NCBI GenBank assembly: GCA_964550175.1
Contig: CAZJXP010000001.1
Coordinates: forward strand, 248,294-312,293
Source: an uncultured Methanosarcinales archaeon
GTDB lineage: Archaea; Nanobdellota; Nanobdellia; Woesearchaeales; ARS49
DNA: 64,000 bases
Direction of reading: 5' to 3'
The notes under the pieces: generated by a model
Database searches by the model: none
What the model was told of the DNA's origin: nothing
The model's input: the letters and a program-made list of their open reading frames with translations, nothing else
Made by a program: the position numbers and the translations under genes
In this document: positions 1-64,000 of the stretch, one piece after another
Layout of the letters: each line of letters starts with the position of its first letter
How positions within the stretch are numbered: the stretch's first letter is position 1

Positions 1-251
1 ACGCGATACGCATAGCTGCGAACGTTCCTGAAAAACAACAGATAGCCCTGCCGGACATGAACGGGGATGAAATCCGAGGCATGCTCTTCGCGTCATTGAT
101 CAGCGAATACTTCGCCACGACGCAGCCCATCCAGGCAATCAACCGCGGCGAACTCGGCGTCGAGCCGACGTTCATCATGCTCTGGACCGTCAAGAACATC
201 CCCGAAAACATGCTGAAATACCTCATTACCACGGAGGACCCTGATGCTTGA
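1..251 (+). CDS. 3' end of a gene that starts upstream of the window (ORF open to position 1); hypothetical protein
   Basis: Frame of ORF 57..251 stays open back to nt 3 with no stop. It overlaps the next gene by 8 nt, operon-like. Confidence 0.4.
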   Translation, partial: AIRIAANVPEKQQIALPDMNGDEIRGMLFASLISEYFATTQPIQAINRGELGVEPTFIMLWTVKNIPENMLKYLITTEDPDA

Positions 252-525
252 GCAATTCAAATTCTGGAAGCACGCGCCTGAGCAGTCTCCTGGACTGGAG
301 CCGTACGAGCCGCAAGGGATGCCCGGCATGCAGCCAATGGAGCCCGATCCTTCGTTAACTCAGAATAACTCGTTCCAGCAGATGGCGCAATTGACGCCCA
401 AGAGCGACAAGGATTTGGAGCTCGTGAATGCGAAACTGGACGTGATTAAGGCTCAGCTGGATAACATCATGCAGCGCTTGGATAAGATGGAACGGCAAGA
501 GTCGAAAGAGAAAGTCCGATGGTGA
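244..525 (+). CDS. small coiled-coil protein, hypothetical
   Basis: 93-aa ORF. The C-terminal half has heptad-like K/E/L-rich sequence (LELVNAKLDVIKAQLDNIMQRLDKMERQE). Overlaps the lspA start by 7 nt. Confidence 0.5.
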   Translation: MLEQFKFWKHAPEQSPGLEPYEPQGMPGMQPMEPDPSLTQNNSFQQMAQLTPKSDKDLELVNAKLDVIKAQLDNIMQRLDKMERQESKEKVRW

Positions 526-965
526 GAAAGTACTGGTTCTGGGTCATTGCGATTATCGTTGTCATGCTGGATCAGCTGACGAAAGCGATTGTCGTCACGA
601 AAATCCCGTTCAATACTTCGGTCGAAGTCCTTGGTTCTGTTCTTTCGTTCACGTCGGTGCACAACACCGGCGCGGGATTCGGGATACTGCAAGGGCAGAA
701 CTCATTGTTCATTTTGGTTGCGTTGGTCGCGATAATAGTCATTGTTTGCACCTTGCGGAAGACTTTAGAGGACCACCACACGACAATCTTTGTTGCTTTG
801 ATACTCGGTGGAGCTATCGGGAATTTGATAGATAGAATTCTTTACGGGTTTGTCGTTGATTTCATTGATTTTCACATCTGGCCCGCGTTCAACGTCGCTG
901 ACTCCGCTTTGTGTATTGGAGTTATTGGATTGATTTGGCTGTCGCTTATTGAGAAGAAGAAGTAA
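519..965 (+). CDS. lspA: lipoprotein signal peptidase (signal peptidase II)
   Basis: 148 aa with 4 TM segments. Conserved SPase II boxes VHNTGAGFG and FNVADSALCIGV. Confidence 0.85.
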   Translation: MVRKYWFWVIAIIVVMLDQLTKAIVVTKIPFNTSVEVLGSVLSFTSVHNTGAGFGILQGQNSLFILVALVAIIVIVCTLRKTLEDHHTTIFVALILGGAIGNLIDRILYGFVVDFIDFHIWPAFNVADSALCIGVIGLIWLSLIEKKK

Positions 966-976
966 TTTTGCTAGCA

Positions 977-1071
977 CGTTTCTTTTTACCGGCACGTTTT
1001 GTTTCGTCGTTACGTTAAGCAATTTATTTACAATAAAACTAACACTACGACCAATATCGCTGGTAAAAATG
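977..1071. repeat. MITE-like interspersed repeat copy (TIR ctttttaccggcacg ... cgctggtaaaaatg)
   Basis: Inverted motif at 977-995 and direct motif CGACCAATATCGCTGGTAAAAATG at 1048-1071. Homologous to copies at 2361, 10643, 41491, 51273 and 63224. Confidence 0.6.
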
Positions 1072-1089
1072 TAGCGAGGAAAAGCAAGA

Positions 1090-1422
1090 CTAAATTATCT
1101 TATTCTGCTGAGCCGCTTCGACTATGCGTTCGAGCGGGTTGAGCTTTTCGATCTTAATCTTGAGAATCTTTGCTTGCTGTTTGGTGACATACGTTTTTGC
1201 CACGTACTTGAATTCTCGCTCAGTGACGCAATGAGTATAATCGCATCGACAGGCAAGACACTGCAAAGAGTCATCGCCGTGCATATTCTCATACACGAGC
1301 GGTGTGCCATCGATCGGGCACGTTTCATCCATCGCTTGCTGGTTGTGGCTCAACTTATATTTCTCTTTGAACACTGGAGAAAAGACAGATTCGCCTTCCG
1401 TGTCGCTGGAACCGATACCCAT
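1090..1422 (-). CDS. hypothetical protein, possible Cys-rich zinc-ribbon-like
   Basis: 110-aa ORF with CPIDG...CLACRCDYTHC. Abuts the upstream membrane gene. Confidence 0.5.
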   Translation of the reverse strand: MGIGSSDTEGESVFSPVFKEKYKLSHNQQAMDETCPIDGTPLVYENMHGDDSLQCLACRCDYTHCVTEREFKYVAKTYVTKQQAKILKIKIEKLNPLERIVEAAQQNKII

Positions 1423-1851
1423 TTACTTTCCGCGTCGGCGCGACTTCTTCGCACGCTTCGAAGCCCTCTTCGGCACAGGCATGATGTTCTCGAGCTGCAT
1501 CGGCGGCATCTCGCTGTAGGCCTCCAACGCGGACTTGTGCGACTTCAGGCTTGAGACCATCAATCCAACAACGTTCCACGCGAGAATCAACAAGTACGGA
1601 AGGAATCCCTCGCGCGACGTCATATAGATCATCGTGAGGTTCGCGATGCTCGCGGCGAAGAACAAGATGGACAACGGCCAGCTCCAGGATGCGCTGAGCC
1701 AGCCGCCGATGACGGCGAGCATCAGAACAAATACCAAAGTGAGCGTGACGCCAAGCTCAAGCAACTGATGCACGCCGAGCGTCTGCTGCAAGAACAGCGT
1801 GCCGAGTATGCTGAGCACACCCAAGATAACCAAAAATCCAGTACGAGTCAT
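1423..1851 (-). CDS. hypothetical integral membrane protein
   Basis: 142 aa with 4 predicted TM helices and a basic C-terminal tail (KRASKRAKKSRRRGK). Confidence 0.55.
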   Translation of the reverse strand: MTRTGFLVILGVLSILGTLFLQQTLGVHQLLELGVTLTLVFVLMLAVIGGWLSASWSWPLSILFFAASIANLTMIYMTSREGFLPYLLILAWNVVGLMVSSLKSHKSALEAYSEMPPMQLENIMPVPKRASKRAKKSRRRGK

Positions 1852-1918
1852 GATAATACCCCCAATCTAACGGTAGAGACAAAGAACGTCTTATAAGGAT
1901 TTCTATTCTAAAGTAGTA

Positions 1919-2281
1919 TCAGAATTCGTTGACGTTTTCCAATGCCTTCAGTAGGCCCTTCTTTCTGAGAACATCCGCCTGGTGCGGTCGGTACTTGAAC
2001 ACGACGTCGCCTTTCTCATGGCCGCCCAATTCCCACGGCTCGATGAGCAAAATATCATTTTCTCGCACCCACAAGGTGCGCTTCAAGCGGCCCGGGATCC
2101 TGCAGATTCTTGTTAAACCATCAAGGCACTTGACTCTCAAGTGCGAGCCGCCCAATCTTTGCTCGCAGAGGCCGATAACCTGGTTGTTGCGCGGCATCGG
2201 CGTGCGACGGATTTCGTCGGACAGCTGCTGCTCCTTCGCTTCCCGAGTTTCTCGGCTATTCATGCTCTTGTCTTTCTGCAT
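1919..2281 (-). CDS. eif1a: translation initiation factor aIF-1A (eIF-1A homolog)
   Basis: The core EQRLGGSHLRVKCLDGLTRICRIPGRLKRTLWVRENDILLIEPWE matches the archaeal aIF-1A OB-fold consensus. Confidence 0.9.
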   Translation of the reverse strand: MQKDKSMNSRETREAKEQQLSDEIRRTPMPRNNQVIGLCEQRLGGSHLRVKCLDGLTRICRIPGRLKRTLWVRENDILLIEPWELGGHEKGDVVFKYRPHQADVLRKKGLLKALENVNEF

Positions 2282-2360
2282 TGAAACGATAGGTTAGAAG
2301 TGGGTTTATAAGGGTTTCCCTGAACGTTCGTCGTTGGACTTTCTGCGCTTTTCTGCTTTC

Positions 2361-2492
2361 CACGTTGCTCTCCCCGGCAGATATCTCGAACGTTGCGTTC
2401 GAGAATTTTCGAACCGAGTTCGAAATTTTTGAGTTCGCGTGAGGTCGTAGATGATTAATGCCAACACTCGACCAATATCGCCGGTAAAAAGT
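2361..2492. repeat. interspersed repeat copy (CACGTTGCTCTCCCCGGCAGAT ... CGACCAATATCGCCGGTAAAAAGT) containing two adjacent 7-bp-stem hairpins
   Basis: 5' block shared with 7134, 10661 and 41491. The 3' 24-mer is identical to 63291-63314. Internal palindromes are TCGAACGttgCGTTCGA and TTCGAACcgaGTTCGAA. Confidence 0.6.
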
Positions 2493-2567
2493 TTGCCTGG
2501 GACGCAATCATTGGGCTTCCAGAATGTTTAAATAGCGTAAAAGAAATCAACTGAAACAGGTGATACC

Positions 2568-3383
2568 ATGAACGTTCAAGATATTCTTCGCACAAACCAG
2601 CTCGAAATCAGCGCGACCGACACGCTGTCCAGCGTCTTCGGCAAGCTCAGCAAGGGGCACACGGAAGCGCTCGTCGTTGACGAAAAGGGACACTATGTCG
2701 GCATGCTCTCGAAACGCATGCTGTTGAAGAGCCGCATCGACGCCTCCATCACCAAGGCAAAGAACTACGTCATGAAAACGGCCACGTTGACGAACACGAC
2801 GACGCTGGAACGCGCGGCAGAACTCTTGAACGCGTCCGACACCCACGTCCTTCCAGTGTTGAACGGCGAAAAAGTCATCGGCATCTGCGGGGCAAGAGAC
2901 GTTTTGGCATCATTGCAATCAAACTTCGGCACGCGTAAGGCGATTGAATTGGGAAGCACCAAGCTCGTCGTGTTGCAAGAAGGCGACGCCATCGTGAAAG
3001 CACTTGCGTTATTGCGCGAAAAGCACATCGACCGAATCCCGGTCGTGGACAAGAACGGAAAGCTTTCGGGCATCATCTCCGTCATCGACATCCTCTTGCG
3101 ATACGGGTCCGGCACGCCGCACGGCGCGGTCTCGGGCAGAAACGCGAAGCAAGGCAAGACCTCGCACTCCGGCGGCGACGCGGGCGACCGGCCCGACTAC
3201 ACGCAGCTCCCGGTCTCGAACATCATGACGAAGATTGTCACCACGTGCTCGCCGAACGCGAAAGCGGCTGATGTGATTAAATTGCTGAACGACCAAGGAA
3301 TATCTTCGGTCATTCTTGTGCAGCAAGATTTGCCGGTCGGCATCGTGACGACGAAAGATTTGTTACGTGAGGTCACCAAGTGA
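2568..3383 (+). CDS. CBS-domain protein (tandem CBS pairs)
   Basis: 271 aa with repeated CBS-like segments (hydrophobic-x-V/I-x-D...G-I-I-T-x-D-L). Confidence 0.8.
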   Translation: MNVQDILRTNQLEISATDTLSSVFGKLSKGHTEALVVDEKGHYVGMLSKRMLLKSRIDASITKAKNYVMKTATLTNTTTLERAAELLNASDTHVLPVLNGEKVIGICGARDVLASLQSNFGTRKAIELGSTKLVVLQEGDAIVKALALLREKHIDRIPVVDKNGKLSGIISVIDILLRYGSGTPHGAVSGRNAKQGKTSHSGGDAGDRPDYTQLPVSNIMTKIVTTCSPNAKAADVIKLLNDQGISSVILVQQDLPVGIVTTKDLLREVTK

Positions 3384-4018
3384 GGAGAAAGAAGCTCACG
3401 TACGGCTGGGTCGGCGGCGTCGTGTTAGCCATCGTAATCTTAGCTATTGTGCAGACGCTTCCGGACGACGATTCTTCGGGAAAGCACTGCACCGACACGG
3501 ACGGAACGAACCCGTTTACGGTCGGCAACACGTACGACTGGCGCTCGGGCACGATGTTCCAAGACCGATGCATTGATTCCAAAACCGTTGAAGAGTTTTC
3601 TTGCTCCTACCCCGCGACGGATTTGCGCGGCAAGACCATGACGGCACTCGTCACGTGCAAGCACGGCTGCTACCAATCGATGTGCGGCACGCCGGACTTG
3701 GTCGCGACTGATTTCTTGATTTCGAAACAGCCGACAACCTCGGACGAATTCAAAATCACCTACAAGATATTCAACAATGGGAATGTTCCAGCTTCTGCAG
3801 TCGATGTCGACACGTATTTCGAGCCGTGCTACGGAATATTGATTGAGCCGGCAAAATCCGTCGACCCTGGCAAGAGCACGATGGCCACGTATTCCGTCAC
3901 GTGCAAATTGCCCGGCACGTTCAAGTTCACCAACATCGTCGACCCGCACGACATTCTGCAAGAAAGCGACGAAGCGAACAACCAACGGATCGATGTCGTG
4001 ACGGTAAGATTGCCGTAA
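3380..4018 (+). CDS. membrane-anchored extracellular protein with CARDB-like domain
   Basis: GTG start overlapping the CBS stop. N-terminal TM anchor. The C-terminal VDPHDILQESDEANNQ matches the CARDB signature (VDP.N.I.ESNE.NN). Confidence 0.7.
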   Translation: MRRKKLTYGWVGGVVLAIVILAIVQTLPDDDSSGKHCTDTDGTNPFTVGNTYDWRSGTMFQDRCIDSKTVEEFSCSYPATDLRGKTMTALVTCKHGCYQSMCGTPDLVATDFLISKQPTTSDEFKITYKIFNNGNVPASAVDVDTYFEPCYGILIEPAKSVDPGKSTMATYSVTCKLPGTFKFTNIVDPHDILQESDEANNQRIDVVTVRLP

Positions 4019-4019
4019 T

Positions 4020-4200
4020 ACGTTCTTAGTTAATTCTTTTAAACTATATATTCTAAAATGCTCACTATAGTTAATATGTTAATACTATATTGATATTAAC
4101 TAATAATCATAAAAGTAGCATATAATAACTAAATAAGTAGTATGTTAGTATCATAATACCGCAATATTTATAAAGGGAAATCGCAAAATGCCTTTATGAG
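4020..4200. promoter_or_regulatory. AT-rich intergenic region with imperfect direct repeats and a TATA-like box (tttataaa at 4167-4174) about 30 nt upstream of the 4201 start
   Basis: Seen directly: roughly 85 percent A+T, with repeated aagtag(c/t)at and taata motifs. Confidence 0.4.
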
Positions 4201-4446
4201 GTGTCATTAGTGGTCAAGCGCACGTACAAAGCACTTCGACCCATCATTCTCAAGGCGTTTGCAAAGGAGCAAAAGACGGTAAATCAAGTTGCTACTGAAA
4301 CCGGCATCAACTGGAAAACCGTCGACAATCACACCATCTACCTCACGGGACGAGGATTTCTGAAAGCGATTTTCATTTCACCATTTGTCAAGATTTACGC
4401 CATCACCGACAAGGGCATTGACGCGCTCAAGGGAGGACTTAAGTGA
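4201..4446 (+). CDS. small winged-helix DNA-binding protein (putative transcriptional regulator)
   Basis: 81 aa with an HTH-like core (TVNQVATETGINWKTVDNHTIYL) and wing (ITDKGIDAL). Paralogous in pattern to ORF 48949..49224. Overlaps glgA by 4 nt. Confidence 0.55.
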   Translation: MSLVVKRTYKALRPIILKAFAKEQKTVNQVATETGINWKTVDNHTIYLTGRGFLKAIFISPFVKIYAITDKGIDALKGGLK

Positions 4447-5648
4447 AAATCCTCATGTTCGGCTGGGAGTTCGCGCCGGTGTACTCAGGCGGGCTTGGCG
4501 TGGCTTGCGCTGGATTGGTCAAAGAACTCGTCGCGCAAGGGGCCGAAGTCACGTTCGTGTTGCCGCGGCTGCCGAAAGCGCTCGACGAATCCAAGATCAA
4601 CCTCATCGCGGCATCAGAGTACGGCAGCAAGGTGCGCATCAAAGTAGTCAAGAGCCTGCTCGTGCCGTATTCAAGCGCGTCGCAATACAAGGGACTGTAC
4701 AACCTCTACAAGTCCCGCAATCCCGGAGCCGCGCTGTACGGCGATGATTTGTTTGAGGAAGTCGCGCGCTACGCTGAGGCAGCGAAGAAAATCGCGCGCG
4801 AGGTGCCGCACGACGTCATCCACTGCCACGACTGGATGACCTACCAAGCGGGCATCGCGGCGAAACAGGTCTCAGGCAAGCCCTTGGTGATGCACGTCCA
4901 CGCGACGGAATTTGATAGGACTGGCGGAAGCGGCAATGCGGCCGTAAACGCGATCGAACGGCTCGGATTCACGAAGGCGGACAAAGTCGTCGCAGTAAGT
5001 CAATACACCAAGCAAAAAGTCATGGACAATTACCACATTTCCGCAAAAAACATCGTCGTTTCGCACAACGGCAGCGAGCCGAAGAAGACGGTTTCGAAAC
5101 TCGACGACAAGTCCCGCATCGTGCTGTTCCTGGGACGCATGACCGTGCAGAAAGGACCGGACTGGTTCCTCAAGGCAGCCGAAAAAGTGCTGGAAAAAGA
5201 GCCGAATGTTACTTTTGTGATGGCCGGCTCGGGCGACATGGAGCCCGCGATCATCGAACGCGCTGCCGCTGCTGGAATTGCGGACAAAGTTCTCTTCACC
5301 GGATTCCTGACGGGCGCGGATTTGGACAAGGCCTACAAAATGGCGCAAGTCTACGTCATGCCAAGCATTTCTGAGCCGTTTGGCTTAACTGCGCTGGAAG
5401 CGATGGGGAACGGAACTCCGACGATTATTTCAAAACAGTCCGGCGTGTCCGAAGTCGTGAAGCACTGCCTGAAGGTCGACTTCTGGGACACGAACGAAAT
5501 GGCGAACAAGATACTTGGCGTGCTTTATTACAAAGACTTGCAGGACGAATTAGGGCTCAAAGGCGCGGCCGAAGTCAAGGAGATCACGTGGAAGAAGCCC
5601 GCGCACCAGATGCTCGATTTGTACGGCAAGCTCATGAGGGCACGATGA
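4443..5648 (+). CDS. glgA: glycogen synthase, archaeal GT5/GT4 GlgA type
   Basis: N-terminus MKILMFGWEFAPVYSGGLG is the archaeal GlgA KVGGL-type motif. C-terminal GT-B E-x7-E region (SISEPFGLTALEAMGNGTP). Confidence 0.85.
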   Translation: MKILMFGWEFAPVYSGGLGVACAGLVKELVAQGAEVTFVLPRLPKALDESKINLIAASEYGSKVRIKVVKSLLVPYSSASQYKGLYNLYKSRNPGAALYGDDLFEEVARYAEAAKKIAREVPHDVIHCHDWMTYQAGIAAKQVSGKPLVMHVHATEFDRTGGSGNAAVNAIERLGFTKADKVVAVSQYTKQKVMDNYHISAKNIVVSHNGSEPKKTVSKLDDKSRIVLFLGRMTVQKGPDWFLKAAEKVLEKEPNVTFVMAGSGDMEPAIIERAAAAGIADKVLFTGFLTGADLDKAYKMAQVYVMPSISEPFGLTALEAMGNGTPTIISKQSGVSEVVKHCLKVDFWDTNEMANKILGVLYYKDLQDELGLKGAAEVKEITWKKPAHQMLDLYGKLMRAR

Positions 5649-6826
5649 ACGTCTGCTTCTACTTCCAAATCCACCAGCCGTTCAGATTGAGACGGTATCA
5701 GGTGTTCGACATCGGCAAGAATCACGCGTATTTCGATGACGCGAAGAACGAGGAAGTGCTGCGAAAAGTCGCGGCGAAATGCTACGTTCCCGCGACGACG
5801 TTGTTGTTGAAGCTATTGAAGGAACACAAGGAGTTCAAGGTGGCGTTTTCCATAACGGGAACGGCTCTAGATCAACTTGAAGCGTATGCGCCTGAAGTCA
5901 TCACGCTGTTCAAGAAACTGGCCGCAACGGGCCGAGTTGAATTTCTGAGCGAGACGTCGCACCACAGCTTAACATTCCTTTTTGATAGAAAAGAGTTCAA
6001 GGAACAAGTAAGTAGCCACAAGGCACGCATCAAGAAACTGTTCGGAGTTACTCCGACCGTGTTCAGGAACACGGAGCTCATTTACACGAACGAGCTGGCT
6101 AAGGTCGTTGAAGAATTAGGGTACAAGGCCGTGTTGATGGAAGGAGCCGACCATGTGCTGCAAGGCAAAAGCCCGAACCACACCTATTCCGCCTCGGGAA
6201 CGAAAACGAAATTGCTGCTCAAGAACTACAAATTGTCAGATGATTTAGCATTCCGGTTCTCGGACAAGAAATGGGAAGGATACCCGCTGACGCCCGGCAA
6301 ATTCGCGTCATGGATCGAGGCGTCCGGCGGCGAGACCGTGAATTTGTTCATGGACTACGAGACGTTCGGCGAACATCAATGGGAAGACTCAGGTATTTTC
6401 AAATTGCTTGAAGGACTGCCGGCTGCGCTGTTGAAACGCAAGATCGGATTCCACCTGCCTTCCGAAGTCGCGACGCTGAAGCCCGTCGGCACGCTTGATG
6501 TCAAGTCTCCAATGTCATGGGCGGACGTCGAACGGGATGTGTCCGCATGGCTGGGCAACAACATGCAGAACGCCGCGGCGCAGCACCTGTATTCGCTGTT
6601 ACCAATTATCAAAGAGACCGGTGACAAGAAATTGCTTGAGGACTGGCGCAAATTGAGCACGAGCGACCACTTCTACTACTTGTGCACCAAATGGTTCGCC
6701 GACGGCGATGTTCACAAATATTTCAATCCTTATGAAAGCCCGTACGACGGGTTCATCGCGTTCATGAACGTGCTGAATGACATGAAGCAGCGCGTACAAC
6801 CCCAAGCATGGGTGACAGTGAGGTGA
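5645..6826 (+). CDS. glycoside hydrolase family 57 (alpha-amylase or alpha-glucan-acting enzyme)
   Basis: N-terminal GH57 signature CFYFQIHQPFRLRRY. The ATG at 5645 overlaps the glgA stop (ATGA). The longer ORF start at 5588 was rejected. Confidence 0.8.
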   Translation: MNVCFYFQIHQPFRLRRYQVFDIGKNHAYFDDAKNEEVLRKVAAKCYVPATTLLLKLLKEHKEFKVAFSITGTALDQLEAYAPEVITLFKKLAATGRVEFLSETSHHSLTFLFDRKEFKEQVSSHKARIKKLFGVTPTVFRNTELIYTNELAKVVEELGYKAVLMEGADHVLQGKSPNHTYSASGTKTKLLLKNYKLSDDLAFRFSDKKWEGYPLTPGKFASWIEASGGETVNLFMDYETFGEHQWEDSGIFKLLEGLPAALLKRKIGFHLPSEVATLKPVGTLDVKSPMSWADVERDVSAWLGNNMQNAAAQHLYSLLPIIKETGDKKLLEDWRKLSTSDHFYYLCTKWFADGDVHKYFNPYESPYDGFIAFMNVLNDMKQRVQPQAWVTVR

Positions 6827-6830
6827 CATC

Positions 6831-7124
6831 GTGAAAGGAAAAACAACGCCGTTATTGCGGGATTGCCCTGAAAAACTTCAGTTCAAGACCGCGCACGGCC
6901 AGGTGCTACGGAACTACGTGGACCTGATTGACGGACTGAAACGAATGGAGGATTCGACGTTTCGGCACCACGTGAACGAAGGAAGGAATGACTTCCGGAA
7001 CTGGGTGCTGCACGTGTATTCGGATGAGAAGCTGGCGAAAGACTTCGAGCACAATCCGACTCGACTCGGAATGGCGCAGAATACTTCACGTCGATTGAAG
7101 AATCTCGCTATGGAGCATGGATGA
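6831..7124 (+). CDS. hypothetical protein, paralog 1 of a three-gene tandem family
   Basis: GTG start 5 nt after the GH57 stop, with RBS aggtga. Shares the motif L..Y.DLIDGL..M.D.TF..HVN.GRNDF..W with the next two genes. Confidence 0.6.
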   Translation: MKGKTTPLLRDCPEKLQFKTAHGQVLRNYVDLIDGLKRMEDSTFRHHVNEGRNDFRNWVLHVYSDEKLAKDFEHNPTRLGMAQNTSRRLKNLAMEHG

Positions 7125-7133
7125 TGGTTTTTG

Positions 7134-7164
7134 ACGTTGCTCTCCCCGGCAGATTTTGTAGAGT
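7134..7164. repeat. partial interspersed-repeat copy (GACGTTGCTCTCCCCGGCAGATTTTGTAGAG)
   Basis: Matches the 5' block of the repeats at 2361 and 41491. Confidence 0.5.
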
Positions 7165-7296
7165 CGTTACGCAAATAGTTAACAACGACTCAAAATCTGC
7201 AAGGACGAACCAACGACGCGACAGCAAACGTGCGGGAACAGCAACGCAACAAGCTTTAAAAACAGCAAAAATAATGACTCAGCAAAGAGGTGTGGA

Positions 7297-7596
7297 ATGA
7301 AGGCACAAGCGACTCCGAAGACAACCGTCCTAGGCAGCGCTCCCGAAGGAAAGGCCTTTGTTCTTCATGATGGACGAAAGTTAAGGACGCTCTACGAACT
7401 CATTGATGAATTGGAGACAATGAACGATGATACGTTCAAGTCATTTGTTCACCAAGGCAAGAACGATTTTGCTTCTTGGATTGAAGGCGTGTTCCAAGAG
7501 AAAACATTAGCTGACGAGCTGCGCAAAACTCCCTCTCGTACTGACCACCAGAAAATCATACTCAAACATCTTGTTCGATTATTGAGGAAACCATGA
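7297..7596 (+). CDS. hypothetical protein, paralog 2 (shared TF..HV..GKNDF..WI domain)
   Basis: 99 aa. RBS gaggtg before the ATG. Conserved L.TLYELIDELETMNDDTFKSFVHQGKNDFASWI. Confidence 0.6.
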   Translation: MKAQATPKTTVLGSAPEGKAFVLHDGRKLRTLYELIDELETMNDDTFKSFVHQGKNDFASWIEGVFQEKTLADELRKTPSRTDHQKIILKHLVRLLRKP

Positions 7597-8246
7597 GCCA
7601 CAAATCGTTACGTGACGTAAACGACCCCTTCTTCGTGAAGGACGGAACGGCGCTAAAGAGCCTTTACGATTTAGAACGCGAACTGCGCAACATGAGCGCG
7701 GAACAGTTCTCGCACCACGTGAATTCGGCGAAGAACGACTTCTACAGCTGGATCCACCACACCATCAACGATCACGACTTGTCATTGAAGCTTTCGAAGA
7801 TAAATAATCAAAAGAAGATGGCGGACATCGTCGAGAAGCACATACTGTCGTTGGAGCAGGCGCAGACTACTAAGAAAGCCGCCGTGCAGAAAAAAACAAT
7901 CTCGAGCTTAAGGCGGATTGCGTCTAAGCCCGTCGCAAAGGTCGAGCTGGATTTGGCGCCGCTGAAGCACGAGCGCAGATACGAATCATTGCTTAATCCC
8001 GCGCCCGTCCCGATGTCGGAACTGCCGAGCGTCGACTCTGTCGAAGACAGGCTACGGTCGAAATTAGCCGCGCTGCCGAACACGACCGTGACGATTACGG
8101 AGCCGCAAGTTGAAGCCGCTCAAAACATAAGTGCGCCTGAGACCGTCGAGGAACAGTCGAACCTGATGCGGCACTTAGTGCATTACTCGTTAGGACTGAT
8201 GGCGGGAATACTGGCAGGTTTGGTTTTGGCGAAGTTCTTTATCTGA
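7593..8246 (+). CDS. hypothetical protein, paralog 3 with C-terminal TM anchor
   Basis: ATGA overlap with paralog 2. The N-terminal 70 aa share the family domain (LKSLYDLERELRNMSAEQFSHHVNSAKNDFYSWI). C-terminal TM (LGLMAGILAGLVLAKFFI). Confidence 0.6.
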   Translation: MSHKSLRDVNDPFFVKDGTALKSLYDLERELRNMSAEQFSHHVNSAKNDFYSWIHHTINDHDLSLKLSKINNQKKMADIVEKHILSLEQAQTTKKAAVQKKTISSLRRIASKPVAKVELDLAPLKHERRYESLLNPAPVPMSELPSVDSVEDRLRSKLAALPNTTVTITEPQVEAAQNISAPETVEEQSNLMRHLVHYSLGLMAGILAGLVLAKFFI

Positions 8247-8703
8247 GCTTTCGCTCAAGCTCCTTTCTCAATAAATTGATGTGCAGCTCAAACTTCAGCT
8301 TAAACGACTTCCAGTCATCGTACTTCAACAACTGACCTCTATAATTTATCGCGTTCCGTTTTAGCCTGATTGTCTCCAAGAATTCCCAATCGACATCCAA
8401 TGACGAGTGCTTGAAACAGAGATAGGCGTTCTTGCACTGATGGTTGTCGGCAGCGATGCCGTCGAACAGCAGATACGCCTCGATAAGCCCCCGCAATGAC
8501 TCGTAATGGTCCCTGAACACGAACGTCCAGTCCGTGCTGTCCTTCGGGATATCCGCTGACTTGCGGTTGATGAACTCCAATCCTTTTTCCGCGACGAGCT
8601 TCAACGACCTGATGAACTCGATATCAATGGACTTTTCTTTTATGCTTCCCGTGCTGATGCAGAACTCGTACGTGGCGTCAAGATTGTCGATCGTAAGCTT
8701 CAC
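8239..8703 (-). CDS. HEPN-domain protein (toxin partner of HEPN/MNT pair)
   Basis: 154-aa helical protein immediately downstream of, and 4-nt overlapping, the MNT gene. Contains an R-x4-6-H-like region (RLKRNAINYRGQ). Confidence 0.65.
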   Translation of the reverse strand: MKLTIDNLDATYEFCISTGSIKEKSIDIEFIRSLKLVAEKGLEFINRKSADIPKDSTDWTFVFRDHYESLRGLIEAYLLFDGIAADNHQCKNAYLCFKHSSLDVDWEFLETIRLKRNAINYRGQLLKYDDWKSFKLKFELHINLLRKELERKLR

Positions 8704-9251
8704 GCGACCTCTGCGACGTCATTGATTTGGCCTTTTACAACATAGCCGTTGATGACATTGGCCATCAGTCCGGTCTTTATGCCGTCGATTTCTTTCTTGC
8801 TTTTGAAGACGTGCAGCTCGATTCTTTTCTTGAGCTTACGCTCGAATTCGCGCTTGTCGAAACCAGAACTGTCGCCGAAAATAAAAACGTCAACATCAGA
8901 CTCTTTGTACCAGTCGCCTTTCACCATGCTGCCGAACAATATGACGGTTTTCGCGGACTTTAACGACAATAACTTCGGGATGAGCCCGCTGTTGTGCAGC
9001 TGCTCCAAAGCGTAGACTCTCTTAAGTGATTGATAATAGGGATTGTTCGCGCCAGCGGTGTAATGCGGAAATCTGCCCTTTACTTTCACGTAGATGAGCG
9101 CGCCTTCGTCGACGCACTTGTTTAGCCACTTGATTGCGACCGCTTTCGTTACCTTCGCTTCTTTGATTATCTCCTTGAGATGCCATTCCTTCAGCGGGCT
9201 GTTTTCGAGGATTAATTTCACCACTGATGATTCCTTACTTGGACTCGCCAT
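8700..9251 (-). CDS. minimal nucleotidyltransferase (MNT) with N-terminal wHTH
   Basis: Pol-beta-type NTase motif GSMVKGDWYKESDVDVFIF. Confidence 0.8.
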   Translation of the reverse strand: MASPSKESSVVKLILENSPLKEWHLKEIIKEAKVTKAVAIKWLNKCVDEGALIYVKVKGRFPHYTAGANNPYYQSLKRVYALEQLHNSGLIPKLLSLKSAKTVILFGSMVKGDWYKESDVDVFIFGDSSGFDKREFERKLKKRIELHVFKSKKEIDGIKTGLMANVINGYVVKGQINDVAEVA

Positions 9252-9463
9252 AATTGGTATGACTGAGATAGACTATTTAAAGGTTGCCCTTGTAATGGTC
9301 GATCACGATATTTGATGTGAATATATAACCACACAAACTAGAACCGCAAATCTTCCGCTTTTTCCGGAAAGTTTTCGGTTTTTCTCGAGCAAACGTTATG
9401 AATTCTGTTTGGTTATGTTTGTTCATGAGCGAAACTTTAATAAGTAAGCCCTGCCTTACCGAA

Positions 9464-9718
9464 GGCATGGAGCTCGTGCATATGTCAAGCAAAGGCCAGA
9501 TAGTGATTCCGCTGCAGGTGCGCAAGCACCTGAAGCTCACGCGCGGATCACGGCTCGTGCTGGTGGAACAGAAAGGGATGGTCGTTCTCCGAAAGGAAGA
9601 CGACGACACTATCCTGACGCCGGCTGACAAAAGAGCGATTGACCGTGCACGTCGAGACATTCGAGAAGGAAAAGGTATCACTCTCGACCAACTCGAAAAA
9701 GAACTCGGCTATCGATGA
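9464..9718 (+). CDS. AbrB/SpoVT-MazE family antitoxin
   Basis: SSKGQIVIPLQVRKHLKL is a swapped-hairpin AbrB fold signature. A TATA-like ctttaataag lies about 25 nt upstream. An alternative start is at 9482. Confidence 0.65.
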   Translation, partial: GMELVHMSSKGQIVIPLQVRKHLKLTRGSRLVLVEQKGMVVLRKEDDDTILTPADKRAIDRARRDIREGKGITLDQLEKELGYR

Positions 9719-9966
9719 CCATAAGCATTCTGCCGGCAGCAGAAAAGTTTCTCCGCAAATGCGAAAAAGAGCTATTTCTTCGCCTACGCGAACGCATTTA
9801 TTCCCTTGAACATAATCCGTTTCCTCCTGATTGCGAACGCCTAAAAAGCAAAGAAAAAATCTTCAAGGTACGCGTTGGCGACTACAGGATATTCTATGAC
9901 TACTTCTCTGAAACACTCATCATCTTGAGAATCAGAAAACGGGATAATGCCTACTTGAATGACTAA
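9715..9966 (+). CDS. relE: RelE/ParE-family toxin
   Basis: 83 aa. KVRVGDYRIFYDY...LIILRIRKRDNAY matches the RelE/StbE core. ATGA overlap with the antitoxin. Confidence 0.75.
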   Translation: MTISILPAAEKFLRKCEKELFLRLRERIYSLEHNPFPPDCERLKSKEKIFKVRVGDYRIFYDYFSETLIILRIRKRDNAYLND

Positions 9967-12311
9967 CGCTTGTTCGCAAAGACAAATTGGTAGTCCTTGC
10001 CTTCTAACAACGTTATGAGCGCGTTCTCGTACGGGAAGAACGTGTAGGTCGCGGATGGTAATGAATCTAAGTTTATTCTTTCCTCGTTCTGGATTTGGCT
10101 TATTACCGTGGCGTTTGTGGCTTCTAAGAAGTTCAATACTGGCTTTCCTGTGGCTACGAAATCCTTGAACTCCCAACGGTTCGTTCCCTTGTTGACGAAG
10201 AACCTGTACTCCATCATGAACGTGGTTTGGTCCTTGCCGAGAATTGCTTTTACTGTTGGACTGCCGACGTTTTCAACTGTAACACCGGTAAACGCCTTGA
10301 AATTGTCGATGCACTTGATTGTTCTGGCTTTCGTATCCTCTCCTACGTCTAATTCTATTCTTTCTAATGGTAATTGGTTGTCAACCCCTTGGAGGTAGTC
10401 GAAGGCGGTTGTTGGCGTGGTTTGGAACGGGGTTTGCAAGGCGAGATGACCTCCTTGGAGGCCTAATACTTTCAAGGTGTCTTCGCCCGCGAGTTTAAGA
10501 CAGTTGTTGACGTACTCTTGCACGGTTGATTCTGATTTTACTACAATATGGTCTGGGACTGTGATGAAAAGCAATAACATGGCTACGGCTAAGATTACGA
10601 CGCCTAAGAGCATGAAGATGGTTAATTGGCCGCGGGATGAGCGTTTACTTTTTTTACCACTGCTGACCCCGGCAGATTTTGAGTTAGTGGCTCGATTGAG
10701 CTTTGAATGATGGCCTAAACGCGTCCAATCTTGGCGGTAAAAAGTCTTGCCGGGGCGCGACATGGCAACTCCGGCTAATATCACCGCGAACGAAGCGAAC
10801 AGCAACGCGTGAACTGAAGTGAGATGCTTGATTAATTCTGCAATCTTACTGTGTCCTGCGGGGTAGACGGTCAAGACAACCCCATTCCTCTGGTAATCAA
10901 CCGTGTTGTCGTCCACTTTCATGACCGAAGGGCTGTACGCGGTGCGGTAAGACTTGATCCAGGACTGCGTGAGCTTTTCTTTGGTTATCTTGTCGTTGAT
11001 GGTGAGCAAGCGTTCGGTTGACGTTCCATGCTGGATGGCCTCTTCGATGGTTATGTAGTTGCTGACGACCGTCTTGTACGGAGGGGCGTCGTTCAGGATC
11101 AAGACGTCGTTGATGAACGCGTTGTCCTTGTCGAACGTCAGGATGGCTTTCGCGTCCTTGTTGCCCGTTGTGAAGAACGTGACCAATCCTTCCGACTTGC
11201 CGTCCTTCTTTATTTGTGGCTTGTTGAGGTCGACGATTCCCCTGATTTCCAACGCGTGGTTCGGAAGGTCGAAGATCGAGCAGGACTTGCAGGACTTCAC
11301 TTCAGGCGGGAACGCGTCGGAGTCGGACTTTCTCAGGAAGATATCGTGATTGTCCTGCCAGGCACGGATGCTGAAGTCTTTAGTTGCGTCCTTCGCATCA
11401 TAGGTGTACAACGTGACGGGCTCCATATGGATGTGCTGCATCCCGTCAGTTCTTGAGACTTCGACCTTTGCGGAATTGTTAGATTCTACTGTTTCCGTTA
11501 TTCCGTTCTTTTCCAATTCGATTTGGACATCTATTAGGTCTAATACGGTTGTTGTGGTGCTCTTTGAAATGACTAAAGAGGAATCATCTGAGAGAGACTT
11601 GAAATCGTACTGGTTCGTCGAACAGTCCTTGATCTTGAATTCGGAATCCTTATCCGCGTCGATGGTCACGTCGGTTTTAGCCGTAATCTTCGCGTTTTCA
11701 ACATCTTCCATGTAAACGCAGCTCGCCCAGACGGAATCTGCTTTCTTTACGTCAATCGTCTTGTCGCAATAATTGACTTTATCGAGCTTAGTTGCGATAG
11801 TGTCGGTTTCTACGAGAGAATCGGCTGTGTCGGCGGTTAAACAACCATTTTCGTATTTTACATTCTTGCCGTTGGTGATGACTATGGGGCCTTGCTGGAG
11901 GGAACCGACGGAAGCGATTGAGTAGCCGCCGCCTTGGACAGAAACGCCCGTTACATCAGCAGCCTTGCCAGAACCTTTCGGAGTATCCATACTTTTTGCG
12001 TATGTTAAATGACCACTTGCATCAACTTTCCCGCCAACAACATGCGTGAAAACATTACCATCAGCATCCGTAAATTTGTCCGTATCAACATTATAGGATC
12101 CATCAGGATTTTTGGTTGCCGTACCACCTTCATAAGTGGCGCCATTGGCATCTTTAGCCATTGTGTCAGGAGTAATATCTTGTTTCACACCAGCATCGCC
12201 ACCTCCACCCGGACCATCACTTGGAGGAGGAGTTGTTCCATCAGCGATTACTGCGACTGAAAGTAAAAGTAGAACAACAAGTAGTATAGGGATAACACCT
12301 CTTTTACTCAT
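9963..12311 (-). CDS. large secreted surface protein, with signal peptide and internal hydrophobic anchors; an interspersed repeat lies in frame at 10643-10746
   Basis: N-terminal signal MSKRGVIPILLVVLLLLSVAVIADG. A TM segment plus basic tail (LLFASFAVILAGVAMSRPGK) is typical of an archaeal C-terminal anchor. It is followed by repeat-encoded sequence and then a second TM segment. The 782-aa ORF may really be two genes, roughly 10750..12311 and 9963..10640. Confidence 0.55.
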   Translation of the reverse strand: MSKRGVIPILLVVLLLLSVAVIADGTTPPPSDGPGGGGDAGVKQDITPDTMAKDANGATYEGGTATKNPDGSYNVDTDKFTDADGNVFTHVVGGKVDASGHLTYAKSMDTPKGSGKAADVTGVSVQGGGYSIASVGSLQQGPIVITNGKNVKYENGCLTADTADSLVETDTIATKLDKVNYCDKTIDVKKADSVWASCVYMEDVENAKITAKTDVTIDADKDSEFKIKDCSTNQYDFKSLSDDSSLVISKSTTTTVLDLIDVQIELEKNGITETVESNNSAKVEVSRTDGMQHIHMEPVTLYTYDAKDATKDFSIRAWQDNHDIFLRKSDSDAFPPEVKSCKSCSIFDLPNHALEIRGIVDLNKPQIKKDGKSEGLVTFFTTGNKDAKAILTFDKDNAFINDVLILNDAPPYKTVVSNYITIEEAIQHGTSTERLLTINDKITKEKLTQSWIKSYRTAYSPSVMKVDDNTVDYQRNGVVLTVYPAGHSKIAELIKHLTSVHALLFASFAVILAGVAMSRPGKTFYRQDWTRLGHHSKLNRATNSKSAGVSSGKKSKRSSRGQLTIFMLLGVVILAVAMLLLFITVPDHIVVKSESTVQEYVNNCLKLAGEDTLKVLGLQGGHLALQTPFQTTPTTAFDYLQGVDNQLPLERIELDVGEDTKARTIKCIDNFKAFTGVTVENVGSPTVKAILGKDQTTFMMEYRFFVNKGTNRWEFKDFVATGKPVLNFLEATNATVISQIQNEERINLDSLPSATYTFFPYENALITLLEGKDYQFVFANKR
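10643..10746. repeat. complete MITE-like repeat copy located in frame inside ORF 9963..12311
   Basis: TTTACTTTTTTTACCACTGCTGACCCCGGCAGATTTTGAG...CCAATCTTGGCGGTAAAAAGTC, with an internal hairpin GCTCgattGAGC. Confidence 0.6.
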
Positions 12312-12344
12312 AATTAAAGAAACAGACGAGACGTTATTTAAAGC

Positions 12345-13460
12345 TTACTTCTTCTCATACTCAACTTTGGACCATCGTTCTTTCTCAGTTCGTTTATTTT
12401 GTGAGCGCCAAACAAAGGAACCATTGGGTGCTGTGAGGTTCGTACTTGCCCAATATTTACAAATGTCACGCGCCCACGCTTTAACATATTTTGTTTCTTG
12501 AGGGGCACCTGCAAGAACGTCAAGAACCTTTATCTTACCATCATTTTTCTCAGGTGTTTCACCTTTTACGACATCATATTTAGCAACAATGAACAAGGAA
12601 GGTTCAGCAATAGAACCAAACTGTTTCATGACCTCCTTCAGATCATCTTTGACCGCAGTGTTCTCCGCATCATACACTTTAAGCGGCACACCCAAAACCT
12701 TACTCGCATACTTTGCAAGAATGGCAGAACGAATGGATAAAATTGTTGCATTATCTTTTCCATTAAAATCACACATTAATACAAGACTTTTATCATCTTT
12801 CAATTCAGCAATTTCTTTTGCAAATTCTCCTTTCCCGATATAAGACACTTTAGCATCACTAGCAAAATCTTTGTCATCAAAAACTTCTTTCGCGGTTTTG
12901 TATTTTGCTTCAAGTTTTTGGGCTAAATCATCGGTAAAATCATCGATATTCACTTCTTTAACATCTGCTTGTATTTTCGGGTCTTCTGCGTATACTCGTG
13001 GTGTGTTTAGTCCTGAGAATCCGAATGCGGTGGTTGTGAGTATGGCTGCGTAGGCGATGTTGTTACGTGCTTTGTGCCAGAATGATTTCTGTAAAGGCAC
13101 TTGTTCTGCGTTTTGTATTGCGTTGTCGATGCTCATGATGATTCTTGCCTTGTACGTTTCGTACTGTTTTGCCCGCTTTTGCCCTTTTTGGTCGGGCAAT
13201 CCTAATGACAAATGTTCTTTGAATAGTGTGATGTCTTGCCTGAACACGTCTAGCCAAACAACGGCTGTTTCTGCGTGTTTGCGAGCCGTTCCGGTGACGT
13301 TCTGTGTTACCGTGACTGCTGCAGTGCGCAACAGCTCAATCTCCTGCAAAACGGTTTGAGCGTCTTGCAAGGTCATGTTCGCAAACCGCAAATCTCGGCG
13401 GCGCGAACTTAATGTTTTGACTCCGTTGCTGACCGACTTGAGCTGGCGAAACACATCCAT
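12345..13460 (-). CDS. hypothetical membrane-associated protein
   Basis: 371 aa with one TM segment (IAYAAILTTTAFGFSGL) and no recognisable family. Confidence 0.5.
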   Translation of the reverse strand: MDVFRQLKSVSNGVKTLSSRRRDLRFANMTLQDAQTVLQEIELLRTAAVTVTQNVTGTARKHAETAVVWLDVFRQDITLFKEHLSLGLPDQKGQKRAKQYETYKARIIMSIDNAIQNAEQVPLQKSFWHKARNNIAYAAILTTTAFGFSGLNTPRVYAEDPKIQADVKEVNIDDFTDDLAQKLEAKYKTAKEVFDDKDFASDAKVSYIGKGEFAKEIAELKDDKSLVLMCDFNGKDNATILSIRSAILAKYASKVLGVPLKVYDAENTAVKDDLKEVMKQFGSIAEPSLFIVAKYDVVKGETPEKNDGKIKVLDVLAGAPQETKYVKAWARDICKYWASTNLTAPNGSFVWRSQNKRTEKERWSKVEYEKK

Positions 13461-13654
13461 GTCAAGATGGACGTATTACGACTATATAAAACAAATCAGT
13501 ATATAATTGTTATGACTGTTTTCGTCGATGATGGACATGAAAACAGCAGAATTCGCCTTTTTGCCCCTTATAAATGACCTTAAAATCTATATAAAATATA
13601 TAAATTATAAGGACAATTAATATATACTTCCTTTAGCTCTATCTTTACTACTTA
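13461..13654. promoter_or_regulatory. AT-rich divergent promoter region with several TATA-like boxes
   Basis: ctatataaaaca, ttataaatga and atatataaatta lie between divergently oriented genes. Confidence 0.4.
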
Positions 13655-14290
13655 ATGGTGGTGTTGAGGGAAGACAAAATGAGCTTAACGTCCATTGTTC
13701 AAAACACCATACGTAAAACAAGCCCGGTAATCGCCAGACGACTGTGCGACCGATCTCTCGCAAAGGCGCGTTCTTCTGCTAAGGAGTATGTTCGCCATAA
13801 AGATGAATTCCGGCTCTACCTCCAATTCTGTGAACGCGCCCAACCGTCAAGATATGATGACTGGCAAATGAATTACAATATCCGCAAATACCAAGAAACT
13901 GCACAAGACCTTGTCGAACGCACCAACCACAAATATGCCCGCGCAAGAGCGTGGGAAACACGCCAAGAGGTCGCGGAAGAACGCCTCGTCTTTTATACAG
14001 GCACGGCACACGTTCTCGCAAATTGCCCGGTCGAACGCCTCCTCCATTACCGCACGCTCGTTGAAGATGTGCGCAGTATCGCTCCCACTTCAACAGTGCT
14101 CGGCAAAGTAGACGAAAAAATCATTGGAGAAGGCACCTGCGACAAACACGACACGCAAGACCACATTACCATGTTCAAAACAGCAGGCTATGAAAAGGAA
14201 GCAAAAGCGCTCGCGGCGCTCTACGCAGAACAAATCATGCACGACCAACCACAACGCGCATGGGAATTCATGAAACAGACCATGGCTTAA
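13655..14290 (+). CDS. hypothetical protein
   Basis: 211-aa ORF with no recognised motifs. An alternative start is at 13679 (MSLTS). Confidence 0.5.
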   Translation: MVVLREDKMSLTSIVQNTIRKTSPVIARRLCDRSLAKARSSAKEYVRHKDEFRLYLQFCERAQPSRYDDWQMNYNIRKYQETAQDLVERTNHKYARARAWETRQEVAEERLVFYTGTAHVLANCPVERLLHYRTLVEDVRSIAPTSTVLGKVDEKIIGEGTCDKHDTQDHITMFKTAGYEKEAKALAALYAEQIMHDQPQRAWEFMKQTMA

Positions 14291-14337
14291 ATCTGAATAA
14301 CCACCACAATAAAACATAAAATCACGAGAGGATAAAT

Positions 14338-15297
14338 ATGAAAACAAGATTTCCGGGAATCTCAGCATTGGTGAGGTGTAAAGATGAAGGCGATTCGGTA
14401 TACGCAAGTTTATTTTCAATAAAAGATCTTGTTGATGAAGTTGTCTTTGTTGACAATGAATCGGTGGATAATAGCATTGCCGAAGCTGAAAGATTTAAGA
14501 ACGATCATTTCAAAGATAAAAACTTCATTATTCGCCCTTATGCACACAGTGTTGCAGGAGGCAATCATCTTGCGGACATGAATAATTTTGCCTTATCCTT
14601 GACTTCAACCGAGTGGGTTATGAAGTGGGATGTTGACACTATTGCGTACACTGCGGGAGAAAACTCCATCTTAAAGCTCAAAGAACGCGTATTCGCTAAC
14701 GGTTCTCCTGTGGACATTATAAGATACAGTTTTTTTAATCTCTGGGGTGATTATTTCCATTGCCTGCAAGCAAGATTCGGCGATCCTGAATATGGCCCGA
14801 CTGGTTGCGGATTGGAGTTGCAAGGTTGCGAAAAAAGACTGTATCGGTATGATGATGATATTCATTTTGAAATGGAACGTTATGCTGAACACTTTTGGGA
14901 AGCTATGCGAGTACCTCTTACCTATAAAGAAATGCAGTTAAGTATTGTGCCTGGCGTACACTTGCAGACGGTTAAACCTTCAAGCTTGGTCGGTCGTAGA
15001 TTTTTTCTTACGCGCTTTACACCAGGTGAGCGAGAAAAATATGGAAGTTTTACGAAATTTGTGCAACATGAGCTACGAGAAGCAAATTGTCCTTCTCTTG
15101 AGCTTTTCGGCAAAAAACTCATTATTGATGAAGTGAATGTACGTGGTACAAAGTTCAAACAGCCGCATCCTGATACAATGTACCAATTGGGTTTGATGAA
15201 AGAACTCCCATATGAACTCATTTTTGATGAAACTAACGTCTGCGTTGATAGAAAAGAACGAAATGCAGCACACGATTACTTGAGGGATGGAGAATGA
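14338..15297 (+). CDS. glycosyltransferase family 2-like (GT-A fold)
   Basis: N-terminal ISALVRCKDEGDSV...VVFVDNESVDNS fits the GT2 pattern (I..TYNE...VDDGSTD). AT-rich codon usage. Confidence 0.7.
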   Translation: MKTRFPGISALVRCKDEGDSVYASLFSIKDLVDEVVFVDNESVDNSIAEAERFKNDHFKDKNFIIRPYAHSVAGGNHLADMNNFALSLTSTEWVMKWDVDTIAYTAGENSILKLKERVFANGSPVDIIRYSFFNLWGDYFHCLQARFGDPEYGPTGCGLELQGCEKRLYRYDDDIHFEMERYAEHFWEAMRVPLTYKEMQLSIVPGVHLQTVKPSSLVGRRFFLTRFTPGEREKYGSFTKFVQHELREANCPSLELFGKKLIIDEVNVRGTKFKQPHPDTMYQLGLMKELPYELIFDETNVCVDRKERNAAHDYLRDGE

Positions 15298-16388
15298 ACT
15301 TATTATTTTGCCTTCATTCATTTAACATTAATGGAGTATTAAACCAGAATCTTTCATTAGCAAAACACATTCTGAAGAAACTGCCTGATGTGCGCATTAC
15401 GGTCATTGCACCAACAAAGAAAGAGGGGATGCTTGCATATCTCGCATTAGGAATTGATGCGAAAGCGATAAATCCTGCAACCGATAAGGATGGGTTCAAT
15501 ACTTTGGCAAATGGGTCACATGACGCTATTTTATTTGAGTCGTTATTTTCATTAAATTATTATGGTAGTTTATTGGCCGGCAATCAAAAAAAATCTGTAT
15601 TGCACATTCATGAAGAGTTGCCTCTCACCCATAAAAGCGACTTATGGAATGTTGATGCAAAATCAATAGATGATTATTTTTCAGAACTGGTCAATTCTAC
15701 AGTTATATTTTCGGGTCAAAAAAGTCAACTCCATTATTCAAAAAAGCTCTTGGAATACAAGATTCAATCGCATGTTATCAATAATGTGGTTGATGTTGAT
15801 AAGTTTAAAGCAATAAAAAGGAGGGACGATGGCGCATTTAATATTGTTCAAGTAGGGACAATCTATGAGCGCAAAGGAGCAATACAAACATTCGAAGCAT
15901 TCAACATATTATTGAAAAAATATTGCATTGAAAATGCAAACCTCGTCTTCGTAGGGGCACGTAAAGGAAAACCTGCCGAAGAAGATTATGTGCAGCAACT
16001 AGTCAAAAGAACAAAGCTGCTGCACTTGGAAGATCAGGTTAAAATAGAACCGGTAATTACTGAACCAAGCAAATATTACGAAAATGCTTCGGTTGTAACA
16101 CTTCATTCTCAATCAGAATCTTACCCCACAGTATTTCTTGAAGCATGTTATTTGGGAATTCCGTTTGTGGGAAGTGTTGTTGGATGTTCTCAAGAGATGG
16201 AACGCAAATACGGAAACGCACTATTATTTCCCATTGGGGATATTGAAAAACATGCACAATGTTTGCACCAAATTTACGAATCTCAATTTCCTGAAAAGAA
16301 AATGACCCGGGAACAGTTAGAAGTACATTTTGAAAATAATCACGATAAAATGATAACTCGGTTGCTCTTGAAAAATGGAAACTCTTGA
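15294..16388 (+). CDS. glycosyltransferase family 4 (GT-B fold)
   Basis: C-terminal ESYPTVFLEACYLGIPFVGS is the E-x7-E GT4 motif. Confidence 0.75.
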   Translation: MNLLFCLHSFNINGVLNQNLSLAKHILKKLPDVRITVIAPTKKEGMLAYLALGIDAKAINPATDKDGFNTLANGSHDAILFESLFSLNYYGSLLAGNQKKSVLHIHEELPLTHKSDLWNVDAKSIDDYFSELVNSTVIFSGQKSQLHYSKKLLEYKIQSHVINNVVDVDKFKAIKRRDDGAFNIVQVGTIYERKGAIQTFEAFNILLKKYCIENANLVFVGARKGKPAEEDYVQQLVKRTKLLHLEDQVKIEPVITEPSKYYENASVVTLHSQSESYPTVFLEACYLGIPFVGSVVGCSQEMERKYGNALLFPIGDIEKHAQCLHQIYESQFPEKKMTREQLEVHFENNHDKMITRLLLKNGNS

Positions 16389-17658
16389 AGAAAAAATAGA
16401 CTTGCGCATAGAGCAGGAAACAGAATTGGTATTCCAAGCGTATATTACGAATGACGTCATGACCGGCATGGCAAGAGACGAAGTGACTCAATTAGCAAAG
16501 AAGTCGAAGAATAGGGTTCTTGCTGATAGTGGTGTAATGATGCAAATCATGCAAGAAGCAGAAGAAGCATACATAAAATCTTTAGCAAATGTGAACGAAG
16601 AACTCGCTGAAGAATATGTCCGCATTAAAAAAAGTGCTTGTCCGATTGAAGCTAAAAAAACAATATTTTCTGAATGCAAAAAAACATTAGATGATGTCAT
16701 TTTCAAAAGAAAATTCATTGAAGCCAGAATTAGTCTGAATCTTGATCGTGACGCTCAGCACATTAAATCTTCGATTAAACAAGTACTGTTGCGTGATTAT
16801 AGGGACCTCGTGAGTGGTTTAACAAGGAGTTACGCATCGATGAACAGTGATGGTGAAGCAAACAAATTTATTGAGTTTTTACTTGATTTTAGTCAAGACA
16901 GCACGGGTATTTTATACGAACGTGAATTTAGACGAATCCTTGCTGACAAAATGAAACCGGCAGATATTTTGATTTACAAATGCTTGCGGTTCACCCATGA
17001 TGAAGGTCATCTTAATATCTGTCCTCATTTAGACGATTATCGCACTCAGGATATCAATGGAAAGCCAGTTATGTTTAAAGGAGCTTCAGACACGTATCAA
17101 CTCAAAAAAATATTGTATCTTGCCAAGCACCTGAAAAAATATTCCGGAAGTAAACAACCAATTCTGATTGTGGCTGATGGTGATATGTTTAAGTATGGCC
17201 CTGAAAAATATGCCGAGTTCAGCAGCAAAATACACGAGTATTTAGTAGAGATACGAGCTTATTGCCCCGCCTTAGATGTACGTTTAGAAACTGAATATTT
17301 CGACAACCAACAAGAATACAAAGAACTTGAAAAACGGGTTAAAAGTTCAATTCTACAGCACCAAAACGACTATATCGCGCCTGAAGAAACCCAAAGAATT
17401 ATTGAAGATTACGCGTCACGATTCCGTGCTATGCTTAAAGACTGGACGATTGAAAAAAATCAATATTACTCGGTTACGTCTATTTCCCGTAACATCGCTC
17501 AGGGAATGTTTTTATCCTATGAAAAACGTAAGGCAATTGTAGTTGTATTCAATAATCCTGATAGTACTGGCGCAAGATTTAATCTGAAAACGGAAGAGAA
17601 AGTGCCATTTATCGGGTATCCTAAGTTGTCATCCAAAGTGGTGAATAACAATGACTGA
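16375..17658 (+). CDS. hypothetical protein (427 aa) within the AT-rich glycosyltransferase island
   Basis: Long ORF with no family motif recognised by eye. Overlaps both neighbours. Confidence 0.55.
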   Translation: METLEEKIDLRIEQETELVFQAYITNDVMTGMARDEVTQLAKKSKNRVLADSGVMMQIMQEAEEAYIKSLANVNEELAEEYVRIKKSACPIEAKKTIFSECKKTLDDVIFKRKFIEARISLNLDRDAQHIKSSIKQVLLRDYRDLVSGLTRSYASMNSDGEANKFIEFLLDFSQDSTGILYEREFRRILADKMKPADILIYKCLRFTHDEGHLNICPHLDDYRTQDINGKPVMFKGASDTYQLKKILYLAKHLKKYSGSKQPILIVADGDMFKYGPEKYAEFSSKIHEYLVEIRAYCPALDVRLETEYFDNQQEYKELEKRVKSSILQHQNDYIAPEETQRIIEDYASRFRAMLKDWTIEKNQYYSVTSISRNIAQGMFLSYEKRKAIVVVFNNPDSTGARFNLKTEEKVPFIGYPKLSSKVVNNND

Positions 17659-18436
17659 TATTTCGCGTCACCATAATGATGTCAAAATCACGCAGAAGAG
17701 GGTCACTAAAAAGTTTACTGAAGAAAGTGGATTAGAACGAGAACTCGCGGCGGCAACACTCTTGGGTGATCAGATCCCCCTTGCGAGGATAGTGAGAATT
17801 GACCGGGCGAAAAACGCACTTATTTTTGAAAGATTTATGTACGAGTCAGGAATTGACAAGGACCCTTGTTTAAGATTATGTGAAATCGCTCGCATCTTAA
17901 AAAAGCTGCATTCTATTAGTTGTGCCAATAGTAATCTGGAAGATGCGCGTTTCCCGTTGCAAGATTTTGCTGGAACGCTTACAGCTCATGTCAGAAATAA
18001 ATATATTCATGGTCTTGCAAAATCAGGGTATTCCGTCCCCGCTGAGAATCTGCTTGACCTCGGATTAGCATTAACCCCGAAAAAATTTAGTTATGTTCAT
18101 AATGATGCGAAATGCCGACATTGTTTTTTTGATAAAAATAATCAGCTTAAAGGAATAATTGATTTTGAATACTTTGGTCTTTTTGATCCTCTTGTAGATA
18201 TAGGTAGCATTGCCGCCGATGTATTTGAATCTAATCCAAATGAGTTCAAAACGTATACACGCGCCTTTTTTGGTGAATATGGTCTTCAGGAACGGGACAA
18301 ACGTTCCGTCTTGTTTTACATGATTACGAGCAAACTCACTCAAGCGCTCAATATAGATTTGCCTTCGGGTAAAGAAAAAGACGCAAAAAAGGCACTCCAG
18401 TTAGTAAATACTTTCTCTCAAATGCAAAACCTTTAA
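17651..18436 (+). CDS. APH/choline-kinase-like phosphotransferase (small-molecule kinase fold)
   Basis: Catalytic loop VHNDAKCRHCFF and metal-binding IDFEYFG are the Brenner and DFG-like motifs of the APH family. Confidence 0.65.
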   Translation: MTDISRHHNDVKITQKRVTKKFTEESGLERELAAATLLGDQIPLARIVRIDRAKNALIFERFMYESGIDKDPCLRLCEIARILKKLHSISCANSNLEDARFPLQDFAGTLTAHVRNKYIHGLAKSGYSVPAENLLDLGLALTPKKFSYVHNDAKCRHCFFDKNNQLKGIIDFEYFGLFDPLVDIGSIAADVFESNPNEFKTYTRAFFGEYGLQERDKRSVLFYMITSKLTQALNIDLPSGKEKDAKKALQLVNTFSQMQNL

Positions 18437-18457
18437 TATATTCAAATACTTGAAATA

Positions 18458-19147
18458 ATGATGACAGGGACCATATTTCTTTCCGGAGGGGGTAATTCAA
18501 TAATTTATAAAGATTTTGACAATGCTCTATCGAAAAAAATTGCCGGTGGTAAAATATTGTGTATTCCTTTTGCTAATCAAAAAAAGAGCCGGGAAGAACA
18601 TGTCGACTGGATGAATCGAGTATTCAATAAATTTCAAAAGAGCAAAATACTGATTGTCAAGAATGTAGCTGATTTGAGAAAAATTAAAATGAACACGCTC
18701 GCACTAGTATATATCTCAGGAGGAAATACTTTTCAACTTCTAAAAAAATTAAACGTAGAAGGGATCAACATGCTAAGAGAATACTATGCGAAAGGAGGCA
18801 CTATTTATGGAAGTAGCGCCGGTGCAGCAGTGCTAGGAACGAGCATTCTAACAGCAAGTATTGATGATACCAACAAAGTACATATCGATAGTACTAATGG
18901 TTGTAATCTCATAAACGGATATTCAGTATATTGTCACTATAAGAAAGACGACCAGTGGAAATTTGATATTTTTATCAATGAACATCGGATTAAAAAAATA
19001 TTAATCTTGCCGGAAGGATCAATTATCTCCATCCAAAATAAATCCGTGCGTACAATTAAAAATACAGCGTATAAAATTAGTGCTAAAGCCAACTTAGAGT
19101 ATCAAATAAAAAAAATAAAAAAAAGAATTACTTCAATTCATACGTAA
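18458..19147 (+). CDS. peptidase S51 family (dipeptidase E or cyanophycinase-like)
   Basis: YISGGNTFQLLKKL and GSSAGAAVLG carry the nucleophile Ser, characteristic of S51. Confidence 0.75.
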   Translation: MMTGTIFLSGGGNSIIYKDFDNALSKKIAGGKILCIPFANQKKSREEHVDWMNRVFNKFQKSKILIVKNVADLRKIKMNTLALVYISGGNTFQLLKKLNVEGINMLREYYAKGGTIYGSSAGAAVLGTSILTASIDDTNKVHIDSTNGCNLINGYSVYCHYKKDDQWKFDIFINEHRIKKILILPEGSIISIQNKSVRTIKNTAYKISAKANLEYQIKKIKKRITSIHT

Positions 19148-19871
19148 TACTAACCGTCTTCTGGACAGAGACGTCTGAAGGGATGACTTCGACGGCTTTC
19201 GCGATGCTGCCTTCGGCCATCATCGTGTCGCGGCCGTACATCGGCCACGGGTAGTAGTTGTCGCTTTCCTGGATTGACAACACCTTGCCGAGCTTTGCGC
19301 CGGCGGTTGCCGTAAGAGACTCAGCCTTCTGCTTCGCGTCCGCAACAGCAAGTGCGCGGACTTGGTTGTCGTACTGCTTCCGCAATTCGTCCGTCAGGCC
19401 GAACTGCACGTTCTGGATCAGCCCGTTCTGGCCGCCAATCGCCTCAACGACGGCTCCTGTTTTGGTCAAGTCCTTGACCGTCACTTGGATGCTGTGCGTG
19501 CCTCGGTAGCCCTTGATGGTCTGCTGGCCCGTTTCAGGATTCCATTGATAGTCCGGGTAGACATTGAACCCGGTGGTCTGGATGTCCGCATCGGTGATGC
19601 CCTGCGCCCGGATGGCTGAGAGAATCCTGTCCGTGCTCTTGCTCAACGTTTCTTGAGCGGAGCTCGCGTCCATGCCCGTGCTTTCAACAAGCACCCAGAT
19701 GTCCGCCTTGTCAGGGGACACTTTCATGTCGCCGAGACCGGAGACTGAAATCACATTTTGCGTGCTCGTTCCTTGGTTCTGGTACATCACGAACGCGACG
19801 AGGAGGATTGCTGCGATCGCGACGATCCAGGGTAAGTTGTTTTTTTCCATTTTGATCACCTTTTTGACCAT
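19128..19871 (-). CDS. SIMPL/DUF541 family protein with N-terminal membrane anchor
   Basis: TM at the N-terminus. VSGLGDMKVSPDKADIWVLVES and overall similarity to the SIMPL 26-kDa periplasmic protein family. Confidence 0.7.
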   Translation of the reverse strand: MVKKVIKMEKNNLPWIVAIAAILLVAFVMYQNQGTSTQNVISVSGLGDMKVSPDKADIWVLVESTGMDASSAQETLSKSTDRILSAIRAQGITDADIQTTGFNVYPDYQWNPETGQQTIKGYRGTHSIQVTVKDLTKTGAVVEAIGGQNGLIQNVQFGLTDELRKQYDNQVRALAVADAKQKAESLTATAGAKLGKVLSIQESDNYYPWPMYGRDTMMAEGSIAKAVEVIPSDVSVQKTVSITYELK

Positions 19872-19923
19872 AATTCACCTGTTTATATATAAGCTCGGAT
19901 TTTATAAGGCTGTTGCCTTAGGA

Positions 19924-20484
19924 TTATCGCAAGAACTGGCTGTATTTCTTCCTTTGATAGTACGAATAGCTTAACATTCCTATGAGCAAAGCAAGCCAGA
20001 CGACGTACACGATGACGCCGAGACTGAGTTGATACGTAGCTCCGGTCTGTGCCGCGTCCATAGCTAAAGACGTTCCAGGCGCCGCTTCCATCGTTAACGC
20101 TAACGAGTCGGCCGACTTCATCGCGACCGGCGGGTTAAGCAACGGCTCGACAAACGGACGGATGTACGCGACAGCTCCGGCGACGGCGGTCAAAATCAGT
20201 AACGACAACGTGATAAGAATGCGCTGCTGCTCCGGGTCGAGAATCGCTTTGCATTTAGCGGTGAGCTCGTAATACTTCCACTTACGGCCGTCATCCTTCT
20301 TGACAATCAATCCAGCCTTCAACAGTCCGGCGAGATGCTCGTTGACGGACGGCTCCTTCATTCCTAACGAAACGGCCAGCTCCGACTGCATATGCCTTCG
20401 TTGCTGCAAGAGCTTCAGAATCTTGATCCTTGTCTCTGCCGCTAACGCCTTGAAGCTTTCCCGGTCGAGGGTTATCGAATCCAT
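19924..20484 (-). CDS. ArsR-family wHTH transcriptional regulator fused to two C-terminal TM helices
   Basis: FKALAAETRIKILKLL...MQSELAVSLGMKEPSVNEHLAGLLKAGLIV is the ArsR HTH. Two hydrophobic segments follow. Confidence 0.75.
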   Translation of the reverse strand: MDSITLDRESFKALAAETRIKILKLLQQRRHMQSELAVSLGMKEPSVNEHLAGLLKAGLIVKKDDGRKWKYYELTAKCKAILDPEQQRILITLSLLILTAVAGAVAYIRPFVEPLLNPPVAMKSADSLALTMEAAPGTSLAMDAAQTGATYQLSLGVIVYVVWLALLIGMLSYSYYQRKKYSQFLR

Positions 20485-20487
20485 TCC

Positions 20488-21120
20488 TTAAGCAGAAATC
20501 CTGTCATTCTTAAACTTTTGGAACAGCTCGGAAAACGGCTTGACCTCAACTTTGCTTCCCTTAAGCAGATGGTTCGCGGCCAAATCATCCGTCGTGTACA
20601 GGACACGCATGCGAGAAAGCGGAACCTGCTTCTCAACCATCACGCCCAGGTTCATCAAATGAAGCCCCTCTTCCGTGAGGTCGAACGCGGCGACGTTGCG
20701 CGCGGTCTGCAACTCATGCGGAATCTGCTGCGCGACGGGATACAGCCGCACGTGCAGGTCGCGCAAGGCGTTCCAGAACTCATTCCCCCCGTTTTGGTCC
20801 TGCGAGTCAAGATATTGCTGCGCAAACTGATAATTGCTCGCTTCCGAATCGTCATGGAAACAGCTCGCCGGAAACCCCCGGTCCAAAATCCCATCTATGA
20901 TACCCTTAATGGTCTGCGTCGTTTTCGCTCGGAAACGCGCATAATCCTTGTCGAAAACAGCCTCAACGCCCGACCAGGCGCACGCTTCGGCTCCGGCGTG
21001 CTTGAACTCCATCCTGTCTCGCGAAAGGCGAGGGCACAAGACGGCGCCCGCGTCGAACGATTCGGCCAAGCCGATGGCACAATAGAACCGCATAAGCTCC
21101 GATGAATCCATACTCCACAA
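20488..21120 (-). CDS. hypothetical protein
   Basis: 210-aa ORF in an operon with GDE and GalT. Confidence 0.5.
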   Translation of the reverse strand: MWSMDSSELMRFYCAIGLAESFDAGAVLCPRLSRDRMEFKHAGAEACAWSGVEAVFDKDYARFRAKTTQTIKGIIDGILDRGFPASCFHDDSEASNYQFAQQYLDSQDQNGGNEFWNALRDLHVRLYPVAQQIPHELQTARNVAAFDLTEEGLHLMNLGVMVEKQVPLSRMRVLYTTDDLAANHLLKGSKVEVKPFSELFQKFKNDRISA

Positions 21121-21130
21121 GAATTGGCCG

Positions 21131-22768
21131 TTATTTAAAAACTGTCTGACACAGTTCGACGAACGTCGCGTTCGACCATAATTGAACTGGACTGCCTTGG
21201 GACGAGAGATGGGACGCGCTGCTCAGTTCGCCCGATACGTTGATGACATCCAATTTTTGCGACTTCATGCCCGCTTCCGTGATCTTGTGAATGTATTTCG
21301 CATAATGCTTCGCATCAAGATGTTTCATCGCGATGGCCGCGAGGTTGTTGAGCCAGAACCAGGAGTCGCCATGATGGTAGCTTTTTGCGTTCTCTCCTGT
21401 GCTGTCCTTCGTGAACGACGGGCTGGCTTTGTCGATGGTTGCGAGTCCACCCCAGTCGAGCCACAACGCGTCCAACGCACGGTCGAATCCATCCGTCCAT
21501 TCTTGCTTCGTGAACAATTCAGGATAAAGATAGGCGGCAAGGAAAAGGTTGGGGCGTATCTCAGAATGTCCCTTGCCGTCTATGATTGTGCGGTTCTTGA
21601 GGAAATCTCGCCTCACTGCGACTTTCAATTGCAATTCTCGTACATCCTGCTTGCCTGAGAGTTTGCTGTTCAGCTTAAGCACCGCTAATGTTAACGCCTG
21701 GATTTCGATGTTCGCGCCTTCTCTTGATTCAGAATCCATCCAGGTCTCGCCTGCCAAGTTAACGATGACACCTTCATTGAATCTCGTCTTGAATAACGAG
21801 TCTAAGACGGCGTTGAGCTTCTGCTTGACGAACGCGAGCTCCTTGCTCGTGACAAATGTTTTGAGCACTCTCGCTTTTTCCAACGCTTGCAGGAATTCTC
21901 CAATTCTGAAAAAGAGCCAACCGGGAGCGTCGGCAGACTTCGCGCCGTCGCGTTTCGATTGCAACGTGACGTCAACGTTTGCGAGATGCTTCCACAGGAT
22001 TTTCTTGACCGTCGCGAACTCTTTTGCGAGGATAAGGGATTTCAACGAGATTAATTCGTCCCTTGCCCAAACCTGCGAGAACCACGGCAAGCCCGCAAGA
22101 AGTCCGTCGGGAGTTTTCAGCGCGTCGATGGCGAGGAGGGCGTTCGCGACTTCGGTTGATTTTCCTTTGGCGAGTAACGCGAGACGTTTCGCTTTTTGCG
22201 ACTTGAGTTTCGAGCGCTGCGCGAACATATTGATTGCCGTCTCAACGGCCTCGTTCTTGTTCGTGCTGAACGCGAACACCGCGTCCTTGATCCTGAGCTT
22301 GCACGCCTGGTACACCCAACGCGTCCACGGCCAGGAATTCCGTTGCTGGTCTTTCGAGTACATCCGTTCGGTCCATTTCTGGATCGGGAGGTATTCCAGT
22401 TCATCCCCGAAAATGGCGACGTGCAATTGGTATTCGCTCGGGTTACCCATGCCGTCCCTGGGATCGTTGAACTTCGAAAACGAGAAGACCAAGCACTTGT
22501 GCATCTGCGAAACTTCGTACGCCCGGCCCCACTGGCGGTTGTCGAACAGTTCACCGCAATCTAAATTGAGCGTGGTTTCCGTTGCGTTCGGAAGATTAAC
22601 GACAAACGCATTCTGGTTGTCCGGCATCCAGCAACATTCTGCCGGAACGTCCAACGACTCGATGACGCGGAACACGCGATTGTCTTTGCGCAGGAACACG
22701 CCGTCGTAACGGCTCTGCGGAACTCTGAGTAATGCGAACGAGCCTTGGCCGTTGCTGAGCAAAATCAT
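21131..22768 (-). CDS. glycogen debranching enzyme, amylo-alpha-1,6-glucosidase (GDE_C) family
   Basis: C-terminal YHHGDSWFWLNN motif and (alpha/alpha)6-barrel-like length of 545 aa. Confidence 0.8.
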   Translation of the reverse strand: MILLSNGQGSFALLRVPQSRYDGVFLRKDNRVFRVIESLDVPAECCWMPDNQNAFVVNLPNATETTLNLDCGELFDNRQWGRAYEVSQMHKCLVFSFSKFNDPRDGMGNPSEYQLHVAIFGDELEYLPIQKWTERMYSKDQQRNSWPWTRWVYQACKLRIKDAVFAFSTNKNEAVETAINMFAQRSKLKSQKAKRLALLAKGKSTEVANALLAIDALKTPDGLLAGLPWFSQVWARDELISLKSLILAKEFATVKKILWKHLANVDVTLQSKRDGAKSADAPGWLFFRIGEFLQALEKARVLKTFVTSKELAFVKQKLNAVLDSLFKTRFNEGVIVNLAGETWMDSESREGANIEIQALTLAVLKLNSKLSGKQDVRELQLKVAVRRDFLKNRTIIDGKGHSEIRPNLFLAAYLYPELFTKQEWTDGFDRALDALWLDWGGLATIDKASPSFTKDSTGENAKSYHHGDSWFWLNNLAAIAMKHLDAKHYAKYIHKITEAGMKSQKLDVINVSGELSSASHLSSQGSPVQLWSNATFVELCQTVFK

Positions 22769-23688
22769 TTTTCCCCTCGGTAGAACGCCGCGGCGTCCTC
22801 GGGCGCGACGGTGTTGATGATGATTCCCGAGCCGAATTCGAAGCCCGCGAACAGGCTGATTCTCGGCAATAGTTCTAAATGCAAGTGCAGGTCTTCATTT
22901 GACGGCGAATATTTGAGGACAAGATTGTAGGAACAGTTGAGCTTGAGAAGTTTGCCGAGGACTTGCTTGAGCAGATTTGCTAAACTTGTCGAATTAATTT
23001 CGTTCAGATTTCTGACGTGCGCCTTCGGGAACAGCCAGCATTCGTAGTTGAATCTCGACGCGTACGGCGTGAACGCGACCCAGTCGTTGTTTTCGAAACA
23101 GCGTCTCGCGCTGTTCTTTTCTGATGAAATGATGGCGCAATGAGGACAGTCGATGAACTTTCGTCTGGCAAGAACTAATTCATTTATTTCCGTCGGGATG
23201 ATAGGTGTCGCGATGACCTGACTGTGGCTGTGGATGAGGCTTGTGCCGGCATCGACGCCTGAATTCTTGAAAACGGAAACGTACGCGTGATTTTTTGACA
23301 ACGCGTCGATGCGGTTCTTGTACGCGTCAATGACCAAACTGATTTCTTTTTCGGATAACTCTGCGAGTTGCCGATGGTCGGGGGTTTCAACAATGACTTC
23401 GTGCGTGCCGGACGCTTTCGCAACGGTGTAAAAACGATTGTCCGTTTTGAGCCGGAAGTTATCGGGATGAACGGCCGCGAACCTGTTTTCGAACCATCGG
23501 ACTTGCCATTCTTTTCCGTACGGAAGCCTTCCGAGTTCCGTTGGTGTTAACGATTCGTGACCGGGACAGAAGAAGCACGACGTGGTCGCGATGGTAGATG
23601 CCTTCTGGAACTCATTAGGCCGTTCGCCACGCTTCGGCGCGATGATCACCCAACGATCCAGGAGGTAGTCTTTCCTCAGTTCGCCCAA
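22765..23688 (-). CDS. galactose-1-phosphate uridylyltransferase-like (GalT/HIT superfamily) nucleotidyltransferase
   Basis: Zn motif CFFCPGHE and active-site HSHSQV (H-x-H-x-Q). Confidence 0.8.
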   Translation of the reverse strand: MGELRKDYLLDRWVIIAPKRGERPNEFQKASTIATTSCFFCPGHESLTPTELGRLPYGKEWQVRWFENRFAAVHPDNFRLKTDNRFYTVAKASGTHEVIVETPDHRQLAELSEKEISLVIDAYKNRIDALSKNHAYVSVFKNSGVDAGTSLIHSHSQVIATPIIPTEINELVLARRKFIDCPHCAIISSEKNSARRCFENNDWVAFTPYASRFNYECWLFPKAHVRNLNEINSTSLANLLKQVLGKLLKLNCSYNLVLKYSPSNEDLHLHLELLPRISLFAGFEFGSGIIINTVAPEDAAAFYRGEK

Positions 23689-23784
23689 CCCACACCCCTT
23701 TTATGAAGGATAGCAAAAATTGCTACTTAAAGAAGCGTAACGATTCTGGAGTGATACAAAGGAATTTATAGGACTGGAAATGGG

Positions 23785-24411
23785 ATGCTACTTATGGGAA
23801 TTCAATTACGGAATGAGGACGTGAAAGTCTACGGTAATTACTTTTCGCTGCCCTTTCACCCTGCGTTTCTTGATCCTAGAAAAAATTATGATCCTTGCAT
23901 CGCAATCGAAGCGTTCCCGGACGCAGTAAAAGCGTTCCGCAAAGCATTGCCTGCAGAAATCGCGAAACTAACCAAAGACAGCCAGGCATTCTATCAAGGC
24001 TGCTGGGGTGGAAGTCCGGGCCTGAAGAAGCGCGGATCATACTATGACGCGCACAAGTACGGCTGGATGTCCCGTATTGGACAAGAAAAGAACGGATTCG
24101 TGACGAGCCTCTGTCTAGATTTGAACTGTTCGTGCATCTGTCTCGATAAAGGGTCTGCGTTCCCGCGATCAATCATGATCGGACCCGACTATGGGAATGT
24201 AACGCTGTCATTAGAGGACTCGCTGAAATTCGCAGTTGGTAAAGAGCACAAAGACTATTCGCTCACGCGTGACGAGAAAACACAAGAAGTTCAAGGAGTC
24301 TTCGTGTCGGGCTACACCGGACACAACATTGATAATCTTGGCACGAGTTTAATGCTCAGACTCTGGGGCATCGAATACCTCAACCGCATGTTTGAAAAAA
24401 TAAAACTATGA
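23785..24411 (+). CDS. hypothetical protein
   Basis: 208-aa ORF overlapping the downstream gene by 4 nt. Confidence 0.45.
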   Translation: MLLMGIQLRNEDVKVYGNYFSLPFHPAFLDPRKNYDPCIAIEAFPDAVKAFRKALPAEIAKLTKDSQAFYQGCWGGSPGLKKRGSYYDAHKYGWMSRIGQEKNGFVTSLCLDLNCSCICLDKGSAFPRSIMIGPDYGNVTLSLEDSLKFAVGKEHKDYSLTRDEKTQEVQGVFVSGYTGHNIDNLGTSLMLRLWGIEYLNRMFEKIKL

Positions 24412-25073
24412 ACCTCTCCGACATCGCCGAGAAGATTCCCGCGGAACTGCAACTGATTCTCGCGAAAGAAGGGATTAATGAATTACGTCCGTCACAAGAA
24501 AAGGCAATCAAGGCCGGACTGCTGGACTACCAATCGCTGTTGATCTGCACGCCGACTGCTTCTGGAAAAACCTTGATTGCCGAGTTAGCCGGCGTCAAGA
24601 GCATCATCGAAGGACGAGGAAAAGTCATCTACATCGTGCCGTTAATCTCATTGGCGAACGAGAAGTACAAGGAGTTCGCCAGAAAGTACACCGGACTGTT
24701 CAAAGTGACGCAAACGTCAAGCGACGTCGACTCGTCGGACGGATATTTGGCCGACTACGACTTCATCATCTGCACGGCGGAAAAACTAGACTCGTTAATC
24801 CGCCACCAAACGCCATGGCTCAAGTACGTGAAAACCGTCATCATCGATGAAATCCATTTGCTGAACGACGTCGAACGAGGCCCCACGCTTGAGATTCTTA
24901 TAACTGTGTTGAAGCAAGTGTTAAAGAATCTACAAATCATCGGACTGTCCGCAACCATCGGCAACCCGAAAGAATTGGCCGACTGGCTAGAAGCAACCTT
25001 AGTCGAAGACACGTGGCGACCGGTTAAATTGCACAAAGGCATCTACTTAGACGGCGAGATTGAGTTTTCTTAA
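24408..25073 (+). CDS. N-terminal RecA1 domain of a Ski2/Hel308-like helicase (truncated after the RPV-L motif; probable gene fragment)
   Basis: Motif I CTPTASGKT, motif II IIDEIHLL, motif III GLSATIGN, then WRPVKL followed by a stop. Full-length Hel308 is about 700 aa. A minus-strand gene follows directly. Confidence 0.7.
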   Translation: MNLSDIAEKIPAELQLILAKEGINELRPSQEKAIKAGLLDYQSLLICTPTASGKTLIAELAGVKSIIEGRGKVIYIVPLISLANEKYKEFARKYTGLFKVTQTSSDVDSSDGYLADYDFIICTAEKLDSLIRHQTPWLKYVKTVIIDEIHLLNDVERGPTLEILITVLKQVLKNLQIIGLSATIGNPKELADWLEATLVEDTWRPVKLHKGIYLDGEIEFS

Positions 25074-25400
25074 TTACCAGATAGAATCGTCGTAATTCAA
25101 TTCATCATTGATCACGACAACATGAATTCTGTCTGCGCAATGCGCTTCCAACGAATGCGCAAACTCCGTCATCTCATCACGCACGGCCTGCCCATAGACA
25201 TTGATTTGGTTGCGAGCAAGGTCGAAATCCCCGACATGCAAACGAGGAGCTTCCATCCCGAAAAGCGCGCCCAAACAGCCGCATTTACCTTCGCGAGAAA
25301 GATACAACGTGTAACCCGGAGACGTTTTCGGACTGATTTGATATCCCTTGCGTTCGCAGAAATCAATCACTTGCGCGCGATCTAATGACATGAACCTCAC
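25074..25400 (-). CDS. hypothetical protein
   Basis: 108-aa ORF abutting the helicase fragment and overlapping the next gene. Confidence 0.4.
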   Translation of the reverse strand: MRFMSLDRAQVIDFCERKGYQISPKTSPGYTLYLSREGKCGCLGALFGMEAPRLHVGDFDLARNQINVYGQAVRDEMTEFAHSLEAHCADRIHVVVINDELNYDDSIW

Positions 25401-26095
25401 TCCAAATGATACTCGATTAACTCAGTCGTTGTTTTAATTCCGTCGCTGATGATAATGCTCTTGACCAAGCCTGACTCGAAGCCAGGAACCAAAGGAGAGG
25501 CCCAGATGTCCTTGCGCGTTGCCCCATCAAATGAGCTCTTGTGCAACACCCAGAACGTCCCTGCGGGAACGGTCACTTGCTCAAGACCATCTAAAACAGG
25601 CGTCGTTGCCGAGAAGCCCTGGATGGACTCTTCCGCCCAACGGCTGTTTCTGCCGAGCACTTGCGCATCGGAGAACGCGCCCCTGCGCTCGTTCCAGATG
25701 ATGAGATACTTCGTGTCATCGCACCACAGCGTTTGCGTGCGCGACTCGCCGATTCGGGTCGAGTTGCGCTCGATGCCGATGCACGGGTCGGATTTGTAGT
25801 AGGTTGAAATCATGCTGTAAGAACGCACCGCGGGAGAAACTCCCTCTTCGGTCGTCGTGATGCTGTACTTTGCCCATTGGCCTTCGTTCAATTCACGGGT
25901 CAAAAACGTCGCCTTGTCGCCAACGACTGATATGTTGAGTGAATCAAAAGTCGGCTTGTCGATCACAACAGGAGTTTCCGCGGGCGCGTCAGAAACGACC
26001 AGCGTGTCAACCGTAACCGGCGTGAATTCCTCTTTTATGACCGGAGCACACGCTACCAAGAACAGCAAAATAGCGATATATTTCCAAGCCCCCAT
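25397..26095 (-). CDS. predicted lipoprotein (lipobox LVAC)
   Basis: N-terminus MGAWKYIAILLFLVACAP is a signal peptide plus L-V-A-C lipobox. Confidence 0.6.
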   Translation of the reverse strand: MGAWKYIAILLFLVACAPVIKEEFTPVTVDTLVVSDAPAETPVVIDKPTFDSLNISVVGDKATFLTRELNEGQWAKYSITTTEEGVSPAVRSYSMISTYYKSDPCIGIERNSTRIGESRTQTLWCDDTKYLIIWNERRGAFSDAQVLGRNSRWAEESIQGFSATTPVLDGLEQVTVPAGTFWVLHKSSFDGATRKDIWASPLVPGFESGLVKSIIISDGIKTTTELIEYHLE

Positions 26096-26344
26096 ACCGA
26101 GAATAGTGGAAAATAGGGTATTTAAAGGTTATGAAGGAAATTATTGATTGTTTTAGCTCTAACTGCTCAAAATCTATCGGGGAAAGAACGGCCGGGGACG
26201 ACGTGTTCCGACATTGTTGAGCTGAGAGAACGTTGCAAACCTGTTTCCGAAGGAAACAGATATCATTTGTTTCTCGAAGCGAGACAAAGAGGAATTTAAT
26301 CAAATTTTAGAAAAATTTGAAAAATAAAAAAGAAGAAATCAGCC

Positions 26345-26932
26345 CTAATAGTCAGGCATCTGGCCCTGGTACTGCTGCATCTGCTGCAACAGCGCGGCCA
26401 TGTCCTGGAACTCGACGTTCGAAGGCGGCGTGAACGAGTCGCCGGACGGTGTCCAGGCGCTGCAGCGCACATTCGCTGCCGTGTCGGCATAATCAGCCGC
26501 GGTGTTAGGCGCCTGCGGCGTTGACGGATAATCATCCGCCAAATCCTCAGCCATCTGCTTCATCGCAGCCAATTCATACTTGACCCCTTGGGTACCCGAC
26601 CACGAGTAGAGCCAAACGCCATCTGAGATGGTGTAGGCATCCGTTCCTTGCGCCATCATTTCTATGCGCTGGCGGGTTCCGTCCATATACATGGTGACAG
26701 TTCCGTCAGGCGTCGAAAACTCGCACTTGGCTGACCTTCCTAAGGTGAGCAATTCCCTTAAATCATTCGAGAATCCGGAAGCTGCCGGAGTGACGACCAT
26801 TTCCTCAACGTTATCAACGTCTGCGCCGGGTGCAGGCATGCCTAACGACGGCGAGGCCTCTCGCTCAGCCGGAGCCGACGAGCAAGCCATGACAAGCACG
26901 GACAACATAACTAAGTACAATAGTTTTTTCAT
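26345..26932 (-). CDS. predicted lipoprotein (lipobox VMAC)
   Basis: MKKLLYLVMLSVLVMACSS. Confidence 0.6.
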   Translation of the reverse strand: MKKLLYLVMLSVLVMACSSAPAEREASPSLGMPAPGADVDNVEEMVVTPAASGFSNDLRELLTLGRSAKCEFSTPDGTVTMYMDGTRQRIEMMAQGTDAYTISDGVWLYSWSGTQGVKYELAAMKQMAEDLADDYPSTPQAPNTAADYADTAANVRCSAWTPSGDSFTPPSNVEFQDMAALLQQMQQYQGQMPDY

Positions 26933-26936
26933 GGTA

Positions 26937-27368
26937 TTACCCCAACAATCCCATCATTGAGGCGCCGCCCATGGCAAGCCCCGCGCCGACAAACAAAGCA
27001 GCAACGATGAAGCTGATGACCGCCATCAGCACGAAGCTCATGACGAACCAGACGAGCCAGACCAGCACGGCTTTACCCGTGTCCAAATGGTACTTGCTCT
27101 TGATCTGCGTGATTCCCAAATAGACGGAAAGCACCAACGAGATCAACGGCGCGAGGAATCCGCCGACGATCGGCAGAAACCCGAGAATGAACGAGGCCGC
27201 GTAGCTGACGATGCCCACGATCAACGCGATCATGAACGCCGTGCTGAAGCTGCCCTTGAGCTTGAATATCTTGGCGGTGATGAACAATAGTATCGAGCTC
27301 ACCACAATTCCGATAATCGCAAATATCAATCCTGCAAAGAATCCCAATCCTGTTCCCAACATTGCCAT
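26937..27368 (-). CDS. hypothetical integral membrane protein
   Basis: 143 aa, 4 TM, Gly-rich termini. Confidence 0.55.
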   Translation of the reverse strand: MAMLGTGLGFFAGLIFAIIGIVVSSILLFITAKIFKLKGSFSTAFMIALIVGIVSYAASFILGFLPIVGGFLAPLISLVLSVYLGITQIKSKYHLDTGKAVLVWLVWFVMSFVLMAVISFIVAALFVGAGLAMGGASMMGLLG

Positions 27369-27434
27369 TTCAGTCCCCCCCGAGTGTTTATTCGTTACTA
27401 ATAAATCAAAATAAAAAAAACAAAATAGAGCTTC

Positions 27435-27773
27435 TTAGAAGCTGAACTTGTCCGCGTACTTGCCGATGACCGGCAACGGCTTCTCCTTGCCCGTGAGCGC
27501 GTTGATGATGCCGATGATCCAGAGGACCAAGATCAACAAGTTGCCGAGCGGGATGATGATGAACCAGCCGATGATCGGAATAACCGTTCCGACAATCGAG
27601 ATGATCACCGCAAGGATGAACAGAACCAAGCTCTGCTTTGCGTGATACATCGCGAACTTGTTGTCCTTCTTCAACAAGAAGACCAACACGAATCCGATGA
27701 TGCTCAACAAGTACGCCAGAAACGCCCAGAGCTTGCCTTCATCAGAACCCTTTGCTATTGAACCTTTTGCCAT
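27435..27773 (-). CDS. small membrane protein (DUF4870-like)
   Basis: Start chosen at MAKGSIAKGS because a TATA-like box and GGAGG precede it (cctataaaaggaggaatttcaATG). The longer ORF start at 27875 lacks signals. Confidence 0.55.
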   Translation of the reverse strand: MAKGSIAKGSDEGKLWAFLAYLLSIIGFVLVFLLKKDNKFAMYHAKQSLVLFILAVIISIVGTVIPIIGWFIIIPLGNLLILVLWIIGIINALTGKEKPLPVIGKYADKFSF

Positions 27774-27834
27774 TGAAATTCCTCCTTTTATAGGGGAGTC
27801 CCCCTTCTGGCCGAATTCTGAGATTGGACGTTTA

Positions 27835-28112
27835 TTAATCTTTCTCCTTGGAAAAGTAGGGGGTTTGGGGAGCAATCATGAGGCAATAATGATTAAAATG
27901 GCGGTTTAAGACCTCGATTGCATCGTTTTTAAGCACCGCATAAAGCACAGGTTGTGGAATGAGCCGTTCTCGTTTGTCGATCACCGCACCGTGCTGTTCC
28001 AAGATCGCTTCAAGGGTTTCGCGCAGACTCGGCTTGACTTCGCCAACAAGTTCGTTCGCCAAATCAGGCCAGTGTTCGGGATTAAAATTTCCGTAATTGA
28101 GTTTCACCTTCA
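27835..28112 (-). CDS. hypothetical small protein
   Basis: 92 aa starting MKVKLNYGNF. The ATG overlaps the subtilase stop and is preceded by gaggtgggtgg. The long out-of-frame ORF 27835..28476 was rejected. Confidence 0.4.
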
Positions 28113-29840
28113 TTCCACCCACCTCGCGCAGTCCGGCAATCCGTTGCCGAACCGGCGCTCGTACTGCTTTTGGTCGCTGTAGCCTGAAGCTTTCGAGCAT
28201 CGCGCGGCGGCCATCATGATAAGGTCGTCCAAGGAGCTTTGTTTGACGCTCCTTTGCAGCGCGAACGCTCCGGCGACGCACGGCGACGCCATCGAGGTTC
28301 CGGATAAAACTCCGTACTCGTTTCCGGGAAGCGTCGAAAGCACCTGCTCTCCCATCGCGGCGAAATCGACAAACCCCATGTTGCTGAAACTTGAATGCTC
28401 TCTTGAACGGTTGACGCTGCCGATGGATTGCACCCCGCCCAAGACAGCAGGATAGCTTTCCTTGTCGGGACTCCACTGCGTCGATTCGTTACCCGCGGCG
28501 GCAACGATCAAGGTGCCGTATTCTCTCGCGGCTTCAACGACTTCCCGTTCTTCTTCGGAACAGCCGGGCGCGCCGAAGCTGCAGTTGATGATCGGGATGC
28601 TGTTCTTGTAGCAGTACTCGAACGCCAGCAAAATGTCCGCCTCTGAGCCGCAGCCGTCCTCGTCCAATACTCGGACTGCCTTCAGCGTGACGTCGGGCGC
28701 GATGGACTTGACAATTCCGGCAACGTGCGTGCCGTGCCCGTGCATATCCATCGGGTTGTCGGTGTTGCGCACGAAGTCGCGACCCTTGTTTTCGCTGAAA
28801 CTGCTTGCCAAAAACGGATGCGTGTAGTCGACGCCCGTGTCCATGATTGCTACGGTGATTCCGTTTCCCCTCGTTGTCTTGTGCGCGGCGTAGGCGTTGA
28901 TCAAAGCGACGTGCTCTAACACACCTAACGGTTTCCTTGCGATGGTCGGCTTCGGCAACGGAACGACAATTCTTTTTGCCTGGCGGACGTTGAGAATTTC
29001 TCCCATGGACGTTTTTTCGTTGCTGAGATAGCGCATCAGTCGCGGAAGCTCCTTCGGGTCGTTCTTGATGATCAAAGCAGGACTTGAATCCAGCGCGACG
29101 CAGTCCGAGTCCGCATATCCTTGCACGTAGGCGCACAACGCCCCCATGCAGCGGTCTTTGGGTTTGACTCTAACGATAAGCCGGTCGTTTGACTTCGTGA
29201 CGTCGTTGCGGTACGATTCTTCATTTGAACGCCGTTTCGGGGAGAAGATGGTTGGGCTTGACTGAATAGTTTGCTTGACTGTTTTTACCACCGTGAATAT
29301 TGCTCGATCGATCAACGAGTATTCTTCGTTGAGAAATGCGTCGATGGTGCGGTTAGCCTTCTTGAAGTCGCCTGACTGTAGCTGGTTTGCGAGGGTTGCG
29401 TAGAACTTATCATTTGTTTCTCGCTTGAACCCGTCCGAATAGTGTTTTGGAATGACAGTCAATCTCGCATTCGGGGCGTACAAGACTTTCGCGAACTCTT
29501 TTGTCAGAATTCCTAGCTGCCCGTCAAGATTCACTTGTTTGAGCGGGTCGCCGAGAGTGATTGAAATGTCGCTTGATGCGTTTGACTGACGAACGTTTCC
29601 GTCAACGATGACTATTCCTTTCCTGTAGCCGACGATCAACGCGTCCAATCCGAGCTGTTCTGGATCGCAAGAGGATTCGCCGAACAGTTTGGATTTCAAA
29701 CTCGTGGCGTAACTGAATGCGACTTTTTCTGTTTCAGCGACGTTGTTTTTCGGAATGACAAGATTGCCCGCGATGGCGTAGATGCGCTGGTCGTCCTTCG
29801 GCGCGACGGCGTAGGCGCGCTCATGGTTTGCGATTATCAT
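28110..29840 (-). CDS. subtilisin-like serine protease (peptidase S8) with about 300-aa N-terminal extension and no obvious signal peptide
   Basis: Catalytic triad motifs VAIMDTGVD, HGTHVAG and GTSMASP. Start placed at MIIANHE (29840). The ORF extends to 29939, but that N-terminus is encoded by a 20-bp tandem repeat. Confidence 0.8.
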   Translation of the reverse strand: MIIANHERAYAVAPKDDQRIYAIAGNLVIPKNNVAETEKVAFSYATSLKSKLFGESSCDPEQLGLDALIVGYRKGIVIVDGNVRQSNASSDISITLGDPLKQVNLDGQLGILTKEFAKVLYAPNARLTVIPKHYSDGFKRETNDKFYATLANQLQSGDFKKANRTIDAFLNEEYSLIDRAIFTVVKTVKQTIQSSPTIFSPKRRSNEESYRNDVTKSNDRLIVRVKPKDRCMGALCAYVQGYADSDCVALDSSPALIIKNDPKELPRLMRYLSNEKTSMGEILNVRQAKRIVVPLPKPTIARKPLGVLEHVALINAYAAHKTTRGNGITVAIMDTGVDYTHPFLASSFSENKGRDFVRNTDNPMDMHGHGTHVAGIVKSIAPDVTLKAVRVLDEDGCGSEADILLAFEYCYKNSIPIINCSFGAPGCSEEEREVVEAAREYGTLIVAAAGNESTQWSPDKESYPAVLGGVQSIGSVNRSREHSSFSNMGFVDFAAMGEQVLSTLPGNEYGVLSGTSMASPCVAGAFALQRSVKQSSLDDLIMMAAARCSKASGYSDQKQYERRFGNGLPDCARWVE

Positions 29841-29883
29841 AAAACAGTCTAAGCGATTGTTTTTTAGGTGCGTTTCGCAGGAA

Positions 29884-29930
29884 AAACCGGAAGATTTGCG
29901 GAAAAAGCGGAAGAATTGCGGAAAATCGCT
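29884..29930. repeat. 2.5 tandem copies of a 20-bp direct repeat (aaaaagcggaagaattgcgg)
   Basis: ccggaagatttgcgg aaaaagcggaagaattgcgg aaaatcgc. Lies upstream of, or in the extended 5' end of, the subtilase gene. Confidence 0.5.
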
Positions 29931-29997
29931 TGGCTCCAATATAAAGAAAACGCTAACTCTAACGACGAAACAAAACGGGGCGGTAAAAAGTTTACGT

Positions 29998-31758
29998 CTA
30001 CAAGAATGTCATATTTCTGCACTTAAGAGAATGCGCCAGAAGCACCAGTTTCTTGAGGTCTTCCGTCTTAACGGGCTTCGTAATCGGGAACGTGACCGGC
30101 CCGTCGCACCATTTCTGGAACGCGGCCTGCAGCTTGAGCTGGTGCTCGGCAGACGCTTTCGTGACAAATAGCTTCGCTCCCTTCGGCAACACGCCTTTCT
30201 GCGCGACCTTGACGATGTCCGCCTTAGTCAAGCCGTTCTTTTTCGCGAACTCGGCAAACAGCGGATGCACCTCCAGCCCATCAGCGAATTTAACAGCATA
30301 GGATAACGGTTCAAGCATCTTCACGCCCGCGATTGCCGTAACGGCGCTCGGAATTATCGCGGTGACTGAGGCGTTGCGCGTTCCCTTGCTTTTCTTGTCC
30401 TTCGCGTCGAAATTCGGGAACGAGCCGCGCTTCGCCAACTCATTCGACGCTTTTCGCGCCTCATCTGAGATGAATTTCATGAGCTTCTCAGCGTGTTCAA
30501 TCGCTTTCGGCGAATCATACGAAATGCCGAGCTTGATGAGCATTTCTGCAAACCCCATCACGCCGAGCCCGATACGTCGATGCGCTTTCGTTATCGCTTC
30601 GCTTTCAGGAGAGGGATATACCGTCACATCGATGGCGTTGTCGAGGAAATGGACGGCGTCGCGAGCGGCTTGCGCCAACCGTTCCCATTCGGGCTTGCCA
30701 TTCTTGACGAACAACGACACGTTCAAGAAACCTGAAAACCAGGACTCCAACGGCACAGGCTCGTCAAGCGTGAGCAACGGCTCGCTAGAGTGGATGATGC
30801 GCAGCGCGATAAGGTCGAAGACCTCCTTCGCCTGCAAGGAACGCGCGAGCTGGTGCGTCTTAGGGTTGACAAGATGATACGCGGACGAAGTCGAAACCGC
30901 CTTCAAGAACGCGTCCGTGAGCACGACTTGCGACGATTTCGCCGTAAATTCAAGAATGTCTGGATGGTCGATGCGCAAACTTGCGGTGTGCATGGCGCGC
31001 TTCACGACCTCGGTCGAAGTCTCGAACAGGCGCAAGAAACTCATCGGGCCAGAAGCGACGCCGTGCTTGACTTTGTCCCCTTTCGGCCGGATGTGGGAGA
31101 ATGAAATGTTCGCGTGCGTGCCCGCGTGCTGGATAAGGGCAGCTTGCTTAAGCGTTTCGAATATTTCCGGAAGCGAGTCTCCGACGCGCAGGGAAATTGC
31201 TGAAACAAGATTGTTCGACGCGCCCGCGTTCTTCAGGATGGTTTCGTTCGGCAAAAACTCGAGCTTGGACAGCATCGCAAAGAAGCGGTCTTCCACTTTT
31301 GAGAGGTTTTTCGCGTCATGCGCGCGGTCTCCTTGAGCTACGACCTTCGCGACGCGGCGGAACAGCCGCACCGGAGTCTCGGCAATCGTTCCCTGATCGG
31401 AGCGCAGCAGATACTGTTCGCCAAGAACTCGCAAGGTCGTGTCGCTCAACCCTAATTCGTCGCGCACGCCCAGGAAGGTTCTAAATTCTCGCACTTTGTG
31501 CTGGCCGCGGTACTGCAACAAGGATTTGGTCGATTGCTTGTTTTTCAGCAAAGTTTCTTCAATGATGTCTTGAACGTCCTGCGTTGTTGGAATTATAGTG
31601 GAGAACAGTTTCGTCACTGTTTGAACGACGCTTTCGGCGAGCTTCTTCGGGTTCGCCTTCGTGTTTTCAACGGCCTTCGTTATCGCGAGAAGAATCTTTT
31701 GGGGTTGGAACAACTCCAAGGATCCATCACGCTTCCGGATCTGGGCGAGTTTCGCCAT
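29998..31758 (-). CDS. ribonucleotide reductase class II-like paralog with N-terminal ATP-cone, lacking the catalytic cysteines
   Basis: The ATP-cone (AKLAQIRKRDGSLELFQPQKILLAI) and the segment GVASGPMSFLRLFETS...ASLRIDHPDILEF align to nrdJ (GGTSSGLMSFLKVFDTG...KMVCLDIDHPDILSF). The protein has only 2 Cys in total and no NPCxE motif. Confidence 0.7.
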   Translation of the reverse strand: MAKLAQIRKRDGSLELFQPQKILLAITKAVENTKANPKKLAESVVQTVTKLFSTIIPTTQDVQDIIEETLLKNKQSTKSLLQYRGQHKVREFRTFLGVRDELGLSDTTLRVLGEQYLLRSDQGTIAETPVRLFRRVAKVVAQGDRAHDAKNLSKVEDRFFAMLSKLEFLPNETILKNAGASNNLVSAISLRVGDSLPEIFETLKQAALIQHAGTHANISFSHIRPKGDKVKHGVASGPMSFLRLFETSTEVVKRAMHTASLRIDHPDILEFTAKSSQVVLTDAFLKAVSTSSAYHLVNPKTHQLARSLQAKEVFDLIALRIIHSSEPLLTLDEPVPLESWFSGFLNVSLFVKNGKPEWERLAQAARDAVHFLDNAIDVTVYPSPESEAITKAHRRIGLGVMGFAEMLIKLGISYDSPKAIEHAEKLMKFISDEARKASNELAKRGSFPNFDAKDKKSKGTRNASVTAIIPSAVTAIAGVKMLEPLSYAVKFADGLEVHPLFAEFAKKNGLTKADIVKVAQKGVLPKGAKLFVTKASAEHQLKLQAAFQKWCDGPVTFPITKPVKTEDLKKLVLLAHSLKCRNMTFL

Positions 31759-31874
31759 GCATTTTGATAGGCATGGTGCTTAATAAATATTCGTTATTTT
31801 ATATATAGAAAAGATATACTTGAGTATATAATAAGCTCCTCGGAACGTATTAATTTTAAATATAGAAAATAAGT

Positions 31875-32108
31875 CTACTCTTTTGTTACGTGAATGCAAT
31901 TGACCGGACAGTTGTCCGCGGCATCCTGGCTTTTGTCAACATCAGCGACTTCGCGCGTCTCAAGCGTGCCGTCTTTGACCTTGGCGTGCTTGCTCTCCTT
32001 CAAATCTGCGATGTTGTCATCCGCCATCTCCCAACGGGCCGGATCGACTGCTACACAACTCCCGCAACCGATGCATTTCCAGCGCTCGTGCATGATCTTG
32101 ATGGGCAT
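31875..32108 (-). CDS. 4Fe-4S ferredoxin (single cluster, Pyrococcus-type)
   Basis: CIGCGSCVAV ... CPVNCI. Confidence 0.8.
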   Translation of the reverse strand: MPIKIMHERWKCIGCGSCVAVDPARWEMADDNIADLKESKHAKVKDGTLETREVADVDKSQDAADNCPVNCIHVTKE

Positions 32109-32144
32109 GACTTTTGTTCAAATCAACGCCTTAAAAACGTTGTG

Positions 32145-32889
32145 CATGAAAACGCTTAAATATCGCGAGAACAAAAACCTGCTTGTGAAAAAGAGGGAGC
32201 TGGCCAGACCACAGCATAATGGAGTAGCGTCGCGATTGCGCGACATCATTCTCGGCGGCCAGGACGGCATCGTTAATGTTCTCGGAAACGTGCTTGGAGT
32301 TGCGTCTGCGACCGGCGACACAAAAATCGTCATCATCGCAGGGCTAGCTGCTACGTTTGCGGAAAGCATCTCCATGGGAGCCGTCGCGTACACGTCCACG
32401 CAAGCGGCGCAGGACTACGCCCGAAGCCTTGAGGAACAGGAACGCAAAGAAATCGAAAAGCATCCGGCAAGCGAACGGGCTGAGATAAAATCAATTTTCG
32501 CAAAAAAAGGAATCAAAGGAACGCTGCTGACGAAAGTCGTCGAGCGCATCACCGCGTCGAAACGACGCTGGCTGATGACGATGCTCACGGAAGAGATGCA
32601 CCTCTCCTCCGAAAACGGGTCGCCCTTATCGAGCGCGTTCATCGTGTTCTCCGCATCGATGGTCGGCTCCATCATCCCCATCATCCCGTTCTTCTTCATG
32701 CCTGTGATTCCTGCTATGTTGACGGCGCTCGCGACGTGCAGCGTCGTGCTGTTCATCACCGGCGCGGTGAAAGCTCGCTTGACGGTCGGCACCTGGTGGC
32801 GGTCCGGACTCTCCTTGATGTTTATCGGCATATTATCCGCGCTCGCCGGATACTTGATAGGAAAGGCGTTAGGCATCGTTCTGTACTAG
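32145..32889 (+). CDS. VIT1/CCC1 family iron/manganese transporter
   Basis: GGQDGIVNVLGNVLGVA plus a C-terminal TM bundle. The ATG at 32145 was preferred over the longer ORF, which overlaps the ferredoxin. Confidence 0.75.
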
Positions 32890-32899
32890 AAATAAATTT

Positions 32900-33202
32900 T
32901 CAAGACGGCTTTATCGGCGGAGGCGTGATGGTGTCGTCGACTATCTTGTTCAAGTCAACCGTCTTGTAAATCGCCCCGCGCTTGATCTCTTCCCCGAGAC
33001 GGGTGACGGTAGACCACAGCTTCCGCGACTCGTCCAGCGTCACTTCCCGGTCGACGATGACGCGGTACGTGCGGCCGTGGATCTCGAGCGCGAGCTCCTT
33101 TCCCAAATTATTGTGGTCAAAGCTGCGCAAGTGATTGCAGTAGATGATGCCGGGCTTTTCGGTGTCCCGCAATATGTAGAACTTGTAGTCTTTCTCGTCC
33201 AT
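32900..33202 (-). CDS. hypothetical protein
   Basis: 100-aa ORF. Confidence 0.4.
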   Translation of the reverse strand: MDEKDYKFYILRDTEKPGIIYCNHLRSFDHNNLGKELALEIHGRTYRVIVDREVTLDESRKLWSTVTRLGEEIKRGAIYKTVDLNKIVDDTITPPPIKPS

Positions 33203-33226
33203 AGTGTTGAAAAGAAGGGTTTCTAT

Positions 33227-33526
33227 TTAAGGTTTGACGTCCAGATGCGCGAACCGGGCGTACTGGTTTGCGAGCGCGTCGTCAATGCTGTGCTCAATCT
33301 TTTCCGCGATCTTGTCGCGCGGCGAGAAAAAGAACAGGTCGCCAACGACGTCCTGCAGCGCGGAGACTTGGCCCAGAGACAAATCCTTTCGCGACGCGAG
33401 AAGAGTTTTGCCCTCCAACTCCGTTGAAATCTGCGTGCCCGACTTGAACGAGTACTGGTACGGAATCGGAGACTCGCCCGGGAGCAACGGCTTGCCCAGC
33501 GCGGCGTACCAATCGTAGCGCGTCAT
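33227..33526 (-). CDS. hypothetical protein (co-transcribed with SOD)
   Basis: 99 aa, 4-nt overlap with the upstream gene. Confidence 0.45.
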   Translation of the reverse strand: MTRYDWYAALGKPLLPGESPIPYQYSFKSGTQISTELEGKTLLASRKDLSLGQVSALQDVVGDLFFFSPRDKIAEKIEHSIDDALANQYARFAHLDVKP

Positions 33527-33807
33527 TTCCCGCTCACGGCAGTCTTGACGAGATGCACGAGCGTCTTGTCCGAGTAGCGTTCGCCCTCTTCGATGCCGTT
33601 CAGCACCGGGACAAGCGCGTGGCGCGCCGCGTCAATCTGCTTCTGCGAATGCTGGCCGGAATAGATGAGCCGGCCGTACTCGCGCTCCCACCGCTGAAGC
33701 ACTTCAGGCTCGGGAGGATGCGCGGCGTTCCATTCGACATGGTACACCCTTCCGTCCTCTGCCTTAAGATCAGAACGACTCAAGTACAAATTAAAGATGA
33801 CCGTCAT
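33523..33807 (-). CDS. hypothetical protein (co-transcribed with SOD)
   Basis: 94 aa, 4-nt overlaps on both sides. Confidence 0.45.
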   Translation of the reverse strand: MTVIFNLYLSRSDLKAEDGRVYHVEWNAAHPPEPEVLQRWEREYGRLIYSGQHSQKQIDAARHALVPVLNGIEEGERYSDKTLVHLVKTAVSGK

Positions 33808-34385
33808 TGCTTCACCTGCGCGAAGAGCTTGTCGACTTCAGCCCAATCAATATTTTTTAAGATGGTCTCGATGTAGTCAGCGCGCTTCAGGTTGTAGTCA
33901 ATCATGAACGCGTGCTCGAACACGTCGATGCACAAAACCGGGACGCACGTCGCGAGATGACCGACATCGTGCTCGTTGACCCAGCAGTTGATGAACTTGT
34001 CCGTGGTCGGGTCGTAATACGTGATGGTCCAGCCGATGCCGCGCATCGTTCCTAATGCCTTTAACTCCTTGAGGTAGTTGTCCCACGAACCGAACTGCGC
34101 GACAATCTTGTCGTGCAGCTTGCCCTTCGCAGGCTTCGGGGATTTGCTCAGAATGCGGAAGAAAATCTCGTGCAACCGCATACCATTGAACTCCCAGCCG
34201 AAGCGTCGTTTGAGCTCGGCAAATTCGGGCGTGAAGGTTCCGTCCTTGACCATCTTCGCGATGGCGTCGACGAGCTTGTTGACGTTCGTGACATAGCCTT
34301 GGTACAGCGTGAAATGGTTCTTCATCAGCTGGTCGCTCAATCCTTGAATGCCCAACAGATGGTCGTAATTCTTCGGTTCGTACAT
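33804..34385 (-). CDS. sod: Fe/Mn superoxide dismutase
   Basis: C-terminal DVFEHAFMIDY (DVWEHAYY motif) and N-terminal helical-hairpin His ligands. Confidence 0.9.
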   Translation of the reverse strand: MYEPKNYDHLLGIQGLSDQLMKNHFTLYQGYVTNVNKLVDAIAKMVKDGTFTPEFAELKRRFGWEFNGMRLHEIFFRILSKSPKPAKGKLHDKIVAQFGSWDNYLKELKALGTMRGIGWTITYYDPTTDKFINCWVNEHDVGHLATCVPVLCIDVFEHAFMIDYNLKRADYIETILKNIDWAEVDKLFAQVKQ

Positions 34386-34444
34386 AGGAACACCCCGAAA
34401 CTCGGGAAACCGTCCCTGTTTTTATAACTTGCGAACCCAGAAAA

Positions 34445-34657
34445 TCAGATTGAGACTGAAACAACATCAGGGGACTGCATTTCAGGATGGTCACGCAAGC
34501 ACTCGACATACAGCTGTATCGCTTCCTTGATGTTGCGCAACGCCTCTGCGCGCGTTTTCCCCTGCGAAATGCAGCCGGGAAGCTCTGCGCACTCGGCAAC
34601 AATGTAGCCGTCTTCGCCCGGCGTGAGCACTGCCGTGTATTTCTTCATCGAGTTCAC
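34445..34657 (-). CDS. HicB-family antitoxin-like protein (orphan)
   Basis: YTAVLTPGEDGYIVAECAELPGCISQGKTRAEALRNIKEAI matches the HicB/UPF0150 core. No hicA was found nearby. Confidence 0.65.
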   Translation of the reverse strand: MNSMKKYTAVLTPGEDGYIVAECAELPGCISQGKTRAEALRNIKEAIQLYVECLRDHPEMQSPDVVSVSI

Positions 34658-34731
34658 CTCAGAGTTTTGACAATATAAACATTTCTAGCAAATACGCAAA
34701 ACTTTTAAACGCGAAACTTCGGCATGCAGTC

Positions 34732-35259
34732 ATGAAACGACTGCTCATCTTGATTTTGTTATTAACGGCCTGCGCGCCGATGAAGAACGTTGACGGGGAA
34801 CAAACCATGACAAATGTGCTTTTACAGACCACCAAAGGAGATATCACGATTCAATTGAACGACAAGATGGTTATTACCGCGGGAAACTTCAAGAAATTAG
34901 TCTCTGAAGGATTCTACGACAACACCATCTTTCATCGTGTGATTCCTGACTTCATGGTGCAAGGCGGCGACCCGAAAGGAACGGGCACGGGCGGACCGGG
35001 CTACGAGATTAAGGACGAGTTTTTGCCCGGCAACGCGAACAACCGCGGCACGATATCGATGGCGAACGCAGGCCCTAATACTGGAGGGTCGCAGTTCTTC
35101 ATCAACGTCGCGAACAACAATTTCCTGGACACGAAGCATCCTGTTTTCGGCAAAGTCACAAAGGGAATGGACGTAGTTGACGCGATCGTGAACTCCGAAC
35201 GCGACAGAAACGACAAGCCGTTGGAAACGATTAAGATTGTGAAGGCGACGATAATATAA
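34732..35259 (+). CDS. cyclophilin-type peptidyl-prolyl cis-trans isomerase, lipoprotein (lipobox LTAC)
   Basis: FHRVIPDFMVQGGDP, GPNTGGSQFFIN, and N-terminus MKRLLILILLLTACAP. Confidence 0.9.
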   Translation: MKRLLILILLLTACAPMKNVDGEQTMTNVLLQTTKGDITIQLNDKMVITAGNFKKLVSEGFYDNTIFHRVIPDFMVQGGDPKGTGTGGPGYEIKDEFLPGNANNRGTISMANAGPNTGGSQFFINVANNNFLDTKHPVFGKVTKGMDVVDAIVNSERDRNDKPLETIKIVKATII

Positions 35260-35263
35260 CTTT

Positions 35264-36133
35264 ATGCCAATCGAATCGAATAGTCCGCACTCAGCACCAA
35301 AATCAACGTGGCCACTATTTCGACATTGGAAACAAAGTCCTTCATTTAGAGCACAAACAAAAATAGGGCTCATAAGTGGAGTTATTTTCTTCATTGCGGG
35401 ACTATTTGCATCCCCCGTAGTAACTCCCTTCGTCGCACACATTTTTGAAGTTGAAAAACAAATAGTCATCACTATTGCGCGCAGTTATCTTATCGATGAT
35501 TATGAAAAATATCCAACATATGAGCACGTATTTTTTGTAACTGGCTGCGGAACCAGAAATCTCGTATTCATGCGTAACGGAGAATATCCTGAGCAGCTTC
35601 AACAGCAAGTATTATTTTTGGGCACAACTAAAATTTGTCCTAATTGCACTCAATTTAACACTGCATTTTATAATGTTGGAAAACCGTTTAAAAATAATCT
35701 GTTTTTCCGATTTAAAAGCTCTAGTAAATTTGAATTTGATGAAGGAAGCCCTGAAGTAACCATTAGACAAAACGTAGATGCTATTCAACCTAATTTTATA
35801 ATTGAAATACTTGGCGGGATTAAACCTGTTACGGATTTAATTCATTTCAGTGGGCATATTACCCGAGTTGGTTCAATTAACACCACATGTAATGATGTTG
35901 AAAAAGATAATTGTATTTTTGTAAAGTATGATGTTGCTGTTCTAAAAAATCAGAGCAGGATTGATAAGTTTTTTGCCGAAAATATGATCAAAGAACCACT
36001 ATATGATCCTCATGGCATGCTTGAATACCAACTGAATGAACATAATGAATTTAAACTGGGGAATGCCAGTTTTTTTACTGAATTATGTAAACCGAGCGAA
36101 AAACTGGACTTACAGTCAAAACAAATTAGTTAA
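35264..36133 (+). CDS. hypothetical membrane-anchored protein (AT-rich gene)
   Basis: 289 aa with one N-terminal TM. Codon usage is visibly more AT-rich than the neighbours. Confidence 0.45.
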   Translation: MPIESNSPHSAPKSTWPLFRHWKQSPSFRAQTKIGLISGVIFFIAGLFASPVVTPFVAHIFEVEKQIVITIARSYLIDDYEKYPTYEHVFFVTGCGTRNLVFMRNGEYPEQLQQQVLFLGTTKICPNCTQFNTAFYNVGKPFKNNLFFRFKSSSKFEFDEGSPEVTIRQNVDAIQPNFIIEILGGIKPVTDLIHFSGHITRVGSINTTCNDVEKDNCIFVKYDVAVLKNQSRIDKFFAENMIKEPLYDPHGMLEYQLNEHNEFKLGNASFFTELCKPSEKLDLQSKQIS

Positions 36134-36642
36134 TACCTCGGCGCACTTTCTTCGACTTTCCTATTTTCGTATCGTGCGAGAACGAACAATAATGAGGATA
36201 GTCGATTCAGATATTTCAGCAGTTCCGGATTGACGCGAACCGTTTCGGACAGTCGCAAGCAGGATCGTTCCGCTCGGCGACAGACGGCGCGAGCCAAGTG
36301 AATGAAACACGCGGATTTGGTGCCGTTCGGCAACAAGAACGTGGTCTGTTTCTGCACCAACGTCGCGAAATGGTCGATCGCCTTCTCTAATTGAATGATG
36401 TGAGCGTCGGTGACCTGCACTTTTGCGGTGTTGGCCAATTCTGCGCCGACCGTGAACAGAAGATTCTGAGCTTTTACTATTTCTTGTCTGACGTGCCCGT
36501 CGTCCGTGTGCGCCAACGCGACGCCTAAGGCCGCGTTCGTCTCGTCAACGTCGCCGATGGCTTCGATTCTCGGATCGGTCTTCTTCAACCGTCCACCGAC
36601 AAACCCAGTCTCGCCCGCGTCCCCTGTTTTAGTGTAGTACAT
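36130..36642 (-). CDS. ATP:cob(I)alamin adenosyltransferase, PduO type
   Basis: MYYTKTGDAGETGF...RIEAIGDVDETNAALG are the PduO/MMAB N-terminal motifs. Confidence 0.85.
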   Translation of the reverse strand: MYYTKTGDAGETGFVGGRLKKTDPRIEAIGDVDETNAALGVALAHTDDGHVRQEIVKAQNLLFTVGAELANTAKVQVTDAHIIQLEKAIDHFATLVQKQTTFLLPNGTKSACFIHLARAVCRRAERSCLRLSETVRVNPELLKYLNRLSSLLFVLARYENRKVEESAPRY

Positions 36643-37058
36643 TAGTGCAAATACCCCTGAATCAATCCTAGTGTGTACGCAACGACCTTCTCATGCTCCC
36701 CTTCCCAGTGCGGCGGAACGCTGCGTTCAGCGATAAACCCCACATTCATGAGAATATCCGTCGCAGCCTCGGCAAGAATGCGCGCCTCAAGCATGTCGTT
36801 CGTTTTCAGACAGTGATCCCGAATCGGCTCCAACATGTCGTCACCATACTCCAGCAACCAACGATAGCCCTCGCAGTCTTTGCGACGAGCCATATCCCCG
36901 TTATGCTGAAAAGTCGCAGCATGTTGGTCTAACAGCTTGAACGCAATCGCAAATTTTTCGCAGGACGATTCGCTCAACTGCACCCCATTGAATTCCCGCA
37001 GTTCAGGCACTTGTAGCACGAACCGTTTCTTACAGTCACGTGGCCGCAGGAAGAGCAA
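36642..37058 (-). CDS. hypothetical protein, start uncertain
   Basis: The ORF overlaps the nrdJ 3' end by 85 nt. A TTG at 36977 preceded by ggggtg, or the ATG at MARRK, would remove the overlap. Confidence 0.35.
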   Translation of the reverse strand: MLFLRPRDCKKRFVLQVPELREFNGVQLSESSCEKFAIAFKLLDQHAATFQHNGDMARRKDCEGYRWLLEYGDDMLEPIRDHCLKTNDMLEARILAEAATDILMNVGFIAERSVPPHWEGEHEKVVAYTLGLIQGYLH

Positions 37059-40045
37059 GCGGGCGCGTCACCCATCATCTTGCCCATCGACTGCTGGAAG
37101 CCCGAGACGTCGCTTTCCATCTTCGGAGCCTCGTAGTTCGTCAATGCAGCCTGGACGTCGACCTGCTGCGCGACGGGACCGGGGCCTTCGCTGATCTTGA
37201 CTTCGTCCATCGTGGTCGGCTTGACGTGCAAAAAGTCCGTTCGGCCAAGATATTCGAATCCCAAGATTCGGAACACCAAGTCGATAATCGACGTGCACAT
37301 GCGGATGTTCGGATGGTCGGTCATGCCGTTCGGCTCGAAGCGTGTGAAGGTGAACTTCTCCACGAACTTCTCCAACGGAACGCCGTACTGCAATCCAATC
37401 GACACGGCAATCGCGAAGCAGTTCACGAGTGAACGATACGCGGCGCCTTCCTTGTGCATGTCGATGAAAATCTCGCCGATCTTGCCGTTGTCGTACTCGC
37501 CCGTGCGGAGGAAAATCTTGTGCCCCGCAACGGTCGACTCGATGGTGATGCCCTTTCGCTTAACAGGCAATCCGAGCTTCTCGCCGTGCTTCAACCCAGT
37601 GTATTCCTGCATGACCACGGTCGGCTCGACCTTCGCATCCGCCTTTGAGTCTGATTTCGTGTTCAAGGGTTGCGACGCCTTGCAACCATCTCTATACAAC
37701 GCAATCGCTTTGAGTCCCAATCGCCAGCCTTCGACGTAGATCTTCTCGATTTCTTCCACGGTCGTGCTGTTCGGGATGTTGACCGTCTTCGAGATGGCGC
37801 CCGAGATGAACGGCTGCACGGCCGCCATCATCTTGATGTGCCCCATCGGGTCGATGAATCGCTTGCCGATGCCGCAGACGTTTGCGCAGTCGAACACGGC
37901 CGCGTGCTCCGGGTTCAAGCCCGGAGCTCCTTCAAGCGTCTGAGCTCCTTCGATGAACACCTTCGCCTCGTCAATCTGCTCCTTGCTCAATCCCTTGTTG
38001 ATGAGCGTCTTCGGGTTGATGTGCGGGGTCCAGTCCGTCCACGTCTTGGCCTTTTGCACGGCCTCTTCGGCTTCGCGCACTTGGTCGGGAGTGAAGCCCA
38101 TCTTGAGCAGCGCCTCGTGATGCACGTGCGGCGCCCCCTCGAACGTGTTGTGGCCCAACACATACTCGAGCATCTCGCCCATGTCGTCCTCGGAATAGCC
38201 CAACGACCGCAAGGCGCGGATGATGCTGTTGTTGACAATCTTGAAGTATCCGCCGCCCGCGAGCTTCTTCCACTTGACGAGCGCGAATTCGGGCTCGACG
38301 CCCGTGGTGTCGCAATCCATCAGCAGTCCGATGGTTCCGGTCGGCGCGATGACGGTGGCTTGCGCGTTTCGGTAGCCGTACTTTTCGCCCAACTCGACCG
38401 CGTGGTCCCAGTCTTCTCTCGCGGCCTTGAGCAAATCCGCCGGGCAGAAACGGACGTCCAACTGGTACGCCGCGTCACGGTGCTTGCGCATCACGCGCAA
38501 ACAAGGCTCCTTGTTCTTCGCATAGCCCGGGAACGGTCCCTTGACCGCGGCCATTTCGGCCGACGCGAGGTACGCGTGACCGGTCATGATTGCGGTCAAT
38601 GCGGCAGCGATTGCTCGGCCCTTATCCGAGTCGTACGGCACGCCTTGGACCATCAATAACGTCCCGAGGTTTGCGTAACCGAGTCCTAAGGTTCGGTAAT
38701 CGTGGCTGTTCTGCGCGATCTGCTGCGTCGGGTACGATGACAAATCAACAAGAATTTCCTGCGCGACGAAGAACGTACGACACGCGTGGCGGTAGCCTTC
38801 GATGTCGAAGACGCCATCATCGCTCAAGAATTTCATCAAATTAACGCTTGATAAGTTGCATGCCGTGTCGTCCAAGAACATGTATTCCGAGCACGGGTTC
38901 GACGCGTTGATGCGGCCGGTGTTCGAGCACGTGTGCCAGTCATTGATGGTCGTGTCCAATTGCACGCCCGGGTCGGCGCACGCCCACGCGGCGTCAGCGA
39001 TCTTGCGCATCATGAATTTAGCATCATATTCCTTCGCGACCTTGCCGTTCGTTCGCCACTTCGTCGCGAACGTGCTACCGGTCAAGTAGGCGTTCATGAA
39101 TTCGTCCGACAATCGGACGCTGTTGTTCGAGTTCTGGCCCGCGACGGTCGCGTAGGCTTCGCCGTTGAAGTCTGCCGGGAATCCGCCGTGCTCGATCAAA
39201 ATCTTGGCCTTCTTCTCCTCATTCGCCTTCCATTCCACAAACGAAAGGATGTCCGGGTGGTCGATGTCCAAGCAGACCATCTTGGCCGCTCGACGAGTCG
39301 TTCCGCCGGACTTGATCGCGCCCGCGCCGGTGTCAAAGACTTTCAAGAAGCTCATCAATCCTGAACTGGTGCCGCCGCCGGACAACTTCTCGCCCGAGCC
39401 TCGCAACTTGGAAAAGTTCGTGCCGGTGCCGGAGCCGTACTTGAAGACCGTGGCTTCCTGGCCTAAGAGACTGAAAATGTTCCGGATGTCGTCCTGCACG
39501 CTTTGGATAAAGCAAGCCGAGCACTGCGGACGCTGGTAGGCGTTCGCCATGACGTCGATCTTGTTCGTCTGGAAGTTCCAGCCGAAGTTTCCCGCGCTGC
39601 CGAGAATGCCGTACTGGTGGAACAATCCGCAGTTGAACCAGACGGGCGAGTTGAACGCGCCGCGTTGGGTAAGAAGCATATACGCCAATTCGTCCTCGAA
39701 CGTGTCGGCCATCTCCTTGCCGCGGAAGTAACCGTGCTCCTCGCCATAGGTGCGGATGGTGTGAGCGATTCGGTAGACGACCTGCTTGACGTTGATTTCG
39801 GAATCCGTTCCCGGAACGCCGGCCTTTCGGAAATACTTTGAAACGACGATGTCGGTGGCGAGCTGAGACCAGGTCTTGGGGACTTCGACGTCCTTCATCT
39901 CGAACACGATGCGGCCGTCCGGCTCCTTGATGACGCTGGAGCGCTTATCGTACTCGACCATGTCGTACGGGCTCGTGCCCGAAGTGAACTTTCGCTGCAC
40001 AATCAATCCCGGAGTCTCAACTGTTACTTGCACCATTACTCGCAC
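36974..40045 (-). CDS. nrdJ: adenosylcobalamin-dependent ribonucleotide reductase, class II
   Basis: 1023 aa. NPCSEY catalytic loop, VCLDIDHPD, and a C-terminal Cys-rich zinc ribbon (CSSCGH...CYKCLNCGN). Confidence 0.9.
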   Translation of the reverse strand: MRVMVQVTVETPGLIVQRKFTSGTSPYDMVEYDKRSSVIKEPDGRIVFEMKDVEVPKTWSQLATDIVVSKYFRKAGVPGTDSEINVKQVVYRIAHTIRTYGEEHGYFRGKEMADTFEDELAYMLLTQRGAFNSPVWFNCGLFHQYGILGSAGNFGWNFQTNKIDVMANAYQRPQCSACFIQSVQDDIRNIFSLLGQEATVFKYGSGTGTNFSKLRGSGEKLSGGGTSSGLMSFLKVFDTGAGAIKSGGTTRRAAKMVCLDIDHPDILSFVEWKANEEKKAKILIEHGGFPADFNGEAYATVAGQNSNNSVRLSDEFMNAYLTGSTFATKWRTNGKVAKEYDAKFMMRKIADAAWACADPGVQLDTTINDWHTCSNTGRINASNPCSEYMFLDDTACNLSSVNLMKFLSDDGVFDIEGYRHACRTFFVAQEILVDLSSYPTQQIAQNSHDYRTLGLGYANLGTLLMVQGVPYDSDKGRAIAAALTAIMTGHAYLASAEMAAVKGPFPGYAKNKEPCLRVMRKHRDAAYQLDVRFCPADLLKAAREDWDHAVELGEKYGYRNAQATVIAPTGTIGLLMDCDTTGVEPEFALVKWKKLAGGGYFKIVNNSIIRALRSLGYSEDDMGEMLEYVLGHNTFEGAPHVHHEALLKMGFTPDQVREAEEAVQKAKTWTDWTPHINPKTLINKGLSKEQIDEAKVFIEGAQTLEGAPGLNPEHAAVFDCANVCGIGKRFIDPMGHIKMMAAVQPFISGAISKTVNIPNSTTVEEIEKIYVEGWRLGLKAIALYRDGCKASQPLNTKSDSKADAKVEPTVVMQEYTGLKHGEKLGLPVKRKGITIESTVAGHKIFLRTGEYDNGKIGEIFIDMHKEGAAYRSLVNCFAIAVSIGLQYGVPLEKFVEKFTFTRFEPNGMTDHPNIRMCTSIIDLVFRILGFEYLGRTDFLHVKPTTMDEVKISEGPGPVAQQVDVQAALTNYEAPKMESDVSGFQQSMGKMMGDAPACSSCGHVTVRNGSCYKCLNCGNSMGCS

Positions 40046-40046
40046 C

Positions 40047-40502
40047 TCATTTTTCTTTCTTCAGCATATTGATTTCTTTCTCGAACTGGGCCAAATCCCT
40101 GAATGAGCGGTACACGCTGGCGTAGCGCACATACGCGACTTGGTCTAATGTTTTCAGTTGCGCCATGACTAATTCTCCGACTTTCTTCGACGAAATTTCC
40201 TGCCGGTCGCCCTTGCGCAACGACGCTTCGATCGCCGCGACGCTGGCCTCGATCTTTTCCCGGCCGATGGGACGCTTTTCGCACGCCTTGAAGAAGCCAC
40301 GCATGAGCTTTTCCTTGTTGAACGGCTCTCGCCTGCCATCTTTCTTCACGACCGACAAGTCGACCGATTCCAGATGCTCGTACGTCGTAAATCGCTTCTC
40401 GCAATCGAGGCATTCCCTTCTGCGACGGGTTTCCGAGGAGTCGGACGTCTCGCGGCTGTCCACCACTTTCGACTCGGGATGCAAACAAAACGGGCATTTC
40501 AT
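40047..40502 (-). CDS. nrdR: transcriptional repressor NrdR (zinc ribbon plus ATP-cone)
   Basis: MKCPFC...CLDCEKRFTTYE zinc ribbon followed by an ATP-cone. Directly upstream of nrdJ. Confidence 0.85.
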   Translation of the reverse strand: MKCPFCLHPESKVVDSRETSDSSETRRRRECLDCEKRFTTYEHLESVDLSVVKKDGRREPFNKEKLMRGFFKACEKRPIGREKIEASVAAIEASLRKGDRQEISSKKVGELVMAQLKTLDQVAYVRYASVYRSFRDLAQFEKEINMLKKEK

Positions 40503-40623
40503 TGGTCATAGTTCTCGAAAAGAAATTTCGTTGCACAACTTATTGGGCATACTTATGCGACGGTCTCCGACGAGCCCGACGGCAGAAAAAACACCATTAG
40601 TTGTGGTCTCCCCTCTTTTCATT

Positions 40624-40663
40624 CCACAATCATTCTGTTTTTAATCATTTATATATATTGTGG
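40624..40663. promoter_or_regulatory. palindromic AT-rich element resembling a split NrdR box (CCACAAT-n26-ATTGTGG, with internal tatatat)
   Basis: On the nrdR strand it reads ACCACAATATATATaaatg...cagaatgATTGTGG, about 125-165 nt upstream of the nrdR ATG. It resembles the bacterial NrdR-box consensus acaCwAtATaTwGtgt. Confidence 0.3.
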
Positions 40664-40736
40664 TTGTGCAAGAATATGGTTTCAAGACTGAAATGAAATG
40701 TTCACTGGAGAGTCATTCTTTCCGTAGTGAAAATAA

Positions 40737-41441
40737 TCATTTCGCCAGCTTCCACAGCAGCTCGAAGTACGCCTGATACGTCTGCGCGACATCCTTGTTC
40801 TTGATGAGAATAGCAACGGGCTCGGCACTCCACATAATAATCGCGACCTTGTCGCCGTAGATGTTCGTGCTTACGGGGGAAGCGAACTCGTCCGGCAGAT
40901 GGCGGACCTCACCGAGCGGGATGGGCTCCAGGTTTGTGCGCTTACCCGCGTAGATAAGATGAAGCTTGATCTTTTTCGCGACTCGCTTGGTCGTGTAATG
41001 CCCGAGATAATACTTCAGGATTTCCGGGGCGTTCTTGGCCGCGCCCATGATGAACACGTCCTTGCCCACGACTAACTGGTCCTCGAAAATAGTCTTGATT
41101 CCTTCCACGCCGCGGTAAAAGACGGTTTCCTGTTTTTGCTTGGCTTCGTCGAACTTTGATTTGAGCGTGGGTAAAATGTTGTTTATGCCTTGTTCTGTCT
41201 GTTTCGCCAATTCCGAGAGCCGTTGCGGGTCTGCTGGAGTGTAGAACCGCTTGTCGTTCTCCTTGATGTAAGAAACTAAACCCTTCTCGATTAATCGCTC
41301 TAGCGCGTCGTAGACGCTCCTTCGGTGGATGCCGGTCTTCCGCGAGATGATGCCTGCCTGCGCTCGCCCTAAATCGATCAACGTGACGTAGATTTTCGCT
41401 TCGGTTGACGTGAGTCCTAATGGCACCAGCTTTTCGAACAT
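40737..41441 (-). CDS. trmB: TrmB-family sugar-responsive transcriptional regulator
   Basis: N-terminal wHTH (LTSTEAKIYVTLIDLGRAQAGIISRKTGIHRRSVYDALERLIEKGLV) plus a TrmB C-terminal domain. The remainder of the long ORF to 42428 is antisense to ogg. Confidence 0.8.
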   Translation of the reverse strand: MFEKLVPLGLTSTEAKIYVTLIDLGRAQAGIISRKTGIHRRSVYDALERLIEKGLVSYIKENDKRFYTPADPQRLSELAKQTEQGINNILPTLKSKFDEAKQKQETVFYRGVEGIKTIFEDQLVVGKDVFIMGAAKNAPEILKYYLGHYTTKRVAKKIKLHLIYAGKRTNLEPIPLGEVRHLPDEFASPVSTNIYGDKVAIIMWSAEPVAILIKNKDVAQTYQAYFELLWKLAK

Positions 41442-41490
41442 GAGGGAATGAGATTCCCACAGATATATAATTGTGCCGTCTGAGTTCCTT

Positions 41491-41582
41491 TCACGTTGCT
41501 CTCCCAGGCAGTTATTGTAGAGTTTCGGCCATAATTCTAGATACAATGGAGCCACTACTTCCAAACTGGGCGGTAAAAAGTT
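41491..41582. repeat. interspersed repeat copy (CACGTTGCTCTCCCAGGCAG ... CTGGGCGGTAAAAAGT)
   Basis: Shares both blocks with the copy at 2361. Confidence 0.55.
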
Positions 41583-41630
41583 AACTTTGACATGATAAAC
41601 TTTAAGTAGCTCGCGCAACGAAGCCAGACC

Positions 41631-42404
41631 ATGAACATCACAGTCAAGGACTTCAACCTCGCGGACACGGTCGAGTCCGGCCAACTGTTCCGCTGGGAGA
41701 AGAAAGGAAACGGCTATGTTATCCGCAACGGCGGGAAATCGTTCTACGCCGAACAGGAAAATCCGAAGACGCTCTCGTTCGACGGCGTCGATGAGCCGTT
41801 CATCCGCGAATTCTTCGACCTCAGCACGGACTACGGCAAGATAAAGAAGACGATTTCGGCTGAAAAGCTCGCGCCCATCATCGAAAAGCATCCCGGCATA
41901 AGGATCGTCAGGCAAGACCCTTGGGAATGCACCATCGGGTTCATCTGCAGCTCGAACTCGAACATCACGCGCATACGGAACAACATGAACTCGCTGACGA
42001 CGTGTTTCGGCAAAGGACATGTGTTCCCGATGCCGTCGGACATCAAACAAGGAGCAAAGCTCGACAGCTGCAGACTCGGCTACCGGGCGGAGTACGTGCG
42101 CAGCATCAGCAAGCAAATAACCCCGGAATTCCTGCACTCGCTCAAAAATGAAAATTATGCAAACGCGAAAGAAAAACTGATGGAATTGCCCGGTATCGGC
42201 CCGAAAGTCGCGGACTGCATCTGTTTGTTCGCGCTTGGGTTCACGGAGGCGTTCCCGGTAGACACACACATCCAGCAGGCGATGGCCGCGATGTACGGCG
42301 TCGAAAAAGAGAAGGAAATTCGGGCGTTCGCGGCGAAGAAATGGGGCAAGCTCGCGGGCTACGCACAGCAGTACATCTTCCACTGGCGGAGAACAACATC
42401 GTAA
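41631..42404 (+). CDS. ogg: 8-oxoguanine DNA glycosylase / HhH-GPD family (archaeal Ogg type)
   Basis: LPGIGPKVADCICLFALG and FPVDTHI (HhH-GPD with catalytic Asp). Confidence 0.8.
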   Translation: MNITVKDFNLADTVESGQLFRWEKKGNGYVIRNGGKSFYAEQENPKTLSFDGVDEPFIREFFDLSTDYGKIKKTISAEKLAPIIEKHPGIRIVRQDPWECTIGFICSSNSNITRIRNNMNSLTTCFGKGHVFPMPSDIKQGAKLDSCRLGYRAEYVRSISKQITPEFLHSLKNENYANAKEKLMELPGIGPKVADCICLFALGFTEAFPVDTHIQQAMAAMYGVEKEKEIRAFAAKKWGKLAGYAQQYIFHWRRTTS

Positions 42405-43048
42405 CGCATCCGAACATTGACGAGACATTACGGATTCTCGTTAAACAGCAAGGCATCACCACGATGTTGGGTAGAATGGGGCAAAAGTACGAGCCGTTCA
42501 AAGTCCTGATTTCAACCATCATGTCCGCGCGGGCGAAGGATGAAGTCACCGAAGTGCTCGCCGAAAATTTGTTCAAGAAATATCCGGACGCTCGATCGTT
42601 GATGCGCGCGAAGCCTTCTGATGTCAAGAAGATTATACGGAAGATAGGGTTCTTCAACGCGAAGACGAAAAGCATCATGGCGGCGTCGAAGATGCTGGTT
42701 AAAGAATACAATAATGTCGTGCCGGACACGCTCGAACAGCTGCTCAAGTTTCCAGGAGTTGGCAGGAAAGTGGCGAACTGCGTCTTAGTATATTCTTTCG
42801 GCAAGGACGCGATTCCCGTTGACATTCACGTGCATCGCATTTCCAACCGATTAGGCTGGGTGAAGACTAAAACTCCGGAAGAGACGGAACAGAAGCTGAT
42901 GAAACTGATTCCGCAGAAGCACTGGCAGGCCGTCAATGATACGCTCGTGGCGCACGGCAAGACGATTTGCGCCCCAATTTCTCCGAAATGCTCCATCTGC
43001 CCGATTTCTCAGTATTGCAAACGGGCCGGCGTTACGACATCACGATAA
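42341..43048 (+). CDS. nth: endonuclease III (Nth) with 4Fe-4S cluster
   Basis: FPGVGRKVANCVLV, IPVDIHVHRI, and the C-terminal C-x6-C-x2-C-x5-C (CAPISPKCSICPISQYC). Confidence 0.8.
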   Translation: MGQARGLRTAVHLPLAENNIVTHPNIDETLRILVKQQGITTMLGRMGQKYEPFKVLISTIMSARAKDEVTEVLAENLFKKYPDARSLMRAKPSDVKKIIRKIGFFNAKTKSIMAASKMLVKEYNNVVPDTLEQLLKFPGVGRKVANCVLVYSFGKDAIPVDIHVHRISNRLGWVKTKTPEETEQKLMKLIPQKHWQAVNDTLVAHGKTICAPISPKCSICPISQYCKRAGVTTSR

Positions 43049-43064
43049 ACGGCGCAGTTGATTT

Positions 43065-43083
43065 ACGGGATTGCAAATCCCGT
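43065..43083 (+). terminator. hairpin ACGGGATTgcaAATCCCGT downstream of nth
   Basis: 8-bp perfect stem seen directly. Confidence 0.35.
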
Positions 43084-43144
43084 GAGTCTCGTTGCCCCCT
43101 CCAAATAGAACGTTTCGTTCTGTTTGTGGTGCACGTCATTTGAA

Positions 43145-43399
43145 CTAAAAGATTTTTCCGACCAGATAGCCCGAGCCGAACAAGAACACGACCAGTCCCA
43201 AGCACCCAAGGCTGACAATGAGGAATATGATTCCTAATATGAGCCCAATAATCGCAAGGATTCCGCCTTCTTTCTTTTTCCCCAGCGCGCTCTTTGAGAT
43301 GACGATGGCGCACAACGCAATAAACGTGCCGAGGAACGGAATCCAGAACGTCAACAGGCTCAATATGCCAAGCACAAATCCGAGCTTATTCTTTGCCAT
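43145..43399 (-). CDS. small membrane protein (DUF4190-like)
   Basis: 84 aa, 3 TM, Gly/Ile/Leu-rich. Confidence 0.55.
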   Translation of the reverse strand: MAKNKLGFVLGILSLLTFWIPFLGTFIALCAIVISKSALGKKKEGGILAIIGLILGIIFLIVSLGCLGLVVFLFGSGYLVGKIF

Positions 43400-43487
43400 G
43401 CCTCCCTTGGGTTTCCACGATTTATATGTCTTTCCTATAGCATACTTGTTTCCTAACCTTTTTAAACCCCTTTTTTACCTACATTTT

Positions 43488-43847
43488 ATGCTCACCGACC
43501 TATTACAAAGGCATTTGGAATCCGTGCCCGTCATTGACCCGATAATCCAGGAAGAGGTCATCGGGAACAAGACCATCATCGACATCCGCACTGTCCGAGA
43601 CCAGACGCTGCGAACCACCAACGCCTATTTTTGGTTCCGAAAGCCAGTCTGCACCATCGACTATCTCGAACGGCATCCGCTTCAGGCAGGCAAAGGGTTC
43701 GGCCGAAGGTTCTACGGCGCGATCGAAGCATTCTGCAAAGAAATCGGAATCACCGAGATAAAAATGCTGGTCTTCGAGAACCGATGGGCCTACTGGAAGT
43801 CGGTCGGATTTACGCAGACGGAAACCGGATTCTTCAAACAGATTTAG
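43488..43847 (+). CDS. GNAT-family N-acetyltransferase
   Basis: QAGKGFGRRFYGAIEAFCKEIGITEIKM (motif A). Start placed at the ATG at 43488. The upstream part of ORF 43218 is antisense to the previous gene. Confidence 0.6.
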   Translation: MLTDLLQRHLESVPVIDPIIQEEVIGNKTIIDIRTVRDQTLRTTNAYFWFRKPVCTIDYLERHPLQAGKGFGRRFYGAIEAFCKEIGITEIKMLVFENRWAYWKSVGFTQTETGFFKQI

Positions 43848-44577
43848 TCTTCGCCCATAATTGCGGAACAACACTATCAGCAATCCGTTTGAGATTGATG
43901 CAGTCTTCTGAGTTGTAAGTGACTAACATGTCCAAGAAATCCCTATCTCCTGTGGCTTTCCAGCAGCGCCATAATTCGCACGCGTCGTCGCCGCGCACGT
44001 GCTTGATGCTCTCGGGACGCTTGATGCCGAACATGGGCTCGATGCGCTTCAAGCCTCCTGAAAGCCCAACCTTCGCGCAGACATGCTTTAGGTCAACGTG
44101 CGGCAGATTGAAGTCCATGTTGAAATATTTCTTCAAAACTGGAATGTCGAAGCTCTTGCCGTTGAACGTCACGATGAGCTTGTAGGGCTTCATCGCGGCT
44201 TCCAACGCGGATTTGTCCAAGTTGATGCCGCGCACGAAGGTCTTTGTTTCGGTGCCATCGGAAAGCCCCACGACCGTTACGTCGCCGTACTCGGACGCAG
44301 TCTCGATGTCCAAGAAAACCGCGTTCTCCTTGAACTGGTCGTACAATCGCCACTGGTCGACGCTCTCGAACAAGCGCGCGAAGTACGGGGCGTCGTCGCT
44401 CAACAATGCGTCCTTCGCCGCAGTCAGAATTTTGTCATAACCATGCTTGTGCTGCGGAGAGATTCCTTTGATTTCCTTCTTTTCCAGGAATTCGTTCCAC
44501 GTATTTGCGTTCTGCCAGATAAGCTGCTCCTTTTGGACTGTTATCTTCGGGAGGAAGATGAAACTCTCTTTTAGCAT
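43834..44577 (-). CDS. RNase H-like 3'-5' exonuclease domain protein (YprB/RNase_H_2-like)
   Basis: FLDIETA (DEDD-type acidic motif), TFNGKSFDIPVL, YNSEDC. Confidence 0.6.
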   Translation of the reverse strand: MLKESFIFLPKITVQKEQLIWQNANTWNEFLEKKEIKGISPQHKHGYDKILTAAKDALLSDDAPYFARLFESVDQWRLYDQFKENAVFLDIETASEYGDVTVVGLSDGTETKTFVRGINLDKSALEAAMKPYKLIVTFNGKSFDIPVLKKYFNMDFNLPHVDLKHVCAKVGLSGGLKRIEPMFGIKRPESIKHVRGDDACELWRCWKATGDRDFLDMLVTYNSEDCINLKRIADSVVPQLWAKTKSV

Positions 44578-44615
44578 TTCATTGACGCGAACGCACGCCT
44601 ATAAAAAATGAACGA

Positions 44616-47600
44616 TTAAGATTTCCGCTTCTTCTCGGCCTTGTCGTGGGCCAAGTGGCGCCAGTGAACCGCCAATGAGAAGAATGTCGCCGCAATAAAG
44701 AACGCCAGCAACGCCAACAACCACCAGGGAAGCTCCTTCAATGCGCTCACAACTGCATTATCTGGAGCGGGAGGCTGCCTTACCGGGAACGCCGGGATTG
44801 AACGTATGACCACAACACGGCCATCAACCTGGTCGCCGACAAGCACCCGGTCGCTTCCGCGAGCGAACGCTCCGCCGTCTTCTGAGACGCCGCCAAACGT
44901 CGCGCCTTGCGGCTCGCACAGTTCATCGAACAAATCTTCCTGCTCTGGACCCCATTGCCCGTTTTGGCAGAACTGAACGCGGTCATCCGCGGGGTTGCAC
45001 GCGAACCAGCCAGGATTGCACTCGAGCTTGGCACAGCTGGCCGCGTAATCCTCATCGGACTGCTCAATCGGAGCCCAATGCTCGTCAACGCACAACTCTT
45101 CGCGTTCCAAATCAAAATTGCACTGGCGTTCGCTGCCTTCGCACTCGGGCAGAGGAACAATCACATCATCTGCGGGAGGCAATCCCTCCACGCACGCCTG
45201 CTCGTAACCGCCAACAATCGGAAAGTACTCGCCGCCATCGCAAACCGAGAACTGCTGAAGTTCGTCGTCGCAAATAGAATCTCCCTCATTACAACCTGAC
45301 GCGGCAGCCAAACCGCCGCAATTTTCGCCCGGGACCGTCTCATCCATCGACCAGAACCCGAATTCGTTGCAGCTCCAATACGAGCTGTCGCCTTCAAAAA
45401 ATTCGCAATGCTGCTCGCCCGGAACGCATTCCTGTCCGGGATCGGCAACGCAATTTTCCTCATACGCGGCAGGATCAGAAATGAATATGGCTCCGGTCGC
45501 CGCCTGCAAGTACGCGTTGCGCTTCAGTTGAGCGGAAGCGAACACGCTCTCAGACTCCCGATTTCCCGCATCGTCCGCTATCGGACGATTCTCTCCCGCG
45601 CCAGCGCCGGAATAGCCTCCTGCCGGAGGCGGGGTCGAGCTCGCCGGATTTGTCAGCCACTCGCCGTTCGCATTGCACACACGGTATTCTAATAGTTCGG
45701 CATCGCAGAACGTTTCTCCATACAGGCACTCCGCCTGGAAACAGTTGTTTTGCACTTGAGCCGGATCGCGAGTGGTCGCCCAACGGCCGTCCTCCTCGCA
45801 GTAATGGAACGCATACTCCTCCTCGCTTATCTCACACTGAGTCGCCCCAGGATTGCACTCAGGAACATCCTGCGCGCAGTAATCAAAGAAACCATCTTGC
45901 ACGCCGACAACCGCCATGTTTGCGGATGCGAGCGTCGCCCAATGGCCCGACGCGTCACAGCGCTGGAACGAGTATTCGGCGTTGTCGCACAATATCTCGC
46001 CCGGATTGCACTCGGTCGATGCCGCGCAAGGCCCCTGATACATGTACTCGCCGTTGCTGCATGAATAGGCCATTCCCGTCGGAGTGCAAAAATCTTCCTG
46101 ACCGGCGCACGCGTCGTTCTCGCAATATTGCGACCATAAATACGCATCATCAATCGCCGGACTCCAGAATCCCATCGGGCTGCAGAGCGTGACCGTGCCC
46201 TCAAAACAGACGCTCGTTCCCGGCATGCACGATTCTTCAGGAGGAACGCCGCACTGCGTTTCATACAATCCGTCAACCGGAGTCAAGAATCCGCTGATGC
46301 AGATTGACGCCGTCTCGGTTGCGTCATCGCACACGGGCGGGCTGTTCGGGTTGCATCCCGGAACCGTTGGACAGCCGCAGACCGGGCAGTCTGAACCGCC
46401 GCAATCCACACCAGTCTCATCACCATCTTGAACACCGTTCGGGCAATGGACTCGGGGCGTTGAACAGGTCGGACAGCCACCGCCGCAGTCCACTCCGGAC
46501 TCGTCTGAATCTTGCACGCCGTTCGCGCAATGTCCGGCGCATGCCGGGCAGTACGCGCCACCGCAGTCAACGCCCAGCTCATCGAAGTCCTTGACATCAT
46601 TATAGCAGTTGTCGCCGGGCAAAGCCACGCCGGCGCCCACCGTCTTGTAAACTGAAAACGCAACGCTCTTGGAAAAGCTCTCATCGTCAATGTCGCCGAG
46701 CACCTTGTTCACAACAAGCTGGTACTGTCCCGCGACGGGAGCTTGCTTCATCTTGTACACGACCAAAAGATATTTGATGTCGTCGACCGTAGGATCCATC
46801 TCAAACGCGGGCTGAATGGATACGTACATTTCGTTGTCGCCATCGGGCCAAGCTCGTTCGCCGACGAGCGTGTCAACATACGGAAGATAGACCCCGTCCG
46901 AGTTTGCGTCAATCGCGACAATCACTTTTTCGACGCCGGTCGCGGTGCCGTCACCGGAATATTTCATGCCTATCTGCTTCACTTCAATCAGCTTTTTGCC
47001 CTGAACCTGCAGCTTGAGCTGCAACATCACGTTGTACACATCCTCTCCTGGCTGCCAGCTGTGGTCGCCCGGAGTCTTTTCGCCCGCGGTCACCGTAAGA
47101 TCCGAGCAAGGCGTCGAGCAGTCTCCCCCGCAGTCAACGCCGTCCTCATCATCATCCTGAATTCCGTTCGAGCATACATCAGTTGATTGACACACGCCGC
47201 TGGCGCAGTACGCGCTTTGGCAGTCAGCGGAAGTCGCGCACGTTTTTCCGTTCGCGCAATCCGAGCACGTGCCGCCGCAATCGACGTCAGTTTCCGCGCC
47301 GTTCTTGGTTCCATCCGTGCATGACGCCAAGGCGCCAGTGCAAGCGCCACCAGTGCATCCCGCATATCCCTGAGACGTGCAAAGCTGATTCGTTGAGCCT
47401 ATGGCGTAGGTATAGTAATTATAGCACGTTGGCGGCCCGACCCCGCCGGAACTGCAGGATTGCTGAAGCGTGGGCGTGCAATAGTTTTCGCTCACGTAAC
47501 AGCTAGCGCCCGTGCATGAAGAAACCTGAGAATACCCTGAAATGCACACGTCGCTCCGCTGAACCCAGTCCCCGGGGCCGGGCACGCTAGCATAGGAATA

Positions 47601-47738
47601 ATTGATTCGTCCGAACACATTATAGACTTGGCCGCCATCGGAATCAGAGCAATACGTCACGGTCTGAGCAGAAACCGCGAACGAGGAGAGCACGAAGGCT
47701 ACAATCAACAGAATGATTGTGCCTGTGAAACGACTCAT
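44616..47738 (-). CDS. large cysteine-rich extracellular protein with signal peptide, repeated acidic Cys modules (D-x-D-E-x-G-V-D-C-G-G-x-C-x-x-C) and C-terminal TM anchor
   Basis: 1040 aa. Signal MSRFTGTIILLIVAFVLSSFAVSA. At least five GVDCGG modules and many C-x-x-G-x-W-type Cys pairs. C-terminal WWLLALLAFFIAATFFSLAV plus a basic tail. Confidence 0.7.
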   Translation of the reverse strand: MSRFTGTIILLIVAFVLSSFAVSAQTVTYCSDSDGGQVYNVFGRINYSYASVPGPGDWVQRSDVCISGYSQVSSCTGASCYVSENYCTPTLQQSCSSGGVGPPTCYNYYTYAIGSTNQLCTSQGYAGCTGGACTGALASCTDGTKNGAETDVDCGGTCSDCANGKTCATSADCQSAYCASGVCQSTDVCSNGIQDDDEDGVDCGGDCSTPCSDLTVTAGEKTPGDHSWQPGEDVYNVMLQLKLQVQGKKLIEVKQIGMKYSGDGTATGVEKVIVAIDANSDGVYLPYVDTLVGERAWPDGDNEMYVSIQPAFEMDPTVDDIKYLLVVYKMKQAPVAGQYQLVVNKVLGDIDDESFSKSVAFSVYKTVGAGVALPGDNCYNDVKDFDELGVDCGGAYCPACAGHCANGVQDSDESGVDCGGGCPTCSTPRVHCPNGVQDGDETGVDCGGSDCPVCGCPTVPGCNPNSPPVCDDATETASICISGFLTPVDGLYETQCGVPPEESCMPGTSVCFEGTVTLCSPMGFWSPAIDDAYLWSQYCENDACAGQEDFCTPTGMAYSCSNGEYMYQGPCAASTECNPGEILCDNAEYSFQRCDASGHWATLASANMAVVGVQDGFFDYCAQDVPECNPGATQCEISEEEYAFHYCEEDGRWATTRDPAQVQNNCFQAECLYGETFCDAELLEYRVCNANGEWLTNPASSTPPPAGGYSGAGAGENRPIADDAGNRESESVFASAQLKRNAYLQAATGAIFISDPAAYEENCVADPGQECVPGEQHCEFFEGDSSYWSCNEFGFWSMDETVPGENCGGLAAASGCNEGDSICDDELQQFSVCDGGEYFPIVGGYEQACVEGLPPADDVIVPLPECEGSERQCNFDLEREELCVDEHWAPIEQSDEDYAASCAKLECNPGWFACNPADDRVQFCQNGQWGPEQEDLFDELCEPQGATFGGVSEDGGAFARGSDRVLVGDQVDGRVVVIRSIPAFPVRQPPAPDNAVVSALKELPWWLLALLAFFIAATFFSLAVHWRHLAHDKAEKKRKS

Positions 47739-48004
47739 TTACCCTCTTTTATGCCATTCATAAATCAGTCTTATAAGAACGTTTGTTGTCATTCTCAAGA
47801 AAGAGCTACAACGAATGAAAGGCTTAACTCAGAAATGAAAAAAAAGAAACGCAGGGAGAGGAGGCCCTACGCTCTTTTGAGGAGAGTGACTCGCCTTTAG
47901 GAGGCGGTCAGAGGAGGACACGACGGAGGAGATGCGCACCGAGTATCGGCGGCAAGCAGCGGAGGCTGCTCGTGTCGGTAAATGAAAAGGCGCTTGCGCG
48001 CCCT

Positions 48005-48166
48005 GGATTAGTGTTTCACCTCCTGGTTTGATAATCGTGAATCGAACAGGTCGTCCTGGACGGAATCGTACGGATCCTTGTTGAAAATCTCGTCCCATTC
48101 AGGGTCGTGCGCCGGGCGCACGAACGCCTTGGGAAACGCGTTTGTTTTGTGTGTCACCTTTTTCAT
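48005..48166 (-). CDS. possible small acidic protein (53 aa, MKKVTHKTNAFPKAFVRPAHDPEWDEIF...)
   Basis: Uninterrupted ATG...TAA reading frame found by hand. Below the ORF-track length cut-off. Confidence 0.25.
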
Positions 48167-48264
48167 GAGATTCTTTGAGCTGACCCTTTTAATATGGGTT
48201 ATGCAGACCGAATCTCGAGCGCGAGTCCGTAAAGCTTATAAGCAAATTCACCGGAGGATGACAC

Positions 48265-48945
48265 ATGGCAGTGACCCTTGTCTATAGCCCGCTGTGGTTC
48301 CACGGCATCGATATCGTTCTCGAAGTGTTCAGCATCCTTGCGGCGATTCTCATCACCATCGTCGGATACCGGGCATACAAGCTGACCAAAGAGAAGCGAT
48401 TCTTCTACTTCGCGATGGCGTTCGGGTTCATCACGCTGTCGTTTTTGGCCCGCGCGATAACGGCAATCACCGTGATTTCGCAGATCAACGTCGCGACAAG
48501 CGTGGTTGCGCCCACACTCTCATATAACTTCATCGAACAGGTGTTCGATTTCGGACGATTCGTGTACTTCTTGCTTGTACTGGGAGCCTACCTTATCCTG
48601 TTCGCACTCAGCATGCGCATCTACGACAAAAAATTATTGACTCTCTTAGGGGTATTCATGGTGCTGTTCGCGGTGAGCGCGTTCGACGCGATGCCCATCA
48701 TCTTCTACCTGGTCTCGTTTTTGCTGCTGGTGTTCATCGCGTGGAATTATCGCGAGAACTACCTCGAAAAGAAATCGAAAGCCAAACTATTGACTTCGTT
48801 AGCGTTCGGCATCATGGTGTTCGAGCCGCTGTTCTTCATGGCCGGATTCTACAACCAGCCGATGGTGGTCGGGGCGTACGCCGTGCGACTTATTGCGTAC
48901 TTGACGTTATTGGTCATGCTCATCAAGGTATATACAAAGAAGTGA
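48265..48945 (+). CDS. hypothetical polytopic membrane protein
   Basis: 226 aa with 6-7 TM. A TATA-like aagcttataag and GGAGG lie upstream. Confidence 0.6.
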   Translation: MAVTLVYSPLWFHGIDIVLEVFSILAAILITIVGYRAYKLTKEKRFFYFAMAFGFITLSFLARAITAITVISQINVATSVVAPTLSYNFIEQVFDFGRFVYFLLVLGAYLILFALSMRIYDKKLLTLLGVFMVLFAVSAFDAMPIIFYLVSFLLLVFIAWNYRENYLEKKSKAKLLTSLAFGIMVFEPLFFMAGFYNQPMVVGAYAVRLIAYLTLLVMLIKVYTKK

Positions 48946-48948
48946 ACA

Positions 48949-49224
48949 ATGGCAGAACGTCGCAGCCAGCTGGAGATTGTGTCCGACATACTGAAAGCCA
49001 TCCAGGACAAGGGCGGACGCATCAAGCCGACGCATCTGCTGTACAAATCAAATCTTTCTCACAAACGCATGAAGGGCTACGTTGAAGATTTGCAGAACAA
49101 AGGGTTCCTCGCGACAGAACAGAACAAGGACGACCACTCCATGTACCTGATCACCGATAAAGGATTGAAGTTCTTGGAAGAGTACCGCAAGGTCAAAGAG
49201 TTTACGGACGCGTTTGGGCTTTAA
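48949..49224 (+). CDS. small winged-helix DNA-binding protein
   Basis: 91 aa with YLITDKGLKFLEEY wing, similar in pattern to ORF 4201. Confidence 0.5.
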   Translation: MAERRSQLEIVSDILKAIQDKGGRIKPTHLLYKSNLSHKRMKGYVEDLQNKGFLATEQNKDDHSMYLITDKGLKFLEEYRKVKEFTDAFGL

Positions 49225-50071
49225 TTTCACTTAATGTTCTTTTCTCCCAAGCAAACACGCGCAACGGGCACGCCGAAAGGAAATCCGGACCAGGCTCGCC
49301 TTCACCACCCACTTCCGCATACGATTGTTGCAGCGAGGCGCGTGCCTCACTTAGACTTCTTGGACGATATTGTCGCACCGTCTCATTGCCCACGAGCGCG
49401 CTAAACTCCTCATACAGCGCATAGTATTTTTTCTTCTCGGCCGCAATACGCGGATGTTTCAAATAAAACGCGATGCCCCTATTATGCAAGGTGCCATGCA
49501 CTCCAAGTAGGCTTTTTTCGCCACAAACGTTCACCACATCACGAATGCCTTCCGCAATTTTGATATTGCGATAATCGGTTGACGTATGCGCAAGCACATT
49601 TGTCCAAGGCAACCATTTTCTGCGAGCGAGACTGAATCCGTACTGAGTCACATCCAGATATCCGTACAGCCCTGAGGCCAGGCACGCTCCGGCAAGAATG
49701 CCAAACTCAGGCAAGCCCATCGCGAACAAAGCGGGCTGCGCAAACGCACTCACAATAACCGTTTTTCTGCAAAAATCGATTTGCCTCTTCAGAAAAGTCG
49801 TTTCAAGAAAAGGCGCGGCATCAGCGCAATACACTTTTTTCCCTTCGGCATGCGCGAGATCAGCAAACTGACCGAAAAAACCCGGGTCCCAGCGAAAATC
49901 TCCGGCAAGAATCACGGCATTCTCCAGCACGACCGCATCATGCGTTTGCACGGAGTCACGAAAGAATTCATGATGCTTCTGAAAAACAGACCTGGTATGA
50001 CGCACACCGAGCAACGTAACCGTCGAGTCGCCGACCGAAACGTTCACAATATCATCCAACCCGTTCATCAA
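49202..50071 (-). CDS. hypothetical protein, possibly TraB/GumN family
   Basis: LLGVRHTRS...HDAVVLENA resembles the TraB GTAHVS...PDxVxVEL pattern. Weak. Confidence 0.4.
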   Translation of the reverse strand: MMNGLDDIVNVSVGDSTVTLLGVRHTRSVFQKHHEFFRDSVQTHDAVVLENAVILAGDFRWDPGFFGQFADLAHAEGKKVYCADAAPFLETTFLKRQIDFCRKTVIVSAFAQPALFAMGLPEFGILAGACLASGLYGYLDVTQYGFSLARRKWLPWTNVLAHTSTDYRNIKIAEGIRDVVNVCGEKSLLGVHGTLHNRGIAFYLKHPRIAAEKKKYYALYEEFSALVGNETVRQYRPRSLSEARASLQQSYAEVGGEGEPGPDFLSACPLRVFAWEKRTLSEIKAQTRP

Positions 50072-50140
50072 TTCACGCCCAAACCCCTCGCTTAAAAAAG
50101 TTCCGCTACCTTTATAAACGTCCCGTCGTCAATTCTCACC

Positions 50141-50845
50141 ATGGAAAAGCTGTTTATCCACGCGCGTTCGGACGAGGACGTCACGTTAACTCCTGTAGCT
50201 GTTAAAGCGCTCAAAGGAAAGAAGGTCGGCATCGTGACGAGCATCCAATTGCTGCACGGCATCAAAGTCATCCAAGACCAACTTCCTGGCGCGATTGTTG
50301 CCGGACAAGTCCTGGGTTGCAACTCCTACAACGCGGAGAATATCGCGGCTTCTGTTGATTGTTTCCTCTTTGTCGGTTCGGGCGAGTTCCACCCGATCCA
50401 AGTCGCGATGCGAACGAAGAAGCCAGTGTATATTTTCAACCCCGCGACCAAAGAGTTCGGCACGCTCAAGCAGGAAACCATCGAGTCGTACGAAAAAAGA
50501 AAACAAGGAAGCATTCTGAAATTCTTATCTTCAGATAGAATCGGCGTGATTGTATCAACCAAAGCCGGCCAGAAGAACTTCAAGCGCGCGATGGAACTTG
50601 AAAAACGCACGGATAAACAGTATTTCGTTTTTGTTTCCGATACCTTGAACTTCAACGAGTTCGAGAACTTCCCTTTCATCCAGTGCTGGGTCAACACGGC
50701 TTGCCCTCGCATTGCGGATGAAAAACTCGGCATCGTCAACATCAACGAACTGATGGAAGCGAAAGCAATCACGTTCCCGAAAATCGAAGGCGGCTACGAG
50801 ATTCCTATCTGGATGTCGAAGAAAGGAATGAAGAAATCTGATTAG
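50141..50845 (+). CDS. dph2: diphthamide synthase Dph2-like, N-terminally short (two of three domains)
   Basis: GQVLGCNSYNA, FVGSGEFHP and WVNTACPRI align with archaeal Dph2 residues about 105-335. The domain carrying the first Fe-S Cys is absent. Confidence 0.7.
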   Translation: MEKLFIHARSDEDVTLTPVAVKALKGKKVGIVTSIQLLHGIKVIQDQLPGAIVAGQVLGCNSYNAENIAASVDCFLFVGSGEFHPIQVAMRTKKPVYIFNPATKEFGTLKQETIESYEKRKQGSILKFLSSDRIGVIVSTKAGQKNFKRAMELEKRTDKQYFVFVSDTLNFNEFENFPFIQCWVNTACPRIADEKLGIVNINELMEAKAITFPKIEGGYEIPIWMSKKGMKKSD

Positions 50846-51414
50846 ATAACGTTCGTCGTCATCTTTACGCCCGGAAACAAGTTGTGCTCCTTCGCGAACC
50901 CGGCTTCGACTTCCACGACGTACATCGCGGCCTTGTTCGTCGGATATGTCGCGCAAGGGCTCTTGTCGCACGGCGGCGTGTTTTCCTTGATCTCGTTCAC
51001 GGTGAACGTTTCGTCCAAGAAGATGATGTCCAACGGTATGAGCATGTCTTTCATCCAGAACGTGCGAGGAATGGATTCTTCAAAAACGAACAGCATCCCC
51101 TCGCCGGGTGCGAGCGTCTTGCCCATCAATCCAGCAGATCGTTCATCCGCGTCATCAGCGACCGCAACAAGAACGTTCACGTAGCCCTCGCCGTTGAAGA
51201 ACGTCACCTTCGGGTGCGGAGCGCAGGAGGCCAACAAAAGTAACGCGAATAGTACGAACGCTGTCCTTACACCACTTTTTACCGGCGAATTTTGAGTTGT
51301 CGTAGTAATCGTGTTACTCAAACGTCCAATCGGGGCGGTACAATCCGAATCCAGTGGGTTCGGATGTACAAGAGGACTTCGAGTCCTCTTTGTAAAAAGT
51401 TTACTCACGTCCAC
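50842..51414 (-). CDS. DUF192 (COG1430) family protein with lipobox (LLASCAP); 5' portion coincides with an interspersed repeat, true start uncertain
   Basis: The mature part (GEGYVNVLVAVADDADERSAGLMG...) is DUF192-like. The first 45 codons are encoded by repeat copy 51273-51404 and overlap the sppA 3' end. Confidence 0.55.
   Translation of the reverse strand: MDVSKLFTKRTRSPLVHPNPLDSDCTAPIGRLSNTITTTTQNSPVKSGVRTAFVLFALLLLASCAPHPKVTFFNGEGYVNVLVAVADDADERSAGLMGKTLAPGEGMLFVFEESIPRTFWMKDMLIPLDIIFLDETFTVNEIKENTPPCDKSPCATYPTNKAAMYVVEVEAGFAKEHNLFPGVKMTTNVI
51273..51404. repeat. interspersed repeat copy (inverted CACTTTTTACCGGCG ... GGGGCGGTACAA) followed by hairpin AAGAGGACttcgaGTCCTCTT
   Basis: Motifs and an 8-bp perfect stem seen directly. 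Confidence 0.5.
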
Positions 51415-52343
51415 ACCTGCGGCTTATCTAACTTCGTGAATTGTTGCCCGATGCCACTCCCGATCGAAAACCCGAAATCGTTGGTTACGCCGAAAAGTTC
51501 ATCCATGAACGTCAACGGCGTGCTGAACTCGACGATTTCTGCAGTGATGTTCAACGATTCCTCGAGCGAGGCAATCGCGTCCTCTTCCGTGCCTATCTTG
51601 TCAATCAACCCGAGCTCTAATGCTTCGGAGCCAAGATAGACCCAGCCGGTCGCGATTTTACGGACTTTGTCTTCGGGCAAGCCGCGATTCTCGGCAACGG
51701 CCTTAATGAAGACATCATGAATCTTATCCAACTGCCCCTGGAACAAATCTTCCTCCTTCCGAGTCAAATGCTTGAACGGGCTGCCAGTCTCCTTGAATTC
51801 CCCTGCGGTTAACGATTGGTAGGTCGCGTTGTAGCGCTCCAACGTTCCCGCGAACTCGAGGTAGCTCGCCAACACCCCGATGCTGCCGACCATGCTCAGC
51901 CGGCTCGCGAATATTTTGTCCGTCGCGGAAGCCGCCCAGTACGCGCCTGACGCCCCCATTTCCCTAATCACTGCGACGGATGGCTTAATCATGCCGTTTA
52001 TTTCCGACGCGATCTCTTCCGTCGCGACTGGAGTTCCGCCGGGCGAATTAATCCTGAAAATGACTGCCTTGATGTGGTCATCCTCCTCGGCCTCATGAAT
52101 CCACTGCACGACATCCCCGCTTGCGACGCCGGTTTCGCCGAACGCGGCAGATCCCGTAGTTATCACGCCGTCGATCGGAATGATCGCTATGTTGCCTTCG
52201 TTGAAGGTTGTCGGGGCGCTAAATGACGCGATGATGATGAAGAACAGAAACAAAAAGAACAGCACCGACAGAATGCCCGAGATGATTCCTATGACTGCGA
52301 GGATTGTTTTCAGGACAGAACGCTCTTCCACCGCTTTTTTCAT
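51405..52343 (-). CDS. sppA: signal peptide peptidase SppA (peptidase S49)
   Basis: N-terminal TM, and GSIGVLASY / GASGAYWAAS with catalytic Ser/Lys regions typical of S49. Confidence 0.85.
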   Translation of the reverse strand: MKKAVEERSVLKTILAVIGIISGILSVLFFLFLFFIIIASFSAPTTFNEGNIAIIPIDGVITTGSAAFGETGVASGDVVQWIHEAEEDDHIKAVIFRINSPGGTPVATEEIASEINGMIKPSVAVIREMGASGAYWAASATDKIFASRLSMVGSIGVLASYLEFAGTLERYNATYQSLTAGEFKETGSPFKHLTRKEEDLFQGQLDKIHDVFIKAVAENRGLPEDKVRKIATGWVYLGSEALELGLIDKIGTEEDAIASLEESLNITAEIVEFSTPLTFMDELFGVTNDFGFSIGSGIGQQFTKLDKPQVWT

Positions 52344-52364
52344 GCGCTCATTAAACGTTTGAAC

Positions 52365-52400
52365 CTATATAAACATAACGCTGAAGGTAGCTTTATAAAA
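52365..52400. promoter_or_regulatory. divergent promoter: TATA-like boxes cctatataaac (for sppA) and ctttataaaa (for the ATPase)
   Basis: Each box lies about 23-30 nt from the respective start codon. Confidence 0.4.
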
Positions 52401-52422
52401 CAGTTCGGCTCTCTCTTTCCCA

Positions 52423-54957
52423 ATGTCGTTCCACGACAAGACCGCGAAAGAGGGACTGAACGAGCTCGCCACATCGGAGAACGGGCTCACGAGCTACGAA
52501 GCCGACCGTAGATTGCGGCTCTACGGCAAAAACATCCTCGAAACGCAAAACAACTTCCAGTTTCTCGCACTGGTCGGGCGCCAATTCACCAGCCCGATCG
52601 TCTGGGTGCTGCTCGCGGCGATGGGCGTCTCGATCCTCGTGGGCGAAATCATCGATTTCTGGGTCATCGGAGCGATCGTCATCCTCAACAGCGTGCTCGG
52701 GGTCGTGCAGGAATACCGCGCCGAAAAAGCGATCCAGGCGCTGCGGCAGATGACGGCGCTCAAGGCAATCGTCCTGCGCGACGGACGGAAGCTTTCCATT
52801 CATGCCAGCGAGCTCGTGCCGGGCGACATCATCTTCCTCGAAACCGGAGACAAAGTCCCGGCGGACGCGCGACTCTTAGACATCGTAAACTTCCAAATCC
52901 AAGAAGCGGCGTTGACGGGCGAAAGCACCCCGGTGATAAAAAAGACGGACATCGTCAAGTCAGGAACAATACTCGCGGACAGGTTGAACCTGGCGTTCTC
53001 AAGCACCATCGTAACGGCCGGGCGTGCGAAAGCCGTCGTGATAGCCACGGGACACAAAACCGAAATCGGCAAGATCGCGACGCTCATCCAACAGTCGGAA
53101 ACCGAAACCACTCCCCTACAGCACCAAATCGCAAAGCTCAGCAGCTGGATAACGCTCATCGTCATCGCGATCGCGGCCATCGTGTTTCTCACGGGAGCGC
53201 TGCAAGGCCAGCCGTTGGCCGCGTTGTTGCTCGCAGCAATAGCATTGGCGGTCGCGGCAATCCCCGAAGGGCTGCCCGCTGTTGTGACGGTTTCGCTCTC
53301 CTTGGGCGTGCAACGCATGGCGGCGCGCAACGCCCTCATCCGAAAATTGCCGAGCGCGGAAACGCTCGGCTCGTGCACGGTCATTTGCTCCGACAAAACG
53401 GGCACCCTGACCCACAACGAGATGACCGTCCGAAAGCTGTTCGTCGACGACACCATTGTTGACGTAACGGGCAGCGGGCACTCCACCCAAGGAACGTTCT
53501 CTTCGAGCCCTCCTGATATGTCGCTCCTGCTCACGATCGGACTGCTGAACAACAACAGCACCCTGACCGAAAAAGCGTTCGGGGACCCAACCGAAATCGC
53601 GCTCATCGTCTCCGCGAGGAAATCCGGATTGTTCGATGAAAAGCTCAAATCATCCTTGCCGCGCGTTGGCGAGCTGGAATTCACCAGCGAACGCAAGCGC
53701 ATGACGACGTTCCACCGCAAAGGCACAAAGACGTTGGCATTCGTGAAAGGGGCGCCCGACGTCATCCTCGAACGCTGCACGACAATGCTGCTCAACGGAA
53801 AGGCCGTTCCGCTCAATCCTGCACGCAAAAAGAAAATTCTCGAAACGACGCACGCGTTCGGGAAGCAAGCGCTCCGAGTGTTGGGATTCGCGATGCGCGA
53901 GACGACCGAGCATTCGGAAGACAAGCTCACGTTCGTCGGCCTGCAGGCGATGATCGACCCGCCGCGAGATGAGGCGAAAGAAGCGATTGCGCAATGCCAT
54001 TCCGCGGGCATCAAAGTCGTGATGATCACCGGCGACCACCTAACAACGGCGGAAACGATAGCCCGTGAGCTGGGCATCGTCGGACGGGCAATCACGGGCG
54101 AATCGCTCGACAAGCTCGACCTTGACGCGCACGTCAATGACATCGGAGTCTACGCCCGCGTGAATCCCGAGCATAAGCTCAGAATCGTGAAAGCATTGCA
54201 AAAGCACGGCCACGTCGTCGCGATGACCGGCGACGGAGTTAACGACGCCCCCGCGCTGAAGAAAGCCGACATCGGCATCGCGATGGGCTCCGGAACGGAC
54301 GTCTCAAAAGAAGCGAGCGTGATGGTGTTGGCCGACGACAATTTCGCCTCCATCGTGTTCGCCATCAAAGAAGGGCGCAGAATCTATGACAATCTCAAAC
54401 GGTTCGTGACCTATCTCTCCTGCAACATGGGGGCCGTGCTCACCATCTTCGCCGCGCTCGTGCTCAACCTGCCGCTCCCCGTATTGGCGCTCCAATTATT
54501 GTGGATGAACCTCATCACGGACGGATTACCTGCGTTGGCATTGGGCGTCGACCCGCTCGACAAAAACGCGATGAACAAACCGCCGCGCAACAACAAAAAG
54601 CCTTTGATCACGTTCAACGGTGGCGTGCGCATTCTTGCGCTGGCCATCACGATGGCCACAGGCTCATTGCTTCTGTTTTCGCAATACCCTCTCGACAAAG
54701 GACGCACGGTCGTATTCTCCGTGCTCGTGCTGTTCCAGCTCTTCAACGTGTTCAACCAGCGCGACTCGTTCAAAGGAATCTGGATCTGGCTTGCGCTGTT
54801 GTCTTCCTTAGCGCTGCAAATCATCGCCGTGCATCTGCTTCCGACCATCTTCAAGACCGTTCCGCTGAACCTGGTTGACTGGCTCTTGGTTATCGGAGTC
54901 GCCGCAACCATTCTCGTTGTCGGGCACATTCTGCGCCCACTAAAGAATGGTGACTGA
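52423..54957 (+). CDS. P-type ATPase, type IIA Ca2+-transporting
   Basis: DKTGTLT phosphorylation site, TGDGVNDAPALKKADIGIAMG hinge, and 10 TM layout. Confidence 0.9.
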   Translation: MSFHDKTAKEGLNELATSENGLTSYEADRRLRLYGKNILETQNNFQFLALVGRQFTSPIVWVLLAAMGVSILVGEIIDFWVIGAIVILNSVLGVVQEYRAEKAIQALRQMTALKAIVLRDGRKLSIHASELVPGDIIFLETGDKVPADARLLDIVNFQIQEAALTGESTPVIKKTDIVKSGTILADRLNLAFSSTIVTAGRAKAVVIATGHKTEIGKIATLIQQSETETTPLQHQIAKLSSWITLIVIAIAAIVFLTGALQGQPLAALLLAAIALAVAAIPEGLPAVVTVSLSLGVQRMAARNALIRKLPSAETLGSCTVICSDKTGTLTHNEMTVRKLFVDDTIVDVTGSGHSTQGTFSSSPPDMSLLLTIGLLNNNSTLTEKAFGDPTEIALIVSARKSGLFDEKLKSSLPRVGELEFTSERKRMTTFHRKGTKTLAFVKGAPDVILERCTTMLLNGKAVPLNPARKKKILETTHAFGKQALRVLGFAMRETTEHSEDKLTFVGLQAMIDPPRDEAKEAIAQCHSAGIKVVMITGDHLTTAETIARELGIVGRAITGESLDKLDLDAHVNDIGVYARVNPEHKLRIVKALQKHGHVVAMTGDGVNDAPALKKADIGIAMGSGTDVSKEASVMVLADDNFASIVFAIKEGRRIYDNLKRFVTYLSCNMGAVLTIFAALVLNLPLPVLALQLLWMNLITDGLPALALGVDPLDKNAMNKPPRNNKKPLITFNGGVRILALAITMATGSLLLFSQYPLDKGRTVVFSVLVLFQLFNVFNQRDSFKGIWIWLALLSSLALQIIAVHLLPTIFKTVPLNLVDWLLVIGVAATILVVGHILRPLKNGD

Positions 54958-54988
54958 TGTTTTTATAGCGTCCTTCTTCTAACCCGTC

Positions 54989-56737
54989 ATGACCGCGAAG
55001 TGCTGTGAAGTCTCCTGGGAAATCTGCAATAAGGTCGGCGGCATCTACACGGTCGTGTCGTCAAAAGCCCAGCGCATGGTCGAACGCTACGGCGACGGCT
55101 ATGTCGCGATCGGACCGTACTTTCCAACGAAAGTTGTCGGGGCATTCGAGGAAAAAGTTCCGCCTGACGCGTTGAAAGTCTCATTTGACGCACTGAAGCA
55201 GGAAGGCATCGAGTGCCACTACGGCACGTGGCTCATCAAAGGGAATCCGAACACGATTCTCATTGACACGACTCGGTTCGCGAAGCACGCGAACGGCATC
55301 AAGTCATTCCTCTGGGACACGTACAAAATCGACACCTTAGGGACGTCGTGGAACGACGTCGACGAACCCTTGGTATGGGCTTGGGCGGCCGGAAAGCTTG
55401 CGGAAAAGTTAGGCGGGGTCTGCCACTGCCACGAATGGCTCGCGGGCGGGGCGCTGCTGTATTTGAAATCGCATCATGCTTCTGTCGGCACCGTATTCAC
55501 GACGCACGCGACCGTGCTAGGACGCGCGCTTGCGAGCGAAGGCCGGCTTTACGATGTCATGGATTCTGTTGATGCGGATGCCGAAGCCGCCAAATACGGG
55601 CAAGGACTGAAGGCGAAATTCCAAATCGAGAAACAGTCCGCCAAGCACGCGGACGTGTTCACCACCGTGTCCGAAATCACGGGCATCGAAGCCGAGAAGT
55701 TCTTGGGCAGAAAGCCCGATGTTCTTTTGCCGAACGGGCTCGATATGGCGACGTATCCGACGTTCGAGGAAGTCAGCATCCGGCACAAACGCATGAAAGC
55801 AAAATTGTTCGACTTCATCATCGCATCGTTCTTTCCGTCCTACTCATTTGATTTGAACAACACGCTCGTGTACTTTATCGCCGGGCGGGCGGAATTCCAC
55901 GATAAAGGCATCGATATTTTTGTCAAAGCGTTGGGAAGACTGAATGACCAGCTCAAAGCGGAACACAGCGACAAGACCATCGTCGCGTTCTTCTTCGTGC
56001 CAGGCGCCGTCAGAGCGATCAAGCAAGGATTACTGGAAAGCAAGACCTACTACCGCGACCTCAAAGAAACCATCACGGAAGACGTCGACGAGATCGAACA
56101 CAATCTTTTGCAGGCGTTGATATCTGGCCAGCCAATCACCGAACCGCGCGTGTTCAACGAGGAATTACGCGCAGACATGAAGCGCAAATTGCTCCGATTC
56201 AAGCGCAACGGCAACCCGCCCGTGTGCACGCACGAAATGCAGGGAGACGACCAAATCCTTCAGGCATTTTCGAACGCCGGATTGGACAACGACGCGGACG
56301 ACCGCGTCAAAGTTATTTATTATCCCACCTATTTGAATGGAGCGGACGGACTATTAGACATGAACTATTACGACGCGATGCAAGGAGCGCATTTAGGCGT
56401 GTTCCCTTCATATTACGAACCGTGGGGATACACGCCCTTAGAAGCCGGTGCGCTGGGGGTTCCGTCGATTACGACGGATTTAGCTGGCTTCGGACGGTTC
56501 ATCTGCAAAGAATGCACGTTGCCGCAGAACCCGGGCATCTGGGTCCTGAAGCGCTGGAAGCGCACGGATGAACAGGTCGTCGAAGAGCTTACGCAAACGA
56601 TGCACATGTACGCGATACTCCAGAAACATCACAGGATAGCTAACAAGATAGCCGCGAGGCAGATAGCCGACAGGGCCGACTGGAGCTCGTTCATCGAAAG
56701 GTACATCGAAGCGGAAAATAAATCAGTCCAAAAGTAA
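54989..56737 (+). CDS. glycogen synthase, eukaryote-type GT3 family
   Basis: N-terminal EVSWEICNKVGGIYTV is the GT3 glycogen synthase hallmark. 582 aa. Confidence 0.8.
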   Translation: MTAKCCEVSWEICNKVGGIYTVVSSKAQRMVERYGDGYVAIGPYFPTKVVGAFEEKVPPDALKVSFDALKQEGIECHYGTWLIKGNPNTILIDTTRFAKHANGIKSFLWDTYKIDTLGTSWNDVDEPLVWAWAAGKLAEKLGGVCHCHEWLAGGALLYLKSHHASVGTVFTTHATVLGRALASEGRLYDVMDSVDADAEAAKYGQGLKAKFQIEKQSAKHADVFTTVSEITGIEAEKFLGRKPDVLLPNGLDMATYPTFEEVSIRHKRMKAKLFDFIIASFFPSYSFDLNNTLVYFIAGRAEFHDKGIDIFVKALGRLNDQLKAEHSDKTIVAFFFVPGAVRAIKQGLLESKTYYRDLKETITEDVDEIEHNLLQALISGQPITEPRVFNEELRADMKRKLLRFKRNGNPPVCTHEMQGDDQILQAFSNAGLDNDADDRVKVIYYPTYLNGADGLLDMNYYDAMQGAHLGVFPSYYEPWGYTPLEAGALGVPSITTDLAGFGRFICKECTLPQNPGIWVLKRWKRTDEQVVEELTQTMHMYAILQKHHRIANKIAARQIADRADWSSFIERYIEAENKSVQK

Positions 56738-57136
56738 AATGCCCATCGGCGGGACGACATCCACATTCTTCTTGAACTTCCTTAATGTGCCCAAGGCATC
56801 GACGCCGGACGATTCCAATGACGGTCGCTTCGTCTGCGGGCCGGCCGCGAGGACGAACGCCTTCGGAAACTCTTTTGTTAATTCCTGCTCAATCGCAATG
56901 AGCTTGTCGATGATGGTTTCTTCTGCGCCAAGAAGAATGACGGCTTTCGTGTAATCATGCTGGACGAGCGTGCGCATCTGCTCTAGAGGCAATGCGTTCG
57001 CGTTCTTGAACTCGGGCTGGTGCCTCGTCTTCACGACAACCCAGTCGCGCACGTCGATCTTGCTCGCGCTGAGGTCAATCCCTTCCTCAATGCCGTGCTT
57101 CTTCGCCACGGCCATGACGGTGTCGAACTCTGCCAT
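56723..57136 (-). CDS. hypothetical protein
   Basis: 137-aa ORF. Confidence 0.4.
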   Translation of the reverse strand: MAEFDTVMAVAKKHGIEEGIDLSASKIDVRDWVVVKTRHQPEFKNANALPLEQMRTLVQHDYTKAVILLGAEETIIDKLIAIEQELTKEFPKAFVLAAGPQTKRPSLESSGVDALGTLRKFKKNVDVVPPMGILLLD

Positions 57137-57183
57137 ACGATTCCCGTGTGTCAGAGCGTATTTAAAGACTTCGTGATTATCTT

Positions 57184-57636
57184 ATGTCTATGAGTGAGAC
57201 CGAACTATTCTACGAACTGTTCCGATATTCGCACCGTCCTGGAAAGCTGCTCGACACGCTTGCGCAGCCGTTTCCTTCGGCGCACGCCTATGTCGAACGC
57301 ATCACGGACACGCTGAACATCGCGCGCAGCAACGGCGATACGGCGCAGGCGAAGACCATCTGCGCGCTGTGCGACTGCGCGCTTTCTGCGCTTCCTCCGC
57401 GAGACAAGACAACTTCATATGATATCCAATTCAAGAACGTCGTCTCCAAGCGAATCTTGCGCCGAATGTTTGATACGACTCAAGCCTACCTCAACAGCCA
57501 AACAAACGGCAAAGCATCAAAAACGGAATATGACCTGCGCGACATGAACTCATTGCCAGCAATGATGCATCCTGACGTGAAGACATTCATCGAAGTCCAG
57601 GCGAAGCTGCCGCCGAAACAGAAAAAGAAATCCTAA
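57184..57636 (+). CDS. hypothetical protein
   Basis: 150-aa ORF, basic C-terminus. Confidence 0.4.
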   Translation: MSMSETELFYELFRYSHRPGKLLDTLAQPFPSAHAYVERITDTLNIARSNGDTAQAKTICALCDCALSALPPRDKTTSYDIQFKNVVSKRILRRMFDTTQAYLNSQTNGKASKTEYDLRDMNSLPAMMHPDVKTFIEVQAKLPPKQKKKS

Positions 57637-58193
57637 GCCTTGTACGCCCAAATCTTGTCGTGGGCGTTCTCTATCGTTCGCGTTTCGTGAGGGGTTAGCT
57701 TCTCGAAATACTTTCTGATGCCGCGGATGCTGTTGCCGTGCGCGGAGATGAGCACGTTGCAGTCGTATTCTTTGAGTATTCTTAATAGGTCGTGGATGAA
57801 CGGCGTGACCCGGTCGACCACCATCTTCAGCGACTCCCCCTTCGGCGGGGCCGTGTTGTACGAACGGTGATAGATTGCGTAGAGCTTCGGGTTGCGCTTC
57901 TGGAACTCATCCTTGCTCTTGCCGTTGAGTGAACCGTAGTTTCGTTCTCGTAATCTCGCGTCGATGATGATGGGGACTCCTTTGTGGAATTTGAGAATTG
58001 TTTTTGCGGTGTCCAACGCGCGCGTTTGGTCGGACGAGAACGCCAAGTCGATGCGCTTGCTTTTCAGGCGATTAGCGAGCAGATTTGCGGTGCGTCTTCC
58101 TTTCGGGGCGAGCTTCGAGTCGCGCCAGCCCGAGAAGATGTGGTTGATATTGTCGGTTGATTCGCCGTGTCTTACGACATAAATGTTGCTCAT
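57633..58193 (-). CDS. histidine phosphatase superfamily (phosphoglycerate mutase-like)
   Basis: VVRHGESTDN (RHG motif) and a second His in ISAHGNSIRG. Confidence 0.75.
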   Translation of the reverse strand: MSNIYVVRHGESTDNINHIFSGWRDSKLAPKGRRTANLLANRLKSKRIDLAFSSDQTRALDTAKTILKFHKGVPIIIDARLRERNYGSLNGKSKDEFQKRNPKLYAIYHRSYNTAPPKGESLKMVVDRVTPFIHDLLRILKEYDCNVLISAHGNSIRGIRKYFEKLTPHETRTIENAHDKIWAYKA

Positions 58194-59062
58194 CGGAGAA
58201 CCTTGGCAAACTCTCCCGTTACGTCGATGACCGAGGCCTTATTTTCGATCGTGTTCGTGCACTCGACCTTCGCGCCGAGCTTCCTTAGCTTTTGATACGC
58301 GTTCTTCGCGAACACGCCGTGCACGCCGATGCAGGTGATGGATTTGACTTTGAGCTGCTTGAACTGCTTGATGGGCTCGAGCATCGTGTGGCCCGTGCTG
58401 ATGATGTCATCGACCAACACGATGTCTTTGCCCTTCAGCGGGAACGGGGACTTGACGATAATCTTTACTTTTTCAGCGTTGTAGCGCTTCTTTTTCAGCA
58501 CGATGGCCTTTGTTTTCGCCATTTTTGCCACCGAGAGGGCCCACTGGTACGACTCTTCGTCCGGACCGACAACGATCGCGTTCTTGTGCTTTTTTCGGAT
58601 ATGTTCCGCGAGAATCGTGTTGGCCGTGAGCGTGGTCGTTTTTGTGCGGAATATCTCATTGAGATTCTTTATTCGGTGCAAGTGCGGGTCCATCGTGATG
58701 ACGCGGTTGGCTTTGCTCAAAAGTCCCGCGACTATCCGGTTTGAAACGACTTCGCCGCGGTGGAACTCCTTGTCCTGCCTGAGAAACCCCGTATACGGGA
58801 TAACTAACGTGACTTTCTTCGCGCCCTGGACTCTTGCCGAGGCTGTGGCGAACAAGAGCTGCACCAACGCCTCGTCCGGATTGGGCTGCATCGTCTCGAC
58901 GAAAATGAGCTCCTTGCCCTTCAAATCGACCGGATACTTGAGCTTTAATTCACCGTCAGGGAAATGAGAGGCGATCAAAGAAGCGAACGGGGCCTTGATC
59001 TTCTTCGCGAGCTTGCGCCCGAAGGATTCGGACGTAGGCCCGGCGATCACCACCTTTTTCAT
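58190..59062 (-). CDS. prs: ribose-phosphate pyrophosphokinase (PRPP synthetase)
   Basis: MDPHLHRIKNLNEIF and PRPP-binding VLVDDIISTGHTM. Confidence 0.9.
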   Translation of the reverse strand: MKKVVIAGPTSESFGRKLAKKIKAPFASLIASHFPDGELKLKYPVDLKGKELIFVETMQPNPDEALVQLLFATASARVQGAKKVTLVIPYTGFLRQDKEFHRGEVVSNRIVAGLLSKANRVITMDPHLHRIKNLNEIFRTKTTTLTANTILAEHIRKKHKNAIVVGPDEESYQWALSVAKMAKTKAIVLKKKRYNAEKVKIIVKSPFPLKGKDIVLVDDIISTGHTMLEPIKQFKQLKVKSITCIGVHGVFAKNAYQKLRKLGAKVECTNTIENKASVIDVTGEFAKVLR

Positions 59063-59162
59063 AGTGTTCCTTGATGAGCGAATGTTTTTAAATGCATCGA
59101 TGAACGTAAGTTATAACTCTCAGGGCTCACGCAATAACGGCCGGGGCCAGCAACGAAAAAAG

Positions 59163-60413
59163 ATGGTAAAGATATCTAACGCAAAATCACTTTCCTCCTC
59201 TCCTGCCACGAAGGCGTGCGTCGAAATTCTTAATGCCGCCCTTGACGCAGTCAATCCTGAGAAGGCGCTGGCCGAGAAAGTCAGAGTATTGGGCGACACG
59301 CTGCACGTTGATGACAAGCGCTACGATTTGACGCGGTACAAGCGACTCTTTGTCGTTGGCGCGGGAAAAGCGTCTGGCACGATGGCCGCGCTGCTCGAAA
59401 AGATGCTCGGCAACCGGATAACGAAAGGAATGCTGATTGATATTACGCCGCTAAAATTAAAACACATCACGGTTGTCGCAGGCGACCATCCGGTCGTTTC
59501 GTTGAATAACGTCAATTACACGAAAAAGATTCTTCAAATTACAAAAGACATGAACGTCAACGACTTGGTCCTCTGCGTCTTTTCCGGCGGTGGCTCGGCG
59601 TTATTTTCCGATCCTCGCATTCCGCTGGCAAAATATCAGGAGTTGAGCAAATCGTTATTACGTTCGGGCGCGACCATTCAGGAATTTAACACGGTGCGTA
59701 AGCACCTCGATTCCGTGAAGGGCGGACGGTTTGCGTCGCATTTGTTCCCGGCGACGGTCGTCACGCTGATGATCTCTGACGTGCCGGGCAACGACCCGTC
59801 GTTCATCGCGTCCGGACCGACGGTGCATGATTCGACGACAGTGAAGGATTCGCAACGTATCCTCGCAAAGTACGGACTTCCTCAGCCTGCATTTTCCGAA
59901 ACCCCGAAAGAGACGTTCTCAAAAGTACAAAATTTGATTTTCCTTGACAACGGCAACGCCATCCGGGCGATGGCGAAGAAAGCCGAAGAGCTTCATTTGA
60001 CGCCGGTTATCATCGGCGATCGATTGTCCGGCGAAGCGCGCGAGATGGGCATCACGCTGCTGCACAAGCTCGGCAAAAAGACCGCCGTCATCGGCGCGGG
60101 CGAAACTACTGTTACGGTTAAAGGAAAAGGAAAAGGCGGACGCAACCAAGAATTAGTCTTGGGTAGCGTCATCGCATTATCTGAAATGAAAAACACGGCA
60201 TTAGCTTCGATGGGAACGGACGGCCGGGACAACTCCGACGTCGCGGGCGCGATCGCCGACGAAAAAACATTATTCCTGGTGAAAAATCTCGACGTGAAAA
60301 CGTTCTTGAACGCGAACAACTCCTACGAGTACTGGAAGAAAACGAAACGGCACATCAAGACCGGACCGACGGGAACGAACGTCTCGGATGTCATGCTCGC
60401 AGTCCGACTTTAA
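59163..60413 (+). CDS. glycerate 2-kinase, MOFRL family
   Basis: VLCVFSGGGSALF and GTDGRDN motifs. Start placed at the ATG at 59163 (MVKISNAK); the upstream part of the ORF lacks signals. Confidence 0.8.
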   Translation: MVKISNAKSLSSSPATKACVEILNAALDAVNPEKALAEKVRVLGDTLHVDDKRYDLTRYKRLFVVGAGKASGTMAALLEKMLGNRITKGMLIDITPLKLKHITVVAGDHPVVSLNNVNYTKKILQITKDMNVNDLVLCVFSGGGSALFSDPRIPLAKYQELSKSLLRSGATIQEFNTVRKHLDSVKGGRFASHLFPATVVTLMISDVPGNDPSFIASGPTVHDSTTVKDSQRILAKYGLPQPAFSETPKETFSKVQNLIFLDNGNAIRAMAKKAEELHLTPVIIGDRLSGEAREMGITLLHKLGKKTAVIGAGETTVTVKGKGKGGRNQELVLGSVIALSEMKNTALASMGTDGRDNSDVAGAIADEKTLFLVKNLDVKTFLNANNSYEYWKKTKRHIKTGPTGTNVSDVMLAVRL

Positions 60414-60499
60414 TTTCTCAAAATGATTGTTCTTGTTTTCTCGACGACAGAAAAAATAGTTCACAACATTTATATGGTTAGACGACGTATGCTTGAGTA

Positions 60500-60685
60500 C
60501 AGGTAGATGGTGCCAATACACAAAATAGGTGAAGCACCTCAAGACCGACACCATCACGCCTGAGAAGAGCGACAGAAAGAAACAGCCGAAATAGCTAGAG
60601 TAGGAAGCGGGCTGATGGTGCCTCTACACAAACGAGGTGATGGCCAACCGAGATTGACACCATCGGCCATATTTTTATTTTTCTT
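60500..60685 (+). ncRNA. candidate structured small RNA: two tandem 50-nt hairpin modules (GATGGTGCC..ACACAAA..AGGTGA..GACACCATC) between a TATA-like box and an oligo-T tract
   Basis: Modules at 60506-60555 and 60614-60664 share four conserved blocks and 7-bp closing stems. tttatat lies at 60470-60476 and atttttatttttc at 60671-60683. The location is a convergent intergenic region. Confidence 0.3.
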
Positions 60686-60704
60686 AGAGAACATTACTCT
60701 TGAA

Positions 60705-61604
60705 CTAGACTTCAGCATCATCGCAGCTGATTCTTCCGCCATCGAGATCGTAGCTCATCTTAAGCCAGCTCAACCGCAGGCTCTTCGCCAGTTCGCAGAA
60801 ATCTTCAGTTTCGAGCTCGTATTCGACGCCGAAAACCGCTTTCTCGTTTTCTATAAACGGCAAAACTCTCTCGCATTCATCGTACTCGAAACATTGCTCG
60901 TTGACGGCGAAATCGAAGTGGTCGACTAACTCAGGAATCTGGTCCAAATCATTTTTCAGGCCGATGGACAATTTCCGTTTGTGCGCCTCATCGGCCAGCC
61001 ATTTGTTGTACGCCAACTGGGCTTGCGCCGTCAAGGAAAAACCGTTATCGTTCAGATACCCGTCAACATTGTCAGGTTCTACTCCGTCGCAGCCTTTTTC
61101 AACGGCCAAATCAAATCTTTTTCGCATAATAGGCGCGAGCAAGTCTATTCTTGACACATCAAGCCATTTCTCATCTTCCCAGCCTTCCAACGTATTGCCC
61201 AAAACCTCTTGTGGAAACTCAGCCTCGTCGGCTCTCCAGTCTTCGTAGCTTCCGGCGCTGAAGTAGCAGATGACCTTGATTTCTTTGCGCTGCAATTCTT
61301 TGATATCCTCTTTCGACGCATCAAACAAGTCGATATCATACATATCGACCGGATAATTCAAGTTAAGATCTCCCGCAAGTTGCCATTGCCAAGACGTTTT
61401 CGGAGCAGGTTTCCACCACGTAGTTTCGAGCGGGACAAAAGAGGACGTAACTTGTTCTACCACTGGCGTCGCATTTTGTTCTGACGTGCTGTTGACCACA
61501 ATCTCAGGAGCGGGCGGTGCTGCGATGAGCGGTTCTGCTTTTTCTTGAACGCAGCCGCTGACAAGAAGAAGCCCGATTAATACTTGCCAGAGTTTCATTT
61601 CCAA
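60705..61604 (-). CDS. glycoside hydrolase family 114-like (endo-alpha-1,4-polygalactosaminidase family) lipoprotein
   Basis: VICYFSAGSYEDWR and DGVEPDNVDGY TIM-barrel motifs. Lipobox LLLVSGC. Confidence 0.65.
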   Translation of the reverse strand: MEMKLWQVLIGLLLVSGCVQEKAEPLIAAPPAPEIVVNSTSEQNATPVVEQVTSSFVPLETTWWKPAPKTSWQWQLAGDLNLNYPVDMYDIDLFDASKEDIKELQRKEIKVICYFSAGSYEDWRADEAEFPQEVLGNTLEGWEDEKWLDVSRIDLLAPIMRKRFDLAVEKGCDGVEPDNVDGYLNDNGFSLTAQAQLAYNKWLADEAHKRKLSIGLKNDLDQIPELVDHFDFAVNEQCFEYDECERVLPFIENEKAVFGVEYELETEDFCELAKSLRLSWLKMSYDLDGGRISCDDAEV

Positions 61605-62887
61605 CAGTACCTATCACACACTTTCGCCTTTGAACCGAGCTTCTCTTCGATCCTGAGGAGCTGGTTGTACTTGCTCGTGCGTTCTCCTCGCGCGGGAGCG
61701 CCGGCCTTGATCTGCTGATGCCCCAATCCGACGGCTAAGTCGGAAATGAAGTGGTCCTCGGTTTCGCCGCTTCTATGCGAGACCATGACGTTCCAATTCG
61801 AGTTTGACGCAAGCTTTGCGGCGTCTAACGCTTCGGTCAATGTGCCAATCTGGTTGATTTTGAGCAGAAGACAGTTGGCTGATTTTGATTTAATGGCTTG
61901 CCTTATCCTGTGGACGTTCGTGACTGTTAAATCGTCTCCGACAATTTGGGCTTTGCCCTTGAACTTTTTTGTTAATGTTGCGAAGTCGGCGAAGGCCTCC
62001 TGGTGGAACGGGTCCTCGATGCTGATGATTGGATATTTTTTAACAAGCGCTTGGTAGACGTCGCTTAGTTCTCCTGCTGAAAGCGTCTTTCCGCGAACAA
62101 GATAGCGTCCGTTTTTGAAAAACTCTGAGGCTGCGACGTCGATGGCGAACTTGACCTGCTTGTCGTAGCCTAAACTTTCGACGGCTTCGGACAGAAGCTC
62201 CAGCGGCTCCTCGATGAGCTCGCACACCTTCGTCCCGCCGCCATCGCAGTGCGGGGTAAAACCTCCTTCGTCGCCGACATTCGCGGCTTCCTTGCCGTAT
62301 CTTTTGATGAGTAGTTCCCTGAGCGCATGGTAGGTTTCGGTGCCAATTCGCAACGATTCGGCGAACGTCTTTCCAAAAGGCACGATCATGAACTCCTGGA
62401 ATTCAATGTTTGTTCCGGCGTGGCGGCCGCCGTTGATGACGTTCATGAACGGCGCTGGCAAGACAAATTTCTTGTTGTTTGCCAAAGAACCGAGATACTC
62501 GTACCTGTGGGTGTTGCTTGTTACGGCGGCTGCTTTCGCGCACGCCAAAGAAACGCCCATAATCGCGTTCGCGCCTAATACTGATTTATTCGCCGTGCCG
62601 TCAAGGTCAATCATCACTTCGTCGATCTGGCGCTGATGCCTGACGTCCATTCCGATTAAGCGCGATGCGATTGCGCGGTTGACGTTTCTGACGGCATTGA
62701 GCACGCCTTTGCCTTGATAACGTTTGCCGCCATCCCTGAGCTCAAGAGCTTCGTGGATTCCCGTTGACGCGCCCGAGGGGACCATTTCTCGTCCAAATCC
62801 GTTCGAGGTGTGGACGTCGACCTCGACCGTAGGGTTGCCTCTGCTGTCAAGAACTTCCCTCGCAAGAACTTTCGTTATCGTGAACAT
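61595..62887 (-). CDS. eno: enolase (phosphopyruvate hydratase)
   Basis: ITKVLAREVLDSRGNPTVEV ... SHRSGETED, full-length 430 aa. Confidence 0.95.
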   Translation of the reverse strand: MFTITKVLAREVLDSRGNPTVEVDVHTSNGFGREMVPSGASTGIHEALELRDGGKRYQGKGVLNAVRNVNRAIASRLIGMDVRHQRQIDEVMIDLDGTANKSVLGANAIMGVSLACAKAAAVTSNTHRYEYLGSLANNKKFVLPAPFMNVINGGRHAGTNIEFQEFMIVPFGKTFAESLRIGTETYHALRELLIKRYGKEAANVGDEGGFTPHCDGGGTKVCELIEEPLELLSEAVESLGYDKQVKFAIDVAASEFFKNGRYLVRGKTLSAGELSDVYQALVKKYPIISIEDPFHQEAFADFATLTKKFKGKAQIVGDDLTVTNVHRIRQAIKSKSANCLLLKINQIGTLTEALDAAKLASNSNWNVMVSHRSGETEDHFISDLAVGLGHQQIKAGAPARGERTSKYNQLLRIEEKLGSKAKVCDRYCWK

Positions 62888-62909
62888 TCGCGGCCTCTTT
62901 TGAGGCTGA

Positions 62910-63170
62910 TTAAGAAGACGGGCTTTTTAAGCTTGCCGAACGGATAGCGTTGCGCAATGCGCGATGGTACTTGCCGAGCTCCTCAACGACGGCGAGCGGC
63001 TTTCCGTTCTCGTACGAAAACTTGTTCGTGTACTCGCGCCAGTGTTCCGCGGGCCAGACGATATTGCCATGGACGACCTCGATGAACCTCAGTTCAGGAT
63101 GGTTTCTATCTACGAGCTGTAGCTCCATGTGCGCACGCTTGACGAGCTCTTCGACCGGTTCCATGCTCAA
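62910..63170 (-). CDS. hypothetical protein
   Basis: 86-aa ORF. Confidence 0.4.
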   Translation of the reverse strand: MSMEPVEELVKRAHMELQLVDRNHPELRFIEVVHGNIVWPAEHWREYTNKFSYENGKPLAVVEELGKYHRALRNAIRSASLKSPSS

Positions 63171-63223
63171 TTCGGAATAAAAACCCCTTTTAAATGTTGC
63201 GGATGGGAATTTGCTGGCACCGC

Positions 63224-63315
63224 GTTACTTTTTACCGCCCAGTTTTGTTCCGTTACGGCATCAATTCTGAATACACTCGAGCTCACGGTACGACCAATAT
63301 CGCCGGTAAAAAGTG
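63224..63315. repeat. complete MITE-like repeat copy (GTTACTTTTTACCGCCCAG ... CGACCAATATCGCCGGTAAAAAGTG)
   Basis: 13-bp terminal inverted motif. The 24-mer is identical to 2469-2492. Internal hairpin CCGTtaACGG. Confidence 0.6.
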
Positions 63316-63340
63316 CGACGCAGAAAAGAGCTACCTGGGC

Positions 63341-64000
63341 TCATGCAATAACATTTTGCTCTTCCGCAACAACCTCTTCCGGTGGCTTCATGAACTCGAA
63401 TTTCAATTGGCCTGTGCGTTTCCTTTTTTTCACGGGCTTTTCTATGCCGTCGTACAAATCGACGTCCGCGTCCGGGTTGAACGTAGGCTTCGCCATCGAG
63501 AACATCTCGTTCTGGAAGAGCCCTGGAATGAACGACTCTTTCTTCTGCTCGTAGCGCTCGTCGCACGGCTTTCTAACTAGGCAATATGAGCAATGAGCGG
63601 CGATGTCCTCCTCGAAGATGCCCGAACGGATCTTTTGCTCGGCGTCGGCAATCTTGTCAAGCAAATCGAAGAAATCCTCCTTCGTTCGTCTTGGAGCGTA
63701 GATGACCTCGGCCTTTCGTTCTTCTCCCTCGTGCGGGTTTTTAGCCGTTCTTCGCCAAGTAGGAAGATAATGGTGCTCGAGTTTTATTTTTTCCATCAAC
63801 GAAAATGAATCGTGACGTAATTCGTTGATATCGTCGTCATTTGCGCCGATTGTTCTTGCGAATTTTTCATCCTGTGCTGCCTTCATACTCACAATTGCGG
63901 AGTACATCGTGAACTGCTCGTCCTTGGCGAGCTCTGCTTCGGTTATCCTCTTTTCTCTTGACTTGTGGTCGCGAATCGTGAGCGGAAACCTGATTTCGTC
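63341..64000 (-). CDS. PD-(D/E)XK nuclease, Cas4/RecB-like (C-terminal part; gene continues past the window end)
   Basis: The frame stays open from 63907 to 64000. Motifs LTIRDHKS (hhDYK-like), QFTMY (QhxxY) and the Cys cluster CSYCLVRKPC. Confidence 0.45.
   Translation of the reverse strand, partial: DEIRFPLTIRDHKSREKRITEAELAKDEQFTMYSAIVSMKAAQDEKFARTIGANDDDINELRHDSFSLMEKIKLEHHYLPTWRRTAKNPHEGEERKAEVIYAPRRTKEDFFDLLDKIADAEQKIRSGIFEEDIAAHCSYCLVRKPCDERYEQKKESFIPGLFQNEMFSMAKPTFNPDADVDLYDGIEKPVKKRKRTGQLKFEFMKPPEEVVAEEQNVIA

Follow-up and report, generated by a model that had tools for sequence, protein, structure and literature searches.

The observations made on the stretch of DNA analysed here, a window of 64 kb, are very probably best explained as a whole by a Woesearchaeota (DPANN) archaeon in which a functional LspA, a signal peptidase of the bacterial family, matures lipoproteins. 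According to a recent study, no archaeal homolog of Lgt or Lsp is known, and the signal peptidase was named as the next target (Hong et al., PMC12462473). The first archaeal lipidation components, AliA and AliB (arCOG02177/arCOG02178), were reported in 2024-25 by the same authors (Hong et al., PMC12462473), and the members of arCOG02177 were labelled DUF63 proteins (Supplementary Data 4, Hong et al.). Lipobox proteins are common in archaea, both in Euryarchaeota and in DPANN (PMC12462473), so that only LspA is unusual here. DPANN archaea as such were predicted to be rich in lipoproteins (PMC12462473). For Woesearchaeota, Sec lipoproteins were predicted to make up 26-51% of the secreted proteins (Supplementary Data 1, 10.1101/2024.08.27.609747). 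The numbers of AliA and AliB were both zero in every Woesearchaeota and Pacearchaeota genome analysed, and also in AR15, AR20 and a 'Nanoarchaeota archaeon' (Supplementary Data 3, 10.1101/2024.08.27.609747). The lineage that carries LspA is thus rich in lipoproteins and devoid of AliA/AliB, and it appears to use a different toolkit. In the literature searched, no paper was found that ties LspA, signal peptidase II or lipoproteins to DPANN or Woesearchaeota. Public annotation pipelines already name these proteins 'signal peptidase II'; the novelty lies in the recognition and placement of an archaeal LspA, and not in a new protein family or a new kind of system.

The gene on which this explanation centres lies close to one end of the window:

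519..965, + strand: lspA, signal peptidase II (peptidase A8), 148 aa, ATG at 519, stop at 965

The original prediction had called its product a canonical signal peptidase II with an NTGAGFG and an FNVAD box. Both boxes are there, and the assignment was confirmed by matches to Pfam, NCBIfam and PDB entries. The Pfam family Peptidase_A8 (PF01252) was matched with an E-value of 9.7e-39 and 133.2 bits (cut-off 25) over profile positions 1-141 of 142, and the NCBIfam equivalog TIGR00077 (lspA) was matched with 120.5 bits (cut-off 73.95). The LspA sequences of the PDB entries 6RYO (2.9e-24), 9EMZ and 5DIR were also matched. Four transmembrane (TM) segments were located at residues 9-27, 61-79, 90-108 and 126-144, as read from a Kyte-Doolittle hydropathy scan and not from a structure.

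For LspMrs of S. aureus, 14 highly conserved residues have been described, with Asp118 and Asp136 as the catalytic dyad (Olatunji et al., PMC6952399). These residues were mapped onto the window protein using a 154-sequence alignment, and all 14 were found, i.e., D18, K22, N49, G51, G98, N102, D105, R106, V112, D114, F124, N125, A127, and D128. Each conserved residue that makes contact with substrate or inhibitor is thus retained. The NTGAGFG box contains the conserved Asn and Gly, and the catalytic dyad corresponds to D114 (in VVDF) and D128 (in FNVAD). The catalytic Asp residues, the loss of which had been set beforehand as a possible refutation, are therefore intact on a proper alignment, and both are invariant across 92 archaeal-clade LspA sequences. 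These 92 sequences, as well as a 40-sequence alignment (A3), show next to no variation at any of the 14 positions. The near-invariance of the functional residues indicates that archaeal-clade LspA is under purifying selection. Judged from its sequence, the window LspA is most likely the lipoprotein signal peptidase of its lineage.

The assignment of the DNA to an archaeon, which had been part of the original prediction, was upheld by several features. The window encodes the translation factor aIF-1A in the vicinity of lspA and, as further archaeal markers, the diphthamide synthase Dph2 and a chromatin protein of the Sso10a family. On an independently assembled Logan contig, a Ribosomal_S8e gene is located just upstream of lspA, and the nearest LspA homologs carry the names Candidatus Woesearchaeota or Nanoarchaeota. 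An identical LspA protein was located on an NCBI contig of 969,452 bp. Scans of the window for tRNAs and Rfam families gave no matches. The genes next to lspA are the following:

1..251, + strand: 3' part of the gene for a 2-TM protein of no known family (full length 234 aa, complete on Logan contig L001 at 1521-2225)
244..525, + strand: 93-aa coiled-coil protein ending in ...VRW, no significant family
1423..1851, - strand: small 4-TM protein with a basic C-terminal tail, convergent with lspA, no Pfam/NCBIfam match
1919..2281, - strand: aIF-1A, archaeal translation factor and synteny anchor (PF01176, E=1e-15)

The gene for the 2-TM protein opens a conserved gene string (2TM / coiled-coil / lspA), and its orthologs hold the same place on three contigs with LspA homologs (L082, L084, L086). 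The stop codon of the coiled-coil gene overlaps the start of lspA by 7 nt, and the same 7-nt overlap was found in L082 and L084, which suggests that the two genes are co-translated. On the other side, a gene of the 4-TM type directly follows lspA in nine of nine archaeal loci inspected at that position. Its place is thus conserved, yet the protein has an identity of 19-55% across lineages and zero invariant polar residues, and it was rejected as a candidate for a partner enzyme. The gene for aIF-1A neighbours lspA in L082, L084, L086, L088, L090, L094, L099, and L146.

Synteny was compared for six homolog contigs, with LspA identities of 64%, 59%, 57%, 50%, 49%, and 46%. The order S8e…lspA–4TM (convergent)–aIF-1A–SppA was found on five of the six (L082, L084, L086, L088, L090), often followed by DUF192, and on the sixth, lspA was surrounded by other archaeal-type genes. 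At three further metagenome loci, aIF-1A was located immediately after lspA. At 110 bacterial loci, by contrast, lspA comes directly after a large conserved gene, and in part of them it is itself followed by lgt. In the classic operon of E. coli, the gene before lspA is ileS. Neither the large upstream gene nor lgt was present in any of the archaeal lspA loci examined.

The conservation of this archaeal neighbourhood down to an LspA identity of 46% argues that lspA is old and vertically inherited and does not represent contamination. The earlier proposal of an 'acquired or lineage-specific' system is thereby supported and can be sharpened, because the presence of the same neighbourhood at 46-50% LspA identity speaks against a recent pickup. 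In a neighbour-joining tree, all archaeal LspA sequences that were verified by label or context fell into one clade apart from the labelled bacteria. The bootstrap value for the monophyly of archaeal LspA was weak (55/200), as is expected for about 150 alignable columns, and the case for a single ancient transfer is therefore carried mainly by the shared synteny. Several bacterial phyla were at nearly the same mean distance from the archaeal clade, and thus no donor is named; a donor phylum had been considered and was dropped in view of these distances and the bootstrap value. In the scenario that we favour, lspA would have passed from bacteria to an ancestor of Woesearchaeota/Nanoarchaeota long ago and would have descended vertically since then.

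Five ORFs of the window encode predicted substrates with a lipobox:

25397..26095, - strand: predicted lipoprotein, no Pfam family; MGAWKYIAILLFLVA, lipobox Cys is C16
26345..26932, - strand: predicted lipoprotein, no Pfam family; MKKLLYLVMLSVLVMA, lipobox Cys is C17
34732..35259, + strand: predicted lipoprotein, cyclophilin (PPIase); MKRLLILILLLTA, lipobox Cys is C14 (PF00160, E=1e-48)
50842..51321, - strand: predicted lipoprotein, DUF192; ...FVLFALLLLAS/C (PF02643, E=1.5e-28)
60705..61598, - strand: predicted lipoprotein, GH114 glycoside hydrolase; MKLWQVLIGLLLVSG, lipobox Cys is C16 (PF03537, E=4e-86)

All five had been named in the original prediction and translate as it stated, and its domain assignments of the cyclophilin, DUF192, and GH114 proteins agreed with Pfam. 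An independent scan led to the same set. The window was searched in six frames and from every possible start for N-termini with a charged n-region followed by an h-region that is hydrophobic and uncharged and by a lipobox of relaxed form ([LVIAMFTG][ASTVILMG][GAS]C), and exactly these five ORFs and zero others were found, compared to a mean of 0.1 ORFs per window in a control with 40 mononucleotide-shuffled windows. A strict lipobox ([LVI][ASTVI][GAS]C) recovered three of the five ORFs together with one hydrophilic false positive. For the DUF192 protein, a TTG at 51321 is a likelier start codon than the GTG at 51414 that opens the longest ORF, and the gene probably begins at the former.

The conservation of the lipobox Cys in orthologs, the lack of which had been set as the other possible refutation, was also analysed, and the residue was found to be kept. 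All three DUF192 orthologs from syntenic relatives contain a lipobox (LLAG/C in L082, ILAG/C in L084, LLSA/C in L086), and the only cyclophilin ortholog that was found (L086, 18345-18878) retains VLAG/C. A twin-arginine motif is absent from all five lipobox proteins, which argues for export by Sec. The Sec-only reading for the window agrees with the all-Sec prediction for Woesearchaeota (Supplementary Data 1, 10.1101/2024.08.27.609747).

The window also encodes a peptidase that might act after LspA:

51405..52343, - strand: SppA signal peptide peptidase (S49), N-terminally membrane anchored (PF01343, E=1e-41)

The window SppA matched TIGR00706 with 184.7 bits (cut-off 155). Its gene is located directly upstream of the gene for the DUF192 lipoprotein, and in relatives, sppA is found 1-2 kb from lspA. 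The enzyme probably clears the released signal peptides.

Taken together, the following order of events can be proposed. The lipobox preproteins would be exported by Sec, and a transferase would put a thioether-linked lipid on the lipobox Cys. LspA would then cut the peptide bond just before the lipidated Cys, such that the mature protein would be anchored by its N-terminal Cys, and the freed signal peptide would be degraded by the membrane-bound SppA encoded nearby. Sequence data give good support to the LspA step, whereas we infer the other steps of the pathway.

The enzyme for the lipidation step, on which LspA normally depends, was searched for with several approaches. A profile was built from 13 Lgt sequences of bacterial loci, and the sequence of E. 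coli Lgt was confirmed against PDB entry 5AZB. With filters off and all six-frame ORFs as targets, this profile yielded zero matches in the window and likewise zero matches in the archaeal loci. No Lgt was found by profile in about 190 kb flanking lspA in 15 other archaeal loci, and none appeared either when the profile was run with default filters (E<=1e-5) on all archaeal DNA examined, about 255 kb with the window included. The same profile did detect lgt beside lspA at 12 loci from bacterial genomes and at about 30 from metagenomes. Pfam scans of some 55 window proteins, among them all those with multiple TM segments, gave no match to LGT (PF01790), to the families of Lnt (CN_hydrolase, LNT_N), an enzyme that is optional in many bacteria, or to DUF63. 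DUF63 was also absent from the Pfam lists of the archaeal loci L082-L090. A scan of metagenomes with the archaeal LspA alignment retrieved mostly bacterial loci and six archaeal-like loci, and lgt was present in zero of these six. A protein search that started from Lgt of the bacteria with the LspA closest to the archaeal clade gave Omnitrophica as the only names among the best 120 matches and thus carries no information on archaea. The statement that no lgt is present in the window thus held for the profile without filters and for the Pfam scans of all multi-TM proteins. The more general statement of a 'bacterial-type' pathway is borne out only for the peptidase step, which is represented by LspA; for the lipidation step, no enzyme was found in the window.

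The window encodes only one 7-TM protein (48265-48945), the 23 homologs of which all belong to this clade, and in close relatives its gene is always located close to lspA. It was considered as a hidden Lgt or AliA and was rejected. A comparison with the 13-sequence Lgt alignment using hhalign gave a probability of 0.1%, and for an AF2 model (pLDDT 79), the PDB yielded matches to generic 7-helix bundles alone (E>=0.06, Foldseek) and none to Lgt. Because neither Lgt nor AliA/AliB was found, the transferase should be either an Lgt encoded elsewhere in the genome of roughly 0.97 Mb or an unrecognised enzyme. The former may apply, as the window represents 64 kb of the roughly 970 kb.

Several other explanations for the presence of lspA were weighed against a functional archaeal lipoprotein signal peptidase. 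The LspA family is overwhelmingly bacterial, and Candidatus Binatia bacterium is the label of one close homolog (P0006), as might be expected if lspA had come in by contamination with bacterial DNA, by mis-assembly or by a very recent transfer and had no role in the archaeon. This explanation is effectively refuted by the gene context. Archaeal genes are present on both sides of lspA, in the window as well as in the independent Logan assembly, the same neighbourhood recurs on eight or more further archaeal contigs, which stem from different samples and sources, and the start codon of lspA overlaps an upstream gene of the archaeal clade. In addition, the 'Binatia' MAG also has the clade-restricted 7TM family (P0143), which points to an archaeal contig that was mis-binned there.

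The two remaining alternatives accept an archaeal lspA and differ in the role of its product. LspA might cleave lipobox signal peptides without prior lipidation, such that the proteins would be released or held otherwise and a transferase would not be needed. In lgt mutants of some Gram-positive bacteria, Lsp-dependent processing persists. The lack of Lgt and AliA in the window, the lack of Lgt near lspA in other archaea, and the published tables with zero AliA/AliB in the lineage would all be in line with cleavage of this kind. However, LspA has kept every residue around the pocket for lipid and substrate, and the strict retention of the +1 Cys in orthologs fits lipid attachment, whereas a signal for cleavage alone needs no Cys. 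Moreover, the absence of a transferase refers to the small visible part of the genome. We therefore regard cleavage without lipidation as very unlikely. It is very unlikely that LspA has been repurposed, e.g., for another class of substrates or as an antibiotic-insensitive or decoy copy, and that the lipoproteins are matured by another archaeal peptidase. Some bacteria contain extra LspA paralogs with roles in resistance. A repurposed LspA would also be compatible with the finding that haloarchaea mature their lipoproteins without any LspA (PMC12462473). Yet lspA is a single-copy gene with conserved housekeeping neighbours, its product has retained the complete set of catalytic and substrate-binding residues, and in relatives, sppA and the gene for a conserved lipoprotein are located nearby. 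Furthermore, the lineage is devoid of AliA/AliB, the expected partner system of such another archaeal peptidase. Given the conservation of the pocket and of the +1 Cys, both alternatives are less likely than lipoprotein maturation by a functional LspA.

For lipoprotein maturation by LspA, a more far-reaching version can be put forward tentatively, as a possibility that we do not favour at present. Woesearchaeota and their relatives might follow a route distinct from both the bacterial and the AliA/AliB pathway, in which an LspA captured long ago would take over after a lipid transferase from a family not recognised so far, and the lipids used might be archaeal or scavenged from a host. If this were true, LspA would be the first lipoprotein signal peptidase to be identified in archaea, the AliA/AliB gap in the lineage would be explained, and the transferase still missing would represent a new enzyme.

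The lspA locus bears on a stated open question, namely, which enzymes build archaeal lipoproteins. The window LspA is a candidate for an archaeal lipoprotein signal peptidase that can be cloned, and it permits asking whether such an enzyme is active on a cysteine modified with an ether lipid. The search for the missing transferase is now sharply defined. In addition, LspA adds to the bacterial envelope functions that have been stably adopted by DPANN archaea.

The archaeal LspA can be compared with three known systems. With the bacterial enzymes LspMrs (6RYO) and LspPae of P. aeruginosa (5DIR) it shares the family, the four-TM layout, the Asp dyad, and the 14 conserved residues. The length of 148 aa is typical for compact LspAs, and the predicted substrates have classic lipoboxes. 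The differences concern the host, which is a bacterium in the known cases, the gene order, with a large gene before lspA in bacteria versus S8e…lspA…aIF-1A…SppA in archaea, and the partner, as Lgt is known for the bacterial enzymes, whereas none was found for the window LspA in the archaeal DNA searched. The lspA-lgt pairs of Candidatus Omnitrophota and other bacteria encode an LspA that is about as similar to those of the archaeal clade as bacterial LspA sequences get. At one such bacterial lspA-lgt locus (L091), LspA is 47% identical to the window LspA, and the adjacent lgt matches a protein named Candidatus Omnitrophica bacterium. In loci of this type, lspA is flanked by the large upstream gene and by lgt, whereas the archaeal loci lack both. 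AliA/AliB of Haloferax volcanii differ from LspA in that they act in the lipidation step and are unrelated to it, and none is encoded in the window; however, they also serve archaeal Sec or Tat preproteins with the same lipobox and an essential +1 Cys (PMC12462473).

The immediate surroundings of lspA (519-965, plus strand; signal peptidase II) are occupied by a second small membrane protein gene and by one of three copies of a short repeated motif:

1423-1851, minus strand: small 4-TM protein, convergent with lspA and directly following it
982-1007, plus strand: copy of the 26-nt motif
29965-29990, minus strand: copy of the 26-nt motif
63228-63253, plus strand: copy of the 26-nt motif

A convergent small 4-TM gene was found immediately 3' of lspA in nine out of nine archaeal loci inspected at that position, i.e. 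the window, the relatives' contigs L082, L084, L086, L088, and L090, and the further lspA loci L002, L005, and L051. The sequence of the protein is poorly conserved across these loci, and in remoter lineages a C-terminal Cys/His motif (PGKYVASK..YH.PKC.WA…C) replaces the basic tail. The intergenic motif, CTTTTTACCGCCCCGTTTTGTTTCGT, occurs three times in the window with at most two mismatches, while no copies would be expected by chance. At the copy located 17 nt past the stop codon of lspA, the similarity extends to 49 nt. The motif may act as terminator or promoter, or represent a small repeat element.

The larger neighborhood of lspA differs between the window and its close relatives, and the difference involves a further pair of genes:

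48265-48945, plus strand: 7-TM protein of 226 aa
48949-49224, plus strand: Sso10a/HTH_45-type winged-helix protein, paired with the 7-TM protein

In L082, L084, and L086, the gene order SppA–DUF192–Dph2–…–HTH_45–7TM lies no more than 1-2 kb past lspA–4TM–aIF-1A, whereas in the window this block (48265-52343) is 46 kb distant and in reversed orientation. One inversion of about 50 kb (about 2,400-52,400) would suffice to recover the arrangement of the three relatives. Just 23 homologs of the 7-TM protein were detectable (29-64% identity), all from the same Woesearchaeota clade, and the winged-helix protein accompanies it in every case. The AF2 model (pLDDT 79) is a generic seven-helix bundle. 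A remoter look-alike is encoded in the Nanoarchaeota locus L005 (1869-2564).

Elsewhere in the window, the GC content drops to 0.40-0.41 at about 12,000-20,000, compared to 0.50-0.56 outside this island. Its genes encode GT2 and GT1 glycosyltransferases, an APH-type kinase, an S51 peptidase, and several proteins without a family, and it is probably a surface-glycosylation cassette that was gained horizontally. Genes of glycogen and starch metabolism are plentiful for a small genome (4443-6826, 21131-23688, 54989-56737), and comprise a GT4/GT5-type glycosyltransferase with a starch synthase domain, a eukaryote-type Glycogen_syn (PF05693, E=1e-145), a GH57 enzyme, an amylo-1,6-glucosidase-type GDE_C protein, and a GalT-like transferase. 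Additional features of the window are:

6831-8246: three small DUF5752-like paralogs in tandem
29998-31758 and 36974-40045, both minus strand: two ribonucleotide reductase genes, encoding proteins of 586 aa (ATP-cone) and 1023 aa (class II, TSCPD domain)

The barrel domain of the 586-aa reductase was matched in two separate stretches, and the protein may therefore be interrupted or truncated.

Two homologs, P0006 of LspA and P0143 of the 7-TM protein, are labelled 'Candidatus Binatia bacterium'. The former (65% identity) groups in the Woesearchaeota LspA clade and the latter belongs to the clade-restricted 7-TM family; probably, archaeal contigs were mis-binned into that bacterial MAG. Five metagenomic loci (L091, L095, L097, L114, L147) encode bacterial LspAs about equidistant from the archaeal clade, with the lipidation gene lgt immediately 3' of lspA. 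The large gene directly preceding lspA in other bacterial loci is also present in three of them (L091, L097, L147). For L091, the lgt product has a match labelled Candidatus Omnitrophica bacterium. Groundwater habitats of the types in which DPANN archaea occur have also yielded reports of Omnitrophota, a group of ultra-small bacteria.

Follow-up and report, generated by a model that had tools for sequence, protein, structure and literature searches.

Small repeats that are read in frame as part of a protein are already well documented in Rickettsia and in a few other bacteria, and in-frame MITE fusions have been documented for RPEs, ERIC and BOX (PMC10969869). According to PMC10969869, which summarises Ogata et al. 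(2000, 2002), the Rickettsia palindromic elements (RPEs) are repeats of ~100–150 bp with inverted-repeat character, read in frame within unrelated host genes of a small, reduced genome, at structurally permissive insertion sites and with a conserved peptide and a preferred frame. In archaea, ~11% of MITEs are intragenic, and one Woesearchaeal genome holds 105 MITEs per Mb (PMC11602168). The "small mobile repeats" SMR-A of Haloquadratum are ~110 bp long, with inverted termini and no evident target duplication, and they prefer other mobile elements as targets (PMC3119063).

We analysed a 64-kb stretch of archaeal DNA (hereafter, the window) that contains eight copies of one repeat family (~125 per Mb, similar to the density of the Woesearchaeal genome mentioned above), two of which lie in coding sequence. 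The family shares with RPEs, as these are summarised, all the traits listed above except for the conserved peptide and the preferred frame, and stop-free, in-frame insertion into a gene was found both at 10641–10745 (35 codons) and at 51270–51404 (45 codons). Unlike RPEs, the frame homologous to the first of these (..TFYR..) is interrupted by one to four stops in five of the seven other copies; thus, the family is not built for coding. RPEs belong to alphaproteobacterial hosts, whereas the present host is an archaeon, Nanoarchaeota/Woesearchaeota-like judging by its nearest named relatives, and no sequence relationship is expected.

The family resembles prokaryotic and archaeal MITEs (Sulfolobus, Halobacterium, Haloquadratum) more generally, as its copies are small, non-coding, multicopy and mostly intergenic. 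They are short (<~800 bp), dispersed and devoid of transposase, carry terminal inverted repeats (CTTTTTACCGSC / GSCGGTAAAAAG), and show presence/absence differences. In contrast to typical MITEs, the copy interiors are unusually diverged, and neither a target-site duplication nor a parent IS was seen in the window. SMR-A offers a close parallel in its length of ~110 bp, its prominent inverted ends, the lack of an evident target duplication or matching transposon and its obscure mode of mobilisation, but the copies described here lie in intergenic DNA and in two genes instead of in other mobile elements (PMC3119063), and sequence similarity to SMR-A is not expected. Finally, the terminal inverted repeats separate the family from the IS200/IS605-derived PATEs, which have none, carry subterminal hairpins and insert with a strand or orientation bias. 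We consider it likely that one such MITE-like element inserted in frame into an already single gene, where it was tolerated in a permissive basic linker.

A family of short repeats with inverted ends

The copies share the ends CTTTTTACCGSC(A)GATTTTG ... CCAATnTnGSCGGTAAAAAG, and in copies 982, 63228 and 51275 the termini CTTTTTACCGSC ... GSCGGTAAAAAG can be paired as inverted repeats. Copy length ranges from 68 to 148 nt, with no transposase gene inside. Pairwise identity among copies is 42–66%, with conservation concentrated at the ends and variable interiors. In leave-one-out searches seven of the eight copies were recovered at E ≤4e-4, and the partial copy 29942 only at 0.008.

Six copies are intergenic. 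Those at 975..1077 (copy 982) and 63221..63317 (copy 63228) are of a short type, and their terminal inverted repeats are clear (11–12 nt in the former), while the copy at 2351..2498 (plus strand), between divergent genes, has two additional internal hairpins. The copy at 7123..7209 (plus strand) combines a left half with its own inverted complement in a long hairpin, and the partial copy (29929..29996) matches copy 982 at 82% over its left half, in inverted orientation. Another one (41482..41585, plus strand) lies between a TrmB-family gene (true start ATG 41441) and an OGG gene (41631). A single orientation common to all eight copies was considered and rejected: the leave-one-out comparison resolves only four of them, and the partial copy is probably inverted. 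With four clearly oriented copies, no significant orientation bias can be claimed.

The ends that a parent IS would bear correspond to CGTWWACTTTTTACCGSC. The window did not yield any transposase with such ends, and every end-motif match in it was one of the eight short copies. An exact scan of the right-end 20-mer against 185,579 species-representative genomes (a set without the source genome) returned single chance matches only. The same 20-mer is also present in an unrelated repeat of one Chlamydiales MAG. The 19-mer of the left end gave 3 chance matches and no copy in JGI metagenome contigs, and no copy was recovered from viral contigs (exact-match probes) or phage records (similarity search). 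We did not see a consistent target-site duplication in the flanks of the copies, whose ends are fuzzy and whose sole empty-site comparison (L053) is fairly distant. No stable single-strand fold is shared among the copies (z = −0.3 for the copy described in the next section), and an Rfam search of that copy's region matched no family.

Conservation confined to two end boxes around variable interiors, together with these negative searches for target-site duplications, transposases and copies elsewhere, would also suit an immobile two-box protein-binding or regulatory module that reached the gene by convergence or gene conversion. We regard such a module as highly improbable. The settings of the copies are unrelated, as some follow convergent genes, others separate divergent or tandem genes and two lie within ORFs, with no fixed distance to start or stop codons. 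A module of this kind also gives no reason for its presence in a loop-coding segment that is missing from all relatives, and one of the copies carries nested insertions, as is often the case in mobile elements. The mobile MITE-like reading is favoured by the comparison of orthologous sites, since the element is missing in nine full-length relatives of the host protein and at one S49/DUF192 gene junction (L053), all of them fairly distant relatives; this presence versus absence suggests that the family is mobile and that the element probably arrived by transposition.

An in-frame copy in the gene of a membrane protein

The host gene (9963..12311, minus strand) encodes a 782-aa membrane protein that did not match any entry among Pfam, NCBIfam, PDB sequences and PDB folds. 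It starts with an N-terminal signal or anchor, which is followed by a beta-rich N-domain; TM1 and TM2, joined by a loop, then lead into a C-domain. TM1 (~aa 500–516, ALLFASFAVILAGVAM; 10764..10814, minus strand) was located by a Kyte-Doolittle scan and corresponds to model helix 488–516. An RGQ motif (aa 560–562; 10626..10634, minus strand) precedes TM2 (~aa 563–582, LTIFMLLGVVILAVAMLLLF; 10566..10625, minus strand), which was recovered by hydrophobicity scan and in the structure model. The C-terminal domain (9966..10634, minus strand) is homologous to a large stand-alone family of ~245 aa. The predicted membrane topology places the loop on the cytoplasmic side. A TATA-like box, CTTTAAATA (12335..12343, minus strand), lies 24–32 nt upstream of ATG 12311, as judged by comparison with the upstream regions of other genes, and favours the start that gives 782 aa over that of the database protein P0001 (732 aa). 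The start of the database protein in the window was apparently set too far downstream.

A full repeat copy lies within this ORF at ~10641–10750, in agreement with the earlier note, which had placed it at 10643–10746. Its orientation is plus relative to the family model, so the gene reads its reverse complement, and its ends are fixed only to within a few bases, as is the exact inserted length. It was matched at 10645–10748 with E ~1e-21 (nhmmer) by a model that includes this copy, and at 10648–10745 (model positions 4–107, 29 bits, E=1.5e-8) by the leave-one-out profile built without it. The end motifs are GTTTACTTTTTTTACC... and ...GGCGGTAAAAAGTCTTGC, and the left end CTTTTTTTACCAC pairs with the right end GGCGGTAAAAAG as an imperfect inverted repeat that contains a 2-nt indel. 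The copy is read through in frame, as the earlier note had also described, and the translation of the ORF contains ...HSKLNRATNSKSAGVSSGKKSKRSSRGQLTIF... Stop codons interrupt five of its six reading frames, and the single open one is that of the host ORF.

Alignment with relatives delimits 35 extra codons (aa 523–557, TFYRQDWTRLGHHSKLNRATNSKSAGVSSGKKSKR; 10641..10745, 105 nt, minus strand). The encoded segment is hydrophilic, carries a net charge of +8 and lies between two hydrophobic helices. AlphaFold2 assigned a pLDDT of 25–30 across residues 517–559, which were modelled as disordered between helices 488–516 and 560–581. A search with the 40-aa insert peptide gave zero candidates and missed its own source protein too, which makes it uninformative. 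The identical 782-aa product is encoded on a separately assembled contig (Logan, SRR13076528, L049), which argues against an artefact of a single assembly, though the reads may share one sample.

Relatives and age of the two-part architecture

Nine full-length relatives (40–53% identity, 735–760 aa) share the arrangement of N-domain, TM1, short basic loop, RGQLTIF, TM2 and C-domain, and the inserted segment is present in none of the nine. The spacing from TM1 to RGQ is ~2–17 aa in these relatives vs 45 aa here. A search of the DNA fetched around the genes of the relatives did not reveal any element sequence. The four loci that we fetched (L045–L048) are all single called genes. In the closest ortholog (L057, N-part 72% identical), which has a 10-N scaffold gap within TM1, the motif reads ...VFGRRGQLSMF, with no element-coded residues adjoining. 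More distant fused forms of 715–776 aa also exist (P0143, P0148, P0162). We did not find an empty site in a really close relative (>90% identity). P0010 (79% identity in the aligned N-terminal part) was considered as a close empty-site control and was discarded as a truncated copy without the loop.

A search with the C-terminal 220 aa of the host protein returned 818 matches at E ≤1e-3 (phmmer, 1.84 billion representatives). Most of these are 230–260 aa long and align from about residue 3, and they are mostly stand-alone proteins of ~245 aa. Their N-termini follow the pattern M-K-[KR]-G-Q (e.g. MKKRGQITF..., MQKRGQLTVF...), and one of the stand-alone genes has its own TATA box.

These comparisons bear on the proposal of the earlier note that either two genes had been fused by the insertion, or the element had been exapted as a cytoplasmic loop. 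A fusion by the element, landing between adjacent genes and removing the stop of one and the start of the other, would match a C-part that begins exactly where hundreds of stand-alone homologs do and an N-part that finishes with basic residues after a hydrophobic helix. The new N-terminus that had been proposed downstream of the element is therefore a real boundary, but the joining of the two parts is older than the element and independent of it. The nine relatives and the distant 715–776-aa proteins are fused without any element, L057 continues directly into RRGQLSMF, and the relatives are uninterrupted single proteins, encoded at the fetched loci by single called genes. The same architecture in element-free relatives places the fusion before the insertion, which leaves fusion by the element with almost no probability. 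As judged from these protein sequences, the fusion of N-part and C-part is old and unrelated to the element. The SRPGK that had been read as an archaeal C-terminal anchor is not conserved, and relatives lack it. The cytoplasmic loop of the earlier note fits as a tolerated in-frame insertion, with no exapted function shown.

In-frame insertion into the single gene thus remains the reading that we prefer. A MITE-like, non-coding repeat of ~90–150 bp with inverted ends would have entered the pre-existing gene where a short, basic linker of variable length connects TM1 to the RGQ + TM2 segment, a candidate relic of the prepilin-like signal that once opened the C-terminal domain. The insertion would have survived because 105 nt is a multiple of three, because the element sits in its sole stop-free frame of six, because 35 hydrophilic residues with a charge of +8 suit a cytoplasmic-side loop (positive-inside rule), and because the RGQ motif and both helices were left intact. 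The element-derived peptide would then be a disordered passenger on the cytoplasmic side, probably translated and probably neutral.

Expression and integrity of the interrupted gene

A T5 run in archaea could trigger some premature transcription termination. The sense strand of the gene contains a single T5 run and a single A7 run, which are the two ends of the element and could split the expression of the gene: the T5 run at the upstream end (10739–10743) would terminate many transcripts, and the A-rich downstream end would serve as a weak TATA-like box. The two products would be the N-part with an element-coded tail and a C-part starting from ATG 10613 (MLLGVV...). A terminator-like hairpin with a T-run at 10762–10748 (minus strand) fits this scheme, as does the position of ATG 10613, 29 nt past the A-run and roughly at the usual TATA-to-start spacing of the window. 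However, GGTAAAAAAAGTAAAC is unlike the TTTAWATA-type boxes upstream of the genes in the window, a transcript stopping at the T5 run would carry no stop codon, and the MLLGVV start loses the RGQ motif and the basic N-region that are conserved in all 818 homologs. Other copies of the family also lack a consistent placement relative to downstream starts, and we judge split expression to be improbable. Direct reading of the codons showed that ATG, GTG and TTG are absent in frame from the element and from the stretch between it and RGQ, so that a C-domain keeping its RGQ N-terminus needs read-through from upstream. A single polypeptide of 782 aa is most likely still expressed, going by the intact reading frame.

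The open frame could also be a matter of luck, in a dispensable gene that is decaying and has yet to acquire disabling mutations. About 35% of the frames across all copies of the family (17 of 48) are open by chance, and a paralog or ortholog in the related MAG GCA_964360075.1 (L001) stops after 430 aa, having lost its C-half. Against such decay, the copies are old and diverged, at the 42–66% identity given above, and yet the 2349-nt ORF has neither frameshift nor stop; the residues that are invariant among relatives are kept on both flanks of the insert, and a good TATA box is still present. We give decay little credence.

A second coding copy in a DUF192 gene

The earlier note had also attributed the first 45 codons of ORF 50842..51414 (minus strand) to the same family, which we confirmed: the element together with two nested hairpins spans 51270..51404 (135 nt, plus orientation) in this DUF192 gene. 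The copy sits between the GTG start and a lipoprotein signal peptide, and it extends the 5' end of the gene in frame. The GTG start overlaps the TGA of an S49 peptidase gene. The relative L053 (78% identity in the DUF192 protein) lacks the element at the S49/DUF192 junction, where stop and start overlap as ATGA. We also considered the N-terminal extensions of two other DUF192 relatives (P0015 and P0017) as element-derived and rejected them, with alignment scores no higher than those of shuffled controls; start codons annotated too far upstream account for them better.

A candidate prepilin-like signal within the host protein

The M-K-[KR]-G-Q N-terminus of the stand-alone homologs resembles, at the level of sequence, the processing site of archaeal prepilins (class III signal). 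Such sites are KGQV and KGQL in the Epd pilins EpdB/C/D of M. maripaludis (PMC4371748). The host protein presents the same order of [KR]-G-Q followed by a hydrophobic domain, with RGQLTIF and a hydrophobic stretch of ~20 residues. Unlike class III signal peptides, the motif is internal in the host, after a region of 560 aa, and the segment lacks the Glu at +5 that is typical of EppA substrates. No pilin family of Pfam or NCBIfam matched the host protein.

One possible, though unlikely, reading is that the 750-aa family comprises two-part precursors, in which a prepilin peptidase would cut at the internal RGQ signal, at the cytoplasmic face, and free a pilin-like C-domain. On this reading, the N-region of an internal signal peptide would have received the repeat, whose 35 encoded residues would be left as a cytoplasmic tail on the membrane-anchored N-fragment. 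An internal cleavable signal, if present, would explain why insertions are tolerated at exactly this spot. The repeat family, with two of its eight copies in frame within genes, might then stand as a lineage-specific archaeal counterpart of the protein-coding repeats of Rickettsia.

Implications

The locus provides a clean archaeal example of a small repeat read in frame, probably from Nanoarchaeota/Woesearchaeota, and such cases are seldom described in reduced-genome archaea. It illustrates what a survivable insertion site may look like, namely a linker that is basic, disordered and cytoplasmic. The same window also holds a warning for annotation, with a repeat-derived N-terminal extension of the second gene and a shadow ORF. 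The more interesting by-product is the host protein, in which an old fusion has left a prepilin-like signal in an internal position, at the start of the second half.

Repeat family in the window

By repeat finding, motif scans and alignment we located eight copies of a small repeat, at 975-1077, 2351-2498, 7123-7209, 10641-10750 (inside the host ORF of a 782-aa membrane protein), 29929-29996 (partial), 41482-41585, 51270-51404 (in a DUF192 gene) and 63221-63317. The copies have common ends, (CGTWWA)CTTTTTACCGSC(A)GATTTTG ... CCAATnTnGSCGGTAAAAAG(TTTAC), with a longer left-end variant, ACGTTGCTCTCCCCGGCAGATTTTG, in copies 2351-2498, 7123-7209 and 41482-41585 and a diverged form of it in the in-ORF copy; their interiors are weakly conserved (pairwise identity 42-66%). 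When the in-ORF copy was left out of the profile, the search still recovered it at 10648-10745, nearly full length (29 bits, E=1.5e-8). The repeat is a real family.

The copies occur in varied contexts: following the end of a gene, in the gaps of divergent and of tandem gene pairs, and inside two ORFs. Neither element end stood at a consistent distance from a start codon among the window copies, and recognisable promoters sat outside the element (41441 and 41631); that the repeat is a non-mobile regulatory module appears very unlikely. The copies shared no stable fold (z = -0.3 for the in-ORF copy) and had no Rfam match, no transposase with the family ends was found within the window, and inspection of the flanks revealed no clear target duplication. 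Exact-match probes of species-representative genomes, JGI metagenome contigs and viral contigs gave no further copies, and a similarity search found nothing in phage records; thus the family looks restricted to its source lineage. One match, in Chlamydiales MAG CBDBKM01 (L023, L024, L043), was rejected as an unrelated repeat family of >200 nt that shares only the probe 20-mer CCAATCTTGCCGGTAAAAAG.

In-frame copy in the membrane-protein gene

As the earlier note had claimed, the 782-aa ORF runs through the repeat without a stop: ORF 9963..12311 (-), with an ATG start, reads 10643-10746 as SRPGKTFYRQDWTRLGHHSKLNRATNSKSAGVSSGKKSKRSSRGQLTIFMLLG. Only one of the six frames of this copy is free of stops, the one in which the host ORF runs; a contig from a separate assembly (Logan SRR13076528, L049) encodes the same 782-aa product. 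The extra codons 523-557 (10641-10745, 105 nt; GC 0.46 vs 0.48 for the host gene) specify the peptide TFYRQDWTRLGHHSKLNRATNSKSAGVSSGKKSKR, which carries a net charge of +8 plus two His and has no hydrophobic stretch. Hydrophobic segments of the host protein comprise residues 1-24, ~500-516 and ~563-582; in an AlphaFold2 model (mean pLDDT 67) helices span 488-516 and 560-581, with pLDDT at 25-30 in the intervening stretch (residues 517-559). The loop would be cytoplasmic if the N-domain lies outside the cell, and the basic insert agrees with the positive-inside rule.

The database protein P0001 is identical but is annotated from a start 50 codons later, at MAKDANG (732 aa). A good TATA box, CTTTAAATA (12335-12343), precedes ATG 12311 by 24-32 nt, as in other window genes; this box and the hydrophobic N-terminal signal (MSKRGVIPILLVVLLLL) within the extra 50 codons, 12162-12311 (-), favour the 782-aa start. 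Several relatives of the host protein likewise start with MK(K)RG followed by a hydrophobic stretch, so the N-domain, too, may have a prepilin-like signal.

Neither the element nor the stretch from it to the RGQ motif (aa 560-562) contains an in-frame ATG, GTG or TTG, so a C-domain keeping the conserved RGQ start could, from the sequence, only be made by translation through the element. The sole sense-strand T5 (10739-10743) and A7 (10649-10655) of the host gene (2349 nt) are the element's two ends, with a terminator-like site at 10762-10748. As oligo-T tracts signal termination in archaea, the element may reduce expression of the gene's downstream half. A functional split of expression through these ends is nevertheless unlikely: the resemblance to a promoter is poor, no stop codon would close the frame in the upstream transcript, and RGQ would be missing from the downstream product.

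Counted over all family copies, 17 of the 48 frames carry no stop. Since by chance one length in three is a multiple of three, roughly 1 in 8-9 random insertions into coding DNA would preserve the ORF; an insertion could thus plausibly persist at a permissive site without a special mechanism. We consider it probable that a MITE-like element landed in the permissive linker of an already old fusion, where the in-frame insert would be tolerated and a single polypeptide made.

Relatives of the host protein

A search of the host protein against 5.8 billion protein clusters returned nine full-length relatives (40-53% identity, 735-760 aa, 92-100% query coverage), one of them listed under the name Nanoarchaeota archaeon. 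In the alignment all relatives follow one plan: a signal or anchor at the N-terminus, a large N-domain in which cysteines are conserved, the hydrophobic helix TM1, a short basic loop, [KR]GQ[LI][TS][IVM]F with a second hydrophobic helix (TM2), and a C-domain of ~220 aa that ends FVFANxR. The ~30-35 extra loop residues occur in the window protein only. For the relatives retrieved with flanking DNA (P0002, P0005 and P0007; L045-L048), each is annotated as one gene, and the DNA gave no match to the repeat model. The closest ortholog found (L057, MAG GCA_964360075.1) reads ...VFGRRGQLSMF after a 10-N scaffold gap in TM1, and the element-coded residues are absent beside the motif. Element-free relatives thus share the two-part plan, by which comparison the architecture predates the insertion; fusion of two genes by the element, as the earlier note had proposed, is refuted and highly improbable as a cause. 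The SRPGK segment, taken there as part of an archaeal C-terminal anchor, is not conserved among the relatives and is no anchor signal.

The N-part of L057 is 72% and its C-part 50% identical to the host protein, which suggests mosaic evolution or domain swapping. This MAG carries two copies of the host gene: one has a stop after 430 aa and a ~30-aa remnant, with a dNK gene replacing the C-half (L001 7293-7383), and the other has the scaffold gap exactly in TM1 (L057 1964-1975). Such a truncated copy in a relative could hint that the host gene is decaying; this too is unlikely, as the 2.3-kb ORF keeps conserved residues and has outlived an old, diverged insertion.

We also searched the C-part (9966-10634, -) against 1.84 billion representative proteins (E<=1e-3). 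Most of the 818 matches were 230-260 aa long and aligned from about residue 3, with N-termini such as MKKRGQITF..., MQKRGQLTVF... and MKKGQITIF...; no Pfam or NCBIfam model covers this large, uncharacterised family (including P0137-P0150 and locus L058). The stand-alone proteins that make up most of it are ~245 aa, start M-K-[KR]-G-Q-[ILV]-[TS]-[ILV]-F and end FVFA(N/H)xR. The canonical TATA box ~25 nt upstream of the ATG in L058 marks them, on sequence grounds, as genuine genes. A minority of matches were fused (715-776 aa; junctions ...RRGQISLF..., ...KKGQISIA... and ...RKGQLTVF...), the C-domain standing behind a ~510-aa beta-rich N-domain. The new N-terminus proposed downstream of the element is thus a former N-terminus, as in the stand-alone homologs, but the fusion is old and the element merely landed in its linker.

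Second copy within a coding sequence

The DUF192 gene 50842..51414 (-) has its Pfam domain (PF02643) at residues 83-186. The element with two nested hairpins occupies 51270-51404, 135 nt or 45 codons, in agreement with the claim that the family supplies the first 45 codons of this ORF. The stop TGA of the upstream S49 peptidase gene (51405-51407) overlaps the GTG that starts the 188-aa database protein P0014, and at the corresponding junction of the related locus L053 an ATGA stop/start overlap is directly followed by MNKIALLVLLLLVSC, an empty site. The only alternative starts are boundary GTGs or a TTG within the element, and the window sequence has none between element and signal peptide; the 5' coding end is therefore, as read from the sequence, element-derived under either start choice. 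Element-derived N-terminal extensions were not detectable in P0015 and P0017.

Extra short GC-rich hairpins occur in two copies, at 51335-51395 and 2380-2425, namely ATCCGAATCCAGTGGGTTCGGAT and AGAGGACTTCGAGTCCTCT in one and TCTCGAACGTTGCGTTCGAGA and TTTCGAACCGAGTTCGAAA in the other; in copy 51270-51404 they break the right terminal repeat (GGCGGTA, hairpins, AAAAAG). They may be a second, nested small element.

Other features of the window

A 41-nt motif, CCGCAAATCTTCCGCTTTTTCCGGAAAGTTTTCGGTTTTTC, lies at 9344-9384, with an inverted, 88% complementary copy at 29881-29921, both just upstream of gene starts (MazE-type antitoxin, 9398; S8 protease, ~29839); it could be a common operator or another repeat. 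The 563-aa ORF 40737-42428 (-) was rejected as a shadow ORF antisense to the OGG glycosylase gene (41631..42404, +); it crosses repeat copy 41482-41585 and then enters a real TrmB-family gene, whose true start, ATG 41441, is preceded by a TTATATAT box. Directly upstream of the host gene, GC content is low across 12000-20000 (0.38-0.42 vs ~0.50-0.55 elsewhere); this block, with genes for a glycosyltransferase, a kinase of APH type and several proteins lacking any recorded family, may be a surface-modification island that was acquired. A 10-kb stretch holds two genes resembling ribonucleotide reductase large subunits, 29998-31758 (-) and 36974-40045 (-), one with an ATP-cone and only a partial barrel match, the other class II with a TSCPD domain.

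Comparison with known systems

In-frame repeat insertion is known from Rickettsia palindromic elements and, more rarely, from ERIC, BOX and cyanobacterial MITEs (PMC10969869). The window element behaves in the same way, but its family has no conserved coding frame across copies and its host belongs to another domain of life; it is not a Rickettsia palindromic element by membership. In a census that covered 8,220 archaeal genomes, 11% of the MITEs were intragenic, and one Woesearchaeal genome had 105 MITEs per Mb (PMC11602168), comparable to ~125 copies per Mb in the window. Close to the family in form are the SMR-A repeats of Haloquadratum (PMC3119063), which measure ~110 bp, have inverted terminal repeats and lack both a target duplication and a known transposase. 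The family shares most of the defining features of MITEs and is MITE-like; the kind of event is already known from Rickettsia palindromic elements and others, and the window case is a further instance.

Characterised prepilin processing sites of the M. maripaludis Epd pilins are KGQL and KGQV (PMC4371748), and the [KR]-G-Q followed by a hydrophobic domain predicted here resembles them. By this analogy the host protein could be a precursor that is cleaved at a prepilin-type signal in its interior, the N-region of which would hold the element, although we regard this as doubtful; a prepilin-like signal inside a protein would be unusual.

Follow-up and report, generated by a model that had tools for sequence, protein, structure and literature searches.

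The class-Ic aminoacyl-tRNA synthetase (aaRS) fold is common to TyrRS and TrpRS, the cyclodipeptide synthases (CDPSs) and the isonitrile synthases. CDPSs (AlbC, Rv2275, YvmC) with their tailoring clusters are among the closest known systems to the locus described here, a set of five genes of which one encodes a 427-residue protein, X, with a predicted fold of this class. The mycothiol and bacillithiol pathways (MshA/MshC, BshA/BshC) are alike in pairing a GT4 glycosyltransferase with an enzyme, derived from an aaRS, that couples the glycoside to an amino acid, and a further likeness is the phosphorylated acceptor used by MshA. Antibiotic clusters of the aminoglycoside, nucleoside and microcin C types feature APH kinases, cryptic phosphorylation followed by a phosphatase, and an MccF-type S66 hydrolase.

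Within the window, by which we mean the whole 64-kb stretch of DNA that was analysed, five contiguous plus-strand open reading frames (ORFs) make up an AT-rich segment of 4.8 kb at positions 14338-19147 (Table 1). Successive genes overlap by 4, 14 and 8 bp and a 21-bp gap precedes the fifth; the segment is most likely a single operon, and its host a DPANN-type (Woesearchaeota-like) archaeon with a genome of ~1 Mb and 50% GC. The GC content of the window is 0.506 and that of the island genes 0.33-0.40, with a GC3 of 0.30-0.35 against a mean of 0.644 (sd 0.106) for the other 48 window ORFs. In a 300-bp profile, GC falls from 0.51 (14000-14299) to 0.37 (14300-14599) on the left and rises from 0.38 (18950-19249) to 0.51-0.58 (19100-19549) on the right. 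Scored against a host model of synonymous-codon usage, each of the five genes has a z of -2.6 to -3.8, values below -1.5 being found elsewhere in only two window ORFs (12345-13460 and 35264-36133), and a run of five adjacent outliers far exceeds chance expectation. Codon preferences are inverted between island and host (AAA, 0.80 vs 0.46; AAT, 0.70 vs 0.30; TTT, 0.72 vs 0.27; ATC, 0.18 vs 0.61).

Table 1. Coordinates of the island genes and junctions in the window
Feature	Position	Strand	Evidence or remark
Left junction / short intergenic leader	14291..14337	+	A-rich ATAAAACATAAAAT; GC drops here (sequence, 300-bp profile)
GT2-like (GT-A type) glycosyltransferase, 319 aa	14338-15297	+	PF00535 E 1.8e-4, 22.0 bits
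GT4 (GT-B, retaining) glycosyltransferase, 364 aa	15294-16388	+	PF00534 6e-22 (78 bits); PF13692 1.6e-16
X, 427 aa	16375-17658	+	Predicted class-Ic aaRS/CDPS-like fold
APH/choline-kinase-like small-molecule kinase, 261 aa	17651-18436	+	PF01636 3.4e-14
S51-family serine peptidase, 229 aa	18458-19147	+	PF03575 6.6e-24
Right junction	19128..19147	.	Step = host SIMPL stop codon (19128-19130, - strand)

The leader carries a GAGAGG Shine-Dalgarno-like motif 7-12 nt upstream of the first island ATG and, judged by its sequence, may hold a promoter and ribosome-binding site. On the right, the host SIMPL gene (19128-19871, minus strand) converges on the island with a 20-bp overlap, the last 20 nt of the peptidase gene, stop codon included, running into the SIMPL 3' end; an A-run, AAAAAAATAAAAAAAAGAA, lies on the island side. 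Low-GC archaeal genomic islands likewise show a sharp composition and codon step, accessory functions, and a variable region with toxin-antitoxin genes (here MazE/ParE and an NTP_transf_2 gene, 4-6 kb left of the island). Unlike theirs, the borders in the window lack an integrase, a tRNA target and direct repeats: neither tRNA or tmRNA genes nor Rfam matches were found across the 64 kb, and no integrase or transposase matched among the five genes, their immediate neighbours and ~25 other window ORFs. The sequence-only reading of this DNA, which had described a compositionally distinct AT-rich island of five tightly packed genes with A/T-shifted codon usage and no tRNA or integrase at its borders, is thus confirmed on each of these points.

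The gene assignments of that reading, namely GT2 and GT4 glycosyltransferases, an APH-like kinase and an S51 peptidase, also stand, the first of them weakly in that its PF00535 score lies just under the cut-off of 23.3 bits. The GT2-like protein has a VDNESVDNS motif (residues 38-46) and an invariant W97-D-V-D100 (DxD), and its structure model is poor (pLDDT 43). Only three homologues, 48-49% identical, were found among 5.8 billion clusters, two of them with precomputed PF00535 matches and one named as a Woesearchaeota glycosyltransferase. The best NCBIfam matches of the GT4 protein (BshA, EpsE and MshA) are all far under cut-offs, as are the APH models for the kinase, which has an H150-N-D152 catalytic loop and an I-D171-F-E metal-binding motif and finds its best PDB matches in a choline/ethanolamine-kinase family protein and APH(2''). 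The peptidase residues Ser120, His160 and Glu175 align on the PepE catalytic triad (alignment with PepE 1fy2 and Lmo0363), which is intact, with NCBIfam scores of 54 bits for PepE (cut-off 156) and 26.6 for cyanophycinase (cut-off 126.6).

X had been called an uncharacterised large protein, and its family of 27 members indeed has no sequence relative outside itself; it now emerges as the conserved core of a cassette, with a predicted aaRS/CDPS-like fold. It consists of an all-helical N-terminal domain (~residues 1-175) and a Rossmann-like C-terminal domain (~176-420). Invariant residues are E36, K45, A62, I115, C203, R205, G211, W357 and G377, and the characteristic motif is Y-x-C-L-R-x-x-[H/N]-x-x-G, whose Cys203, Arg205 and Gly211 are conserved in 25 of 25 sequences. 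A Foldseek search of the PDB with the model of X (pLDDT 91.4) gave 27 matches at E<=1e-3, all to TyrRS or engineered TyrRS variants but for the isonitrile synthase PIsnA (9dh4), with PvcA just above the cut-off; matches in a viral library were giant-virus TrpRS/TyrRS and viral CDPSs. Judged by the model and its matches, X very probably has a class-Ic aaRS-like fold, at ~10% identity to its structural matches, and is predicted to be a new offshoot of that fold. Neither a HIGH motif nor a KMSKS-like match at a conserved position was present in any of 21 members. The first Rossmann strand might instead be a short one at 231-234, with G236-x-[S/A] after it.

A search for the same arrangement elsewhere, which the sequence-only reading had proposed, showed that the cassette (GT2-like, GT4, X, APH, and S66 or S51 peptidase) turns up again in unrelated contigs with GC contents of 30-57%, also in variants with other partners for X. 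In variant A (the window, L004, L018, L020/L021 and L027), the GT2-like, GT4 and X genes are accompanied by APH and/or S66/S51 peptidase genes; L024 and L025 are partial contigs of this variant in which only X and APH are visible. Variant B (L016, L022, L023 and L026) combines an ABC1-like kinase, a P-loop kinase, GT4, X and a SAM methyltransferase, and variant C (L032, L033 and L034) a His-phosphatase, S51, two radical-SAM-type proteins and X, with a His_Phos_1-S51 fusion and no glycosyltransferase. X clades track these variants. In all loci of variants A and B the gene directly upstream of X is a GT4 homologue, kinase homologues of 40-42% identity adjoin X in L020/L021/L024 and L025, and a PF01636 kinase adjoins it in L027. 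Single nonsense codons interrupt cassette genes in three related loci, so the cassette is dispensable and sometimes decays. As read from these sequences, X is the constant element of a rare mobile cassette, intact in the window, and in all probability the cassette is a functional unit.

Horizontal acquisition, as had been suggested, is highly likely, given the sharp composition and codon step, the recurrence in unrelated contigs, and a DDE transposase-like ORF that borders the L021 cassette. Cassettes in L018, L021, L023 and L026 lie at or below local GC. Best-hit taxonomy had been expected to set the island apart and does not: the best relatives of the flanks are Woesearchaeota or Nanoarchaeota MAGs and among the close homologues of the GT2-like protein the only named one belongs to a Candidatus Woesearchaeota archaeon, so that composition alone separates the two. 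The low-GC sister cassette L021 adjoins the archaea-specific GatD, which makes its host archaeal, and the donor was probably a low-GC DPANN archaeon and not a distant taxon, though an unsampled one, since the closest cassette shares only 32-53% protein identity with the window copy. No empty site or close host relative was found, and we therefore infer the acquisition solely from composition and distribution; how recent the transfer was, and in which direction it went, is inferential too.

The best explanation overall, to which we give an even chance, is an acquired mobile operon built around the aaRS-fold X. We assign the cassette somewhat tentatively, at a little under even confidence, to a cytoplasmic small-molecule pathway of an aminoacyl-glycoside-like kind. 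Clear hydrophobic segments are missing from all five proteins (maximum KD19 = 1.73, in GT4), which look soluble, hence the probable cytoplasmic location. The kinase and two glycosyltransferases would make a phosphorylated glycoside, and X would handle an amino-acid or aminoacyl-tRNA substrate and pass the aminoacyl group to that glycoside. Without the HIGH and KMSKS ATP motifs, canonical adenylation by X is not possible; that it uses aminoacyl-tRNA by way of a Cys-thioester is conceivable but doubtful, the aminoacyl-thioester possibly forming on the invariant Cys203. This residue ends a hydrophobic strand, as the catalytic Ser does in CDPSs, a putative correspondence of topology and not of superposition, and AlbC with the S37C substitution remains able to form a covalent aminoacyl thioester (PMC3105412). 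The unusual amide so made on the glycoside would be cut, for maturation, recycling or self-protection, by the Ser-His-Glu peptidase (S51 here, S66 in sister cassettes). The cassette contains neither an exporter nor a precursor-supply gene, nor a recognisable resistance target.

An unlikely alternative is an anti-virus or conflict system that senses or poisons an invader by modifying nucleic acid, tRNA or a nucleotide, with the kinase, GT4 and aaRS-like tRNA-binding modules acting and the peptidase or methyltransferase as regulator or antidote. A number of related loci have defence genes as neighbours, a setting that suits a conflict role no less than a metabolite role: L026 adjoins Cas3/Cse1, L023 a 1482-aa nSTAND NTPase, L016 a DUF4062-AAA_22-TPR protein and an N6_N4 methylase, and L018 Mrr_cat, PIN and AAA_14 genes. 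The MazE/ParE and NTP_transf_2 genes in the window and the patchy, rare, mobile distribution fit as well, the nonsense mutations could mirror a cost of toxicity, and GT4 domains have been put forward as conflict effectors (PMC8195603). However, PF20706 'GT4-conflict' also matches the host's own starch-synthase-like glycosyltransferase (74 bits) and is therefore not specific, no island protein matches a PADLOC model, and the cassette has no nuclease, STAND or other sensor, or abortive-infection effector. X homologues were not found in phage, plasmid or IMG/VR collections, and a core enzyme with interchangeable tailoring enzymes is typical of biosynthetic clusters.

The earlier suggestion of a glycan or small-molecule pathway holds better in its second half. 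Decoration of S-layer proteins, pili or lipids by the two glycosyltransferases of an ordinary low-GC surface-glycosylation island, as in archaeal agl or bacterial O-antigen clusters, with kinase, peptidase and X as passengers or suppliers of a decorated sugar, is distinctly unlikely. Low-GC, horizontally exchanged glycosylation clusters are common, two glycosyltransferases share one operon here, and carbohydrate genes abound in the host region (GT5/GT4 starch-synthase-like, GH57, GDE_C, GalT and GT3 glycogen synthase). Yet neither the cassette nor its relatives encode a membrane protein, flippase, oligosaccharyltransferase, polymerase or NDP-sugar synthesis enzyme, the five proteins look soluble, kinase and peptidase are conserved partners and not passengers, and it is X that is constant, variant C doing without glycosyltransferases. 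A mycothiol/bacillithiol-type or compatible-solute-type pathway, in which GT4 would glycosylate a kinase-made phosphorylated alcohol, as MshA, BshA and sucrose-phosphate synthase do, and X would be an ATP-dependent amino-acid ligase like MshC or BshC, is very unlikely. A reading without transfer, in which local mutational bias, or selection or expression acting on native genes, lowered the GC, is hardly credible: the unmarked borders and lack of an empty site would suit it, but the step is abrupt at gene ends and falls precisely on the SIMPL stop codon, the five adjacent genes alone show a halved GC3 and inverted synonymous preferences, and homologous cassettes occur in unrelated genomes, one beside a transposase-like gene.

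Among known systems, TyrRS and TrpRS differ from X, at ~10% identity, in having HIGH, KMSKS and an anticodon-binding domain, and X, as the product of a mobile accessory operon, cannot be counted among the translation enzymes. The isonitrile synthases PvcA/IsnA (DIT1_PvcA) are a weaker structural match and give no Pfam match, and none of the loci examined encodes the Fe/2OG oxygenase (IsnB/PvcB) that is their obligatory partner. X was not recognised as a CDPS by sequence in a Pfam scan or by hhalign against an AlbC sequence. Its 427 aa include an additional helical N-domain of 175 residues and, once past the first strand, a beta-meander of ~30 residues, the invariant Cys203, Arg205 and Gly211 of X stand against Gly35, Ser37, Tyr178, Glu182, Pro184 and Tyr202 of CDPSs, and its GT4, PKL kinase and S51/S66 peptidase partners are atypical of them. 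No orthology of cassette enzymes to any characterised antibiotic-cluster enzyme was found; in gene content only, and with all NCBIfam scores far under cut-offs, the cassette resembles the self-protection and prodrug logic of those clusters, in that an enzyme that handles amino acids is accompanied by an APH-family kinase, GT4, the phosphatases and radical-SAM proteins of the variants, and an S66/S51 Ser-His-Glu hydrolase of the kind that acts on unusual amide bonds.

Five open reading frames, all on the forward strand, make up the island, and they lie where the sequence-only reading had placed them. Its description of them as tightly packed is borne out: the first four genes overlap one another by 4, 14 and 8 bp in turn, and only 21 bp lie between the fourth and the fifth. 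Three of its annotations, GT4, APH-like kinase (of the aminoglycoside/choline-kinase-like family) and S51 peptidase, are retained on Pfam matches above the cut-off, whereas GT2 has only a sub-threshold match to PF00535. The remaining protein, the 427-aa product of the third gene, is referred to here as X.

Features of the island and of the surrounding window
Feature	Position	Strand	Description
GT2-like ORF	14338-15297	+	319 aa, island gene
GT4 ORF	15294-16388	+	364 aa, island gene
X ORF	16375-17658	+	427 aa, island gene
APH-like kinase ORF	17651-18436	+	261 aa, island gene
S51 peptidase ORF	18458-19147	+	229 aa, island gene
SIMPL	19128-19871	-	converging host gene
Left spacer	14291-14337		47 bp
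Host-like gene left of spacer	13655-14290		GC 0.50
Divergent intergenic region	13461-13654		very AT-rich
371-aa orphan	12345-13460	-	intermediate composition
782-aa orphan	9963-12311	-	no Pfam match
1040-aa orphan	44616-47738	-	no Pfam match
289-aa orphan	35264-36133	+	second compositional outlier
Toxin-antitoxin/MNT stretch	8239-9966		NTP_transf_2 (MNT-type) gene with overlapping 154-aa partner, then MazE-like/ParE-like pair
MazE-like/ParE-like pair	9398-9966		within the preceding stretch
Glycogen/alpha-glucan genes	4443-6826, 21131-23688, 54989-56737		both sides of the variable region
RNR large subunit	29998-31758		586 aa, ATP-cone; one of two nearby genes
Class II RNR	36974-40045	-	1023 aa, C-terminal TSCPD domain; near the other RNR large-subunit gene
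Class II ribonucleotide reductases; TrmB- and ArsR-type regulators; P-type ATPase; enolase			encoded in the window

The GT2-like protein scores 22.0 bits against PF00535, below the gathering cut-off of 23.3, and its homologues P0029 and P0030 have precomputed matches to the same family. The GT-A hallmarks D39-N-x-S-x-D-N-S and W97-D-V-D100 (DxD) are invariant across the homologue alignment. A search of 5.8 billion clusters returned just three homologues, at 48-49% identity, one of them labelled as a glycosyltransferase of a Candidatus Woesearchaeota archaeon, and the structure model built from four sequences reaches a pLDDT of only 43, not enough to establish the fold. The GT4 protein matches PF00534 at 78.4 bits (cut-off 26.4) and no NCBIfam GT4 equivalog, BshA and MshA being among the top matches, far under their thresholds. 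The kinase matches PF01636 at 53.6 bits (cut-off 23.2), and among solved structures it is closest to a choline/ethanolamine-kinase-family protein and to APH(2''). It possesses the catalytic H150-N-D152 and metal-binding I-D171-F-E motifs, with His157 replacing the usual Asn of HxDxxxxN, and no NCBIfam aminoglycoside-resistance model reaches its cut-off. The S51 peptidase matches PF03575 at 85 bits; S120, H160 and E175 align with the GWSAGA, PH and EQR elements of PepE (1fy2) as a Ser-His-Glu triad, and the NCBIfam equivalogs PepE (54 bits, cut-off 156) and cyanophycinase (26.6, cut-off 126.6) both fall short. We rejected a role for this protein as the glutaminase partner of an amidotransferase of the HUP class (the class-I-aaRS-like Rossmann fold class), as it has a Ser nucleophile, like PepE, and its place is taken by an S66 peptidase in sister cassettes. 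Convincing transmembrane segments are absent from all five island proteins.

X has no match in Pfam, NCBIfam, PADLOC or the PDB sequence set, and profile searches of PDB and Pfam at permissive E-values yielded noise only. Searched exhaustively with HMMER, 1.84 billion cluster representatives yield a family of 27 proteins including X, mostly of 400-430 aa and with 21-34% identity to it. Word-seeded searches with X or with a 21-sequence profile recovered only X itself and one known member; no homologue was found in IMG/VR with a six-sequence sub-alignment or in plasmid and phage collections by tblastn, and a metagenome scan with the same sub-alignment gave seven loci. Nine positions are invariant in all 25 sequences compared (E36, K45, A62, I115, C203, R205, G211, W357 and G377), and D268 and D270 of an ADFDLxKF motif, Q242-L243, R372 and N403 are nearly so.

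The structure of X was predicted with AlphaFold2 from a 21-sequence alignment (A1) at a mean pLDDT of 91.4, and this confident model sets the family beside the tRNA synthetases and the cyclodipeptide synthases (CDPSs). [quoted passage not shown] Foldseek against the PDB gave 27 matches at E<=1e-3, all of them TyrRS or engineered TyrRS save one isonitrile synthase (PIsnA, 9dh4), with PvcA just beyond this threshold; a viral structure library returned giant-virus TrpRS/TyrRS and viral CDPSs. The HIGH motif is found in none of 21 family members, and the only KMSKS-like strings among them are two isolated, non-conserved occurrences at unrelated positions.

Related loci, about 15 in all, were assembled from context look-ups and one metagenome scan, and the search for the five-gene arrangement in other contigs was successful: GT2-like, GT4 and X genes accompanied by an APH-like kinase and/or a peptidase occur in L004, L018, L020/L021 and L027. 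These loci and the window represent variant A of the cassette, which is composed of GT2-like, GT4, X, APH-like kinase and peptidase genes. In L020/L021 (GC 0.33-0.36), the GT2-like, GT4, X and APH proteins are 53, 36, 32 and 42% identical to those of the window, and the cassette ends in an S66 peptidase followed by a DDE transposase-like ORF; L024 and L025 are partial contigs of this type with X and APH, the former also with S66 and the transposase-like ORF. L027 has the same order with an S66 peptidase, L004 (GC 0.57) has a GT2-like gene (48% identity), GT4, X and S66, and L018/L019, on a 663-kb contig, has GT2-like, GT4, X, a second GT4 and S66. Contigs with a variant A cassette span 30-57% GC. 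Variant B (L016/L017, L022, L023 and L026) combines an ABC1-like kinase, an AAA_33 P-loop kinase, GT4, X and a SAM methyltransferase, and variant C (L032, L033 and L034) a His_Phos_1 phosphatase, S51, a radical-SAM enzyme, a ~357-aa CxxxCxxC protein and X. In L015 a methyltransferase, X, a GT-B-like protein and S51 are found together.

The neighbour-joining tree built for X keeps clades B and C apart, with the A members around B. X thus follows the variants and diversifies together with its partners. X is constant across the loci, phosphate-handling enzymes are always nearby, a Ser-His-Glu amidase is usually present, with S51 and S66 interchanging, and the tailoring enzymes are interchangeable, a pattern typical of gene clusters for small-molecule biosynthesis. 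In L034 (1405-2595), a variant C locus, the His_Phos_1 and S51 domains are fused in a single predicted protein of 396 aa, a fusion that, as read from the gene sequence, would tie phosphate removal and amide cleavage to one pathway. GatD, an archaea-specific protein, is encoded next to the L021 cassette, and L026 carries type I-E Cas3 and Cse1 at a GC of ~0.6, its host probably being bacterial; with one locus archaeal and the other probably bacterial, the X family crosses domains.

Three independent related loci contain single in-frame stop codons that break otherwise intact, conserved cassette genes. In the GT2-like gene of L018 a TAG replaces the invariant Trp of KWDVD (6310-6312), in that of L021 a TAA replaces the invariant Gln of PGVHxQTVKPS (8593-8595, the same in L020), and in L027 X is interrupted after YQLD (within 4830-4862). 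The window copy is intact and has no such stops. These codons could reflect recent pseudogenisation, perhaps through a cost of carriage, or read-through. Two further neighbours were observed. Directly after variant B in L022 (4780-5994) lies a 404-aa protein built, like the monomeric PheRS of mitochondria, from a class II PheRS catalytic core and an FDX-ACB domain. It may be an unusual housekeeping gene, or an extra copy serving resistance or supply. Beside variant C in L032 (11265-13305), a radical-SAM/SPASM enzyme, a 45-aa ORF and a GNAT acetyltransferase form a RiPP-like arrangement.

All readings of function given here rest on predicted structure and gene context. On these grounds we favour a cytoplasmic pathway that would lead to a phosphorylated, glycosylated and aminoacylated small molecule, with X as its amino-acid-handling enzyme and the S51/S66 peptidase as its dedicated amidase. 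We favour it because the five proteins look soluble and X, rather than the glycosyltransferases, is the core of the cassette; because enzymes that add or remove phosphate and an amidase are the conserved partners, fused in one case; and because aaRS-derived enzymes have precedents in metabolite synthesis. CDPS, MshC and IsnA are aaRS-derived metabolite enzymes of this kind. MetRS paralogues provide a further precedent (PMC2922099).

Several cassettes lie among Cas, STAND, Mrr, PIN and toxin-antitoxin genes, company that keeps a defence or conflict system a live, if unlikely, possibility for a cassette that has neither sensor nor nuclease and whose five island proteins find no match in PADLOC 2.0. 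The 'GT4-conflict' Pfam model (PF20706) was discarded as evidence for defence, being non-specific: it also matches the host's own housekeeping-type starch-synthase-like glycosyltransferase at 74 bits. We give somewhat less credence to a surface-glycan island, as no membrane, flippase, OST or sugar-nucleotide gene is present and variant C has no glycosyltransferase at all. The pairing of GT4 with an aaRS-like protein would fit a mycothiol- or bacillithiol-like pathway, a reading made improbable by the absence of ATP motifs from X and by the rare and patchy distribution of the cassette.

The composition of the island is far from that of its host. GC is 0.33-0.40 in the island genes and 0.506 in the window overall, and GC3 is 0.30-0.35 as compared with a mean of 0.644 (sd 0.106) for the other 48 window ORFs. 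The synonymous-codon score under host usage has a z of -2.6 to -3.8 in all five genes, and beyond the island it falls below -1.5 in only two window genes, the 371-aa (-2.4) and 289-aa (-3.85) orphans. Codon preferences are inverted between island and host for AAA (0.80 vs 0.46), AAT (0.70 vs 0.30), TTT (0.72 vs 0.27) and ATC (0.18 vs 0.61). With a GC profile and codon scoring, the A/T shift noticed at the outset proves to be far beyond chance.

In a 300-bp profile, GC steps from 0.51 to 0.37 across 14.0-14.6 kb and from 0.38 to 0.51-0.58 across 18.95-19.55 kb. The right border is exact: the A-rich island DNA (…AAAAAAATAAAAAAAAGAA) stops at the SIMPL stop codon (19128-19130), and the S51 ORF extends 17 nt further into the 3' end of SIMPL before reaching its own stop, so that the two converging genes overlap by 20 bp. 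The left border falls within the spacer after the host-like gene, in which an A-rich stretch and a GAGAGG motif precede the ATG. A search for flanking direct repeats gave only short, chance-level matches, none of them credible; one 17-nt pair (13708 and 19139, 82% identity), which disagrees with the composition border, was put down to chance. Neither tRNA, tmRNA nor any Rfam-recognisable RNA was detected in the entire 64 kb, and no transposase or integrase Pfam match was found among the window ORFs scanned, in agreement with the earlier remark that no tRNA or integrase marks the borders.

Given a composition step at the gene ends, the same gene set in unrelated genomes and, in L021, a transposase-like neighbour, the horizontal acquisition initially proposed from composition is well supported, and a low GC that arose without transfer is highly improbable. 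The case is short of proof because no empty site was found, exact-match look-ups with X and the SIMPL flank giving only window-identical contigs, and because the nearest sampled cassette is only 32-53% identical. Since its composition is still unameliorated, the island seems to have arrived fairly recently; its source would be a low-GC lineage not yet sampled, plausibly another DPANN archaeon. In L004, L015 and L016 the cassette is at local GC. It is below its surroundings in L018 (0.46 vs 0.49), L021 (0.27-0.32 vs 0.37-0.44), L023 (0.49 vs 0.52-0.58) and L026 (0.50-0.52 vs 0.55-0.65), and a contrast as large as 0.37 vs 0.51 is seen only for the window cassette.

The surroundings of the island are a variable stretch, with NTP_transf_2, MazE/ParE and three orphan proteins (782, 371 and 211 aa) to the left and SIMPL followed by ArsR to the right. 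The toxin-antitoxin/MNT stretch marks the DNA left of the island as variable and accessory. Hydrophobic stretches occur inside the 782-aa orphan as well as at its N-terminus, and judged by these it may be a surface protein. The 371-aa orphan is of intermediate composition (GC3 0.40), its sole match is an insignificant one to PADLOC HamB, and the divergent intergenic region beside it contains many TATA-like strings (TATATAAAA, TTATAAAT, TATATAAAATATATAAATTATAAGG). The lone 289-aa orphan (GC 0.35, GC3 0.26) has host-like neighbours and no match in Pfam, NCBIfam or PADLOC, and is probably another small foreign insertion. The glycogen/alpha-glucan set comprises a GT5/GT4 starch-synthase-like protein, GH57, amylo-1,6-glucosidase GDE_C, GalT and a eukaryote-type GT3 glycogen synthase (PF05693). 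In a genome-contig scan, the closest species-level relatives of the flanking GDE_C are only 35-38% identical and gave no synteny; those with informative labels are Candidatus Woesearchaeota/Nanoarchaeota MAGs, and of the others four are labelled uncultured Methanosarcinales and one 'archaeon'. From these relatives, the host is probably an archaeon of DPANN type with a small genome. Logan contigs of SRR13076500, SRR13076506 and SRR13076528 are 100% identical to the window.

Genomic islands are ordinary; the new element here is the X family with its three-variant cassette, of which we found no description in the protein-family libraries searched or in a limited literature search. X would be an aaRS-derived enzyme family in accessory metabolism that is invisible to sequence annotation. 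CDPS-type enzymes divert the translation machinery to natural-product synthesis, and if X uses aminoacyl-tRNA or amino acids, the three variants, in which it is partnered by glycosyltransferases, by kinases and a methyltransferase, or by radical-SAM enzymes, would constitute a new, compact and experimentally tractable biosynthetic system. DPANN archaea are usually viewed as metabolic dependants; the favoured reading, if true, would mean that these genome-reduced organisms trade small-molecule pathways, and it would add one more case of re-use of the class I aaRS catalytic domain beyond translation. The family is thus relevant to tRNA-dependent natural products, aaRS evolution and DPANN biology.

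The signature motif of X, [hydrophobic]4-Y-x-C203-[L]-R205-x-x-[H/N]-x-x-G211, starts in the predicted model where the sole long, strongly hydrophobic strand before the first Rossmann helix ends. The loop after HUP strand 1 carries HIGH in aaRSs and G-x-S37 in CDPSs. In HUP enzymes this loop forms the substrate site (PMC2922099). Since the motif starts at the end of a hydrophobic strand and the substrate loop follows strand 1, we infer on topological grounds that Cys203 may sit at the position of the CDPS nucleophile. The S37C variant of the CDPS AlbC still forms a covalent aminoacyl thioester (PMC3105412). The alternative candidate in the model is the short strand 231-234 followed by G236-x-[S/A]238; window X has G236-x-S238, and the Ser is present in only ~11 of 25 members.

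The lineages of the class-Ic aaRS fold so far are TyrRS/TrpRS, the cyclodipeptide synthases and the isonitrile synthases. More speculatively, and with only a small chance of being right, X could represent a fourth functional lineage, a tRNA-dependent aminoacyl transferase in which the invariant cysteine, as thioester intermediate, replaces the CDPS serine. X would then load an amino acid on a phosphorylated glycoside made by the adjoining kinase and glycosyltransferases, yielding aminoacyl-glycoside metabolites of a new class that might act against viruses or in host interaction. The Ser-His-Glu amidase (S51/S66) would serve in activation or self-protection, and the cassette would be traded among DPANN archaea and some bacteria.

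Compared with class I aaRSs, X lacks an anticodon-binding domain and any sequence-profile match, and its extra domain is N-terminal, all-helical and unmatched. It differs from the isonitrile synthases (PvcA/IsnA) in having neither a DIT1_PvcA profile match nor an adjoining Fe/2OG oxygenase partner. CDPSs are single-domain proteins of ~200-300 aa, whereas X has 427 aa with a 175-aa N-domain, and the CDPS Pfam model finds no match among 21 family members. The X-family profile gave no signal against MjTyrRS or AlbC, a weak negative. The invariant C203, R205, G211, W357 and G377 of X differ from the conserved catalytic set of AlbC, G35, S37, Y178, E182, P184 and Y202 (PMC3105412). CDPSs are likewise without HIGH and KMSKS (PMC3105412, PMC2922099), and the likeness of X to them lies in a predicted class-Ic aaRS-like fold without ATP motifs, a property that points to a CDPS-like user of aminoacyl-tRNA rather than to an ATP-dependent, MshC-like ligase.
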